Assembly (NCBI GenBank): GCA_030390025.1
Contig: CM059431.1
Coordinates: 157,916,001 to 157,980,000, forward strand
From: Squalus acanthias
Lineage: Eukaryota
Length of the DNA: 64,000 bases
Reading direction: 5' to 3'
In this document: piece after piece, positions 1 through 64,000 of the stretch
Layout: each line of letters starts with the position of its first letter
How positions within the stretch are numbered: position 1 is the stretch's first letter
Notes under the pieces: model-generated
Seen by the model: the letters and a program-made list of their open reading frames with translations, nothing else
Told to the model about the DNA's origin: nothing
The model's database searches: none
Translations under genes and position numbers: made by a program

Positions 1-522
1 GTCGTGATTGAGGTCAATCATCACAGCCCCAGGACATCGCTGCAGGAGTTCCTCAGGGAAGAGTCCAAGGCCCAATCATCTTCAGCTGCTTCATCAATGA
101 TCTTCCCTCCACCACCTTAAACGTTCACTCCCTCCACCAGAGGCGTACCGTGGCTGCAGTGTGCACCATCTACAAGATGCACAATAACAAATAACCAAGG
201 CTTCTTCGGCATCACCTCCCAAACCCGCGAACTCGCCCACCTAGAAGGCCAAGGGTGGCAGGTGCATGGGAACACCACCACCTCCAAGTTCCCCTCAAAT
301 TCACACACCATCCTGACTTAGAAGCATATCGCCGATCCTTCATCGTAGCTGGTTCAAAATCCTGGAACTCCCTCCCTAACAGCACTGTGGGAGGACCATC
401 ACCACACGGACTGCAGCAGTTCAAGAAGGCGGCTCGCCACCACCTTCTCAAGGGCAGTTAGGAATGGGCAATAAATGCTGGCCTTGCTAGCGACGCCCAC
501 ATCCCATAATGGAATATGAAAA
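1..522 (+). mobile_element. Non-LTR retrotransposon (LINE) 3' fragment with internal deletion; clade uncertain (CR1/L2-group or RTE-X-like)
   Basis: RT motif PQDIAAGVPQG..GPIIFSCFINDLPS, followed by the C-terminal HSLHQRRTVAAVCTIYKMH region; homologous to the copy at 6556-7510. Confidence 0.85.
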
Positions 523-1980
523 AGTGTTTAAACTTTCCTACGTTTAAAGTTCCCTATAATTGTTGTTTCCTCTGTTTACTTTTCCGTTATTTAAAGTTAC
601 TATTTTTACAGTTTCTTCTGTTTCCCCTTACCTCTGCTTCGTATTTCTTTTGTATCCTCTTTCCTATGTTTATTGTTTCCTTTGTTTAATATTTCTTATG
701 TTTACTATTACCTAAGTTTCCTGTTTCCGATGTTTCCTGTTTCCTAGGATTATTTGATGTTTCCTATGTTTACTGATTCTTATGTTTCATGTTTCATATG
801 ATTTAGTGATTCTTATATATCCTGCTTCCTCTGATTAATATTCCCTATGATTCCTGTTCGTGCTGATTCCTGTCTCTGCTGATTCTGTTTCCCATGTTTA
901 CTGTTTCCTCTGTTTCCTCTTTTCTTTATTTTTTACTGTTTCCTTACGTTACATTTTGTTTAATATCCCATTTCCTATAACTTCGTTGTCCTGTATTTCC
1001 GCTTTTAGATGATTACTGTTTCCTCTGTTTCCTTTCTTTGTTACTGTTTCTCATGTGTCATGTTTCCAATGTTGACTCTTTCCTATATTTACATTTTAGT
1101 TTGTTTCCTCTCTCTTATATTTCATGTTTCCAAAATTTCTATTTCTTATATTTCCTGTTGGCTATGGTTACTGCTTCCTATAATTCCTCTTTCCTATATT
1201 TTCTGTTTCGTCTGTTTCCTGTGTCCTATGATTTGCCATTCCAACGTTTACACGTCCTTTAGTTTCCTCTTTCACTTCTTTGCTCTTTCCTATGTTTCCT
1301 GTTTCTTATGTTTCTTTTGCCTATATTTACATTATGTTACATGTACTGTTTCCTTAGATTAATGTTTCTTATGTTCCATCTTCCCTATATTTCCTGAATC
1401 GTATGTTTCCTTTTTTCCTATTTATCCTGTGTGTTATCTTGTCCGTTTCCAATGTGAATTGTTTCCAATGTTTACATTTTCTTATATTTCCTATTTTCTA
1501 TGTTTACTGTTTCGTATAGTTACTGTTTCTGTGATTTACTGTTTCCTATGTTTCCTATTTCGTACGTTTCCTGTTTACTATATTTCCTGTTTCATATATT
1601 TCCTGTTGACTATAGTTACAGTGTGTTATGTAGACTGTGTTGTATTTTTAATGTTTCTTATGTTCCATCTTTCCTATGTTTAAGTTTATTATGTTTACTT
1701 TTTCCTGTGTTTCCTGTTTCCTATGTTTACTGTTCATTATGTGTCCTGTTTGCATTGTTTACTGTTTCGTATATTCCTTTTTCCTTCTTTTGCTCTTTAC
1801 AGTATTGAAGCTTTCCTATCTTCCAGCTTTATATGTTTCTTGTTTCCTATATCTGCTGTTTCTGGTGTATCCTGTTCCCTGTTTAAAGTTTATGTTTGCT
1901 GTTTCCTAAGTTTACTGTTTCCTATGCTTACTATTACTTTTGTTTACTGTTTCATTATTCTACTGTTGGTAATGTTTCAT
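523..1980 (+). repeat. Degenerate T-rich satellite/low-complexity array (GTTTCCT / ATGTTTACT units)
   Basis: Repeated tgtttcct, atgtttact and atatttcct units; the F/C/L/Y-rich ORFs here are by-products of the repeat. Confidence 0.95.
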
Positions 1981-3471
1981 GGACGGTATTTTGCGACCCC
2001 TATGGGTGCGTACGAGATGTGTAAACGTCCGTTGGGCCACGCAAGGTCCGGGGTTCGGCATGTGAAGCACATCCTTTAAAATCCGGTACTTGCGATCTGT
2101 CAAGAATTATCTTGAGAAGTCGCACAACACCAGGTTATAGTCCAACAGTTTTATTTAAAATTAGGAGCTTTCGGAGCGCTGCTCCTTCTTCAGGTACAAG
2201 TACAGTGAGGGAATACAAATTGGCAGCATATATACACAGAGAGCAATTTGTCTGCAGAGATACAATCTGTTAGGAAGGCATATCATCAAAGACACATCAG
2301 AGTACAGCTAACACAATGAGGTGGGTCACATGCTGCCGTCTGCAGTTGAGCTTTTAACTTTTTTTTTTGGTTGTTTTTTTTGTGTTTTTTTTTAAACTGG
2401 AAAGACAGACAACGATGTCGAGTCACGTTATGTAGCGTGAACTGGAAAGACAGACAACGACGTCGAGTCACGTTCTGTAGCGTAACACAAAAAAAAACAA
2501 CCAAAACAAAAACAAAAAAAAAAGTTCGAAGCTCAACTGCAGACGGCAACATTTGACACGTTGGACCCCCTGTGACCCACCTCATTGTGTTAGCTGTACT
2601 CTGATGTGTCTTTGATGTAATGCCTTACTAACAGATTGTATCTCTGCAGACAAATTGCTCTCTGTGTATATATACTGCCGAATTGTATTCCCTCACTGTA
2701 CTTGTACCTGAAGAAGGAGCACCGCTCCGAAAGCACGTGATTTTTAAAAAAAACTGTTAGACTATAACCTGGTGTTGTGCGACTTCTCATTTTTGTCCAC
2801 CCAAGTCCAACACTGGCATCTCCGCATCAAGAATTATCTTGACAGATTATCCGCATCCACAGGAAAAGGGCCTCTGCGGGTGGAGAGTTGCGCTATTTGC
2901 GCAACTTCCGCCTGCTGAATGCCCGTGAAATTCACAGGACTGGTAAAAGCAGGCATAAGGACTGCTTTTACCAGCATAAGAGTTTTAAGAAATGGAAAAG
3001 TAAATCTGTATCACTCATTTATACATTAAAAGCCTTGTTCAATAAGGTAAGTTTATTTTTAAACCCGATAAAACATATTTTTTTTTCAAAATATTAAGTT
3101 TGTGATTAAAATATTTAATTGAATGGCATTTTAATTCATTTTAAGTATGTAATTTCTTTGTAAATTTATTTCATGTACTCGATTATTTTTTAATTGACCA
3201 CCATTCATACTTATGTGGATTCGTACATACTGAACTCCCATTAGTATGAATGGAGATCTCCTTCTTTTATTAGTTGGGCCGGACCACGTTATCCCAGGGC
3301 ATCTTGCGAACCCTCTCCGCCCCTGGGATACGTGGGCCTCTTCCTGCGGTTACCCGGAGAGGCCCAGGATTGCAAGCCTCCATACCTCCCGGGTCCTCAG
3401 GTAAATGCCTAGATTATTTACAGGTCGGAGGCATACGTCTGCAGGAAGCCTTCGAATGAAAATTTTGGGCC
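1981..3471. mobile_element. Non-autonomous DNA transposon (PIF/Harbinger-like MITE), interrupted by a fold-back element
   Basis: Interrupts the satellite. Right end aaaattttgggcc, degenerate left end ggacggtatttt, candidate 3-bp TSD CAT. Shares internal motifs (aataaggtaagt, attcata..tatgaatg hairpin, cacgtnatcccag) with 42961-43723. Confidence 0.6.
2113..2828 (+). mobile_element. Fold-back non-autonomous Penelope-like element with hammerhead motif
   Basis: Inverted arms 2113-~2385 / ~2484-2789, unpaired 39-nt tail 2790-2828, direct repeat tcaagaattatcttga at 2100 and 2827, CTGAAGA-GGAGC/GCTCC-GAAA at 2708-2732. Confidence 0.75.
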
Positions 3472-4260
3472 CATATTTTCAATCTTTCCTTTTTCCTACA
3501 TTTACAGTTTCCCATATTTCCTGTTTCCTATGGTTACTGTTTCATGTTTTTTTTTCGTTTCATGTTTCCTGTTTCCTCTGTTTAAATTGTCTTATCTTTC
3601 CTCTTTCCTGTGGTAACTGTTTGTTAGTTTGTTCGTTTTCCTGTTTCCTGTTTTCTATATTTATAATGTCTCATGTTTCCTGTTTTCAATGTTTCATTTG
3701 TCCTATGTTTCCTGTTTCCTATATTTACTATTTCTTATATTTACCTTTGTTAATGCTTTCAATTTTGGCTTTTTCCTATGTTCCTGTTTTGCTATATTTC
3801 CTGTTTCGTTTGTTTCATGTTTCCTATATTTACGGTTTAAAATGTTAAATTTTTCTTATGTTTCCTTTTTTCTATGTTTACTCTTTCCTGTATTTCCTCT
3901 TACCAATATTTTCTGTTTCCCATGTGTCCTCTTTATTCTTTTTTTACTGATTCCAATTTTGCGTGTTTCCTATGCTTCTTTTTCCTATATTTACTGTTTC
4001 ATATGTTTCCTCTCTCCTATGTTTATTGTTTGTTTTGTTTCCTCTTTAATATTTTTCCTGTTTCCTCTGTTTGCTGTTTCGTATGGTTCCTGTTTCCTAT
4101 GATTCCTATGTTCAATGTGTCCTATGTTGTCTGTGTCCTATGTTCACCGTTTCAAATATTTTATGTTTCTTATGACTACGTTTTCCTTGTTTATTTTTTT
4201 TCTTATGCTCCCTCTATCTTAGGTTTAGGATTTTTCATGTTACCTATTTCTTATGTTGAA
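3472..4260 (+). repeat. Same T-rich satellite array
   Basis: tgtttcct/atgtttact units. Confidence 0.95.
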
Positions 4261-4564
4261 TGTTGTAGTTGGATGCCAACCGGATTGCACTCCACGGAGA
4301 CCTGCAACCATGTGCTGTTTGGCTTTTGAAGAATCTCCTGTTCAAGTGGTACGTTAATGAATGACGGGTAAAGTGGGCACTACATCAACATTAATGAATG
4401 AAACCCGTTACTTCAATAAGGTTATTAAATAAGGTTCTTGAACACTGAAATGAGGTGTCATAGACGGGATAGAGAGGGGGATTAAAAAGGAGGGGGTCGC
4501 AATATTGATTAGAGAATCAATTGCGGCTGTGAGGAGGGAGGATATCTTAGAAGGATCAACAAAT

Positions 4565-5562
4565 TTCACCCCACCAGCCTCAACATTCAATGGATCATCC
4601 TATGCCATTTTCGCCACCTCCAGCGTGATCCCACCACCAAATGGATCTTCCCCTCACCTCCCCTTTCAGCATTCCGCAGGGACCGCTCCCTCAACGGCAC
4701 CCTAGTCCACTCCTCTACCACCCCTAGCACCCCTTCCCCTTCGCCCGGCAACTTCCCATGCAAGCGCAGGAGATGCAACACATGCGCTTATACCTCCCCC
4801 CTTCCAACTGTCCAGGGCCCCAAACACCCCTTCCAGGTGAAACAGCGATTTACTTGCACTTCCTGCAATTTAGTATACTGTATTCGCTGCTCACGATGTG
4901 GTCTCCTTCACATTGGGGAGACCAAACGCAGATTGGGTGACCGCTTTGCGGAACACCTCCATTCAGTCCGTAAGCGGGACCCCGAGCTCCCGGTGGCCTG
5001 TCACTTTAATTCTCCACTCCACTCCCACTCTGACCTCACCGTCCTCGGCTTCTTGCATTGTTCCACGGAAGCTCAGCGTAAGCTCGAGGAACAGCACCTC
5101 ATCTTTCGTTTATGAATTCTACAGCCCTCTGGACTCAAAAAGAGTTCAACAATTTCAGATCATAACCCATCACATATATATATATATATATTTTTTTATC
5201 CACCCTTTTGTTAGGCCTTTTTTTCTTCCCTCCCAGAAGCTGGCAGCTGTCCTTCATTCTGCCAGCGCATTTCACACTTCATCTAGAGCCATACTTTGTT
5301 CCTCAACCTGTCACATTACCACCTCCTCTTGCCTCTTAATGTCTCTTAATCTCTCCTGCTTTCTATCCTATCACTAACCATCCCTTTTGTTCTTTCAATC
5401 CCACCCGTTTTTCCCAGCATTATTCTTGCTTTAAAATCTATTTCATTTCCTGCTTTTTTCCAGTTCTGACGAAAGGTCTTCGACCTGAAACGTTAACTCT
5501 GTTTCTCTCTCCACGGATGCTGCCTGGCCTGCTGAGTTTTTCCAGCGTTTTCTGTTGTTGTA
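4565..5562 (+). mobile_element. Penelope-like element, 5'-truncated: GIY-YIG endonuclease domain plus 3' end
   Basis: ORF 4837-5115 NLVYCIRCSRCGLLHIGETKRRLGDRFAEHL (GIY-YIG); 3' region with hammerhead motif; inserted in the CR1 EN region. Confidence 0.9.
5462..5498 (+). ncRNA. Minimal type I hammerhead ribozyme (Penelope-associated)
   Basis: AGUU-CUGACGA-a-AGGUC(uuc)GACCU-GAAAC-GUU-AACU: core, helix II, palindromic ACGU helix III, and helix I AGUU/AACU. Confidence 0.75.
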
Positions 5563-6555
5563 TCAAATGAGGAAATATGGGTTGAACTGAAAAACAAAAA
5601 AAGGGCAATCACGCTGCTGGGAGTGTACTATAGAACTCTTAACAGTCAAAGGGAGATTAAAATAGCCAATATTTAGGCAAATTTCTGAGAAGTGTAAAAA
5701 TAGGGCAGTAGTAGCAGGGGATTTCAACTTCCCCAATATTAACTGAGATAAAATTCGCGTGAAAGGCATAGATGGAGCAGAATTCTTAAAATGCATTCAG
5801 GAGAACTTTTTTAGCCAGTACGTACCCAGCCCAACAAGAGTGGCGGCGGTTCTGGACCTAGATTTAGGGAATGGCTCTGGATCCAATTTTAGGGAACGAC
5901 GTTGAGCAGGTGGGAAGGATATCAGTGAGCAGCATATTGTAGGTAGTGATCATAATTCAGTTAGATTTATGGTAGTTATGGAAAAGCAAAAGGATATACC
6001 AGGAATACAAGTTCTCAATTGGGGAAAAGCTAATTTGATTACGCTGAGCAGTGATTTAGCCAAAGTGGACTGGAGACAGAAACTTGAAGGCAAATCAGTG
6101 TCAAAGCAGTGGGAGGTATTCAAGGAGGAGATAGGGAGGGTTCAGAGCAAGTATGTTCCATTAAAGAAAAATGGTGGAACCAATAAATATCGAGCTCCCT
6201 GCATGTCAAGGGGCATACAGGGTAGGATAAAGAAAAAAAGGGAAGCTTATGACAGATAGCGTGGACTCAAATACTGCAGAAAGCCGAGAGGAGTATAGAA
6301 AGTACAGGAGGGAAATGAAAATAGAAAATAAGGAAAGCAAAGAGAGAGCATTAAAAAATATTGGCTAGTAAAATCAAAGTAAACCCAAAGCTGTTTTATA
6401 AATACATTAAGAGCAAGAGGATAAGTAAAGTAAGAGTAGGGCATATTAGAGACCATAAACGTAACCTGTGTGTGGAAGCTGAACCCATGGGTATGGTTCT
6501 TAATGAATGCTTTGCGTCTGTTTTCATAAAAGAGGGGACGATGCAGACAGTTTTT

Positions 6556-7510
6556 TAATTCGTTTTATGGGATGTGGGCATCGCTGAGAAGGCCAGCATT
6601 TATTGAAATCCCCAGTTGCCCTTGAGAAAGTCGTGGTGAGCCGCCACCTTGAAAAGCTTCATTCCATGTGGTCAAGGTCCTTCCACAGTGCTGTTAGGTA
6701 GGCAATTCCAAGATTTTGACCCAGCGACGATGAAGACTCCGCGATTCACTTCTAAGTCAGGATGGTGTGTGACTTGGAGGGCTACTTGGAGGTGCTGGTG
6801 TTCCCATGCGCCTGCTACACTTGTCCTTCTATGTGGAAGAGATAGCGGGCTTGGGAGATGCTGCCGAAGAAGCCTTGGCGAGTTGCTTCTTTGCATCATC
6901 CGAATGGTACACACTGCAGCCACAGTACGTCGATGGTGGAGTGAGTGAATGTTTAATGTGGTGGAGCGGGTGCCAATCAAGCCGGCTGCTTTGTCCTGGA
7001 TGGTGTTGAGCTTCTTGAGTGTTGTTGGAGCTGCACTCATCCAAGCAAGTGGCGAGTATTCCATCAAAATCCTTACTTGTGCCTTGTAGATGGTGGAAAG
7101 TCTTTGGGGAGTCAGGAGGTGAAATACTCGCCGCAGAATACATAGCCTCTGACCTGCGCTTGTTGCCAAAATATTTATGCGTCTGGTCCAGTGTCTGTTC
7201 AATGAATGTTGATGGTGGGGTATTCGGCATTGGTAATGCCGTTGAATGACAAGGGGCGTTGGTTAGACTCTCGCTTGTTGGAGATAGTCATTGCCTGGCA
7301 AATCCGTGGTGCGAATGTTAACTGCCACTTCTCAGCCCAAGCCTGAACTGCGTCCAGATCTTGTTGCATGCGGTCATCGATTGCTTCATTATCTGAGGAG
7401 TTGTGAATGGCGCTGAACACTGTGCAGTCATCAGCGAAAATCCCCATTTCTGAAAATATGTTGGAGGGAAGGTTATTGATGAAGCAGCTGAAGATGGTTT
7501 TGCCTAGGAC
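6556..7510 (-). mobile_element. LINE 3' part (same family as 1-522), nested in CR1
   Basis: GIFADDCTVF, IYKAQVRILMEYSPLAW, HSLHHRRTVAAVCTI; the host CR1 resumes across it (gatgcagaca|ttgcaatc). Confidence 0.9.
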
Positions 7511-7969
7511 ATTGCAATCAGGGAGGAGGATTGTAAAATATTAGATGGACTAAACATAGTGTAACTTGAAGTATTAAGGGGTGTAGCGTCTTTGAACGTG
7601 GATAAATCCCCAGGCCCGGTTGAAATGTATCCCAGACTGTTAAGAGAAGTAAGAGAAGAAAGAGTAGAGGCTCTGACCATCATTTGCCAATCCTCTCTGG
7701 CTACAGGTGTGATACCTGAAGACTTGAGTAATTCTAATGTGGTGCCGTTGTTATAAAAGTGAGAAAGGGATAGACTGAGTAATTACTGGCCAGTCAGCCT
7801 AACCTCGGGGTTGGGAAAATTATTGGAAAAATTTCTTAGTGACAGGATAAATCATCATTTAGAACGACACGGATTAATCAGGGACAGTCAGCATGGATTT
7901 GTTAAGGGTAGGTCGTGTCTGACTAAATTGATTGAATTTTTGGAGGAGGTAATCAGGAGGGTAAATGAC

Positions 7970-8146
7970 GGTAGATTCAATGTTTCCAAGGGGAGACTAG
8001 ATAGGCACTTGAGGGAAAGAAAATTGCGGAACTACGGGGATAGAGCGGGGGAATGCGACTGACTGGATTGCTCTACAGAGAGGCGGCACGGACTCGATGG
8101 TCCGAATGACCTTCTTCTGTGCCGTTATGACTCTATGACGCTATGA
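7970..8146 (+). mobile_element. Short 3'-terminal CR1 fragment nested in CR1
   Basis: KGRLDRHLRE..YGDRAGE terminus followed by a (ctatga) tail; host RT continues on both sides. Confidence 0.75.
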
Positions 8147-9532
8147 GGGTAGTGCGATGATATAGTCTATATATATTTTAGCAAGGCTTTTGATAAGGTC
8201 CCCCATGGCAGACTCGTCACGAAAGTAAAAGCCCATGGGTTCCAAGGCAAAGTGGCAAGTTGGATCCAAAATTGGCTTAGAGGCAGGAAACCGAGTGTAA
8301 TGGTCGAAGTGTGTTTTTGTGGCTGGAAGGCTGTTTCTAGTGGGGATCCGCAGGGCTCAGTACTGGGTCCTTTGCTTTTTGTGGTATATATCAATGATTT
8401 GGACATGAATGTAGGAAGTATGATAAAGAAGTTTTCAGGTGATACAAAAATTGTCCGTTTGGTTGAAATGAAGGATACAGCTACAGACTGCAGGAAGATA
8501 TCGATGGACTGGTCAGGTGGGCAGGACAGTGCAAATAGAAAGCAATTTGGAGAAGTGTGAGGTAATGTATTTGAGGAGGGCTAACAAGGCAAGGGAATAG
8601 ACTATAAATGGTAGGGCACTGAGAAGTGCAGAAGATCAGAGGGACCTTGGACTGCTTGTCCACAGATCCCTGAAGGTAGCGTGACAGTTAGATAAGTTCG
8701 TTAAGAAGGCTTACGGGGTACTTGCATTTATTAGACGAGGCATAGAATATAAGAGCAGGGAGGTTATGCTTGAACTGTATAAAACACTAATCAGACCGCA
8801 GCTAGAATACTGCGTGCAGTTCTGGTCACCACATTACAGGAAGGTTGTGATTGCACTAGAGGGGGTGCAGAGGAGATTTACGAGGATGATGCCTGGCTGG
8901 GGAATTTTAGCTATGAGGAAAGATTTGATAGGCTGGTGTTGCTTTCTTTGGAACAGAGGAGGCTGAGTGGAGACCGAATTGAGGTGTATAAAATTATGAG
9001 GGGCCGAGATGGAGTGGATAGGAACGACCTATTTCCCTTAGCAGAAGGGCAAATAACCAGGGGGCATAGATTAAAATTAATTGTTCAGAGGTTTAGTGAG
9101 GATTTGGAACTAACTGCCTTAAATGGTGGTAGAGGCAGATACCCTCATCACATTTGAAAAGTGCATGGATATGCACGAAGTGCCATAACCTAGAAGGCTA
9201 TGCACCAAATGCTGGAAAGTGAGATTAGGATGGATAGTTCTTTGTCGGCGGCACGGACAAGATGGGCCGGAAGGCCACCTTCAATGCTGTTAATTTCTAT
9301 AATGATTTCTATAATTTCACATCCCCAGAGGCCGATGGCAGCCGACTTAATGGCCAATTAATTTTACTGCTTGGATTGTAGCAAACTTCACCATGGTTTG
9401 CTCTGAGTGTTATGGACCCATTGACAGAGGGCAGGTTCTAGTGACTGAATTGGGCACGTTACATCACTACCTGTGATTGACGAACAAAATGGGACTCTAG
9501 ATCATCTAACTACCACGCGGGGTCTCAATGTA

Positions 9533-10150
9533 AAACATAGAAACTTAGCAAAATAGGAGCAGGATTAGGCCCTTTCTGCCCTTCGAGCCTGCTCCGCCAT
9601 TCAATATGATCATGGCAGATCTTCTATCTCAATACCATATTCCTGCTATCTACTTATTAAATATAATCAGTGACTTGGCCTCCACAGCCTTCTGTGGTAG
9701 AGAATTCCACAGGTTCACCACCCTCAGAGTAAAGAAATGTCTCCTTATCTCAGTCCTAAATTTCCTACCCCATATCCTGAGACTGTGACCCTTCGTTCTA
9801 GAGCCCCCAGCCAGGGTAAACATCCTCCCTGCATCCAGTCTGTCTAGCCCTGTCAGAATTTTATACGCTTCAATTTGATCCCCTCTCATTTTCCTGAACT
9901 CCAGTGAATACCGGCCTAGTCGACCCAATCTCTACTCATACGACCGTCCTGCCATCCCAGGAACTAATCTGGTGAACCTTCGCTGCACTCCCTCTATGAC
10001 AAATATATCCTTTCTTAGGTAAGGAGACCAAAACTGCCCACAGTACTCCAGGTGTGGTCTCACCAAGTCCCTGTATAACTGTAGTAAGACATCCTTGCTC
10101 CTGCACTCAAATCCTCTTGCAATGAAGGCCAACATATCATTGACTTCCTA
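9533..10150 (-). mobile_element. CR1 3' fragment
   Basis: LVRPHLEYCGQFWSP, FFTLRVVNLWNSLP; CR1 3' UTR and tail on the minus strand. Confidence 0.9.
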
Positions 10151-10664
10151 AAATCATTATTTCACCCTGGCAAGTGTAGGGCATGCGCTCTTTCTACAGA
10201 GAAATGCGATGTTCTGCATAACACCGTGATCTGGAGCTGGCCTCATCCAAAGGGGGAGTGTTCTCCACGTCTGGATCCTTCCCATCACGCTCCCGTTTGT
10301 AGTCAGGGCTCTCAACCCACCGGTGGTCAATCAGGGGTTGATTCTCCTTCAGTATGGTAGATAATCTGGTCTGTGGGATACAAAAGTGAGGCGTCACAAC
10401 CCTCCCTCTCGTTTTTACCATTACCGCAACCCCTTACGGATCCACCACATTCCATCATCTCTACAGTACAGACCGCTTCCGACCTCACATGATAAACTCT
10501 GTAGGGAGCAGTTTAGGGCCCATTAGTTCAGAACAGTCACTGAACGGTCAAACTCTCTGTCCCAGTGACTATCATTGCTGAACACGCTGTGAATCGGGGT
10601 TGGATTTCTTTCCTGTGACGATCAGCTGTCGAGTTTCACTAATGCATTCAGTACACTCAACCTC

Positions 10665-11032
10665 AAGGATCAGTCAAATGGACCGAACCACTTAGATACA
10701 TATGGATGACTGAATTGGCCAGGATGGATGATCCTAACATCAGGATGATCGCCACAACCCAAACCCACTGATCATTGTAAATGGACCTAACAATCCAGAT
10801 ACATGTGGGGGAGGGGACTGGCCAGGATGAACTGATCATTACAAACAAAGGGTCTCCACAGCCCAACCCCATTGGTCATTGTAAATGGACCGAAACCCCT
10901 AGCTACATGTTGGGGACGGGACGGGCCAGGATAGTCTGCTCATTACAAGAGAATGAACACTGCAATTCCAACCGCACTGATCAGTGGAAATGGACCGAAA
11001 CATCTACACACATATGGGTGAGGGGGCTAGCA
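10665..11032 (+). repeat. Degenerate ~103-bp tandem repeat, about 4 units
   Basis: gatca..aaatggacc.aa....ag.tacat.tgg recurs at about 10668, 10770, 10873 and 10979. Confidence 0.8.
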
Positions 11033-11035
11033 CAT

Positions 11036-12540
11036 TTCAACAACAACCTTCATTTATATAGCGCATTTAACTTAGTAAAAGGCCCCAAGGCGCTTCACAT
11101 GAGCATAATAAGACAACATAAGGCTACGGAACCAAAGAAGGAGACATTAGGACAAGTGACCAAAAGCCTCATCAGAGGTAGCTTTTAAGGAGACTTAAAG
11201 GAGGAGAAAATAGACAAGTTTGGGGATGGAATTGCAAAGTTTGGTGCGGAGACAGCTCAAGGCACGGCTGTTAATGTTGGGAAAATAAAGCGGAGGATGC
11301 ACATGAGGCCAGATTATGACCAATCGTAGGGCTGGAGGAGGTTACACAGATAGGAAGCGGCGCGGCCATGCAGGCATTTGAACACGAGAATGAGAATTTT
11401 AAAATCGAGTCATTTCTGCAACAGGACTCAATGTAGTTCAAGGAACAGAGGGTGATGTGTGAGCGGAACTTTATGCGAGTTCGGTTAAAGTCAGCAGAGT
11501 TTTGGGTGAGCTTAAGTTTAAATAGCGTGTAAGATGGGAGTCGGGACAGGTTTGCATTGTGTAAGTCAAGATGGTGGTAACAAAAGCCTGTAGGTTTTTA
11601 GCAGCAGAAGGGGCGGAGCTGGGGGTTATGACGTAGCCTTTGTGATAGACACGAGATGGGGTCAGAAGCTCAGCTCAGCGTCTAAATGGGAGGCCGAGGA
11701 TGTGAACAGTCTGCTTCAGCCTGAGACATTTGCCAGGGAGGGAACGGAATTTGTCGCTAGGAGCAAATAAAATGGATTCAGTCTTCCCAATGTTTAATTG
11801 AAGTATATTTTGACTCATTCAGGACAGCATGTCAGACAAGTGTTTTGATATCACAGAAGCAGTGCAGCGGTCGAGAGAGTTGGGTTGACGTACAGCGGTG
11901 TGTCGTCAGTGTATATATGGAATCTGACGGTGTATTTCCGGATGATGTCGCTAAGGGCATATATAGATAGGATGGCAAAAGAGTATAAACTTCGAAGACT
12001 CCAGAGGTAACTTTGCGAAAACTCGAACATAAGCAATTGCATGATATTCTCTGGCTATGAGTGCATGGTTAACACTGGAACTAAATGAAGGCAGGTCTAT
12101 TGAACTTGAAAATGGAGGAGTGGCATTGAAGAAGGTTGATCTTGTCAGCCATGAAAATGATAGGAGGAATGAGGAGGGATAATGCACTGTGGTGACAATT
12201 ACATAAGAATTTAGTTTGCGAATTCAATAAGAACCGTTTCAGTGCTGTGGCAAGGAAAGAAACATGATTGGAAAGAATCAACCAAGGAGTTAGCAGTAAT
12301 ATGCCACGGATCTGGGAGAGGAATAGGAGATTGTATATGGGGCGGTAATTTGCAAAGACAGAGGGTCAAGGGTGGATCTATTTGGGTGACGGCAGACTTG
12401 AAAGGGAGCGAACAGTATCAACGGTGTTCATAATAGTAGCTGGCATGAGAGCTAGAAAGGGAAGCTGGTTGATCAGCAGTTTAGTGGGAATAGGGTCGAG
12501 AGAGACGGGGTGGGTCTCGTCTACAAAAGTAGCTCGCGGA
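11036..12540 (-). mobile_element. Ancient L2 LINE fragment
   Basis: LDPIPTKLL and FHIYTDDTPLY (YADD) motifs on the minus strand; L2-type 3' end caacaacaac...tttatatagcgc. Confidence 0.8.
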
Positions 12541-13210
12541 AAACACAGTGGGAAATTGGGAACATAGGGGAATTCACGATAATACGAGAACTCGGAAAGT
12601 ACAAAGACAGAGCAGGCGAATTTAGGGCAATACGCCAATTGTTAATTAGAAAAAGAATAAAGGTGACTTTAGTGAATCTCAGTAAAAGTTATATTAGAAA
12701 TAAAGGACAAGGCAATTTAGGAGAACACATTAACTGTTAAATTATAAATGGGGACGGGGGGATATAGGGGAACACAGTAACTGTTCAATTGGGAAAAAAG
12801 GACTGGGGAATTTAGATAACACAGTAACTGTTTAATTAGAAATAGAATAACGTTGAATGTAGTGGAACAAAGTAACTGTTTAGTTAGAAATGGATACAAT
12901 GGCGATTATGGGGAACACTGTAACGTTTTAATTAGGAGCAGAGAACGGGAGATTTTAGGGGAATATATTACCTATTTAATTAGGAATAGAGAACAGGGAA
13001 TTTAAGATAGAACAGTAACCGTTGAATTAGAAATTATGTCTCATGGAAAATAGTAACCATTTTTATAGAAGTAGAACACAGGAGAACATGGTTACTGTTT
13101 AGTAACAAATAGAGGGAACAGAATGTCAGGGAAACACAGTAACTGTTACTTAGAAATAGAAATTCTCAAGGGATCACAACGATTATTTAATTAGAAATAG
13201 GGGCAGGAGA
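12540..13210. repeat. Degenerate ~40-bp minisatellite (gggaacacagtaactgtttaattagaaatag..)
   Basis: Recurrent gaacacagtaactgtttaattagaaatag motif. Confidence 0.8.
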
Positions 13211-14274
13211 TTCTCAGCTATATGGGACTGAATTTTACACGCTAATGTAATGGTTATCTTGTTCATGCCTTTGCTCTCTATTTTATATATTGATGTTCGA
13301 TGATGTGGTTGATCACACATCGCCTTCTCATGACTGTAGTTTGGTGCAGATGTATCGCTAACTGATAGAATTGAAATTCCTGGCTGATGCCTAACACTTT
13401 ACTTAAATACAGTTGGTCGTCGGAATAGAGTTAAATGAGAATGTGCCTATTACAAAAATCTGGCAGAAATTCACCACCACTTCCTCCAAAAGCTGGATGC
13501 CAGCCGAATTGGTCGATCCTGGGGTCCACGGGGAAATTAAACCACGTGGCGTTTGGCATTTTGAAACTCAGCATGACGCGGTACGTTGAACAGTGACACG
13601 GAAAGGGGGCACTTAATTACAATTAATAAATGAAGCTCATTCATATTTAAAGCACTGAGGCTACTTTCAGAGTAATTTTTTCAATAAGGTCCTTGAGCAA
13701 TACAGTGAGGTGTCATCGGTTTATTGAGCACGCAGTACATGTGTAATAGTACTTACACCTAGACTTAAAATGTAAAAATTACAGCCACACCTGATGATTG
13801 TTGCTTGGTAATTCAAATGTGTTAGAGTTGTGAACTCAGTATCAGAGCCTTTTAAAAATTTAAAATACTCATTACAAATAACACGTTTTTATACATTTCT
13901 CTCTTTCCCCTACTTGGAAATCCACACTGTTCTGTATTACATAATTATATAATAGTTAAATTTCAACTCAATACAAGGATAATTAAGTTACTTATCTTTA
14001 TCAATCGCGATTATTTACCTTAGCTGTTATTTTCTCCACTGGGCTGTCATGTAGTATAATTTAGTTCGCTATCTTATCGTTAGTTCAACTCTTGATCCAT
14101 ATAATTGCAATTCTACCAAGTCAAGGCTAGAATTATAAGTATTGCTTTGTTTCTGCATCATCGATGTCAAGTAAAAATGATAATGTATGCCCAGATGTTT
14201 CCATGGAAGAGGTAACACCATCCCACACGTTATCAACCGATTAACGTTCTCTGAAATTTATGAATCAGTTTGCA

Positions 14275-14440
14275 TTTCATCCCCTCCCCCTTTTTCCAGC
14301 TTTATCCTTGCTTTAAATCTATTTCATATCCTGCTTTTTTCCAGTTCTGACGAAAGGTCTTCGACCTGAAACGTTAACTCTGTTTCTCTTTCCACGGATG
14401 CTGCCTGGCCTGCTGAGTTTTTCCAGCGTTTTCTGTTGGT
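14275..14440 (+). mobile_element. Penelope 3' terminal fragment with intact hammerhead motif (14343-14379)
   Basis: Nearly identical to 5425-5560. Confidence 0.85.
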
Positions 14441-15862
14441 TGATACATGAGCATATATCCGGTTTCACTTGCAATATATGAAGGGGCTGCATAATCGCCT
14501 TGGTAATGCACGGTGCTTGTCAGTAAGGTAGTTAAAAAACGAACGATAGTTGTCAGCCACAACAGTATAAAACTGCCTGATACAGTGAACAGTAAAATTA
14601 TGGATATCCTTCGGTTCTCCATCTATGGATCGCTCTCATTCTCACTGCTGTCACCCCGGAGTCCCCTGTGGGCTCTGCTGGCCTCTAAAATACGTCTGAC
14701 TGTCAAACAATTAAACAGTAATATCAAAGCATATGCAAACCAATCAAATAAAATGCTATGTAACCAGGAGATGACTGCACCTATAGGCGATGTAAAAAAT
14801 TCTACTCTTGTGCGGCAACCTGAGGGGACATTGTTAATCATTCGATCAGATTCTTATGCAAACCAAAAAGGGAGGCTCTATAAACAGATCAGGACAGAGA
14901 CCGTTGTAATGTCCGCAGCCGCTGTTCTCACTGTGCAATACTTTGCTTTAAACTTCACGCAGCCTATAGCTGCAAATCTGTCAAATGTGAACGAGACGGT
15001 AAACCACACCGACACATGTAGGGTAATACACTGCACGTCCATAATGATCTTACAAACAGAAGTGTAGGACAGGAATGAATTTGGAAAGTAATGACTGAAA
15101 CTGCGGTTCACTAATATATTGAAGATCATGACCAGCAAATCTGCTGTTGCTATGGCCACCATGTAGACAGAGATACATTTGGAAAGTCCGCAATTTCCCC
15201 TGGAGAGAATCACGATTGTCATTAGGTTCGCTGTGAGAAAGAGGGACAAGCTGTAAGTCACGGGGACACTCAGATATATCTCCAACATATTGTGCGGAAA
15301 TGTGCAGATGTGTCCCTACTTAGCGTTATGTACACGGATTATTATCATGAATATAGGCGAGATTTGACGACATTTTATTTAAAAGAATTAAATCTTTGAA
15401 CATTCAATATACAGGGACTGAAAAGCCGCCGTCCTTCCAGAATACTTCAGTCAAGTATTGAATGTATTTTCGCGAAAGGGAATCACGGCACAAATGAGCT
15501 GATTATTATGGACACTGAGCAATACATTCTGTAGTGGGCGGTGAACTTTTGGATATGCCAGGGAATCAGCCTTGCCCTCCCTCAGTATAGAAGGAATACT
15601 GAGCGCCCGGTGCAAGCGACCTACCGACCAGAACAGCGCCTCATCGGCCGTGCGGACTGTTCGAATTCCCACTGATATTGACCAACTTATCCAGGCGAAT
15701 AAATAAGAATGCAATGAGGACATTATCGGAATCTGTTCCATAATCATTAACAGTGAGATAGTCAACAGCTATAAGGCAACACGATGCATTGACTTACTTG
15801 GAATGCCAAAGGCTGCGAGAACATGGTCCTAAATGTCCCTTATCTGTAGATGGCCGCACCAT
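14441..15862 (-). pseudogene. Class A GPCR pseudogene (GPR139/GPR142-like), two exons: 15862-15798 and 15230-~14441
   Basis: Exon 1 reads MVRP(fs)LQIRDI*DHVLAAFGIP with GTAAGT donor; acceptor ctctttctcacAG at 15231. Exon 2 has NLMTIVILSRGNCGLSKC, ATADLLV, SVWFTVSFTFDRFAAIGC and SFILLW. In-frame stops at 14878 and 14623; TM7 cut by the Penelope fragment. Confidence 0.9.
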
Positions 15863-16294
15863 TATTTTTGAAGATTTGTGTGAATTCTGTGTGGCTTTAC
15901 GATTCCGACTAGAGCGTATCTGATATCCGTTAATGCTGCCCATTTATGTAGCATCGGCGAAGCGGTGAGATAAACAGGTTTACACAACAATTGCCGTTAG
16001 TTACAGTCAATTAACAAACAATTAGAACGTGTCCGCTTCAGTGCGCCCGGGACGCCAATGGGGAAATTGAAAAGCTCAGTCCATGAAACAGCGACTGTTA
16101 AAATCAATGAACGGAAAAAAATCCCAGAGGGATTGTGGTCTGCGCATGTCCCGTAAACAATGAAGGGAATATTTCTGCTGGACTCTGCAATAGGTTCTTG
16201 GTACCTTAGCTTAATTCGGTCAAAGCGTCACTCATTCATTACATAACTAAAATGTGTTTTGTACTCTAATGATGACTGATGATGAATCAGCTCT

Positions 16295-16642
16295 ATCATT
16301 ACTGAAGATGACTCATCTCTGAACTTACTGGTGTTGAGCCTACTGTAACATTGCTGTTAGTGACCCGACGCTAACATTACTGGTGGTGACCCTACTCTAA
16401 CATGACTGGTGGTGACCCTACTCTAACATTACTGGTGGTGACCCTACACTAACATTCCTGGTGGCGACCCTACTCTAATATTACTGGTGGTGACCCTACT
16501 CTAACATTACTGGTGGTGACTCTACTCTAAAATTATTTATGTTGACCCTACTCTAACATTACTGGTGGTCACGCCACTTTAACATCACTTTTGATGACTC
16601 TACTCCAACATTAATCTTGGTGATCCTACTCTAACATTACTG
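16295..16642 (+). repeat. 26-bp minisatellite (aacattactggtggtgaccctactct), about 13 units
   Basis: Period 26 (e.g. 16381 to 16407); homogeneous core with degenerate edges. Confidence 0.95.
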
Positions 16643-16644
16643 AT

Positions 16645-18455
16645 CGTTTACTGATTTCTATGTTGAGAGTTTCCTTCGTTTACTTTTTCTTATATTTCCA
16701 TTTTACTCTGTTTACTGTTTCCTATGTTTCCGGTTTTCCATGTTTATTGTTTCCTATATTTACTATTTTCTATGTTTACTGTTCGCTATTTACTTGTTTC
16801 ATATATTTCCTGTTTCGTTGGTTTACTGTTTCTTATGTTACTTTTAACTATATTTCATGTGTCTTATATTTCCTGTTTCCTAAGTTTCATTTTCCAATGT
16901 GTAATATATCCTATGTTTATTGTTTTCCGTTTCCAATGTTTCCTGTTTCATGTTTCTTGTGTTTACTGTTTTCTATGTTTTTTCTTTCCAATGTTTACTC
17001 TTTCCGATGTTTCACCTTTCCTATGTTTCATATTTCCTGTTTACTCTTTCCTATGTTTCCTCTATCCTATGTTTATTGTTTCCTTTTCTGTGGTTCCTAT
17101 GTTTCCTGTTTCCCACGGTTCCTCTTTCCTATGTTGACTGTTCCTTATGTTTACTGTTAACAGCATTTCCTGTGTCTAATCTTTGCTATTTGCTATATTT
17201 GCTATTTCCCATGTTTACAGTTTCCTATGTTTACTATTCTCTATGTTTCTTATGATTTCCCTTTCCTATGTTTACTATTTCTACTGCTTCCTCTTTCCTG
17301 TTTCCTATCTTTACTATTTCCTAGATTAACTGTTCCATATGTTTACTGTTCCATATATTTCCTCTTTCCTATATTTCCGCTTTCCTATGTTTACTGTTCC
17401 ATATGTTTAATGTTTCCAAAGTTACAATTTCCTGTTTCCTATATTTACTCTTTCCTATTTTTCAGCTTTCCAATGTGTCGTCTTTTCTATGTTTAATCTT
17501 TCCTATGATTACTGTTTACTGTTTCCTATCTTCACTGTTTCTTATTTTTAATGTTTACGATCGCCCGTATCTTTTTATATTTATTTTTGCCTATGTTTCC
17601 TTTTCCCATGTTTCCTATTTTCTTTGATGCGGCGATGCCGGTGTTGGACAGTGGTGGACAAAAGTGAGAAGTCGCACAACACCAGGTTATAGTCCAACAG
17701 TTTTATTTGAAATCACAAGCTTTCAGAGCGCTGCCCCTTTGTCAGCAGCGCCGAAAGCTTGTGATTTCAAGTAAAACTGTTGGACTATAACCTGGTGTTG
17801 TGCGACTTCCCTATTTTCTTTGTTTCATGTATGCTATATTTCCTGTTTCCTATATTTACTGTTTCCGATGGTTACTATTTGTTATGTTTTGTTATTCTGA
17901 TATTTACTGCTTCCTAAGTTATTGTTTCCTATGATTCGTGTTTCCTATGATTCTTTTTTCCTATGCTTACATTTTCCTATGTTTTATATTTCATGTTTCC
18001 TATTTACTGCTTCCTGTATAATATTTTTCCTGATTCATAAGTTCCAGGTTTCCTATGTTTACTCTATCTTATGTTTCCTTTTCCCTCAGTTTCATATGTC
18101 CTGTTTACTATTTTTTCAGTTTTGTCTGCTTAATATTTCGTTTTTTTACTATTTCCTATGTTTCCTTGTTCCTCTTCTCTATATTTACTGTGTCCTATGT
18201 TTACTGTTTCTTATGTTTCATATTTTCTATTTTTACTGTTTCTTATCAAACAATCATGAAAATTTACGCCACGGAAGGAGGCTATTGTGTCTGTACAATT
18301 TTTCCTGTTGCTTCTTTTTACGGTTTACTATGTTTACTGTTTAATATGTGTACTGTTTCCTATATTTACTATTTCTTATTTTTTCCTATTTCCTTTGTTT
18401 CCCGTTTCTTATGTTTCCTGATCCTGATATTTCCTGGTTGCTATGTGTCATGTTT
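16645..18455 (+). repeat. Same T-rich satellite array
   Basis: tttcctatgtttactg units. Confidence 0.95.
17626..17809 (-). mobile_element. Short fold-back Penelope-like element (same family as 2113-2828)
   Basis: Inverted arms 17668-~17724 / ~17752-17809, unpaired tail 17626-17667, TSD cctattttctttg at 17614 and 17810. Confidence 0.8.
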
Positions 18456-19078
18456 AATATCCAGAAGACTCTTGGATGGCTAATGTAAAAGCTGTATTGA
18501 GGAAGGGAGTTAGAACATTTCCAGGGGACGATAAACCAGTCAGCCTAAGATCGGTAGTAGGAAAAATAATGGAATCCCTACTAAATGAGAACATAGAAGA
18601 ATATTTAGAAGTAAAATTATGGAACATATAGGCAATATTAACCACAATATAATACGATTTAAGTTGATAATAGATAATGACATAAGTATGAGAAAACCAG
18701 GTTAATAGATTGGAGCAAAGATGATTTTTAGGGGCTGTGAATACAACTGGAAAGAAAATTGGGCAACAATATTGGCAAACAACGATGTTAACGACAATGG
18801 GAAACATATAACATGTTGTTCAACAGAGTGCAGGGAAAATATATTCAGCTAAAATGAAAGAACAAACTAAAAAATAATGAGACTCCATGGATGAATAAAG
18901 ACATAAAGGAACAATTGAGGATACATTAACTACACAGAGAGCAGAGAAGTGCATGATGAAAGAGAATACGAAGGGATTACGAGAGAAGTCAAAAAAACAA
19001 TTAAGAAGGCAAAGAGGAACTATGAAATTAAATTATCGAGTAACATGAAACAAAATAGTAAAATATTTTAGAGGCACA

Positions 19079-19462
19079 CACTTTCGCGGGCTTTTCTTCA
19101 CAGGCTGTTGTCGGGAGCGACGAGACCGGAGGTGCTGTGAGGTGCTGTGAGTATTTGAACTCACTTTCGCGGGCTTTTCTTCACAGGCTGTTGTCGGGAG
19201 CGACGAGACCGGAGGTGCTGTGAGGTGCTGTGAGTATTTGAACTCACTTTCGCGGGCTTTTCTTCACAGGCTGTTGTCGGGAGCGACGAGACCGGAGGTG
19301 CTGTGAGGTGCTGTGAGTATTTGAACTCACTTTCGCGGGCTTTTCTTCACAGGCTGTTGTCGGGAGCGACGAGACCGGAGGTGCTGTGAGGTGCTGTGAG
19401 TATTTGAACTCACTTTCGCGGGCTTTTCTTCACAGGCTGTTGTCGGGAGCGACGAGACCGGA
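19079..19462 (+). repeat. 83-bp perfect tandem repeat (4 full units plus 1 partial) forming the CR1 5' UTR
   Basis: ctttcgcggg at 19081, 19164, 19247, 19330 and 19413; units appear identical. Confidence 0.97.
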
Positions 19463-19509
19463 AGCGGACCAGGTGGGAAGCACCCAGGTGAACGGCATTT
19501 AAGGAGGGT

Positions 19510-20374
19510 GTGTGCGGGAAGTGTGTCCAGCTGCAGCTCATGTGGGACCGCATGACGGCCCTTGAGCTGCGGATGGACTCACTTTGGAGTATCCACGATT
19601 CTGAGAGGGTTGTGGATAGCACATTTAGTGAGTTGGTCACACCGCAGGTTAAGGCCAGCGTAGATAGTACATGGGTGACCAAAAGGCAGAGCAAGGGCAG
19701 GAAGGTAGTGCAGAAATCCCCTGGGGTTGTCTCCCTTAGCAACAGGTTCACCGCCTTAGGTGCTGTTGTCGGGGGGGGATGACTCATCGGGGGAAGGCAC
19801 CAGCAGCCAGGCTCATGGCACCATGACTGGCTCTGTTGCAAAGAAGGGAGGGAAAAAGAGTGGCAGGGCTATAGTAATAGGGGATTCGATTGTAAGGGGA
19901 ATAGATAGGGGTTTCTGTGGTCGCGACCGAGACTCCAGGATGGTATGTTGCCTCCCTGGTGCAAGGGTCAAGGATGTCTCGGCGCGGGTGCAGAACATTC
20001 TGGAGGGGGAGGGGGAACAGCCAGTTGTCGTGATACATGTTGGTACCAACGACGTAGCTAAAAAAAGGGAAGAGGTCCTACAAGTAGAATTTAGGGAGTT
20101 AGGAGCCAAGCTAAAAAGTAGGACCTCGAAGGTAGTAATCTCTGGATTACTACCAGTGCCACGTGCTAGTAAGAGTACAGAGAACAGGATAGTTAGGCTA
20201 AATACGTGGCTTGAGCAGTGGTGTAAGAGGGAGGGTTTTAAATTTTTGAGGCATTGGAACCAGTTTTGTGGTAGGTGTGACCTATACAAAAGGGACGGTC
20301 TACACCTGTGCAAAGATGGAACTGATGTTCTCGGGGTAATTTTTGATAAAGCAGTTCGGGAGCATTTAAACTAG
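19510..20374 (+). CDS. CR1 ORF1 (CxxC, coiled coil, SGNH esterase domain), frameshifted at the G8 run ~19771
   Basis: VCGKCVQLQL; GDSIVRG, HVGTND and DGLH esterase blocks. Confidence 0.85.
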
Positions 20375-20449
20375 CTATGGCAGGGGGCTAGAAACCTATG
20401 TAGTGAAATAGAGGAAAGTGAAAGGCAGACAGAAATAAATGGTAAAAGG

Positions 20450-23316
20450 GTGAGGAACAAAAAACAAAGGGCCAAACTAATTCATAAAAAATGTGAGCAT
20501 AAAAAAAGCCTGAGGGTTTTATACCTTAATGCGAGAAGCATCAGGAACAATGTAGATGAATTAGCTGTGGAAATAGAGGTTAATAATTATGATCTAATTG
20601 GGATTACGGAAACATGGTTGCAGGGTGAGCAGGGCTGGGAGCTTAACATACAGGGGTATTCAGTATTTAGGAAGGATCGACAAAAAAGAAAGGGAGGAGG
20701 GGTAGCATTGCTGGTAAAAGAGGGGATAAATGCAATTGAAAGGAAGGATATTAACTCAGTTAATACAGAATCTATATGGGTGGAGCTAAGAAATAGCGAG
20801 GGGCGAAAAACATTAATAGGAGTGGTATATAGGCCTCCAAATAGTAAAATAGAGGTTGGGGAGGGCATCACGAGGGAAATTAGAGAAGCGTGCAATAAGA
20901 GCACAGCTGTCATCATAGGTGACTTTAACTTACATATAGATTGGACTAGCCTAATCAGTAAAAATAATGAGGAGGAGGAATTCCTTGAGTGTTTAAGGGA
21001 TGGTTATCTGGATCAATATGTCGAGGAACCAACTCGGGAACAGGCTATATTGGACTGGGTACTGTGCAATGAGAAGGGACTAATTAGTAATCTTGTTGTA
21101 CGGGGACCCTTGGGTCAGAGCGATCATAACATGATCGATTTCTCACTCGAAATGGAGAGCGAAGAAATTGACTCAGAGACTAAGGTCCTGAATTTAAACA
21201 AGGGGAATTATGATGCCATTAGACGGGAACTGAGTAGGTCTGATTGGACAACGTTCCTGGGAGGACTGGAGGTAGATAAACAATGGCAAGCATTTAAAGA
21301 TAGAATGACAAAATTGCAAAAATTGTTTATACCAATCTGGCATAAAAGGAAATCTAAAAAGGTGACTCAACCGTGGATAACAGGGGAAATTAGAGACAGC
21401 ATAAAATCCAAAGATAGGGCGTATAAAATAGCCAAAAAAAGAGCCAGAGCGGAAGATTGGGAACATTTAAGATAGAGCAAAGGAGGACAAAGGGCTTAAT
21501 CAAGAGGGGCAAAATAGCTTACGAAAGCAAGCTGGTGGAAAATATAAAAACTAACTCCAAAAGCTTTTATAAGTATATCAAGAGGAAAAGACTGGTGAAA
21601 ACCAAAGTTGGTCCATTGCAGTCAGATATGGGGGAATATATAACGGGAAATAAGGAAATGGCAGACCAACTAAATGCATACTTTGGGTCAGTCTTTACGA
21701 AGGAAGACACAAAAAACCTCCCTGGGATATCGGGAAAAATAGGGACATTGGCAAAGGAGGAACTGACGCAAATCAATATCTCTAAGGATATGGTGTTAAG
21801 GAAGCTAAAGGGATTGAAGGCGGACAAATCCCCAGGGCCTGATAACATGCATCCTAGGGTACTGAAGGAGGTGGCCCCAGAGATAGCGGATGCACTAAGT
21901 ATGATTTTTCAGAATTCATTAGACTCGGGAACAGTGCCCATCGATTGGAGGGTAGCTAACGTTACCCCACTATTCAAAAAGGGGGGTAGGGAAAAAGCAG
22001 GTAATTACAGACCTGTAAGCCTTACATCAGTTGTGGGCAAAATGCTGGAGTCCATCATTAAGGATGAAATAGCGGAGCACTTAGCAAATGGGGACAGGAT
22101 AGGACAGAGTCAACATGGATTTACAAAGGGTAAATCGTGCTTGACTAATCTATTGGAATTTTTTGAGGGAGTAACTGGTAAAATAGATGGGGGAGAGCCA
22201 GTAGATGTGGTGTACCTGGACTTCCAAAAGGCCTTCGATAAGGTCCCACATAAAAGATTAGCATGTAAAGTTGAAGCTCATGGGATAAAGGGGAAAGTAT
22301 TGACGTGGATAGAGAACTGGCTGTCAGATAGAAAACAGAGAGTTGGAATAAACGGCTCATTTTCTGAATGGCAGGCAGTAACGAGTGGGGTACCGCAGGG
22401 ATCTGTCCTGGGTCCCCAGCTGTTCACAATTTACATTAATGACCTGGATCAGGGACTCGGATGCAGCATTTCCAAATTTGCAGACGACACTAAACTAGGA
22501 GGTGGGCTGGGCTCAGAGGAGGAGACCAGGAAGCTCCAGAGCGATTTGGACAGACTGGGTGATTGGGCGGATAAATGGCAGATGCACTATAATGTGGACA
22601 AGTGCGAAGTTATCCACCTTGGGTGCAGGAACGGGAGGGCAAATTATTATTTAAATGGCAATAAATTGGGAGAGGGGGAAGTACAGAGAGACCTGGGTGT
22701 TCTTGTACACCAGTCACTGAAGGCGAGCATGCAGGTGCAACAGGCGGTCAAGAAGGCAAACGGTATGCTGGCCTTCATAGCAAAAGGGTTGGAATACAGG
22801 AACAGGGATACCTTGCTGCAGCTGTACAGGGCACTGGTGAGACCACACCTCGAGTACTGTGTACAGTTTTGGTCGCCTCATCTGAGGAAAGATGTTCTTG
22901 CCATGGAGGGGGTGCAGCGGCGATTCACCAGGCTGATACCAGGAATGGCGGGATTGACCTATGAGGAGAGACTATGTAGTTTAGGGATGTACACACTGGA
23001 GTTTAGAAGATTGAGAGGGGACCTCATAGAAGTGTATAAAATTCTGACAGGTCTAGACAGACTAGATGCAGAAGGAATGTTTCCCTTGGCGGGTGAGAAC
23101 AGAACTAGAGGACATAATTTAAGGATAAGGGCTAAACCATTTAGGACAGAAATGAGGGGGAATTTCTTCACTCAGAGGGTGGTGAACCTGTGGAACTCAT
23201 TGCCACAGAGGGCAGTGTACGCCAGCTCATTAAATATATTTAAGAGGGAATTAGATATATTTCTACAGGCAAAAGGGGTTAAGGGTTACGGAGAGAAGGC
23301 GGGGACGGGATACTGA
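20450..23316 (+). CDS. CR1 ORF2 (APE endonuclease + reverse transcriptase), one frameshift at ~21467
   Basis: YLNARSI, GITETW, GDFN and SDHN (APE); NYRPVSLT, QHGF, LDFQKAFD, GVPQGSVLGP and FADD (RT). Confidence 0.95.
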
Positions 23317-25230
23317 ATTGGAGGATCAGCCATGATCTCATTAAATGGCGGAGCAGGCTCGAAGGGCCGGATGGCCTACTCCTGCTCCTATCTTCTATGT
23401 ATCTATGTATCTATGTATCAATGAAAAAGGTTTGGTTGGGATAGGAACAGGACCGTTTCGGGAAAGAAAGGACAACACCACAGGTAACGATAGGGAGATG
23501 GCTGAAATATGAAATCGTTATTTCGCTTCCATATTTAACAAGGTGACAGAGCATGTGGGCATGATATTGTATGATGAGTTTACTAACAAGATGAGTGCAT
23601 TTAAAATATAAAAGCGGATATATTAAATAAACTAATCAAACTCAAAGAGGATAAAAGCCCTGGTCCAGAAGGATTGCATCGCTACATTTTAAAGAATCTA
23701 GGAAACAGATAGCAGAGGAATTACTACACATATTTAATAATTCATTAGAAAAAGGTGTAGTGCTAGAGGACTTGCGGATAGCTAACGTAATACCTATATT
23801 TAAGAGGAGGGATTGAACATGTCCAGGGAATTATAGACCAGTCAGCTTAATATCGGTGGTAGGAAAAATAATGGGTTGCCTGCTAAAGGTAAAAATAGAA
23901 AAACAACTAGAAGCGAAAAGTATAGTAATGAATAGTCAGCATGGATTTCAAAAGGGAAAATCTTGCTCGTACAATATTAATGAATTTTCTGAAGAGGTAA
24001 CAGAGATTGAGTAGACAATGACAGTGCAGTAGCTTTAATTTATATAGATTTTCAAAAGGCACTCGATAAAGTACCACATAATAGACTAATAAATAAGGTC
24101 AGAGAATGGGGAGTCAGGGGACAAGTAGCAGAATGAACTGCTAGCTGGCTTCAAGACAGAATGCAGTGAGTGGGAGTAAAGGGTAGCGATTCACAGTGGC
24201 TGAAGGTGGGTAGTGGAGTTCCACAGGGATCAGTGCTGGGATTACTGCTGTTCACAATTTACATTAACGAATTAGACTTTGGAATCAAAAACACAATTTC
24301 GAAATTGCGGATGATACCAAATTGTGGGGGGGGGCGGGGGGGTAGTCAATACTGAGGAGGACTGCAACAAATTAGAGGAGGACATTAATAAACTTGCAGA
24401 ATGGGAAAATAATTGTAAATGAAGTTCAACACAGAAAAGCGTGAGGTATTTCATTTTGGTAGGAAGAAGAGGGAGGTCACATCACTTGGAGGATGCGAGT
24501 CTCGGTGGGGTAGAGGAAATAAGGGATCTCGGAGCACAAATACACATATCACTAAAAGTTGCACCACAGGTTAGCAAGACCATAAGAAACAAACCAAGCA
24601 CTAAGGTTTATTTCTAGAGGGATAGAATTGAAAAGTAGTGATGCTATGCTAACCCATTATTGAACCTTGGTTAGACCACACTTAGAGCACTGCGTGCAGT
24701 TCTGGTCGTCATATTATAAAAACGGTATAGAAGCACTGGAGAGGGGGAAGAGAGGATTTGCAAGGATGATACCAGAAATGCGAAGGTATACATCTCAGGA
24801 AAGGATGAACAGGCTGGAACTCTCTTCTCTGGAAAAGAGCAGGCTGAGGGCGACCTATTAGAGGTATTTTAAATTATGAAAGGTTTTGTGAGAGTGGGTA
24901 AAGAGAGAACGTTTCCACTTGTGGGGCCGAGCATAACTAGAGGCCATCAATATAAGAGAGTCACAGTAGGGAATTCACGTAACACTTGTTACCCAAAGAG
25001 TGGTGAGAATGTGGAACTCGCTACCACAGGGAGTGTTTGAAGCGAATAGTATAGATGCATTTAAGGGGAGACTGGACAAGCATATGAGGGAGAAAGGAAT
25101 TGGGGGTTATACTGATAGAGTTAGACGTAAAAGACGGGAGGAGGCTGTAGTGGAGCATAAACGCCGGCATGGACTGGTTAGGCCGAATGGCCTGTTGCTG
25201 TGCATTATATCCGATGTAATCATATGTAAT

Positions 25231-26610
25231 GCTATCCAAAATAGAATCATTAATAATCCTCAGGAATTTCCTAAGGGAAAGTCTTGCTTGACCAACCACG
25301 TTGATTTTTCTCAAGAGGTAGCAGAAAGAGTAGACAAGGGTAATGCAGTAGATGCAATTCAACTAGTTTTTAAGAAGGCCTTCGATAAGTTACCACATAA
25401 TAGAATAATGAATGCAGGTTCAGGGGACAAGTAGCAGAATTGATAGCTAGCTGGCTTCAAGAGAGAAAGTAGAGAGTAAGGTTAAACGGTAAATATTCAG
25501 AGTGGCAGAAGTTGGGAAGTGGTGTTCCACAAGGATCAATGCTGGGACAGCTGTTGTTCACAATTTAGATTAACGATCTAGAATTTGGAATCAAAAACAC
25601 AATTTCTAAATTTGCGGACGACACAAAATTTCGGAGTGGGGGTGGCTTGTGTTAGCCAATACTGAGGAGTACTGCATCAAATAACAAGAAGACGTTAATA
25701 CACTTGCAGATTAGGCATAAAATTGGCCAATGAATTTCAACATAGATAAATGTGAAGTATTAAATTTTGGTCCGAAGAATAGGGAGGTCACTTATTATTT
25801 GGATGGTGTGTGTCTGGGTGGGGTAGAGGAACATAGGGATCGCGGAGTACAAATACACAAATCACAAAAATTAGCGACACAGGTTTACAAGGCCATAAAA
25901 AAATGAAACCATGCACTAGGGTTTATTTCTAAAGGGTTAGAATTGAAAAGAAGTGAAGTTATGCTGAACTTGTATCGAACCTTGGTAAGACCACACTTGG
26001 AGTACTGCGTACAATTCTCGTTGCCATATTTTAAAGATGATATAGAGGCACTGGAGAGGGTACAGTGTAGATTGAAAAGGATGATACCAAAAATGCTAGG
26101 GTATACCTATCAGGAAAGGATGAACAGACTGGGTCTATTTTCTCTTGAAAAGAGCAGGCCTAATAGAGGTTTTTAAAATTATGAAAGGTTTTGAAAGAGT
26201 AGATACAGAGAGAATGTTTCCACGTGTGGGGAAAAACATAACTAGAGGCCATGAATATAAGTTATTCACCAACAAATCAAATAGAGAATTCAGAAGAACT
26301 TAATTACCCAGAGTGTGGTGAGAATGTGGAACACGCTACCACAGGGAGTGGTTGAAGTGAATAGTATAGATGCATTTAAGGGGAGGCTAGAAAAGCATAT
26401 GAGGGAAAAGGGAATAGAGGGTTATGCTGATCGATGCATTTAAGGTGCGGTTAGCTAAGCATATGATGGAGAAGAGAATAGAGGGCTATGCTATTAGAGT
26501 TAAATGAGGAAAGATGTTAGGAGGCTGGAGTCGATCATAAATGCTGGAATGGGCTGGTTGAGTCGAGTGGCCTTTTTCTGTGCTGTATATCCTATGTAAT
26601 CCTACATAAT
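25231..26610 (+). mobile_element. Second degenerate CR1 3' half, in tandem with the preceding copy
   Basis: KGKSCLTN..FKKAFDKLPH, RPHLEYCVQF; parallels ~23930-25230; tail atcctatgtaatccta. Confidence 0.85.
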
Positions 26611-26667
26611 ATGTTTCATGTTTCCTATATTTCCTGTTTCCTTTGTTTATTCTTTCCTATATTTACT

Positions 26668-27080
26668 GGGGCGGGGGGCTCGTTAGAAAAGAGAATGCTT
26701 AGGGGTGACCTGATAGAGGTCTTTATGATTATGAAGCACTTCGATACGGTCGACGTAGAGAAGATGTTTCCACTTGTGGGGGGAGACCAGAACTAGGGGC
26801 CATCAATATAAGACAGTCACTAATAAATCCTATAAGGAATTCAGGAGAAACTTATTTACCCAGTGAGTGGCGAGAATGTGGAACTCGCTGCCACAGGGAG
26901 TGGTTGAGGCGAATTGGAGAGATACATTTAAGGGGAAGCTAGATAAACACATGAGGGAGAAAGGAATAGAAGGATATGCTGACAGGCTGAGATGAAGAGG
27001 GTGGGGGAGGCTCGTGTGGAGCAGAAACACCGGCACAGAGCAGTTGGGCCGAAAGGCCTGTTTCTGTGCTGTAAATTGTG
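26668..27080 (+). mobile_element. CR1 3' fragment
   Basis: LEKRMLRGDLIEVFMIMK..., WNSLPQ. Confidence 0.85.
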
Positions 27081-27099
27081 TTTGTGTGTGTGTGTGTCT

Positions 27100-27705
27100 G
27101 TTCCCTATATTTATTTTTCCTATGTTTCTTCTTTCACATTTTAACGGTTTCCTATGTTTCCTCTTTTCTATGTTTTCTGATTCTAATATTTTTGGTTTCT
27201 TATGTTTCCTGTTTCTTATGCATCCTGTTACCTATGTTTCCCCTATTTCCAGTTTGCTATCTGTACTTTTTCCTATGTTTCGCATTTCCTATGTTTCCTG
27301 TTTCTTATTTTTTTGTTTCCTATGTTGACTGCTTCCTCTGTCTCCTGTTTCCTTTGTTTATTCTTTCCTATATTTCCTGTTTCCTATATTTCCTGTTTCC
27401 TATATTTACTGTTTCCTACGTTTCCTGTTTTCTATGTTTCCTCTTTCCTGTATTTTCGCTTTCTTATATATTATGTTTCCTTAGTTTCCTGTTACCTATA
27501 TTTCCAGTTTGCTATGTTTCATGTTTCCTATGTTTCCTCTGTCCTATTCTTCCGGTTTCCTATGTACAGTTTCCTATGTTTCCACTTTACCATGTTTATT
27601 GTTTCCCATATTTAATTTCCCCAATTTTCCTATGTTCGATAGTTCCTGTTTCCTATGTTTACTCTTTCCTATATTTATGGTTTCCTATATTTCCTATTCC
27701 CTAAA
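27100..27705 (+). repeat. Same T-rich satellite array
   Basis: tttcctatgtttcctg units (also a short piece at 26611-26667). Confidence 0.95.
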
Positions 27706-28410
27706 AATGTTTCATATTTTGCTTAGTTTGCTACTGTCACCGGGAGGTCGTTTCGAGAGTGCAGTTTGTCAAGGAGTGCAGCTCGGAAAGATGTGTAAAG
27801 CTGTGAGTTTGGTGAGTGAGGGAATGAATCTTCAAGATTAATCTCTTTTTTTATAAAATCTAGCCTTGTGTGCTTAAAGTAGCATTTAACTTAAATATAA
27901 ATTTAATGTTTCAAGTTTGAAGTTTCTTCCAGGCTTGGGCAGGGCTAAGCAAGCTCTGTGCTTGAGAGCAGGTGAGAGTAATTCATTAATTAAATGGTTT
28001 AATCTGGTTCTGTAACTGCCAGAGAGCTCACTTATTTAAATCTCAGCAGTATTATTAAGGGAGGCTAGAGTGCAGTTTGTCATGGAGTACAGTTCAGAAC
28101 AGAGTGTAAAGCTGTGAGCTTGGTGAGTGAGGGAGTTCGATGAGGGAGGTGTTCCTTTCTTTTTCTTTCCTTGTCAGCTTCCAGGAGAGCAGGAGTTAAA
28201 AAGCTGCACAAGAGGGGACAGAGAACCAGAAGGAGTTCTGCTCTGTGACACCTCCCAAACGACTTTGGAGAAAAATAAAAGGTGACATCACAAGAAAAAG
28301 GGTGATTGATTGCTTGTTGACTATTTTGCACACTTCCCTTAGCTTTATAGCACAGGAAATTTATTAGTAATTTTAAGGTTTCATTTATACTAGTTTACAA
28401 GCAGTAATAC

Positions 28411-30706
28411 ATGGTATGAGAGCGGAATTGATTAATGTGGACTGGGAAAATAGATTAAAGGGTAAGACGGTACATGAGCAGTGGTGTTCATTTAAGGAGT
28501 TATTTTACAACATTCAAAATAAATATATTCCACTGAGGAAAAAAGGGTGTAAAAGAAATGACAGCCATCCGTGGCTAAGTAAAGAAATTAAGTATAGTAT
28601 CCGACTAAAAACAAGGACATATAAGGTAGCCAAACTTAGTGGGAGGATAGAAGATTGGGATGACTTCAAAAGACAGCAAAAAGTAACCAAAGGATTGATT
28701 AAGAAAGGGAAGATAGATTATGAAAATAAATAAGCAAAAAATATAAAAACAGACAGCAAGAGTTTCTATAGTTACATAAAAAGAAAAAGGGTGGCTAAGG
28801 CAAAAGTAGGTCCCTTAGAGGATGAGACCGGGAAATTAATGGTGGGAAACATGGAGATGGCAAAAATGCTGAACAAATATTTTGTTTCAGTCTTTACGGT
28901 AGAGGACACTAAGAATATCCCAACACTGGACAAACAGGGGGCTCTAGGGGGGGAGGAGCTAAATACGATTAAAATCACTAAGGAATTGGTACTCAGTAAA
29001 ATAATGGGACTCAAGGCGGATAAATCCCCTGGACCTGATGGCTCACATCCTAGGGTCTTGAGGGAAGTGACAGTAGGGATTGTGGATGCTTTGGTAATAA
29101 TTTTCCAAAATTCCCTGGACTCAGCAAAGGTCCCGGCAGATTGGAAAACTGCTAATGTAACACCCTTATTTAAAAACGGTAGTAGGCAGAAGGCTGGAAA
29201 TTATAGACCAGTTAGCCTAACATCTGTGGTGGGTAAAACTTTGGAGTCTATTATTAAGGAGACAGTAACGGAACATTTAGATTAACATAATTTAATAGGA
29301 CAAAGTCAGCATGGCTTTATGAAGGGGAAGTCATGTCTGACAAATTTGCTTGAGTTATTTGAGGACATAACGAACAGGGTGGATAAAGGGGAACCAGTGG
29401 ATGTAGTGTATTTAGACTTCCAGAAGGCATTCGACAAGGTGCCACATAAAAGATTATTACTCAATATTAAACAATCACTGGATTGGGGGTAATATTCAGG
29501 CATGGGTGGAGGATTGGTTATCTAACAGGAAGCAGAGAGTTGGGATAAATGGTTCACTCTCGGACTGGCAACCAGTAGATAGTGGTGTTCCGCAGGGGTC
29601 GGTGCTGGGTTCCCAACTCTTTACAATCTATATTAACGATTTGGAGGAGGGGACCGAGTGTAACATATCAAAGTTTGCAGATGATACAAAGATGGGAGGG
29701 AAAGTAGAAAGTGAGGAGGACATAAAAAACCTACAGGGGGATATTGACAGGCTGGATGAGTGGGCGGAGATTTGGCAGATGCAATGTAATATTGGAAAAT
29801 GTGAGGTTATGCACTTTGGCAGGAAAAATCATAGAGCAAGTTATTATCTTAATGGCGAGAAACTGGAAAGTACTGCAGTACAAAGGGTCCAAGTGCAAGA
29901 AAATCAAAAAGTTAGTATGCAGGTGCAGCAGGTGATCAAGAAGGCCAACGGAATGTTGGCTTTTTTTTCTACGTGGATAGATTATAAAAAACAGGGAGGT
30001 ATTGCTGCAGTTACATAAGTTATTGGTGAGACCGCACCTGGAATACTGCATGCAGTTTTGGTGTCCATACTTAAGAAAATACATACTTGTTCTCGCGGCA
30101 GTACAAAGAAGGTTCACTCGGTTAATCCCGGGTATGAGGGGGTGGCCATATGAGGAGAAGTTGTGTAGATTGGGACTGTACTCATTGGAGTTCAGAAGAA
30201 TGAGAGGCGATCTTATTGAAACATATAAGATTGTGAAGGGGCTTGATCGGGTGGATGCGGTAAGGATGTTCCCAAGGATGGGTGAAACTAGAACTAGGGG
30301 GCATAATCTTAGAATAAGGGGCTGCTCTTACAAAACTGAGATGAGGAGAAACTTCTTCACCCAGAGGGTAGTTGGTCTGTGGAATTTGCTGCCCCAGGAA
30401 GCTGTGGAAGCTACATCATTAAATAAATTTAAAACAGAAATAGCTAGTTTCCTAGAGGTAAAAGGAATTAGGGGTTACGGTGAGTGGGCAGGAAATTTGA
30501 CATGAGGCTGAGTTCGGATCGGTCAGGGCCCTGTGGGTGGCAGAGCGGGCCCAGGGGCTGAGTGGCCGGGTCCTGCTCCTACTTCTTGTGTTCTTTAGAT
30601 TTGAGGTTAGGATCAGATCAGCCATGATCTTATTGAATGTCGGAGCAGGCTCGCGGGGCCGATTGGCCTACTCCTGCTCCTATTTCTTATGTTCTTATGT
30701 TCTTAT
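28411..30706 (+). mobile_element. CR1-C: 5'-truncated CR1 with duplicated 3' UTR
   Basis: RT motifs in ORFs 28791, 29506 and 30002; tail (ttcttatg)n. Confidence 0.9.
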
Positions 30707-32824
30707 ATCATATTAGGTATAGTAGGCTTTATAACTATTTAAGACTCAAGAAAGATGGCAGGGCAGGTGATGTGTTGCGACTGCATTATGTGGGAGCACC
30801 TGGACGTCAGTGTGATCTAGGACAAACATGTCCGCGGTAAGTGTCTGCGGCTTGAGGAGCTTCGGCTCAGTGTTGATGAGCTGGAGGCTGAGTTGCGGAC
30901 ACTGCGATTCATCAGGGAGGGAGAAAGTTACTTGGACACTTTATTCCAGGAGGCAGTCACATCCTAAGGATAGGGTCCTCTGATTTGGTCAGTGGTTAGG
31001 GGCAGGTGGATGTGACTGCGAGTGAGGCAGGTACGGGGACCCAGAGGTGGAGGAGCCTCAGAATTTTCAATTGTGCAATAGGTTTGACGTTCTTGCGTCC
31101 TGTATGAATGAAAGCGGTGGCTGCAGGGTGCCAGGGTTCGGGACATCTGCTCTGGGCTGGAGAGGAACTTGCAGTGGGAGGGTGAGGAGCCAGGGGTCTT
31201 GGTCCATGTAGGTACAAACGACATAGGTAGAACTAGGAAAGAAATTCTGCTAAGACAGTATGAGCAGCTAGTGGCTAAATTAAAAAGCAGAACCTCAAGT
31301 GTTATAATGTCTGCATTATTACCTGAGCCACGAGCAAATTGGCATAGGGTAAATAGAATTAGAGCGATGAATGCGTGGCTCAAAGTCTGGTGTGGGAGAA
31401 ATGGGTTTCAATTCCTGGGGCACTGGCACCAGTACTGGGTAAAGTGGGATCTGTATCGTTGGGACGGTCTTCACTTGAACCGTGCTGGGACCAGTGTTCT
31501 GGCGAGTCGTATAACTAGGGCGGTAGAGAGGGCGTTAAACTAAATACTGGGGGGATGGGATCAAATTTGGGAAGATGTGGTAATTGCGAGTCAGCAGAGA
31601 GTGTTGTGAGTTTGGGTAAGTGTGAGAGTTCTTCAATTGTTAGTTCTCTTTAAAACATTCTTGATAAGAGTACTTAAGCAGTTTAAGTGAAGGGGAAAAG
31701 TTAAATATTTGGGATTCTGTTGGTTTAAGAAGAGTAAAACAAGGTTACACTGCAGTAGGAGTAAATTGGCACAGCAGGCAGTGGAAACCAGTTTGACTGA
31801 GTGCAAGTCAGCAGAGGCTGCTGTGAGTGTGGCTGCCTCATCAGCCAGCAGAAGGGGAGTGAGGAGAGCCGCAACAGCAGAGTGGTGGTCTCATTGACCA
31901 GGGAGAGGAGGAGGAACCAGACTGCAGACCACCACCAACAAAAGCACTACAACTGAGGTGCCTGGAGAGAGAGGACAGGAGAGGAGAAGGAGAAAGAAAG
32001 GAAGGCCAAGACCAACACCAGAGGAGGAGAGGCCTTTCCACACTGCCTCCCCAATTGGCCTCCATTTCAGGAGAGGGAGAGAGGGGAGAAAACAGCACCA
32101 GCAACCATCATCTGCTTGGAAGGAGGGAGGAAGAAAACATCTATATCTACATGTGGGTGTTATTTTGGTGCACTCTCCCAGAGACTTTAATTTGCAGGTG
32201 GGGGGAGGAAAGAAGAAAAGAAGAGGGCCGGAATATCCAAGGTGTGTGTGTGTGTGTGTGGCTTTTGAAAGAACTAGGCCGCACACACCACTAATTAAAC
32301 ACCCCTTCCCATTGCCTGACCTGGGACAGCTGGAGCTGCCGAAGTGAAGTCCCCAATTCATTTTCATCTGATTGGGCATCGTTAAGACCTGGTGCAGGAC
32401 TGAGCCTGGGCATCTCCAGCTTTCCCAGGTGAAGACATCTTCTCCCCCCACCAGAAGACCACCAAAAAAAATACTTTAATTTACATCGGAGAGTGCACCC
32501 CCTGCCAACACCCACCCACCCACCATCCTGAGTGGCGACCCTGCCCTTGCGGCTTCCCTCCTTCCCACCACCTCTCTCTCTCTCTTTGTCTCTTGTCTCT
32601 CTCTGCCTCTCTCTCTAAGAGGCACCTCAATTTACTTTTATTAATTGCCCATTGAGCAGAGGGGAGAAGGCCCCTCTCCTAATTAATTCAAATAAAGGGA
32701 GAGGTGTGCCTTCAAATTAACAGCTCCCTCTGCTCAGGGGTAAAAAAAAAAACAACTACCGAGGCCATTAACACCGTCAGGCCTGTGACTTGGGGTGAGT
32801 GTAGCCCTTAAAGACCCACCCATT

Positions 32825-34989
32825 ATGGCGACCACATCTTCGTCGGTGGCGGGGGCAGCGAGGACGTATGCGAGCGTGGCAGCCGGGGCCACGGCCGCAG
32901 CCACGAATCCTCCTGTTAGCCCTTCACCTTTTACCCCCCTTACGAGGAAGAATGGGGTCAAGAGCTACACTCACCCCAACATGAGTATAGAGGCGTGTGT
33001 AAAAGCCATGGCTGGGGATGTCGGCCCTTCAGTCATCGTTGCCGCCTCTGAGATGTACGGCAAGGCTGTGTTCTTCCTGGGGTCGGAGCGGGCGAGTCCC
33101 TGGCCATTGACAAGGGGCTCACCGTGGGTGGGACCTTCCTGCCGGTGGACCCCCTTGAGGCCACCGCACAGAGGATTGTTATCTCCAACGTCCCGCCCTT
33201 TGTTCCGGGTGAGCTCCTCCTCCCCCACCTACGTCAACTGGGGGAGGTGAGGTCGGGGATCACACCCATCCCGCTCGGCTTCCGGGAAGCCAGCCTCCGG
33301 CATGTCTTCTCCTTCCGGCACCAGCTTTTCGTCCGGCTGGCGCGGGAGGAGGACACGGACGGCGCATTCACGGTGCTCCACGGGGGGACCGCCCATCGCG
33401 TCTTCTGGACCTCGGACGGCGTGCGGTGCTACGCCTGTAAGGAGATGGGGCACGCCCGGAAAAACTGCCCCGCCTCCAAGGCCGCCACAACATCCAGTGC
33501 GGCCAGGGCTGGCGCCGCCGCGCCCCCTCCCCATGATACTGTCCGCGCGTCAAGGACGACAGATGTGCAGTCGACGTCGGGGGCCAAAACCATCACGGCC
33601 TCCGGCGGGGGGGAGGGAGAGCGTCCGAGTGGAAGGAAGGCGTTGAAAAAGACAAAACTCCTCAGGGTGGGTCCCCTCGTGGAAGACACCACCGAACTAC
33701 CAGAACTCACGCCCCCGCTCCTCGCGGAGTTGAAGGGGACGCGCAAGGCTGGGGAGGGCCTCATGCCCGGGCCCGTGACCGCAACTGCCGAGGCAGATAA
33801 ATCAAGACCTGCGGCCGGGCTCGGGCCCGAGGGGCCCAAGAAACCCAGTCATCGGGAGGGGGCGGAGAGGGAGGCCCCAGCAAGACATGGAGGCATCCCC
33901 CTCTCCGGGCCCCAACACGTTAAAAAGGAGGCACGACCCCCAGGAGGAGCACAGTGAGGAGGAAGGTCCCTCCGCACAAGGGGAGTCGTCGCCCGCCGCG
34001 GGTGCTGCGCCCCACCCCACCACCGCCACCATCGCGATCGATCGGCAGGGGTCGCCTGTCCCTCGGGAGGGTGAGACAGCTGAGTCTGTCGGACCCGTGC
34101 CTCCCGGGGATGGGGAGGAGACCCTGCCCATGGGGGGGGGTCGCGGAACAACCCGCGGAACTAAATAGTAATAAAGAAGTGCCAGAACCGTTGCTCCTCG
34201 CCGGGTCGGGCGTCCTGGGGACTGGGGCGGGTGAGGACAAAGAGGCCGAAACTGAGCCCGCCCGTTACGACACAGACATCTCCCAGGGACTGCTCGACCT
34301 GGTGGAGGAGTGTAATAATCCCCAGCCCGCTGGGTCGGAGGCTGGTGGCGGGGAGACAGAAAGCCCCCATACTCAGTCTCTGACGTTGGCGCCGGACGTG
34401 CTGGAGGAACTGGGAATTGTTTTCTCCCCGATTTCTCCGGTCTCTCCGGCGCCTGAGGTGGAGGGGTGCCCTGAACCGCCGCCGCCTCCCGGCTCGGCGC
34501 CCCTGAAGGAGCCCAGGGAGGACTCCTCTGCCACCGATCCTGGGGGTGGATCGTGATAGAGGCGGGGCCGGCCGGTGCGGCCGAGCCGTTTGCTGCACCC
34601 CGTGTGACGGACGGGTCGGCCGCCGGTGACGACCTCCCAGAGGAGGACGGGACTCGGTGTTGGGCACTGAGGATGATGTGGAGTCCATCGGCAGTGAGAC
34701 GATGGACGCCCTCGTGCCCTTCACCGACTCTCCCCTCATCCCCGTAGGGAAACTCCGCTAGTTTATAGCCACGTGCCGGGGTCGTCATAATAAGATCCGG
34801 CTGGCCCTCGACAAGTGGTCGGAGCTGGCGCTGCTCGTCAGGTCCTTCCACGCCGCCGTTAAAATCATGGGCGTGGAGAAGGAAGTAAACCGGCCCGAGC
34901 TGCGTCGGCTCATGATGTTGCACACTGGGCTGCTGAGGGAGTGGCGGTCGTCAGTGACCGCGCTCCCTCCCCCCACCCCCGTTAGGTAG
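32825..34989 (+). pseudogene. Tx1 ORF1 (gag-like, zinc knuckle), disrupted
   Basis: RIVISNVPPFVP, CYACKEMGHARKNC; frameshifts across ORFs 32795, 33124 and 33887. Confidence 0.8.
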
Positions 34990-35010
34990 AGGTTGCACTA
35001 TGCTTCTGAG

Positions 35011-38000
35011 ATGAAGATAACCATAGCCAGCCTCAACATCAATGGCAGCAGGGAGGCGCGCCGTAGATTCAATAACTTCTCGGTCCTTTGGGAGGGAAAT
35101 ATGCGGTGTGCTTCCTGCAAGAAACCCACACCGTTCCGGGAGACGAGGCCACGTGGCTCCTGGAGTGGCAAGGAGGGGTCAGCATGAGTCACCTCTCCAA
35201 CAATTCCTGCGGGGTGGCCGTCTTGCTGGCCCCACATTTTCAGCCGGAGGTCTTGAGGGTCAAGGAGCACGTGCCGGGCCGCTTGCTCCAGGTCACTGTT
35301 CGCCTGGGAGGCGTGCCGCTCCATTTAGTGAACGTGTACGCCCCCCAGAACGGTGCACAGCAAGTGCGCTTCTTTGGAGAAGTGTCCGCTCTTCTGGGCT
35401 CCATCGACGTGGGCGAGTGCGTCATCTTCGGGGGAGATTTCAATTGTACCCTCGAGGCGCGGGTCCGGTCGGGTCCCCCGCAAAGCCCGGCGGCGATGGA
35501 GAAGTTGCAGGACCTGGTCGGGTCCTTCGACTTGGTGGACGTCTGGCGAAATCTCCTTCCCGACTCCAGCGCCTTCACGAGTGTGAGGTCTGGAGGAGGA
35601 AGGTCCAGAATCGACCGCCTTTACATTTCCCGGGCGTACGTCTCCTCTGTTCCGGCAGCTTCCATGCGGCCGCTGCCGTGCGCGGAACACCACCTGGTGT
35701 GGGCGGAGCTCGATCCGCTGCGCGCGCGGGGTGAGTCCGCGTACTGGAATTTTAACAATCTGCCGCTGGAGGACGCGCGGTTCCAGGATTCGTTCGCTGG
35801 TTCTGGGCCGACTGGAGAAGGAAGCGGGGAGGCTTCCCCTCCTTGAGGCTATGGTGTGACGTGGGCAAGGCTCACGTCCGCGTCTTCTGTCAGGAGTACG
35901 CGAAGGGGTCGACCAAGAGGCGGGAGGCCCGGGTCGGGCGATTGGAGAAAGAAGTGCTCGACCTGGAGTCCCGTCTCGGTCAAGTCGTCGAAGACCCGGC
36001 CCTGCGGAAGGTGTACGAAGAGAAGAACGGCGCGCTGAAGGACCTGCAGCTGGTCGGGTCCCGAGGTGCGTATGTGAGGTCACGGATCCAGTTCCTGCGG
36101 GACCTGGACCGTGTCTCCCCCTTCTTCTACACGCTGGAAAAAAGACGGGGGGTCCGTAAGCAGCTCTTGGGGCTGCTGGCCGACGACGGATCTCTGGTCT
36201 CGGATCTGGAGAGCATCAGCGCGGAGGCCCGGGCCTATTACGGGGCTCTGTTCTCTTCGGACCCGTCCAGCGAGGATGCACACAGAGTTTTGTGGGAGGA
36301 ACTGCCGAAGGTCGACCCGGAGTGCGCCGAGAATTTAGAAGCTCCGCTAAGCCTGGCGGAGCTGACCGGCGCTCTGCGCCAGCTCTCGAGGGGCAAGTCC
36401 CCGGGGCTGGATGGGCTGACCAGGAGTTCCACAGGGCGTTCTGGGACGTCTTGGGGTACGACAATGCGCGGGTAATGGGGGAACGTCTGGCGACCGGGGA
36501 GATGCACCTCTCTTGGCGCAGGGCGGTCATCGTCCTGCTGCCCAAGAAGGGCGATCTGTGCCTTCTTAAAAACTGGTGCCCGGTCTCCCTCCTCAGCACG
36601 GACTACAAAATTTTCACCAGAGCTATGTCTGCTCGCCTTGGCACCATACTGGCCCACATGATCCACCCCGACCAGTCCTACATGGTCCCGGGCCGGTCAA
36701 TCCACGACAACATCCACCTGGTCCGGGACATGGTCCACCATTCCCAGACGGCTGGTCTGTCGGTCGCCTTCCGTTCCCTGGATCAGGAGAAGGCGTTCGA
36801 CAGGGTGGATCACGAGTATCTTTTCGGGACTCTATGCGCATTCGGATTCGGGACGCATTTCGTCGCCCGGATCCGACTTCTGTACGCCGCCGCGGAGTGT
36901 CTGATTAATGTTAACGGGTCTTTGACGGCGCGACTTCACTTCGGGAGGGGGGTGCGTCGGGAATGCCCCATGTCCGGTCAGTTATACGCCATTTGCATGC
37001 AGCCTTTCCTGCGCCTCTTGCATAAGAGGTTGACGGGACTGGCTCTGCAAGGGCCGGGCATGTAGGTGGTCCTCTCGGCTTACGCCGATGACGTGCTCCT
37101 CGCATTCACGGATCCCGTCGACTTGCGGAGGATGCGAGAATGCCAGCAGATTTACTCGGACGCATCCTCCGCTAAGATCAACTGGGAGAAGTGCTCTGAA
37201 CTCCTGGTGCGCCCATGGCAGTTCGACTCCCTGCCGGAGGAGTTCAGGCCCTTCGCCTGGAGCACAACGCACCTCCTCTACCTGGGAGTCTACCTCAGCC
37301 CGGCCGAGGACGCCTGGCCGGCGAACTGGCAAGAGCTGGAGGCCAAAGTCACCGTTCGCCTAGGGCACTGGACAGGATTGCTCCGACTGTTGTCCTACAG
37401 GGGTCGGGCGCTGGTCATAAATCAGCTGGTGACCGCCATGTTGTGGTACCGGTTGGTCACTTTGATCCCTCCCCCTGCGTTTGTCGCCAAGATGCAGAAG
37501 AAGCTCGTCGACTTCTTCTGGGACAAAAGGAAGCACTGGGTCTCTGCCGCGGTTCTGAGTCTCCCGCTTAGGGAGGGCGGTCAGGCGCTGGTGTGCCTTC
37601 GCACCCAGGTGGCGACTTTCCATCTTCAGATGCTGCAGAGATGCCTGTACGTGGAGAATCCTCCTAGGTGGCATGCGCTGGCGACGTATTTCTTCCACCA
37701 GCTGCACGGCCTCAATTACGACACGCAGCTCCTGTTCGTGAGAGTGGGCGGCACGCGTGCCAGCCTGCAGGAGCTGCCTGTCTTCTACCAGGAACTGCTA
37801 TGGGTTTGGAACAGCGTCGCCTCCAGGTGCAGTTCTCCCCCGTCAGGAGCGGCGGCAGTCTTCGGGAGCCGCTGCTCAGGAATCCGCACCTCCACGACCG
37901 CGGGTTCGGCCGGCTGGCGGAGGGCAGGGCTGTGCCCGGTAAGGTGACTAGAGTCGGGGACCTGCTCGATGGAGGAGGAGCGGGCTGGATGGTGCCGGAG

Positions 38001-38908
38001 GAGTTGGCGAGGCGCATGTCTTGGATCAACGTCCGGCTCGTGGTCAAAGCCATCGAGTCGCTAAAAGTGGCACTGGGCCCCGACTCCACTAGGTGTATCG
38101 AGGAGGCTCGGGCATGTGGTGCGATCCCGTCCGAGCTGACCCCCGTTCGGACGGAATTACTTATCGGCGCCCGGCCCCGAATCCTCCCTCGGGAGCCGCC
38201 GCCTCACCACTTGAGCCTTCTCGGAGAAATGCCCCCTGTGCCCTTTCAACCCGCACGGAGGTGTTTCCTGTACGGGCTGCTCCTGCACGCTCTCCACTTT
38301 GCCATCTTCGTCTGCCGTCTGGACACGCCTTGGCGTACCAGCTTGCCATCCAGCGGAGGCGAAGGTCCCCAATGGAGGGCTCTCTGTCCGCGGGAGTCTT
38401 CCCTTGTTCTATTGGGGACTTGGCCTGGAGGGTGTTGCACGGAGCAGTCCCATGAAATAGATTGTTAAGTAGGTTTACGGACTCCCAGGCCGCTTGCCAT
38501 TTCTGTGGCCTGGAGGAGTTCGTGTTTCACATATATGTTGAGTGCGAGAGGTTGCAGCCCCTCTTTCATTACCTGAAGGGGCTGCTCCTCAATTTCTGGT
38601 TGCACTTCAGCCCCACGCTCCTGATCTACGGTCACCCGGTGCGGAGGGGAGCGGGCAGGTCGGAGGACCTCCTCGTGGGACTGCTGCTGGGCCTGGCTAA
38701 TAAAGCCATTAATTGGTCCAGGCAGCGGGCGGTCGAGGGGGTCGTTCGGCCCGATTGCCTGCCTCTCTTCCGCGGCCATGTTCACGCCCGGGTGGCCCTG
38801 GAGATGGAGCACGCGGTGTCTGCCGGCACGCTTGAGTTTTTCCGCGACCGGTTGGCGCCGCGGGGACTGGAGTGCATCGTCACCCCGGACTACCAAATTT
38901 TAATTTAA
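35011..38908 (+). pseudogene. Tx1 ORF2 (APE-RT-CCHC), disrupted
   Basis: Consecutive ORFs 35088, 35843, 36292, 37066, 37668 and 38462 carry colinear L1/Tx1 motifs. Confidence 0.9.
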
Positions 38909-39329
38909 TTTGTTAAGTTTCCTTTAAAGTTTTATTTAGTTACAGATAATTGATTGGTTTACATCAAAAGAGTAAGAAGAGTAAAACAAGGTTACACTGC
39001 AGTAGGAGTAAAGTGGCACAGCAGGCAGTGGAAACCAGTTTTCTAACCAATCAGCAGGGGGGACTCATTGTGGCTGTAAACAAACAATCAGTATAGAAAG
39101 ACCAGTGCGAGTGCGAACAAGCACTGAGTGCGAGTCAGCAGAGAGTGATGTGAGTTTGGGTAAGTGTGAGAGTTCTTTAATTGTTAGTTCTCTTTAAATC
39201 ATTCTTGGTAAAAGTACTTAAGCAGTTTAAGTGAAGGGGAAAAGTTAAATATTTGGGATTCCGTTGGTTTAAGAAGAGTAAAATAAGCTTACACTGCAGC
39301 AGGAGTAAATTGGCACAGCAGACAGTGGA

Positions 39330-39465
39330 AACCAGTTTTCTAACCAATCAGCAGGGGTGACTCATTTGGCTGTAAACAAACAAACAATATAAAAAGACCA
39401 GTGCTAGTGCGAGCAAGCACTGAGTGCGAGTCAGCAGAGAGTGCTGTGAGTTTGGGTAATTGTGA
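39330..39465 (+). promoter_or_regulatory. Putative Pol II promoter in the CR1-B monomer (CCAAT, TATA, leader, splice-donor-like GTGAGT/GTAA)
   Basis: aaccaatcag ~39342, tataaaaag ~39388; the element's 5' end corresponds to a point ~35 nt after the TATA motif (monomer start 39426). Confidence 0.45.
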
Positions 39466-39690
39466 GTTCGGGTGAGTGGGGTGCAGGGTGATCTTTTCAA
39501 ACTTTAACTCTGTGGGTTGTAGTTAATAAGGCATTTCGCGTGCAGAGTGACAGTTGGTAAACTATTTAACTGGTGTAATTTAGAGGGATTGATTTAATTT
39601 AAATCCAATTAATTAGAGGGGATACTAGCATCTATAATCGGGCAGAGAGTGTCCATAACTAACAATTAAAAATTTAATTAATTACATAGA

Positions 39691-40644
39691 ATGGAGCAGG
39701 TGATGTGTTACTGTTCCGAGATGTGGGAGTCGGTGGACCCCATTGAGGCTCACGGTGATTCCATCTGTGACAATTGTCTGCTGCTACAGGAACTCCAGCT
39801 CCGTGTTGATGAGCTGGAGTCTGAGCTTCAGACACTGCGACACATCAGGGAGGGGGAGAAGTACCTGGACACTGTGTTTCAGGAGGTGGTCACACATATG
39901 AAGTTAATTAATCCAGATGTAGCCCATGGTCAGGGACAGGACGGTGTGACTACGATTGAGGCAGGTACAGGGATCCAGGAGGTAGTGTTGGAGGAGCCGC
40001 AGCCCTTGCACTTGTCCAAAATGTTCGAGGTTATTACTCCCTGTGGGTACAGGAGCAGGGACTGCAGGGAGGATGAGCAACCTGGCCACAGCACCGTGGA
40101 ACGGAGGGCCATTCAAGAGGGGGGAGTAAATAGAAATGTTGTAGTGGTTGGGGATAGTATTATTAGGGGGATAGATAGAGTTCTCTGCAGCCGAGAGCAA
40201 GAGTCCCGTAGGCTGTGTTCCCTGCCCGGTGCCAGGGTTAAGGACATCTCCTCTGGGCTGGAAAGAAACTTGCAGTGGGAGGGGGTGGATCCAGTTGTCG
40301 TGGTCCATGTTTGTACAAACGACGTAGATAGGACAAGGAAGCCGGTTCTTTTAAAGGAATATGAGCAGCTAGGGGTCAAATTAAAAAACAGAACCTCAAG
40401 GGTAATAATCTCTGGGTTATTACCTGAGCCACGAGCGAATTTGGCTAGGACAAATAAAATTAGAGAGTTAAATGAGTGGCTCAAAGACTGGTGTGGGACT
40501 ATTGGATTTTGCTTCCTGGGACACTGGCACCAGTACTGGGGCTGGAGGGAGCTGTTCCGTTTGGACGAGCTTCACTTGGCCAGTGCTGGGACGAGAGTCC
40601 TGGCGGATCATATAACTAGGGCTGTAGAGAGGGATTTAAATTAA
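39691..40644 (+). CDS. CR1-B ORF1, open reading frame intact (zinc finger, coiled coil, SGNH esterase)
   Basis: MEQVMCYCSEMWE..ICDNC; GDSIIRG, HVCTND, DELH. Confidence 0.85.
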   Translation: MEQVMCYCSEMWESVDPIEAHGDSICDNCLLLQELQLRVDELESELQTLRHIREGEKYLDTVFQEVVTHMKLINPDVAHGQGQDGVTTIEAGTGIQEVVLEEPQPLHLSKMFEVITPCGYRSRDCREDEQPGHSTVERRAIQEGGVNRNVVVVGDSIIRGIDRVLCSREQESRRLCSLPGARVKDISSGLERNLQWEGVDPVVVVHVCTNDVDRTRKPVLLKEYEQLGVKLKNRTSRVIISGLLPEPRANLARTNKIRELNEWLKDWCGTIGFCFLGHWHQYWGWRELFRLDELHLASAGTRVLADHITRAVERDLN

Positions 40645-42960
40645 ATAGTGTGTGGGGGGGGGGGCGGTGGGGGAGGATCCTAGAGTGCAAATAATAAAAA
40701 TGACAACAGAGAAGGTCATAGAATTAGGTAGCAGTGGGGAAATTAAAAACCAGAGTGTGTCAGGAAGGGACAGAATGTATGGAGTAAAAGGTAAAGTAAT
40801 AAAAACGTCCAAAGCAGGAACTAAGTGTCACAAAAATTGTTTGAAAGTTCTCTATCTGAATGCACGTAGCATTCGTAACAAAACAGACGAGTTAATGGCA
40901 CAAATAACTACATATGGGTATGATCTTGTGGCCATTACAGAAACATAGCTGCAGGGTGACAATGCCTGGGAATTAAACATAACAGGTTATTTAACGATTA
41001 GGAAGGACAGGCAGGAAGGAAGGGGAGGTGGGGTGGCTATGTTAATAAAGGAAGGAATCACTGTAATACAGAGAAATGATATTGGGTCAAAAGATCAGGA
41101 TAATGAAACAGTTTGGGTGGAGATAAGGAATAATAAGGGGAAAAAGCATTCGTGGGCGTAGTCTATAGGCCTCCGAACAGTTGCAACTCTGTTGGACGGA
41201 GTATCAATCAGGAAAAAGTTGAGGGTTGTAATAAGGGAACATCTATAATTATGGGGGATTTTAACCATCATATTAATTGGACAAATCAAATTGGGCTTGA
41301 GGATGAGTTCATTGAGTGTATTAGGGATGGGTTTCTTGAGCAGTATGCAACTGAACCGACCAGGGGGTAAGCAACCTTAGATCTGGTCCTGTGTAACGAG
41401 ACAGGATAAATAAAAAATGTCCTAGTAAAGGATACCCTTGAAATGAGTAACCATAACATGGTTGAATTCCATATTCAATTAGAGGGTGAGAAGATTGGAT
41501 CTCAAACAAGCGTGCTAAGCTTGAATAAAGGAGACTATGAAGGTATGCCAGCGGAATTGAGTAGAGTGGATTGGGAAAATAGATTAAAGGGTAAGACGGT
41601 ACATGAAGTGCTGTACATTTAAGGAGTTATTTTACAACTTCCAAAAAATATATATTCCACTGAGAAGAAAAGGGTGTAAAAGAAAAGACAGTCATCCGTG
41701 GCTAAGTAAAGAAGTTAAGGATAGCATTCGACTAAAAACAATGCCATATAAGGTAACCAAATCCAGTGGGAGGAGAGAGGATTGGGAAAACTTTAAAAGA
41801 CAGCAAAAAATAACAAAAAGTTTGATTAAGAAAGGGAAGATAGATTATGAAAGTAAATTAGCAAAAAATATAAAAACAGATAGTCAGAGATTTTATAGTT
41901 ATATAAAAAGAAAAAGGGTGGCTAAAGTAAATGTTGGTCCCTTAGAGGATGAGACCTGGAAATTAATGGTTGGAAATATGAAGATGGCAAATACACTGAA
42001 TGAATATTCTGTATCAGTCTTTACAGTAGCGGACACTAAGGATATCCCAACACTGGACAAACAGGGGGCTATAGGGGGAGAGGAGCTAAACAAAATCAAA
42101 ATCACTAACGAAGTGGTACTCGGTAAAATAATGGGACTCAAGGCGGATAAATCACGTGGACCTGATGACTTACATCCTAGGGTCTTGAGGTAAGTGTCGG
42201 TAGGGATTGTGGATGCATTGGTAATAATTTTCTAAAACTCCCTGGACTCAGCAAAGATCCCGGCAGACTGGATAACTGCGAAAGTAACAGCCTTATTTAA
42301 AAAGGGCAGTAGACAGAAGGATGGAAACTATAGACCGGTTAGCCTAACATCTGTGGTAGGTAAAATTTTGGAGTCCATTATTAAGGAGACCGGAACCGGA
42401 ATTTTGGATAATCATAATTTAATAGGACATAGTCAGCATGGTTTTATAATGTTTGACAAATTCGCTGGTGTTCTTTGAGGAAGTAACATACAGGGTGGAT
42501 AAAGGGGAACCAGTGGATGTGGTGTATTTAGAATTCCAAAAGGCATTTGACAAGTTGCCACACAAAAGGTTATTGCTTAAGATAAAAAATCACGGGATTG
42601 GGGTTAATATTCTGGCATGGATAGAGGATTGGCTATCTAACAGAAGGCAGAGTGTTGGGATAAATGGTTCATTCTCAGACTGGCAATCAGTAACTAATGG
42701 TGTTCTGCAGGGGTCACTGCTGGGTCCCCAACTCTTTGCAATCTATATTAACGATTTGGAGGAGGGGACCGACTGTAACATATCAAAGTTTGCAGATGAT
42801 ACTAAGATGAGAGGGAAAGTAGTGAGTGAGGAGGACATAAAAAATCTGCAAGGGGACATAGACAGGCTAAGTAAGTGGGCAGAGATTTGGCAGATGGAAT
42901 ACAATACTGCAAAGTGTGAGGTAATGCACTTTGGCAGGAAAAATAGTAGATCAAGTTATT

Positions 42961-43723
42961 GGCCCGAAAATTAGACCTAATACGCGAGAGTACCCACTGT
43001 GTACTCTCGCATATTAGTTCCAGAATTGCCGGTTTCTTGCATGCACTGCGCAAGCGCGGGAAACCGGCACTTCGTGAATTGCAAAGGGGGCGGTTCCAAA
43101 GTGAACCGCGTGCGCACTACAGTTTGTGCGCACGCAGTGCACTTAGTTTTTTGTTCAGGTTTGAACGCGCAGGTAAGTGTTGAAGATTTTACACATAAAG
43201 AAAGCAGGCGTAGGCACCCCTTTTAATAAGGTAAGTAGTTAATTAAGCGTTATTTTAAAAAAAATCAACAGGTTTATCTTTTTTAGAGATTTTAAAGAAA
43301 GATAAGTTTATTTTTATAACTTTTAAAAAGATTTTTAATTTTTTCAAAAATTTAATTTTTTGTTTAAAGTGGTTAATTTATTTAACTATAGTTATTTTAT
43401 TAATGTGACAGCTTTTTTAAAAATTTAATTGAGGTTTAGGTGTTCTTTTGGGGGCTTGTAGTATTCATAGCTTTGACAGCACTTGCTGTCAAAACTATGA
43501 ATGAAAGATGGTGCGCTGCCATTGGCTCTAACTGAATCACGTGATCCCAGAGCTCGCACGAACTAATTGCGCCTCTGGGACATGCAATCACTGCACGCTG
43601 GCAACAGGGAGAGGCCCAGAAACTGAAGTTCGTGTGGGCCCGAAACAAAAATGTAGGCGCGGAGTGCGATATCGCAGGGAATCCTTACCCCCGTGGGAAC
43701 CATCGATGTTTAATTTTTGGGCC
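42961..43723. mobile_element. PIF/Harbinger-like MITE
   Basis: TIRs ggcccgaaaatta / taatttttgggcc, 3-bp TSD ATT within CR1 agttattatct; internal hairpin 43463-43502. Confidence 0.8.
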
Positions 43724-46700
43724 ATTATCTAAATGGCAAGAATCTGGAATGTACTGAAGTACAAAGGGATCTGGGGGTCCTGGTGCACGAAACTCAAAAG
43801 GTTAGTATGCAGGTGCAGCAAGTGATTAAGAAGGCCAACTGAATGTTGGCTTTAATTGCTAAGGGGATAGAATATAAAAAATAGGGAGGTATTGCTTCAG
43901 TTGTACAAGGTATTGGTGAGACCGCACCTGGAATACTGCATACATTTTTGGTGTCCATACTTAAGAAAAGACATACTTGCTCTCGAGTCAGTACAAAGAA
44001 GGTTCGCTCGGTTAATCCCGGGGATGAGGGGATGAACATATGAGAAGAGGTTGGGTAGATTGGGACTCTACTCATTGGAGTTCAGAAGAATGAGAGGTGA
44101 TCTTATTGAAACATATAAGATTGTGAAGGGGTTGGATCGGGTGTATGATGGGAGGATGTTCCCGATGATGGGTGAAACTAGAACTAGGGGGCATAGTCTT
44201 TGAATAAGGGGCTGCTCTATCAAAACTGAGATGAGAAGCAACTACTTCACTCAGAGGGTGGTAGGTCCATGGAATATGGTGCCCCAAAATGCTGTAGAAG
44301 CTACATCATTACATAAATTTAAAACAGAAATAGACAGTTTCCTAGAAGTAAAGGGAATTAAGGGTTACGGGGAGAGGGCAAGAATTTGGACACGAGTCTA
44401 GGTTCGGATCGGTCATGGCCCTGTGGGTAGCGTAGCGGGCCCAGGCGCCGTGTAGCCTGATCCTACTCCTATTTCGTGTGTCCAATTCTGTTAGGTTCAG
44501 GAGATGGTTCTGTGATAGTAGATTGGCGGTTAGGATCAGATCAGCCATGATCTTATTGAATGGCGGAGCAGGCTCGAGGGGCCAATTGGCCTAATCCTGC
44601 TCCTATTTCTAATAATTCAAAGATTAGAGACACGGCAATAGAGAAAGGTATTAATATTAGAAATGATAAGTAGAGCGTGACAGGAAGGGATAGGGTGTAC
44701 AAATGTAAGATTAAATCAACAGATAACGCTAGAGGTTACAAAAATAATAAAAGAACAAAACTAAAGTCTCTGCCTTTGAATGCACGTAGCATTCAAAACA
44801 AAACAGATGAACCGATAGCGCAAATAAAAATAAATAAATATGATCTGATAGACATTACAGAAACATGGCTGCAGGATGACATAAATTGGGACCTGAATAT
44901 TGAAGGGTACATGTCATTTAGGAAGGACAGGAAGGTGGGAAAAGGTGGAGGGGTGGCCCTGTTATTTAATTATGGTATTAGAACAATAGAGAGGGATGAC
45001 CTAAGTTCAGGAAACGAGGATGGAGTAGCGCTTTGGGTAATGATGAGAAATAATAAATGCAAGAAGTCAATTGTGGGAGTGCTGTTCAGGCCCCCTAACA
45101 GTAACCACATGGTAGGATGGAGTATAAAGGACGAAGTAATGGGAGCTTGTCAGAACGGTACGGCAATAATCATGGGGGATTTTAAACTGCATATAGACTG
45201 GAAAAATCAGATGGCCAAAGGTAGCATAGATGAGGAGATCTTGGAATGTTTTCAGGATAATTTCTTACAACAGCACGTTTTGGAGAAAACCAGAGAGCAG
45301 GCTATACTAGACCTGGAATTGTGCAACGAGATAGGATTAATTAATGACCTCATAGTGAAGGCGTCCCTAGGTAGCAGCGATCATAATATGATTGTATTTT
45401 ATGTTCAGTTTGAGAGAGAGATGAGTGGGTCCAAGACTAGTAATTTAAACTTAAATAAGGGCAATTATGAGGGCATGAAAGCAAAGCTAGCTAAAGTGAA
45501 CTGGCAAATTATGTTAAGGGATAGTTCAATAGAGTTGCAGTGGCAGACATTTAAGGGGATATTTCAAAATACACAGAATATATACATTCCAACAAGAAAG
45601 AAAAATTCCAAGGGGTGGATAACTAAAAAAGTTAAAGATAGTATTAAATTAAAGCAAAAGCATATAATTGCGCAAAGATGTGTAGCAGGTCAGAAGATTG
45701 GACAGAATATAAAAAACAGCAAATAATTACTAAAAGATTAATAAGGAGAGAAAAATTAGAGTACGAGAGAAAGCTAGCTAGAAATATAAAAACCGATAGT
45801 AAGAGTTTAAACAGATATTTTAAAAAGACAAATTAACAAAGTCAGCGTTCGTCCAATAAAATGTGAGTCTGGGGAATTAATAATGGGACATAAGGAGATG
45901 GCAGTTGAATTGAACAGGTATTTTTTCATCGTTCTTCACAATAGAGGATACAAGTAACATCCCAGAAATAGCTGTAAATCAGGAAATGGAAGGGAGGGAG
46001 AAACTCAAGAAAATAATAATAATAACCGCAAGTGGTACTGAGCAAATTGTTGGAGCTGCGGGCTGACAAGTCCCCGGGTCCTGATGGACTTCATCCTAGG
46101 GTCTTAAAATAAGTGGCTAGTGAGATATTTGATGCGTTGGTTTTAATTTTCCAAAATTCCCGAGATTCGTGGAAGGTTCCATTAGATTGGAAAATAGCGA
46201 ATGTAACCCCTTTATTTAAAAAGGGAGGGAGACAAAAAGCAGGAAGCTGCAGGCCAGTTAGCTTAACATTTGTCATAGGGAAGATTTTAAAAAGCTATTT
46301 TTAAAGATGTTATAACAGGGCACTTAGAAAGGTCCAAAGTAATCAGGCAGAGTCAGCATGGTTTTGTGCAAGGGAAATCATGGTTAAATAATTTATTGGA
46401 GTTCTTTGAGGAAGTGACAAGTGCTGTGGATAAAGGGGAACCGGCGGATGTACTGTACTTAGATTTCCAGAAGGCATTTGATAAGATGCCACATCAAAGG
46501 TTATTGTGGAAAATAAAATTTCATGGTGTAGGGGGTAACATATTGGCATGGATTGAAGATTGGCCAGCTAACAGGAAACAGAGAGTAGGCATAAATGGGT
46601 CATTTACTGATTGGCAAAATGTAACGAGCGGTGTGCCACAGGGATCAGTGCTGGGGCCTCAACTTTTTACAATTTATATAAATGACTTGGATGAAGGGAC

Positions 46701-46890
46701 CGAAGGTATGGTTGCTAAATTTGCTGATGACACAAGGATAGATAGGAAAGTAAATTGTGAAGAGGACACAAGGAGGCTTAAAGGGATATAGATAGGTTAA
46801 GTGAGGGGGCAAAGATATGGCAAATGGAGTATAATGTGTGGAAAATGTGAAGTTGTCCATTTTGGCAGGAAGAATAAAACAGAAGCAACT

Positions 46891-47155
46891 AATAGAAACA
46901 TAGAAACATAGAAGATAGGAGCAGGAGTGGGCCATTCGGCCCCTCTAGCCTGCTCCGCCATTCAATGCGATCATGGCTGATCATCCAAATTCAAAAGTCT
47001 GTCCCTGCTTTCTCCCCATATCCCTTGATCAATTTAGCCTTAAGAAATATATCCAACTCCTTCTTGAATATATTTAATGAATTGGCCTCTACTGCCTTCT
47101 GTGGTAGAGAATTCCCCGGGTTCACCACTCTCTGGGTGAAGAAATTCCTCCTCAT
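46891..47155 (-). mobile_element. CR1 3' terminal fragment
   Basis: RRNFFTQRVVNPGNSLPQK..YGEKAG, tail atagaaac repeats. Confidence 0.9.
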
Positions 47156-48032
47156 CCACCCACAAAAGCCCATCACCTCCACATTCCACCTCTCCACCCA
47201 TTCAGCAAACCTATCTTTGAAAGTCTCCTTTTGCGGCGCAGTTAAACCAATCCAAACCCCTCCTATTTAGGAGTCGCAAAGGATCGCCCCCTGTCATATA
47301 CACAGCATCTCCAGAACCTTGGGAATAAACTAAAGAATAGGGTAAACTTGATCCAGAAACTCGCCGGATCCACATTGGGAGCAGACTCTCAAACCCTCCG
47401 TATGGCAGCACTCGCCCTGTTGTACCCTACAGCGGAGTGCTGCTCTCCGGCATGGCTATCATGTTCGCATGTCAAATCCGTTGATGTCCAGCTGCATTCT
47501 ACAATAACAATTATCACTGATAGGCTTTAATCGACATCAACACCTTGGCTGCTCCTTCATGAAAACATCGCCCCACCACACCTATGCCGCGAATATGCAG
47601 TTTCCATCGAATATAACGGTTATACCAGCAACGACTTGCCATACCAGGCCAACTTGAACAACCTACCACCAGCCTGTCTCTAATCTAGAAGGCCATTTTG
47701 GACCGTCGCCAAAGCGCTTCAGTGATCTCCCCTCAGCCATGATGACCGATGGCGAAATGCATGGAAGAACTGGTGGAAAACAATCAAACGCCTCAAAACC
47801 AGTCATGGTAGATGCTGCCACCTTCAAAATAGATGGAATATTAAAGCACCCCCTAATGAGACTGTAGAGCTCCTAATCAGACCTTGGAGCACATCATTGC
47901 GCACTGCCCAAAGAGGAAATTCGCAGGCAGCCTACAAGATATCCATGCTGTTACACCGGAAGCATTTGCCTTGACATCTGACTTACATATTGACATTTGA
48001 TTTGCTTTGCTACTACCATATGAAAGAAGAAG
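47156..48032 (+). mobile_element. Vingi/Ingi-like LINE 3' fragment
   Basis: STFHL, PSYLGV..DR, IQKLAGSTLGA..LRMAALALLYPTAECCSPAW; (gaa)n tail. Confidence 0.65.
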
Positions 48033-48400
48033 ATGTTTCCCCTTTTACCTCATGTTCCATATGTTTCACGTTTTCTATGTTTCCTCTTTCCTATATTTAC
48101 GGTTTCATATATTGCATGTTGCCTATGTTTACTGTTTCCTATGGTTCCTTTTATCATTATTTACTGATTCCTCTATTTACTGTTTCATAACTTTCATGTT
48201 TCCCCAATTTCCTCCATCCTATATTTATGGGCTCCTATATTTCCTGTTTCTTACGTTTAATGTTTCCTATGTTTTCTCTTTACTATGGTTCCTGTTTCCT
48301 ATATTTCCTGTTTCATTTGTCTCTTCTTTCTTTTATTTACTGTTTCCTATGTTTAAAGTTTCCTGTATTTACGGTTGCCTATATTAATTTTTTCGAGGTT
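48033..48400 (+). repeat. Same T-rich satellite array
   Basis: tgtttcct/atgtttact units. Confidence 0.9.
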
Positions 48401-50750
48401 TACATAAGAACATAAGAAATAAGAGCCTCTTAGGACAATTCCCTCATCCCAGGAACCAGTCTAGTTAACCTTCCTTGCACGCCCTGTATGGCAACTATGT
48501 CTTTCTTTAGGTAAGGAGACCAGAACTATACACACCTCACCAATGCGCTATATAATTGTAGTAAGACTGATGTACTCTTATACTCTAATCCCTTTGTAAC
48601 ATACCAGTTCCTTTCTTAATTGCTTGCTGTACCTGCATGTTAACTTTCTGTGATTAATGTACACGCACACCCAGGTCCCTCTGAATGCAAGCACTTCCCA
48701 GTCTCTCCGCAATTAAAAAATATTCTGCTTCTTTGTTTTTTCTCCAAAAATAGTTAACTTCACACTTCCCCACATTGTATTCCATTAGGCATGTTTTTGC
48801 CTACTCAGCCAAGCTGTCTGTATCACTCTGCAGTCTCTTTGCGTCCTCCTAACAGCTTACCTTCCACCTAACTTTGTATCAGCAGCAAACATGGATACAT
48901 TACACTCAGTTCCTCATCAAATCATTAGACTAGATTGTAAATAGCTGAGGCCCAAGAACTGAACCTTTCGGTACCCCACTAGTTACAGCTTCTCAACCCA
49001 AAAAGTGATGTTTTTTCCTATACTCTGTTTTCTGTCCATTATCCAATCCTCAATCCATGCTAATATATTACCCCAATCCCATGAATCCTAATTTAGTGTA
49101 ATAAGCTCTTGTGTGGCATCTTAACGAATTCTTCTTGAAAATCCAAAAAAAAATACATCCACTGGTGCTCTCTTATCCATCCTACTAGTTACTTCTTTAA
49201 AAACTATAACAGATTTTTCAAACACGATATCCCTTTCATAAAACCATGCTGACTAAGCCGGATCGTAGTACAATTTTCTAGGTGCCTTTTTATCACATCC
49301 CTAATAATAAATGTTAGCATTTAGTCTACTGCTGATGTCAGGCTAAATGGCCGAAAGTTCTGCTTCTTTCTCTTCCTCCTATCTTAAAAAAGGGGTGATG
49401 TTTGCTACATTCCAATCCGCGGGGACTGTTCTAGATTCGATGGATTTCTGGAAGATTAATCCCAGTTCCTCTCTGCAGCTGCCTCTTTAGTTAAGAGACA
49501 TTAAACACATACTTTGTATCTATCCTCTCGATAGAGGACACAAATGATTTTGTTTATTGTCTCAGCCATTTCCTGCCTCTCTCACTAATGGACCCACGCT
49601 TAATTTCACGAATTTCTTCCTATTTACATAACTATAAAAGCGTTAAAATCTGTTTTACGTCGTTTGCTAATTTACTCTCACATTATTTTTTCACTTTCCA
49701 TATCAATTTCTTCGTTCTCCTTTGCTGACTTCTAAAATCCTGCCAATCCTCAGGCCTGCTATTCTTTTTGCCAACATTATATGCCTCTTCCATTGATCGA
49801 ATGCTACGTTTAACTTCTCTTGTTAGCCACGGTTGGACCGCTTTTCCTGTGGGATTTGTGTGCCTTAAAGGAATGTAAATTTGTTGTAAATTATGTATTA
49901 GTTCTTTAAATGCTAACCATTGCGTTTATACTGTTATAACTTTTAACGTAGTTTCCAAATCTGACTTAGCCAACTGGTCCCTCAGACCTACGTAGTTTTC
50001 TTTGTTTATATTTAGGACTCTTGTTTCGCATTGAAATAAATCACTTTCAAACTCAATATAATATTCTATCATATTATGGTCACTCTTCCCGAAATGCCCA
50101 TTTGATACAAGATTATTAATTAACCGTATCTCATTGCACAATACTAGAGCAAAATAGCCTGTTCCCTCGTTGGTTACTGAACATACTGATCTGGAAATCT
50201 ATGTTGTATACATTCCTTGAACTCGTCCTCCACTCGGTTTGCCCAGTTTATATGTAGATTAAAGTCCCTCATGATTACTGTATTACCGTCGTTACATGCG
50301 CCTCTAATTTCCTGATTTATACTCTCCCTACATTACAACTACTGTCTGGGGCCTATAATAAATCCCACCAATGTTTTCTGCTCCTTGCTGTTTCTTAGCT
50401 CCAGCCAAACTGTTTATATTTCTGGAGTTTCCGAGCTAAGAACCTTATTCTCTACTGTCTTCATCCCATCTTTTATTATCAGGGCTGGCCCTCCTGCTTT
50501 TCCATTTTCCCTATCACTTCTAAAAGTTATGTATCCTCAAGTATTTAGTTCCCAACCTTGGCCACTTTGCAACTTCGTCTCAGTTATGGCTATTAGATTA
50601 AACCTGTTAATTTCTATCTGTGCTATTAATTCATGTATTTTGTTGCAAATGCTTCGCGTATTCAGATATAGTGGGTTTAGTCTTGACTTTTTTCAGCTTA
50701 GTCGCTGATGCCCTATTAACTTTGTTACACTCTCTGTCCCTTCCTGACCC
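48401..50750 (-). mobile_element. Highly degenerate CR1 ORF2 with internal deletions
   Basis: KSDHNMIEY EN motif and RT remnants on the minus strand; tail acataagaacataagaa. Confidence 0.8.
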
Positions 50751-50759
50751 ACTCTAAAC

Positions 50760-52905
50760 AAAGCAAGGTATGAGGAGCGAGTTAGCTACGGTAGATTAGG
50801 AAATTACATCAAAAGATACGACGGTAGACATACCATGGCTAGAATTTAAAGAATTATTACATAATTTACATCAAATATACATTCCTTTAATGTACAAAAA
50901 CCCCACAGAAAAAATGGTCCAACCGTGGCCAACAAGAGAAGTTAAAGATAGTATTAGATCAAAGGAAGAGGAATATAATTTTGCCAAAAAGGGTAGTAAG
51001 CCTGAGGGTTGGGACATTTTTAGAATTCATCAAAGTAGGACCAAAAAATTGATGAAGAAAGATAAAAGAGACTGCCATAAAAACAGACTGTTAAACATTC
51101 TATAGCTATGTAAAAAGGAAAAGATTAGTGAAAATAAATGTGGGTCACTTACAGGCTGAGACAGGAGTATTTATAATGGGGAATAAGGAAATCACAGATA
51201 AATTATACAAATACTTTGTGTCTGTCTTCACGGAAGAAGAAGCAAAAGCTTCCCGGAAATAGTGGAGAACCAAAGGGCAAGCGAGAATGATAAACTGAAA
51301 GAAATTAGTATTAGTAAAAAAGTAGTACTGGAGAAATTAATGGGACTGAAAGCCAATGAATCCCCTGTACATGATGGCCTACATCCTAGTGTATTGAAAA
51401 ACGTGGCTGTAGAGATAGTGGCTGAATTAGTTGTCATTTCCAGAATTCCATAGATTCTGGAAAGGTTCCTGCGGATTGGATGGCAGCAAATGTAACCATA
51501 CTATTTAAGATAGGAGGGTGAGACAAAACGGAGAACTACAGGCCAGTTAGTCTGACATCAGTAGTCGGGAAAGTTACAGTATCTATAATTAAGGACGCAG
51601 TAATAGGGCACTTAGAAAATAATAATCGGAGTGGGCCAAGTCAGCACGGATTTATAACGGGAAATCATGTTTGACAAATCTGTTAGAGATTTTTGAGGTT
51701 GTAACTAGCAGAATAGATCAGGGGGAACCAGTGGATGGGTAGTATTTGGATTTTCAGAAGGCATTCTATAAGGTGCCACACAAGAGCTTATTACACTAAA
51801 TTAGGTCTCATGGGATTCGGGGTAATATACGAGCATGGATTGTGGATTGGTTAATGGACAGAAAACAGAAAGTAAGAACAAACGGGGCTTTTTCGGGTTT
51901 GCAGCCTTTAACTATGGGGTACCGCAAGGATCAGCTCTTCACAATCTACATCAATGATTTGGATGAGGGGACCAAATTTAACATATCCAAGTTTGCTGAT
52001 GATACAAAGCTGGGTAGGAATGTAAGTTGCGAGGAGGATGCAAGGAGAATTCAAGCTAAGTGAGTTTTGCAAGAACATGGCAAATGGAATATGATGTGGA
52101 GCAATGTGAAGTTATTCACTTTGGTAGGAAAAATAGAAAAGCAGGGTATTTTTTAATTAGTGAGAGATTGGGAAATGTTGCTGTTCAGAGGCACATGGGT
52201 GTCCTTGTAAACGAATCACTGAAAGTTAACATGCAGGTAGAGAAAGCAATTAGGAAAGCAAGTCATATTTTGGCCTTTATTGCAAGCGGTTTTGAGTATA
52301 AGAGTAAAGATGTCTTACTGCAATTATATAGGGCCTGTTGTGACCACACCAGGGTTGTTGTGTACAGCTTTGGCCTCCTTCCCTAAGGAAGGATATACTT
52401 GCCATAGAGGGAGTGCAACGAAGGCTCACCAGACTGTTTCCAGGGATGGGGGGTTTGTCGTATGAGGAGAAATTTAGTATACTAGATTTATCTATATTCT
52501 CTAGAGTTTAGAAGAATGAGATGTGATCTCATTCAAACATACACAATTCTGACAGGGCTTGACAATGTACATGCAGGGAGGATGTTTTCCCTGGCTGGGG
52601 AGTCTAGAACGAGAGGTCACAGTTTCAGAATAATGGGTCGGCCATTTAGGACTGAGATGAGGAGAAATTTCTTCATTCAGAGGGTGATGAATCTTTGGAA
52701 TTCTCTACCCCAGAGGGCAGTGGAGGCTCAATGTTTGAGGATATTCAACAGATATATTTTTGAATATTAGGGGAATCAAAGGATATGGGGATAGTGCAGG
52801 AAAGTGGGGATGAGGTAGAAGATCAGCCATGATCTTATTGGATGGCGGAGTAGACTCGAAGGGCGAAATGCCCTACTCCTGCTCCAATTTCCGATGTTCT
52901 TATGT
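50760..52905 (+). mobile_element. Degenerate 5'-truncated CR1
   Basis: FTIYINDLDEG..SKFADDTK, FFIQRVMNLWNSLPQ; 3' UTR runs into the satellite. Confidence 0.9.
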
Positions 52906-54738
52906 TTTTATGCTGTTTCCTTTATTTTGTTATCCTATATTACCTGTTACATTTGATTACTTTGTTTCCTCTTTTCTTTTTTAAAGTTTCTCATGTGTCC
53001 TTTTTCCAATGTTGTTTTTTTCCTATATTTGCTGTTTCCTATTTTCCTGTTTGCTATGTTTACTCTTTCTTGTGTTTCCTTTTTCATATTTCCTGTTTCC
53101 AAATTATTGATCCTTATGTTAACTTTTTCCAATGTTTACTAATTCTTATGTTTCCCAATTCCTATGTTGCCTTTTTCTTGTTTCCTGTTTCCTATGTTTA
53201 CTCTTCCTTATGTTTTTTGTTATTTGTATTTTATATTTCCAGAATTACTGTTTCTATGTTTCTTGTTTGCTATATTTACTGTTTCTTAAATGTCCTCTTT
53301 CCTACATTTTCTGTGTCTCTTGATTCCTATTTTTCGTCTTTGCAATGTTTACTGTTCACTATGATTCCTCTTTACTTTTTTGATGTTTCTTATGCTTCCT
53401 GTTTCCTATGTTTTTTGTTTCCTGTTGTTACTATTCCCTTTGTTTTCTCTTTCCTATTTCCTACATCTTTTTTAATGTGTCCTGTGTTTACTGGTTCTCA
53501 TGATGTCCGTCTCCAATGTGAAGTGTTTCATATGTTTATTGTTTCTTAGATTAATTATTCCTAAGTTTACTGTTTCCCATATTTACCGTTTCCCATGTTT
53601 AATGTTTTGTATGTTTAGTGTTTCCTATGTTTACTGTTTATGATTACTGTTTACTTTTTTACTGTTTCTTATTTTTCATATTTTCTATGTTTCCTGTTTC
53701 CTACATTTCCAGTTTCGCATATTCCTGTGTCCTATATTTCCTATATTTGCTGTTCCTTATGTTTCCTGTTTTCTTTTTTTTTGTTGTTTCCTGTATTTAC
53801 TTTATCCTATGATTCCTATTTCTTGTGTTTCCTGTTCCCTGTGTTTTCTTTTTCCAATATTTCATGTTTCCTAAATTTGCTTTTGCTAATATTTACTGTT
53901 TAATTTGTTTCCTTTTTCTTATGTTTCCTCATTCTTATGTTTATAATTTCTTATATTTTCTGGTCTTATGTTTCCTCTTTCCTTTTTTCTTGATTCCTAT
54001 GTTTATTCTTTCCTCTCTTTACTCTTGCTTATGTTTCCTGTTTCCCCTGTGTTCTCTTTCCTATATTTCCTGTTTCATAAGATTCCTGTTTCCTTGTATC
54101 CTCAGGATTTTACTGTTTCTCTTGTATCCTGTTTGCAATGTTGACTGTTTCCTATAGTTCCTGTTTTCTATGTTTCCTCTTTTCTTTTTTTTACTGTTTC
54201 TTATGTTTCACGTTTCTTATGTGCCTGCTTCTTAAATATTCTGTTTACTGTGTTTACTGTTTATTCTGTTTATTGTTTATAATGTTTTCTCTTTCCTACG
54301 TTTCATATGATTCCTGTGTCCTATATATAATGTTTCCTGTTTCATTAGTTTAATGTTTCCTTTGTTTACCGTTTCTTATATTTCATATTTTCAACGTATC
54401 CTGTTTACTACATTTCCACTTTATCATATTTCCTGTTTCCTATATTTCCTGTCGCGTATGTTTCCTGTGCATACATTTTCATTGACTTAATTATCCTGTT
54501 TCACATGCTTCATGTGTCGTATTTTTATTGTTTCTTATTTTAACTGCTCTTTATACTCCCTCTTCTTTTGCTATTTCCTGTATTTACTCTTTCTTATTTA
54601 TGCAGTTCCTTATGTTTCCTTTTTTTTGCAATTTCCTGTATTTTTGGTTTCCTATGTTTACTATTTCTTATGTTCCCGTTTCCTATGTTTCCTATTTACT
54701 ACATTGCCTGCTTCCCATATTTCATATTGCATAAATGT
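52906..54738 (+). repeat. Same T-rich satellite array
   Basis: tgtttcct/atgtttact units. Confidence 0.95.
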
Positions 54739-54739
54739 A

Positions 54740-57700
54740 TTCATAGAAACATAGAAGATAGGAGCAGGAGTAGGCCATTCGGACCCTCGAGCCTGCTACG
54801 CCATTCAATGAGATCATGGCTGTCATCCAAATTCAGCACCCTGTCCCTGCTTTCTCCCCATATCCGTTGAGCCCTTTAGCATTAAGAAATATATCTAGCT
54901 CCTTCTTGAATATATTTAATGAATTGGCATCAACTGCCTTCTGTGGTAAAGAATTCCACAGGTTCACCACTCTCTGGGTGAAGAAATTCCTCCTCCTCTC
55001 AGTCCTAAATGGCTTACCCCTTATCCTTAGACTGTAACGTCTGGTTCTGGACTCACCCGCCATCGGGAACATCCTTCCTGCATCTAGACTGTCCAGTCCT
55101 GTTAGAATTGCATAAGTTTCAATGAGATCCCCTCTCATTGTTCTAAACTTTAGCGAATATAAGCCTAATCGACCCAATCTCTCTCATACGTCATTGCAGC
55201 AATCCCAGGTATCCATCTGGTAAATCTTCGCTACACACCCACCATGGGAAGAACATCCTTCCTCAGATAACGCGACAAAAACTGCACACAATACTCAAGG
55301 TGTGGTCTCACCAAGGCCTTGTACAACTGCAGCAAGGCATCCTTGCTCCTGTACTCGAATCCTCTCGCTATGAAGGCCAACATACCATTTGCCTTCTTAA
55401 CCGCCTGCTGCACCTGCATGCATACCTTCAGCGACCGGTGCACAAGGACTCCCAGATCTCGTTACACTTCCCCATTTCCCAATCTATTGCCATTCCGATA
55501 ATGATCTGTCTTCCTGTTTTTGCCACCAAAGTGGATAACCTCGCATTTATCCACATTATACTGCATCTGCCATGCATCTGCCCAATCACACAACCTGTTC
55601 AAATCATACGGGAGTTTCTCTGCATCCTCCTCACAGCACACACGCTCACCCAGCTTTGCTTCGTCTGCAAACTTAGAGATATTACATCTAGTTACCTCGT
55701 CTAGATCATTAATATATATTTTGGATAGCTGGGGTCCTAGCACCGATCCCTGCGGTACCCCACTAGTCACTGCCTGCCACTCAGAAAAAGACCCGTTTAT
55801 TCCAACTCTTTGCTTCCTGTCTGCCAACCAGTTCTCTATCCAAATCAATACCTTTCCCCCAATTCCATGTGCTTTAACTTTGCAAGCAAATCACTTATGC
55901 GGGACCTGATCGATAGGCTTCTGAAATTCCAAATACACCACATCCACTGTTTCTCCCTTATCTATTCTACCAGTTACATGCTCATAAAATTCCAGTAGAT
56001 TCGTCAGGCATGATTTACCTTTTGTAAATCCATGTTGACTTTGTCCGGTCCTGACACTGTTTTCCAAGCGCTCTGCTATTACATCTTTTCTAATGGACTC
56101 TAGCATTTTGCCCCCTACCGATGTCAGGCTTACCGGTCTATAATTCCCCATTTTTGCTCTACCACCTTTTTTAAATAGTGCTGTTACATTAGCTACCCTC
56201 CAATCCATGGGAACTGTTCCACACTCTATAGAATTTTGAAAGATGACCAGCAATGCATCTACTATTTCTAGGGCCACTTCCTTAAATACCCTAGGATAGA
56301 GATTATCTGGCCCTGGGGATTTATCGGCCTTCAACCCGTCAATTTCACTAACACCATTTCCCTACAAATACTGATTTCATTCATTTCCTCCCTCTCATTA
56401 GACCGTATGTTTCCCGACATATCTGGGAGTTTATTTGTGTCCTCCTTTGTGAAGACAGAAGCAAAGTATGTATTTAATTGGTCTGCCATTTATTTGTTCC
56501 CCATTATAAATTCCCCTGAATCTGACTGCAAGGGACCTATGCTTGACTAAACCAATCTTTTTCTCTTCACATATCTATAGGAGCTTTTACAGTCAGTTTT
56601 TATGTTCCCTGCAAGGTAACTCTCATATTCTATTTTCCCCTTCTTAATTAATCCCTTTGTCCTCCTTTGCTGAATCCTAAATTGCTCTCAATCCTCAGGT
56701 TTGCTGCTTTTTCTGCCCAATTTATATGTCCTCTCCTTGCACCCTAATTTCCCTTGTTAGCCACGGTTGAGTCACCTTTTTTGTTTTATTTTTATGCCAA
56801 ACAGGGATGAACAAATTCTGCAGTTCATCCATGCGATCTTTAAATGTTTGCCATTGCCTATCCTTAGTCAACCCTTAAGTAACATTCCCCAATCCATCCT
56901 AGCCAACTCGCGCCTCATACCATCGTAGTTTCTTTTATTTAAATTCAGGACCCTAGTCTCGAAGTCAACCACTTCACTCCCCATCTTAATGACGAATTCT
57001 ATCAAATTATGATCGCTCCTCCCCAAGGGGCCTAGCGCAACAAGATTGCTAATTAATCCTTTCTCATTACATAATACCCAGTCTAAGATGGCCTGATCTC
57101 TAGTTGGTTCCTCGACAAATTGGTCCAGGTAACCATCCCATATACACTCTAGGAATTCCTCTTCCACAGTATTGTTACTAATTGGGTTAGCCCAATCTAT
57201 ATGTAGTTTAAAGTCAACCATGATAACTGCTGTGCCCTTATTGCACGCGTCTCTAATGTTCCATTTAAAGCCATCCCCAATCTGAGCATTACTGTTGGGG
57301 GCTCTGTATACAACTCCCGCTAACGTTTTCTGCCCCTTGGTATTCCTCAGCTTTACCCATACAGATTCCACATCATCAGAGCTAATATCCTTCCTTACTA
57401 TTGTGTTAATCTCCTCTTTAACCAGCAATGCTATCCCACCTCATTTCCTTTTTGTCTGTCCTTCCTGAATATTGAATACCCCTGGATGTTGAATTCCCAG
57501 CCTTGGTCACCCTGGAGCCATGTCTCCATAATCCCATTAATATAATATCCGTTTACATCAATTTGCGCAGCTAATTCATCCACCTTATTACGAATTATTC
57601 TCGCATTAAGACACTCTTAGTCCTTTTAGAAATATTATTTACTGTAGCCCTGTTTGATTTACACCCTTGATTTATCTGCATTCCACTTTTCGTTTCTCCT

Positions 57701-58690
57701 TCCTGTCGTTTGCTTCTATCCTTGCTGCCCTTTCCTCTGTTTCCCTGCACAGGATCCCAACCCCCTGCCATTTTAGTTTAAACCCTCCCCAACAGCACTA
57801 GCAAACACTCCCCCTAGGACATCGTCCCGGTCCTGCCCAGGTGCAGACCGTCCAGTTTGTACTGGTCCCACCTCCCCCAGAACCGGTTCCAATGTCCCAG
57901 AAATTTGAATCCCTCCACCTTGCAGTATTCCTCTAGCCACGTATTCATCTGAAATATCCTTCTATTTCTACTCTGACTAGTACGTGGTACAATTAGCAAT
58001 CCTGAGATTAGTTCCTTTGAGGTCCTATTTTTAAATTTACCTCCTAACTCCATATTCAGCTTTTAGGAGCTCATCACGTTCTTTACCGATATCGTTGGTG
58101 CCTATATGCACCACGACAACTGGCTGTTCACCCTCCCCCTCCAGAATGCCCTGCAGCCGCTCCGAGACATCCTTGACCCTTGCACCAGGGAGGCAACATA
58201 CCATCCTGAAGTCTCGTTTGCGACCGCAGAAACGCCTATCTATTCCCCTTACAATAGAATCCCCTATCACTATGGCTCTCCCGCTCTTTTTCCTCCCGTC
58301 CTGTGCAGCAGAAGCACGCATGGTGACAGGAAGTTGGCTGCTGCTGCCTTCCCCCGATAAGCCATCTCCCTCAACAATATCTAAAGTGGTATATCTGTTT
58401 GAGAGGGGGAATTCCACAGGGTACCCCTGCACTATCTGCCTGCGCCTACTACTCTGCCTGGCGGTCACCCATTCCCTTCCTGCCTGCGCAGCCTTTACCT
58501 GCGGTGTGACCAACTGCCTAAACGTGGTAACCACGATGTCATCAGCATCGCGAACGCTCCAGTATGCACCCATTCGCAGCTCTAGCGCCGCAATGCAGTC
58601 TGCCAGTAGCTGCAGCTGGATACACTTCCCGCACACATGGTCAGCAGGGTCACAGGAAGTTTACCTGATTTCCCACATAGCCAGTGATAT
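54740..58690 (-). mobile_element. Near full-length degenerate CR1 (ORF1 esterase + ORF2), related to 19079-23419
   Basis: ORF 58037-58636 with GDSIVRGIDRRFCG and HIGTND; EN 56868-57428; RT 55231-56334. Confidence 0.95.
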
Positions 58691-58691
58691 G

Positions 58692-58822
58692 CAGTGTCCC
58701 AGAGATACAAAGTCCCAGAGATAGTCAGCGTCCCAGAGAGTCAGAATCCTAGAGACTCTCTGGGACTCTGCCTCTCTCTAGGACTCTGTCTCTCTGGGAC
58801 TCTGTCTCTCTGGGACTCTGAC
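58692..58822. repeat. Palindromic array of ~16-bp units (cagagtcccagagaga x4 / tctctctgggactctg x4)
   Basis: Units switch strand at ~58753. Confidence 0.85.
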
Positions 58823-59280
58823 ATATTTGATAATTTATGACACGTTTGCATGCAAAGAGTTAGAGGTCTAGAATTTTCAAAATAGCACGCAGTCCCAAAT
58901 TGTCACCGAAATTCATTTTTTCCAGCCACAGGAGCCTAATACTTTGACGCTCATTGACCTCAGGATGCTCGGGCTTCTAGTTCTAAACCGATTTAAATGC
59001 CGCGTTGCTTGCGAGGAAGATGCTGTCACCTTTTTCTCTTGCATTTAACTCTTGTATCTGTGAACAATTCTCAATCCGAGGATTTCAGGCACGACACGAA
59101 CTGAGCGTCGGTGAGCAGATTATTGATGATTGAATGTGGCTTCATGTCGCTACTGTTGACTCCATCCAGCATTTCCTGATCATTGTGTGGTGGCTGGAAT
59201 CAGTCTATCCTTAATTTTGTGAATAGGCCATAGCTGGTCATCCAAATCGTATCCCTATAGAGCAGAACATGAAAAAGATA

Positions 59281-60402
59281 TAATAAGAACATAAGAAATA
59301 GGAGCAGGAGTAGGCCAATCGGCCCCTCGAGCCTGCTCCGCCATTCAATAAGATCATGGCTGATCTGATCCTAACCGCCAATCTACTATCTACTATCACA
59401 GAACCATCTCCTGCATCTAACAGAATTGCACACACGAAATAGGAGCAGAATCAGGCTACACGGTCCCTGGGCCCGCTCCACTACCCACAGGGCCATGACC
59501 GATCCGAACCTAGACTCATGTCCAAATTCCTGCCCGCTCCCCGTAACCCTTAATGCCCTTTACTTCTAGGAAACTGTCTATTTCTGTTTTAAATTTATTT
59601 AATGATGTAGCTTCTACAGCTTTTTGTGGCAGCATATTCCATGGACCTACCACCCTCTGAGTGAAGTAGTTCCTCCTCATCTCAGTTTTGAAAGAGCAGC
59701 CCCTTATTCTAAGACTATGTCCCCTAGTTCTAGTCTCACCCGTCATCGGGAACATCCTCCCCGCATCCACCCGATCCAACCCCTTCACAATCTTATATGT
59801 TTCAATAAGATCGCCTCTCATTCTTCTGAACTCCAATGAGTAGAGTCCCAATCTACACAACCTCTCCTCATATGACCACCCCCTCATCCCCGGGATTAAC
59901 CGAGTGAACCTTTTTTGCACTGCCTCGAGAGCAAGGATGTCTTTCCTTAAGTAAGGACACCAAAACTGTATGCAGTATTCCAGGTGCGGTCTCACCAATA
60001 CCTTGTACAACTGAAGCAATACCTCCCTATTTTTATATTCTATCCCCCTAGCAATGAAAGCCAACATTCCATTTGCCTTCTTAATCACTTGCTGCACCTG
60101 CATACTAACCTTTTGAGTTTCGTGCACCAAAACCCCCAGATCCCTTTGCACTTCAGTACTCTCCAGTTTCTTGCCATTAAGATAATAAATTGCTCTAGGA
60201 TTTTTCCTGCCAAAGTGCATCACCTCACACTTTCCAGTGTTGTATTCCATCTGCCAAATCTCTGCCCACTTACTTAGCCTGTCTATGTCCCCTTGCAGGT
60301 TTTTTATGTCCTCCTCACTCACTACTTTCCCTCCCATCTTAGTATCATCTGCAAATTTTGATATGTTACACTTGGTCCCTTCCTCCAAATCGTTAATATA
60401 GA
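59281..60402 (-). mobile_element. 5'-truncated CR1 (same subfamily as CR1-B/C), RT C-terminus open
   Basis: ORF 59516-60415 with FADD and RPHLEYCIQFWCP; duplicated 3' UTR. Confidence 0.95.
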
Positions 60403-61550
60403 TATGGTCAAGCAAGTTGAGATAAGTCGCAGTATAAGCCTAAAGGAAGTGTCTTACACAAATGCCAAGAAAAGCGGTAATCCAGAGAACTGGGAGAAAT
60501 ATAGAAAACAACAACGGGACACAAACAAAATAAAAAGATCTGTAAATAGGAAATAGGAAAAAAACTGGAAAGTAACGTAAAGGCTAAAAGTAAAAAAATA
60601 TATAAATATATAAAGATTAAGAGAGTGGATGAAGGAGATGTGATAGCATTAAATAAGGCATTAGTATAAAGGTAATAGCTAACAAGGTAATTGTAGATTT
60701 TTTCAACAAATACTATATGTCTGTTATCACAGAAGAGGAAACGAACAAAATACCAGTGATCGAAGGGAAACTGAAAACAATTCAAGTGGAGGAACTTACT
60801 CTATTTAAAATGTTAAAAATGTTGATGAAATAAATACTGGTACTTAGAATCGAAACATTTCAAGGCAGTGACGGATTCCACCCAAGATTATCTACGTCGT
60901 GTTGGTAATTCCAGAAGCGCTATTAATAATCATTCAAAACTCCCTTGATTCTGGAATTGTGATACTAGACTGGAAATTCCTATCTGAACTCCATTATTTA
61001 AGGTGTGTGACACAGAGAAAGTAGCTAACTACAGACATGTCACTTGAAAGTTGATTGAGGGGAAGATGTTCGACTCGGTCATTAGGGATAAAGTGACTGA
61101 GCACTTGAGCAAATATGAGCTGATATGAGCTGATCATGGCTTTTTTAAAGGTAATCGTGTCTGACTAATCTAGTTGATTAATTTAAGAAGATCACTTATA
61201 ACGTAGACAAAGGAATGTCTATGGATGTTATCTACGTGGACTGATAGAAGCCATTTGATAAGGTTACACACAAAAGATAATTTGCAAAAATGAGAGTGCA
61301 TGAAATTGAAGGTAGCCTTTTGACCTGGTTTGGAAGTTATTGGTGAGTTAGGAGAAAGAGTGGGGATCAATGCTATGTACTCAGATTGGCAGGATGCATA
61401 AACTTGGCTTGTATTCTCTTGAGTATAGAGTACTGAGAGGTGATCTGATCGAGGTGCTTAAAATGTTAAAAGGTTTCTATAAACTAGTTAGAGTGAAAAT
61501 ATTTCATCTGATGGGAGTATCAAAATCAGGGGATAAAATTAGAGCTTAGA
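60403..61550 (+). mobile_element. Very old CR1 remnants
   Basis: Traces of the linker, ctaactacagac, catggcttt..aaaggtaatcgtgtctgactaat and tttgataagg. Confidence 0.7.
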
Positions 61551-63327
61551 ATGAGTCCCTAACCTAGTGAAACTACAAAATAGGCAAATACAACAAGTCG
61601 AACTGTTAACATGGTGAGGTGAGACTAAACCGTAAATAATATTGAGCAGAAACATTAGCCATCTGCTGGTCTCTTATTGTAGGTAGCATTTCCCGAGTCT
61701 GTAACCACATTCGGTGAAGATAACGTGGGTTAGCTGATGTTAGATTGACGCTGGAGCTTTGATTTATCCTTTATGGTGAATAGGGAATCCGACATGCAGT
61801 AGGATGTGGACGGAAGCAGCTAAGAAAATCAAACAAGGAGCAGGTGGAAAGGAAAGGACTTGTGACCACAATTTTACATACTAAGGCAATAAGGAATATC
61901 TTAACATTTTTGAGGGCCTCACACTGAGATTAATAGAGTTGCGATCCGAATGCAGTTCATTTACTCAGAGTTTGAATCGTGACAAAGAAACATTTAATGA
62001 TCGAAGGGGAAGATAATTCCAAACACAGCGTTTCAACTCAGAGAGTTCACTGTGTCCTTCGAACTGGTGTTTGATGAAAGGAAAATAACAGCGATCTTTG
62101 TCCCTTGCTATCTGTGCCCTTTTATAGTCCGATAATAAACAGTTTTATTGGTGAGCAATAAAATTGAGTTGAGGACACAAAACTGATTCCCGCTGCAGAA
62201 ACCGGTTTCTTTGCGGCGTTTTCTGAACTGCAGAGGGAAGAGCTGTGGGAAATATCATCCTTGTTATCACACACAGAATTAATGACTTTGCTAAAACTAT
62301 CAGTAATTCATCAGAACATTTCAATGCGAAGGACACCGTGTTTGATTCAGTTCGAACCCTGCACCAGAGAACAGGGCGGGGAGGGACTCTGCTGATCAGA
62401 CTGAAGGTCGTGTTTATGACTGTGATGTGTAACTGATCCTTACCCAGGGTGTGTGCATTAACCTGCAGAACACACAACGCTAACTTACCCAGAATCTCTG
62501 GAACCAGAATCAGGAGCCGCAGCCCAAAATGTACAGAGCACCATTATTGTGTCTTACTGTACAGGCATGGACCCATTGCCGTTGATTTGTGTAGTTTTTC
62601 AATGATTTTAAAAAGTTGTAGGAACCATATTGGATCAGGTAAGGACGGATTGCTTTTATTCAGAAATTAGCTTCCTGCAGGCAGCACAATACAGCAGAGT
62701 AAAACTTCCAAATATAAACTACAACGCTAAAGTTCCACTGTTTCAAATAATATTTAAATGTATTACTCGTTTATGACACTGTTACGAATATAAAGTTGGA
62801 GGTCGAAACTTTTCAACATAAAACACCGCGACTAAACGTCACCGAAATCCGAAATCTCCAATCAAGGAAACTTCAGTAAGATCCTTTGACTCGCATTGAC
62901 CTCATTAAGCTATGATTCCATGGTGCCAAACCGAGTAAAACACTGCCTTGTTGCCGAGCTGAGTGCCGGTTACCTCTTCTGTGGCACTAAACTCGTGCAT
63001 CTGTAAACAAGTCTTTATCCGAGGATTTCAGGCACCACCGAAAACAGCGTCTGTGAGCAGGTTATTGATGACTGAATGTTGTTTGATTAGTCCATCCATT
63101 ACTTTGCTGATCATTGTGAGGTGACTGATAGGGCGGGGATTGGCTGGAATCAGTTTGATGTTGACTTTGTGGTTAGGACACAGCTCTATGGTCTTTATAT
63201 ATTGTCTATCCGATGTCAAATTCAGATGCACTGGAACAGTTTGCCTACGGGAATGGGACAACTAGATCTGGAGTTCAGCTTTTCTGCAGCTAATAGTGGG
63301 ATGTAGTGAAGACCAAAGTCATTCAAT

Positions 63328-64000
63328 AGCAAAATACTGCGGATGCTGTAAAACTGAAATAACAACAGAAAGCGCCGGAAAAACTCAGCAGGCCAGGCAA
63401 CATCCGTGGAGAGAGAAACAGAGTTAAAGTTGCAGGTCGAAGACCCTTCGTCAGAACTGAGAAAAAAGCAGGAAATGAAACAGATGAAAAAGGAAGTTTG
63501 AAGTCTGGGGGAGGGAATAAAAGAACAAAAGAACAACAGCTGACCCTTTCTCCCGCTTCCAGAATTCTTGTTCAACCTGGACCCCTCCATCTGGACTCTT
63601 ACCCTCTCTAGATCTTTTCATTGCTAACTGCCGCCGCGACATCGGCCGTCTCCATGTCTCTGCTCCCCTCACTCACCCCAACCTACCTCCCCCTGAACAT
63701 GCAGCACTCCATTCCCTCAGATCCAACCCCGACATTGTCATTAAACCTGCCGACAAGGGTGGTGCTGTTGTTGTTTGGCGTACCGACCTCTACCTAGCGG
63801 AAGTTGAACGCTAACTCTCCGACACCTCCTCCTACCTCCACCTGGACCATGACCCCACTACCGAACATCAAGCCACCGTTTGCAAGACTGTCACTGATCT
63901 TATCTCCTCTGGAGATCTGCCCCCCACGGCCGCCAACCTCATAGTTCCCCAACCCCGCACAGCCCGCTTCTACCTCCTTCTCAAGATCCACAAACCGGAC
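63328..64000 (+). mobile_element. Penelope-like element: inverted terminal repeat (63328-~63555, minus strand) followed by 5'-truncated RT ORF
   Basis: SNPDIVIKPADKGGAVVVW..YLAEVER*LSD..PRTARFYLLLKIHKPD on the plus strand; upstream reverse copy of the 5460-type end with a mutated hammerhead (GCAA). Confidence 0.9.

Follow-up and report, generated by a model that had tools for sequence, protein, structure and literature searches.

A Tx1-clade retrotransposon in a CR1 5' monomer opens with the monomer's leader: a candidate trace of transcription from a flanking promoter

Retrotransposons of the Tx1 clade have been described with a wide range of targets. An excerpt of PMC4494074 names the piggyBac element Tx1D, Mariner-N4_AMi, Harbinger, LTR elements, U2, U5, 5S, satellites and microsatellites, and takes a Tx1 family to be target-specific when more than 20% of its flanks are of one type. 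The same excerpt treats SINEU-2B, whose 5' extension derives from a host Mariner copy, and it proposes transcription from flanking sequence. In SVA_F1 and pt_SVA_D6, subfamilies of 84 and 94 copies, a host-gene exon replaced part of the element, according to passages of PMC6139936. Co-transcription of R2 with its target leads to uniform 5' junctions (PMC3774820, in excerpt), and the 5' junctions of full-length L1 copies typically carry an extra G derived from the cap (PMC11702581, in excerpt).

The locus compared with these systems lies in a stretch of 64,000 nucleotides, the whole of which is called the window here. Three LINEs are nested in it, all on the + strand: a Tx1 element within a CR1-type element (CR1-B), and CR1-B within another (CR1-A), CR1 being the clade name that we take to apply to the hosts. 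Contigs of four out of 24 runs (X1, X6, X14 and X19) were compared with positions 31540–32240 at 85% likeness; X1 is from organism A (the best holder), X6 from organism B and X19 from organism G, these being organism labels and not by proof the window's species. CR1-A begins at ~30764, and its 5' part (30764–31584), found by tblastn with the ORF1 of CR1-B, holds a decayed esterase-type ORF1 and the inter-ORF region. It is broken at 31585 by CR1-B, which extends to ~44612, and it resumes at ~44613 judging from empty-site contigs: X14 and X6 contigs go from 31585 into sequence that by eye is 29/30 like 44618–44647.

The 5' end of CR1-B is built of monomers, in which a 37-nt leader is followed by a GT donor, ~180 bp, a CCAAT, a TATA box and the next leader. 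The element starts 7 bases into the leader of monomer 1, the left part of which (31585–31794) is 200/210 identical to 39129–39338 and has its GT donor at 31616, agreeing with the consensus at 7/9 positions. The rest of monomer 1 is found beyond the Tx1 element, at 38973–39122, where the right copy of the target duplication (to 39041) is followed by a CCAAT at 39047 and a TATA-like box at 39092. Monomer 2 is 296 bp long (39123–39418), with the leader at 39123–39159, the donor at 39160, a CCAAT at 39344 and TATAAAA at 39388. A third leader (39419–39455) and unique 5' UTR fill 39419–39690, with a weaker donor at 39456.

In both intact monomer ends the leader lies 31 bases 3' of the TATA box, and the sequence-only reading was right to place it just downstream of a TATA-like motif: TATAAAA starts at 39388, 31 bases 5' of the leader's first A at 39419. 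The start of CR1-B 7 bases into the leader is a second sign that transcription may begin there. The locus also hints that the CR1 monomers could act as TATA promoters from upstream, each driving the next and supplying a short leader that is spliced, and not as internal promoters. The stretch 39456–39691 of CR1-B looks intron-like, with a GT donor next to the leader, a branch-point-like motif at ~39657–39663 and an AG at 39688–39689, one base ahead of the context of the ORF1 ATG; in CR1-A there is an AG immediately 5' of the ORF1 ATG. If the 5' UTR of CR1-B is spliced, a spliced ORF1 mRNA would exist alongside an unspliced genomic RNA.

From 39691 to 44612 follow ORF1 (317 aa, open), an SGNH/GDSL esterase matching PF13472 and PDB 4C1B_A (E 2.4e-25), and a broken ORF2 up to the 3' tail. 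The ORF2 pieces are 63–78% identical to P0122, which falls in the non-Tx1 set of the RT tree. With an esterase ORF1, an APE-RT ORF2 and an RT apart from L1/Tx1, CR1-B would be classified by its sequence as a CR1-type LINE. Its ORF2 is interrupted at 42961–43722 by ~760 bp of other sequence, seen as a gap in tblastn. Another CR1-type copy carries 4.6 identical 83-bp monomers at 19079–19462, which have in common with the CR1-B leader an 11-base motif, and a second GT donor-like site forms part of it. By appearance this copy is much younger, and its ORF2 has an open stretch of 629 aa. A degenerate 16-bp tandem repeat is found in scattered blocks (534–1953, 3492–4146, 16669–18446, 27098–27703, 48055–48385 and 52993–54468), several of them immediately following CR1 3' ends, and the blocks are possibly expanded LINE tails.

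The Tx1 element (31795–38972) splits monomer 1 of CR1-B and is flanked by a duplication of 69 bp, of which the left copy (31726–31794) is 68/69 identical to the right one (38973–39041). The first nick would lie at ~31726/31727, and the duplication ends in the first run of at least three T downstream of it; that this run marks the second cut is speculation. The element opens with an extra G (31795) and a 37-nt copy of the CR1 leader (31796–31832). Its 5' UTR of ~1 kb (31830–32824) overlaps the leader end by 3–4 bases, the family 5' end being placed at ~31829–31830 from a joint in X6 contigs. The broken ORF1 (32825–34990, from the ATG at 32825 to an approximate end, by three-frame translation) has a CCHC knuckle, read by eye as CX2CX4HX4C near 33425–33470, a feature of Tx1-clade ORF1 proteins; Pfam gave no match in the three pieces of this ORF that were scanned. 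ORF2, likewise broken, is covered by five aligned pieces at 35012–38905 (start approximate) and has an APE endonuclease, an RT and a C-terminal Cys/His motif. The 3' end (38906–38972) is without poly(A).

Pfam identified PF03372 and PF00078 in ORF2. Its five tblastn pieces span residues 29–1292 of the 1308 of the Xenopus Tx1 ORF2 (P0022) at 34–55% identity, and the RT alone is 63% identical to P0022 over 258 aa. The RT tree was made from 21 of 240 listed homologues, with neither L1 proper nor named Keno or Kibi rows; in it the RT of the window element and P0022 belong to a set of 15 rows with support of 100/100, apart from 8 CR1-like rows, and the window RT is sister to a ray protein (96/90). 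Among named homologues the closest belong to rays and sharks, which makes a cartilaginous fish the probable host. The two ORFs, with APE and RT both in ORF2, and these comparisons of sequence place the element in the Tx1 clade.

There is no second Tx1 copy within the window. The CpG observed/expected ratio reaches 0.87 over the Tx1 ORF2 (35030–38900), against 0.42 in CR1-B (39691–42960), although the reading frame of the Tx1 copy is broken several times. At the 3' end (38966–38983) the last bases closely resemble 9 bases of the target, a repeat that matches better at the X6 3' junction, and this target-like tail may be either a priming aid or the result of priming slippage. Rfam gave 0 matches over 31000–40000 at E up to 1, so there is no self-cleaving ribozyme match at the Tx1 5' end. 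Folds of three stretches, covering the skipped stretch and the new 5' end, were no better than shuffles (z 0.77, -0.66 and 0.95). A bacterial promoter scan, a method not applicable here, found 2 where 1.7 were expected.

The match between the Tx1 start and the CR1 leader, earlier given as 33/37 over 31795–31833, is real. Positions 31796–31832 are 33/37 identical to the leader at 39419–39455 (BLASTN E 4.7e-7 within the window), with mismatches at 31805, 31817, 31818 and 31829, and 32/37 identical to the leader at 39123–39159, both without gaps; the outermost base on either side does not belong to the match, one being the extra G and the other lying past its end. The local score of the 37-mer against the monomer is 47; of 1412 36-mers taken as controls from the body of the Tx1, none scores above 26, and masking the monomers leaves 24 as the top score in the window. 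The copy extends from the predicted start to a splice donor, as its end coincides with the GT donor of the leaders (GT at 39160 and 39456). The G at 31795 is foreign to both sides, the target having T next and the leader context having C before it, and by analogy with L1 we infer that it is a copied cap.

One of the four differences from the leader at 39419–39455 is a CG-to-CA change, of the type that decay commonly produces once an element has inserted. At 31829 the base agrees neither with the end of the leader nor with the beginning of the X6 Tx1, and must then be a later change. It had been noted that the 37-mer is more diverged than the duplication, and this holds, but weakly. It has 4/37 mismatches to the leader at 39419–39455 and 5/37 to the adjacent target leader at 39123–39159, as compared to 1/69 in the duplication (Fisher p 0.049 and 0.019, respectively); against the monomer-to-monomer background of 10/210 mismatches, the probability of at least 4 in 37 is 0.098, and it is 0.26 when two neighbouring mismatches are counted as one event.

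The listing from the contig comparison covers 32 of 1445 pieces and, of the loose ends, 24 of 171; it also has 7 joints. Two X6 contigs join monomer position 31733 via one T to Tx1 position 31830; the shorter side of the join measures 49 letters, the summed depth is 105.4, and the 37-mer is absent from both contigs. The shallowest listed X6 contigs have depths of 2.2–6.6, and the difference is a weak hint at several copies, depth not being copy number. At another X6 junction the monomer continues to 31741 and is followed by sequence that by eye is 28/30 like Tx1 ORF2 at 38049–38078, apparently a 5'-truncated Tx1 at the same monomer site. At a third, a Tx1 3' end that by eye is 28/30 like 38943–38972 abuts 31726. 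The truncation junction and the 3' junction are 2 of the 6 listed X6 loose ends. The duplications implied at the X6 junctions are ~8 and ~16 bp, which is ordinary, as against 69 bp in the window.

Window and X6 together give three different 5' junctions and one common 3' junction at a single monomer site. From the window copy and the three X6 junctions, the Tx1 family seems to insert repeatedly at one site of the CR1 monomer, and sense insertion at a fixed monomer site is in part directly observed. The junctions outside the window are from one run with another organism label, with 1–2 contigs each, and each could be the deletion product of one locus; the four junctions come without a denominator for the share of Tx1 copies on target. 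The simplest reading is that the family 5' end probably lies near 31830, without the leader. The sequence-only reading had named absence of the 37-mer from other full-length Tx1 copies as the result that would speak against it, and the 37-mer is missing from the two X6 contigs of organism B. The X6 Tx1 without the 37-mer also speaks against the earlier idea of a leader element shared by both families. It does not follow, as had been proposed for the case that the 37-mer is missing elsewhere, that it is local target sequence.

In X1 the depth is 44121 over 31804–31827 and only 495 in the bin that follows, and one contig goes back from 31816 to 31607; because of this drop and this return, the depth over the 37-mer fits contigs of the CR1 leader, though a Tx1 sub-lineage with the leader may exist in organism A. 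One X1 contig stops exactly at 31794. Bins without cover (31804–31827 and 31828–31851 in X14, 31852–31875 in X19) were given no weight. Among the pieces, loose ends and joints listed, there is no bridge from 31796–31832 into 31833 onward. In X19 the summed depth is ~190,000–500,000 on the monomer (31588–31779) and far less on the Tx1 5' UTR, so that the monomer family is common to several organism labels, again with depth not read as copy number. X6 record 26, which starts at 31830, was rejected as a marker of the 5' end, since a variant at 31860 explains its start. Scans with exact patterns found nothing for the Tx1 5' end in viral and metagenome contigs, for the Tx1 3' end in metagenome contigs, or for the monomer in prokaryote genomes and viral contigs. 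A 16-base leader pattern occurred at 14 viral loci, all by chance (local scores 32–36, no real extension).

The account that we prefer, with a probability of roughly 0.5, is that a source Tx1 lying in a CR1 monomer was read from a CR1 promoter, and that splicing, or a jump over a 4-nt microhomology, removed the 118 nt separating the leader from Tx1. The Tx1-clade LINE would integrate in sense, and in the 296-bp 5' monomer it would use a single site, ~110 bases 3' of the leader and 5' of the next CCAAT/TATA unit. A Tx1 in a monomer with another monomer upstream would then be transcribed by the CR1 promoter, and as the usual junction lies 118 nt 3' of the donor, the RNA of an inner-monomer Tx1 would carry, in this order, the cap, the 37-nt leader, 118 nt from the monomer and the Tx1. 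After loss of the 118 nt, the RNA would be copied up to the cap, adding the extra G, and inserted into monomer 1 of CR1-B with the 69-bp duplication. We infer promoter activity, the start site, co-transcription and strict targeting throughout.

It is the predicted start site, the extra G and the end at the GT donor that point to a CR1-promoter RNA as the origin of the 37-mer, which most likely came with the Tx1 RNA, as had been suggested. The derivation of the 5' end from a CR1 promoter-driven transcript most likely holds for this copy; that the lineage acquired its own 5' end in this way does not agree with the X6 joint (31733–31830), and the 37-mer most likely marks this copy or a small sub-lineage and not the family. 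As to the loss of the 118 nt, there is no AG acceptor before 31833 in the window or at the X6 junction, where GG is found instead, so that plain splicing does not yield the observed join. Splicing to the two AGs just 5' of the X6 junction was rejected, as it would add 5 or 8 bases missing in the window. TTGG stands both at the end of the leader and at the beginning of the X6 Tx1, and a jump over this microhomology would require no acceptor; since TTGG occurs three times in 31585–31740, such a jump would meet the donor by coincidence in ~1 of 3 cases. Splicing and the TTGG jump are indistinguishable at this locus.

Several points count against the preferred account. A substitution, T to G or C to G, could account for the extra G, each X6 junction is from 1–2 contigs of a single run at 85% likeness, and the divergence argument fades against the monomer background (P 0.098). 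The account gives no explanation for the 69-bp duplication, and the Tx1 5' UTR may hold a candidate promoter of its own.

A wider version of the preferred account is conceivable, but we regard it as doubtful. The Tx1 family would be a promoter parasite that targets the intron-like part of the CR1 monomer and is, as a rule, transcribed from the upstream CR1 TATA promoter; the monomer on its RNA would restore the same 5' junction each time, in the manner of R2 in rDNA, and 7 kb would come to lie between the upstream CR1 promoter and the CR1 ORFs. The copy in the window would then be a rare shortened transcript exposing the borrowed start site. The parasitic relationship of one retrotransposon to another, which the sequence-only reading had proposed, is in itself supported.

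It is unlikely, though slightly less so than the other alternatives, that the leader was added in trans: the RT would have copied a full-length Tx1 RNA to its end and jumped via TTGG to a separate capped CR1 RNA, as a one-off event. The second template could be a free first exon or an unspliced CR1 transcript, copied to the cap, and no co-transcription would be required. Recurrent 5' additions to SINEU-2, with occasional short homology, and U1/U2 heads in some Tx1-Mar families are precedents in the excerpt of PMC4494074. A switch in trans accounts for the start site, the extra G, the end at the donor, which is where a free first exon would terminate, the single TTGG and the lack of an AG. Set against this, the family sits 118 nt 3' of the leader on one transcript, which makes a second RNA unnecessary, and free first exons are generally short-lived.

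An origin from local DNA is quite unlikely. The target duplication would have been ~187 bp (38973–39159) and joined by TTGG microhomology, its left copy later losing 81 bases and gaining the G, or the cDNA end would have copied the leader at 39123–39159 from the target DNA. The order of the pieces, 31726–31794 and then the leader, is the order of the target, the duplication is already long, the 4–5 mismatches in 37 are little beyond background, and microhomology is common at the 5' junctions of truncated insertions (PMC11702581, in excerpt). Such an origin requires a deletion or a stop exactly at the predicted start, together with the G, and DNA has no natural stop there. It would also place 5/37 and 1/69 mismatches inside one supposed duplication (p 0.019), and the other junctions imply duplications of 8–16 bp.

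To the same degree it is improbable that the CR1 leader is an inherited 5' end, carried by the whole Tx1 lineage or, in the species of the window, by a part of it. The four differences from the CR1 leader could then be family traits, the X1 depth is high over the 37-mer and is 495 over the join bin, which X1 rows beyond those listed could bridge, and SVA_F1 and pt_SVA_D6 offer a precedent (PMC6139936, in excerpt). The X6 contigs, however, pass from monomer to Tx1 without the 37-mer, nothing in the listed pieces, loose ends and joints links it to Tx1 from 31833 onward, and one of the differences is the decay-type CG-to-CA change. Chance resemblance is practically negligible in view of the E value and of the score compared to the 1412 controls.

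If the preferred account is right, the locus is a base-level trace of a flanking-promoter transcript, with its start, a cap-like G and a first exon; for target-specific Tx1 elements and their SINE partners, flanking promoters are proposed without direct data in the excerpt of PMC4494074. If targeting is strict, a LINE promoter would join the list of Tx1 targets, and an autonomous LINE would be living on another one and possibly damping it.

Compared to known systems, the fixed place in another transposon is shared with Xenopus laevis Tx1L (in the piggyBac Tx1D) and with the crocodilian Tx1-Mar, Tx1-8_Crp, Tx1-4_AMi and Tx1-9_AMi (PMC4494074, in excerpt). As in Tx1L, the RT is of the Tx1 clade, and the window RT is 61–63% identical to the Xenopus Tx1 ORF2. 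Contrary to those families, the target is a predicted LINE promoter monomer, which is not among the targets named in the excerpt of PMC4494074; the heads of Tx1-Mar are from U1/U2 (same excerpt), whereas the head in the window would be a capped leader of the target itself. The literature covered, including passages of PMC3747384 and PMC5135761, with most subscription journals and Repbase outside the search, has no Tx1 targeting a CR1 5' monomer.

SVA_F1 (MAST2 exon 1) and pt_SVA_D6 (STK40 exon 1) are similar in that a retrotransposon copy opens with a first exon ending at a splice donor, and for the chimpanzee pt_SVA_D6, too, reconstruction of the acceptor failed (PMC6139936, in excerpt). The window copy agrees with exon capture in that the acquired piece ends at a predicted GT donor (39160, 39456), and departs from it in that an AG acceptor is absent at the join. 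It differs from both SVA subfamilies in that the donor is the monomer of another LINE, which is also the insertion target, and in that the Tx1 5' end is nearly whole.

R2 encodes a restriction-like endonuclease. It is site-specific in a transcribed repeat, the 28S rRNA genes, is co-transcribed and has upstream target sequence on the 5' end of its RNA (PMC3774820, in excerpt), and the Tx1 element would be like it in these respects, co-transcription of Tx1 being our reading. R2 is transcribed by Pol I and has an HDV-like ribozyme (same excerpt), whereas the Tx1 element here has an APE endonuclease, a predicted Pol II-type promoter and no Rfam match. Template-switch chimeras such as U6-L1 likewise carry, within a single target duplication, a head from a different RNA that is joined through short homology (PMC4494074 and PMC11702581, in excerpt); unlike theirs, the head in the window is collinear with the target, 118 nt 5' of the usual junction, and one transcript is enough. 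Each ingredient has a precedent, and a CR1 promoter monomer as a Tx1 target, combined with capture of its leader, seems to be new.

What the first reader, a model, noticed from the sequence alone, without database searches (positions are those of the whole stretch)
31726..39041. Tx1 element inserted in a CR1 promoter monomer, with a 69-bp target duplication
Seen: 31726-31794 and 38973-39041 are a 69-bp direct repeat with 1 mismatch. The equivalent stretch of the next monomer (~39270) differs from both at about 4 diagnostic sites. Removing the Tx1 and one copy of the repeat restores a 297-bp monomer, matching the neighbouring 296-bp unit. The Tx1 3' end (..aaaagag) echoes the target (aagaagag). 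Known: many Tx1-clade elements are target-specific (Xenopus Tx1L into Tx1D transposons; others into U2, 5S, tRNA or microsatellites), and L1-type TSDs are usually much shorter than 69 bp. Inference: this could be a Tx1 family that targets the 5' repeats of another retrotransposon, with unusually wide staggered cleavage.
Basis: partly seen in the sequence, partly recalled or inferred. Interest (0 to 1): 0.75.

Follow-up and report, generated by a model that had tools for sequence, protein, structure and literature searches.

The report
Tx1 LINE targets CR1 promoter repeat
A now-broken jumping gene sits in the promoter-like repeat of a different jumping gene, at the same base its relatives use in two other organisms; the 69-letter repeat around this copy is real but likely a one-off, because those relatives show repeats of about 8 and 16 letters.

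Summary
The 69-bp repeat is real (68/69). It flanks a full-length, decayed Tx1-clade LINE (RT 62% identical to Xenopus Tx1L) inside a 297-bp 5' monomer of an esterase-bearing CR1-type LINE. Targeting is supported: contigs from two other organisms join the same Tx1 3' end at the same base. Wide cleavage as a family trait is not supported: their 5' junctions give about 8 bp and about 16 bp, the latter on a separately 5'-truncated copy. The four 'diagnostic' sites do not prove copying, because both 69-bp copies simply match the monomer seen in other runs. A 69-bp duplication therefore cannot be told from a 228-bp target deletion in a longer array. The junction likely formed at insertion: the element starts with an extra G plus the monomer's predicted start site, next to a top-strand look-alike of the nick site (post hoc). 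TE-targeting Tx1 families are known; a CR1 promoter target was not found in eight paper searches. This scan already noted the same targeting on other DNA of this genome.

The parts
31585..31725 (+). 5' end of the host CR1-type LINE: left part of the split monomer, starting 6 nt after the predicted start site; holds the 37-nt leader's last 31 nt and a splice-donor-like GG|GTAAGT (label recalled)
   Evidence: 95% match of 31585-31794 to 39129-39338; leaders compared
31726..31794 (+). left copy of the 69-bp repeat
   Evidence: equals the monomer in other runs (records 16, 21, 31)
31795..31795 (+). extra G that fits neither the monomer's next base (T) nor the base before the leader (C); likely a reverse-transcribed cap
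   Evidence: sequence; precedent in PMC6425141 and PMC2912911 passages
31796..31832 (+). 37-nt leader at the Tx1 5' end, 33/37 identical to the monomer leader 39419-39455; the likeness stops exactly at the donor-like site
31795..38972 (+). full-length, decayed Tx1-clade LINE, 7178 bp
32825..34985 (+). ORF1, broken by frameshifts, with a CCHC zinc-knuckle hit just below Pfam's cut-off; end approximate
35011..38908 (+). ORF2 (APE endonuclease, RT, C-terminal Cys/His region), about 5 frameshifts and 2 stops
38909..38972 (+). 64-nt AT-rich 3' UTR without a poly(A) tail, ending in a target-like repeat
   Evidence: the same end is joined at 31726 in X6 and X7
38973..39041 (+). right copy of the 69-bp repeat; the family's fixed 3' insertion site is at its left edge
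39041..39055 (+). top-strand look-alike of the bottom-strand nick site, overlapping a CCAAT-box-like motif; the equivalent cut would be 39044|39045
   Evidence: post hoc; best site for 2 of 3 query widths
39092..39123 (+). TATA-like box at 39092 and initiator-like A at 39123, 31 nt apart; the same spacing recurs at 39388/39419 (labels recalled)
39129..39466 (+). second monomer (296 bp) and the start of a third
39682..44613 (+). host LINE body: ORF1 with SGNH/GDSL esterase, broken EN-RT ORF2, 3' end near 44613

Best explanation
This is a dead, full-length Tx1-clade LINE sitting at a fixed site in the 5' monomer of a CR1-type LINE, a site its family also uses in two other organisms, and its 69-bp flanking repeat is likely a one-off long target-site duplication made at insertion, not the family's normal cut. 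Shown: element identity, the shared 3' site, and other copies with about 8- and 16-bp duplications. Inferred: the Tx1 endonuclease nicks the bottom strand near 31726|31727, and the target-like RNA tail helps priming. The RNA likely began at a monomer's TATA-driven start site, so the copy carries the CR1 leader plus a cap-derived G. In this copy the top strand likely broke about 70 bp downstream, at or near an inverted look-alike of the nick site, instead of 8-16 bp away.
For: RT 62% identical to Xenopus Tx1L ORF2 against only about 67 bits to human L1 ORF2. Tx1 3' end joined before 31726 in X6 and X7, plus a one-base variant before 31727 in X7 (table 7); contigs at depth 127 (X6) and 238 (X7) reach across that junction by my reading of the from_end column (table 3). 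Joint 31733->31830 in X6 (depth 105, 2 contigs; record 18 has 49 and 70 letters on its two sides) and X7 (depth 31) gives about 8 bp. A loose end behind 31741 in X6 and X7 maps to Tx1 position 38049 with 1 mismatch in 19: a 5'-truncated copy with about 16 bp, so a separate event at the same site. Extra G plus leader start at an initiator-like A 31 nt after a TATA-like box. The look-alike site 39041-39055 was reached near the junction in 0.3-1% of 2000 shuffles. Long duplications occur sporadically in LINE insertions (1 of 25 ZfL2-2 inserts, PMC2666801 passages).
Against: Only 2 of the 5 runs laid list the 3' junction. In X1 the single loose end before 31726 is CR1 3'-region sequence, not Tx1. 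X19 lists a different Tx1 3' UTR behind 38936. The 69-bp copies share no derived change; the likelihood ratio for duplication over two independent monomers is at most about 1.7. Tx1 and host are about equally decayed (about 1.3 vs 1.4 frameshifts per kb), so little time separated them. The look-alike test was post hoc, used mononucleotide shuffles, and at the narrowest width another site (about 39190) ranked first; the junction lies 3 nt short of the predicted cut. No genome was held, so no copy from the window's own species was tabulated.
Confidence: 0.6

Rival explanations
1. Same targeted insertion, but with a 228-bp target-site deletion: the top strand broke in the previous monomer of a longer array, which in a 297-bp repeat looks exactly like a 69-bp duplication.
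For: The two 69-bp copies share no derived change and equal the common monomer; likelihood ratio at most about 1.7 against it. The look-alike site exists in every monomer. Long target truncations are known for LINEs (PMC2666801 passages).
Against: It needs a break 228 bp away when an equivalent site lies about 70 bp away. In wild-type cells of that study the one long alteration was a duplication.
Confidence: 0.22
2. The insertion first duplicated 150 bp (nick to next leader, with the CCAAT and TATA segment) by pairing of the cDNA's leader with the next monomer's leader; a later 81-bp deletion left 69 bp.
For: The element begins with a monomer-like leader, and the next leader lies 150 bp after the nick. 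An earlier unchecked note (e1-9921193) describes locally copied TATA segments. X7 shows a TATA segment before 31796.
Against: The Tx1 leader differs from the local leader 39123-39159 at 5 of 37 sites, more than a local copy should. The deletion would have to end exactly at the start site and leave a G, with no microhomology. The X7 contig is not shown to continue into Tx1 and is probably an ordinary monomer.
Confidence: 0.08
3. One reading: the family's endonuclease normally cuts the two strands about 69 bp apart, as R9 does at 126 bp.
For: The 68/69 match, the look-alike top-strand site, and the R9 precedent (PMC6895275 passages).
Against: Both other 5' junctions seen give about 8 and about 16 bp, in or near the 10-20 bp usual for APE LINEs.
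Confidence: 0.05
4. No true targeting: one or a few old insertions were multiplied as cargo of the CR1 or as DNA, giving many identical junctions.
For: The 8-bp junction is identical in two organisms at high depth; the host starts 6 nt after a predicted start site and is as decayed as the Tx1.
Against: Three different 5' junctions (8, 16 with truncation at 38049, and 69 bp) share one 3' site. Uniform 5' junctions also arise by co-transcription with the target, as in R2 (PMC3774820 passages).
Confidence: 0.05

Closest known systems
Tx1L of Xenopus laevis (inserts into the DNA transposon Tx1D)
   Same: Two ORFs, APE endonuclease plus RT; RT 62% identical; sequence-specific insertion into another transposon (PMC1950540 and PMC4494074 passages).
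   Different: The target here is the promoter-like 5' monomer of a LINE, and this copy starts with the target's own leader.
Crocodilian Tx1-Mar (Mariner-N4_AMi), Tx1-8_Crp/Tx1-4_AMi (LTR elements), Tx1-9_AMi (about 300 bp inside the 5' end of Harbingers); Kojima 2015, PMC4494074
   Same: Tx1 families that prefer other transposons; transcription from the flanking target is proposed there for SINEU (section 15 and passages).
   Different: No CR1 or other non-LTR target is named in the section and passages read; supplementary figures were not seen.
R2 elements co-transcribed with 28S rRNA (Eickbush et al. 2013, PMC3774820)
   Same: Fixed 3' junction; 5' ends that carry slightly diverged copies of target sequence; uniform or variable 5' junctions depending on cDNA-target pairing (passages). 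It likely works like this.
   Different: R2 has a restriction-like endonuclease and a ribozyme. Here the enzyme is APE-type, no Rfam family matched, and the 5' end looks capped. Not a member.
R9Av of Adineta vaga (126-bp stagger)
   Same: Long duplication around a site-specific non-LTR element (PMC6895275 passage).
   Different: There it is described as the element's stagger; here other copies show about 8 and 16 bp.
Human L1 with a spliced 5' transduction from an LTR7Y promoter (PMC6425141)
   Same: Untemplated G, then a foreign-promoter leader, in front of the element (passages).
   Different: There the promoter lies about 126 kb away and donor and acceptor are given; here the leader comes from the insertion target and no acceptor was found.

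Membership tests
Tx1 clade | ORF2 with APE endonuclease followed by RT | tested here: met
   PF03372 and PF00078 above cut-off; colinear with Tx1L ORF2 residues 29-1292
Tx1 clade | RT closer to Tx1L than to mammalian L1 | tested here: met
   62% identity, 280 bits to P0036 vs about 67 bits to human L1 ORF2 (different programs); no tree built
Tx1 clade | Separate ORF1 with CCHC knuckle (feature recalled) | tested here: inconclusive
   zf-CCHC E=0.0018, 18.7 bits, below the 20.8 cut-off
Target-specific Tx1 family (Kojima's rule: over 20% of flanks of one type) | Share of copies with the same flank | tested here: inconclusive
   Same site in 2 of 5 runs laid, with three 5' junction types in all; the share cannot be counted from contigs and no genome was held
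Target-specific Tx1 family | Endonuclease nicks the target in vitro | not testable with these tools
   needs a nicking assay
R9-like fixed long stagger | Most copies carry the long duplication | tested here: not met
   both other 5' junctions seen give about 8 and 16 bp
CR1 clade (host element) | Esterase ORF1 plus APE-RT ORF2 (feature recalled; also found in L2-type elements) | tested here: met
   Lipase_GDSL_2 at 39682-40644, RVT_1 at 42450-42974
CR1 clade (host element) | RT groups with named CR1 rather than L2 elements | not tested
Promoter monomer (as in rodent L1) | Drives transcription from the repeat | not testable with these tools
   CCAAT-, TATA- and initiator-like motifs at the usual spacing, and both elements start at or near that site; contigs cannot show starts

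The most novel reading that the evidence does not exclude
A LINE that parasitises another LINE's promoter: the Tx1 family lands inside the CR1 monomer, is transcribed from the CR1 TATA promoter as a capped, leader-bearing RNA, and its endonuclease can use two inverted look-alike sites about 70 bp apart, so that a discrete long-duplication class (about 68-72 bp) recurs beside the ordinary 8-16 bp class. That would show an APE endonuclease choosing its second-strand cut by sequence at a distance.
Probability: 0.2. Interest if true: 0.7.

Novelty: new variant of a known kind. Interest (0 to 1): 0.45.

Why it matters
Tx1 families aimed at DNA transposons and LTR elements are in print; one aimed at the promoter repeat of another LINE, and carrying that repeat's leader, adds a 'promoter parasite' case that can be tested from genomes alone. 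How the second strand is cut in LINE insertion is still described as unclear (PMC6895275). A fixed target with many independent copies gives a natural histogram of second-strand breaks. The 69-bp repeat by itself is a modest curiosity unless it recurs.

Tried and rejected
Two exact-pattern scans of metagenome contigs found 0 matches. A look-up of earlier findings by sequence found nothing. No Rfam family reached its gathering score in the window, so no known ribozyme at the Tx1 5' end. No listed contig bridges 31794|31795; X6 and X12 have no cover at 31803-31826 and 185 pieces were not shown: this is absence in contigs, not evidence. X19 has no cover at 38962-38967, likewise. No RNA holder was listed; X12 is only guessed to be RNA. 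The high X1 depth at 31803-31826 and the X7 TATA-segment loose end before 31796 were set aside as probably ordinary monomer leaders that fit there better than at the shortened 31585 start. The X6 loose end before 31859 looks like an acceptor or a sister 5' UTR; left unresolved. Splicing as the origin of the leader-Tx1 join: the likeness stops at a donor-like site, but from the 8-bp junction form no GT..AG register gives this join (checked by eye); a 4-nt microhomology deletion fits too, so splicing is unproven. The mutation-sharing test could not separate duplication from deletion.
Full report
Observation. The two stretches match at 68 of 69 bases and the match ends on both sides. The next monomer differs at 4 sites from the left copy and 5 from the right. 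Removing the element and one copy gives a 297-bp unit that aligns to the 296-bp neighbour.

Anatomy. Between the copies lies a 7178-bp element with a broken ORF1 (ATG 32825; weak CCHC hit) and a broken ORF2 from 35011 to 38908 with APE endonuclease and RT. It is colinear with Xenopus Tx1L ORF2, 62% identical over 213 RT residues, and far weaker against human L1. It is the only Tx1-like element in the window. The highest identity among the 120 listed homologues is 68%, to a protein of the ray Hemitrygon akajei, so the host is likely a cartilaginous fish (inference). Each monomer has CCAAT-, TATA- and initiator-like motifs (labels recalled), with 31 nt from TATA to the initiator A in both full units. 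The host begins 6 nt after that A. The Tx1 begins with one extra G and then a 37-nt leader 33/37 identical to the monomer leader, and the likeness stops exactly at a donor-like GG|GTAAGT.

Other copies. No genome was held. One run search listed 24 runs, 20 of them holding part of the stretch, at most 0.33 of its words, so these runs hold the family and not this exact copy. I laid 5 of the 24: X1, X6, X7, X19 on 38400-39269 and X1, X6, X7, X12 on 31575-31905. Several tables were cut (79 joints, 1305 loose ends and 18518 pieces not shown; 12 loose ends and 185 pieces not shown). In X6 and X7 (organisms B and C) the Tx1 3' end is joined before 31726, with a one-base variant before 31727 in X7. 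In one search, contigs at depth 127 (X6) and 238 (X7) reach across that junction by my reading of the from_end column. Low-depth records in the same runs are at 2-10, which suggests many copies, though the tool warns that depth is no copy number. Two 5' junctions appear at the same site in both runs. One joins 31733 to 31830 with one T between (depth 105 and 31), an 8-bp duplication on a copy lacking most of the leader. The other leaves the monomer after 31741 and continues at Tx1 position 38049, a 5'-truncated copy with about 16 bp. With the window's copy that makes three 5' junction types on one 3' site. Against: X1 lists only one loose end before 31726 and it is CR1 3'-region sequence; X19 lists a different 3' UTR. 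So the junction is listed in 2 of 5 runs.

Is the 69 bp a true duplication? None of the 4 runs lists another letter at 31740, 31744, 31756 or 31778 (table 3), and at the one mismatch all 4 runs read T like the left copy. So both copies show the common monomer (left 0 changes, right 1) and the differences belong to monomer 39270. I counted by hand about 18 private changes in 524 bp of monomer (3.4%). With that rate the likelihood ratio for duplication over two independent monomers is at most about 1.7. Tx1 and host carry similar frameshift loads (about 5 in 3.9 kb and 4 in 2.85 kb), so little time separated them. In a 297-bp array a 69-bp duplication equals a 228-bp deletion. Two things favour a junction made at insertion. 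First, the extra G at the predicted start site, read as a reverse-transcribed cap in L1 work (PMC6425141, PMC2912911). Second, the top strand just beyond the junction (39041-39055) is the monomer's best look-alike of the bottom-strand nick site for 2 of 3 query widths, reached near the junction in 0.3-1% of 2000 shuffles and anywhere in the monomer in 4-11%. That test is post hoc, and the predicted cut is 3 nt beyond the junction.

Mechanism. Shown: fixed 3' site, target-like tail, leader at the 5' end, variable 5' junctions. Inferred: sequence-specific first nick; RNA started at a monomer promoter and capped; uniform multi-copy junctions like the 8-bp form propagated by cDNA-target pairing, as proposed for R2 (PMC3774820); in this copy a rare distant top-strand break. 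How the leader became fused to the Tx1 body (splicing or a 4-nt microhomology deletion) is open.

Comparison and novelty. Tx1 families targeting piggyBac, Mariner, Harbinger and LTR elements are described (PMC4494074). APE LINEs usually give 10-20 bp and R9 126 bp (PMC6895275); sporadic long duplications and deletions occur (PMC2666801). Eight searches gave no paper that, from listing or passages, describes a Tx1 targeting a CR1 promoter repeat. Subscription papers and Repbase are outside the library, and the supplementary figures of PMC4494074, which list targets, were not seen. What I saw: section 15 and passages of PMC4494074; passages only of PMC12203849, PMC2666801, PMC3747384, PMC2912911, PMC6425141, PMC4838377, PMC3774820, PMC1950540, PMC1919474 and PMC6895275; all others as search listings. 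The R9 paper and Kojima and Fujiwara 2004 were seen only as citations. Unchecked notes of this scan already describe Tx1 landing in CR1 promoter repeats elsewhere in this genome; I did not test whether they concern this same family.

Verdict. Real insertion; targeting of the CR1 monomer likely (about 0.85); the 69 bp is likely a one-off, and a duplication rather than a deletion at roughly 60:25. New variant of a known kind, interest 0.45.

Noticed in passing
window 42961-43723: 763-bp non-coding insert in the host's ORF2 with short terminal inverted repeats (12 of 13 matching) and a 3-bp ATT duplication; a sibling copy at 59283-60403 (-) lacks it. Looks like a Harbinger-type MITE (label recalled).
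   Followed up: partly
window 30750-31584 and 44614-46880: The host LINE itself interrupts an older relative between its ORF1 and ORF2, with no duplication of 7 bp or more found: four nested layers in all.
   Followed up: partly
window 19079-19462: 83-bp unit x 4.6 at 100% identity in front of another, more intact CR1-type element (19509-23422); a different monomer type.
   Followed up: no
run X1, loose end before window 31726: One contig joins CR1 3'-region sequence (best match 44082-44102) at the exact Tx1 site; could be another RNA inserted there in trans, or a rearrangement.
   Followed up: partly
run X6, loose end before window 31859: A pyrimidine-rich stretch ending in CAG replaces 31833-31858: a sister 5' UTR or a splice acceptor.
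   Followed up: no
window 534-1953, 3470-4260, 16650-18460, 27098-27703, 48050-48400, 52990-54730: Dispersed, decayed 16-bp minisatellite arrays of one family.
   Followed up: no
window 2113-2789, 17660-17817, 58687-58826: Fold-back (self-inverted) stretches of 677, 158 and 140 bp.
   Followed up: no
window 32825-38908: The Tx1 ORFs keep a CpG observed/expected ratio of 0.84 against 0.42 in the host ORF2, despite similar frameshift loads.
   Followed up: no
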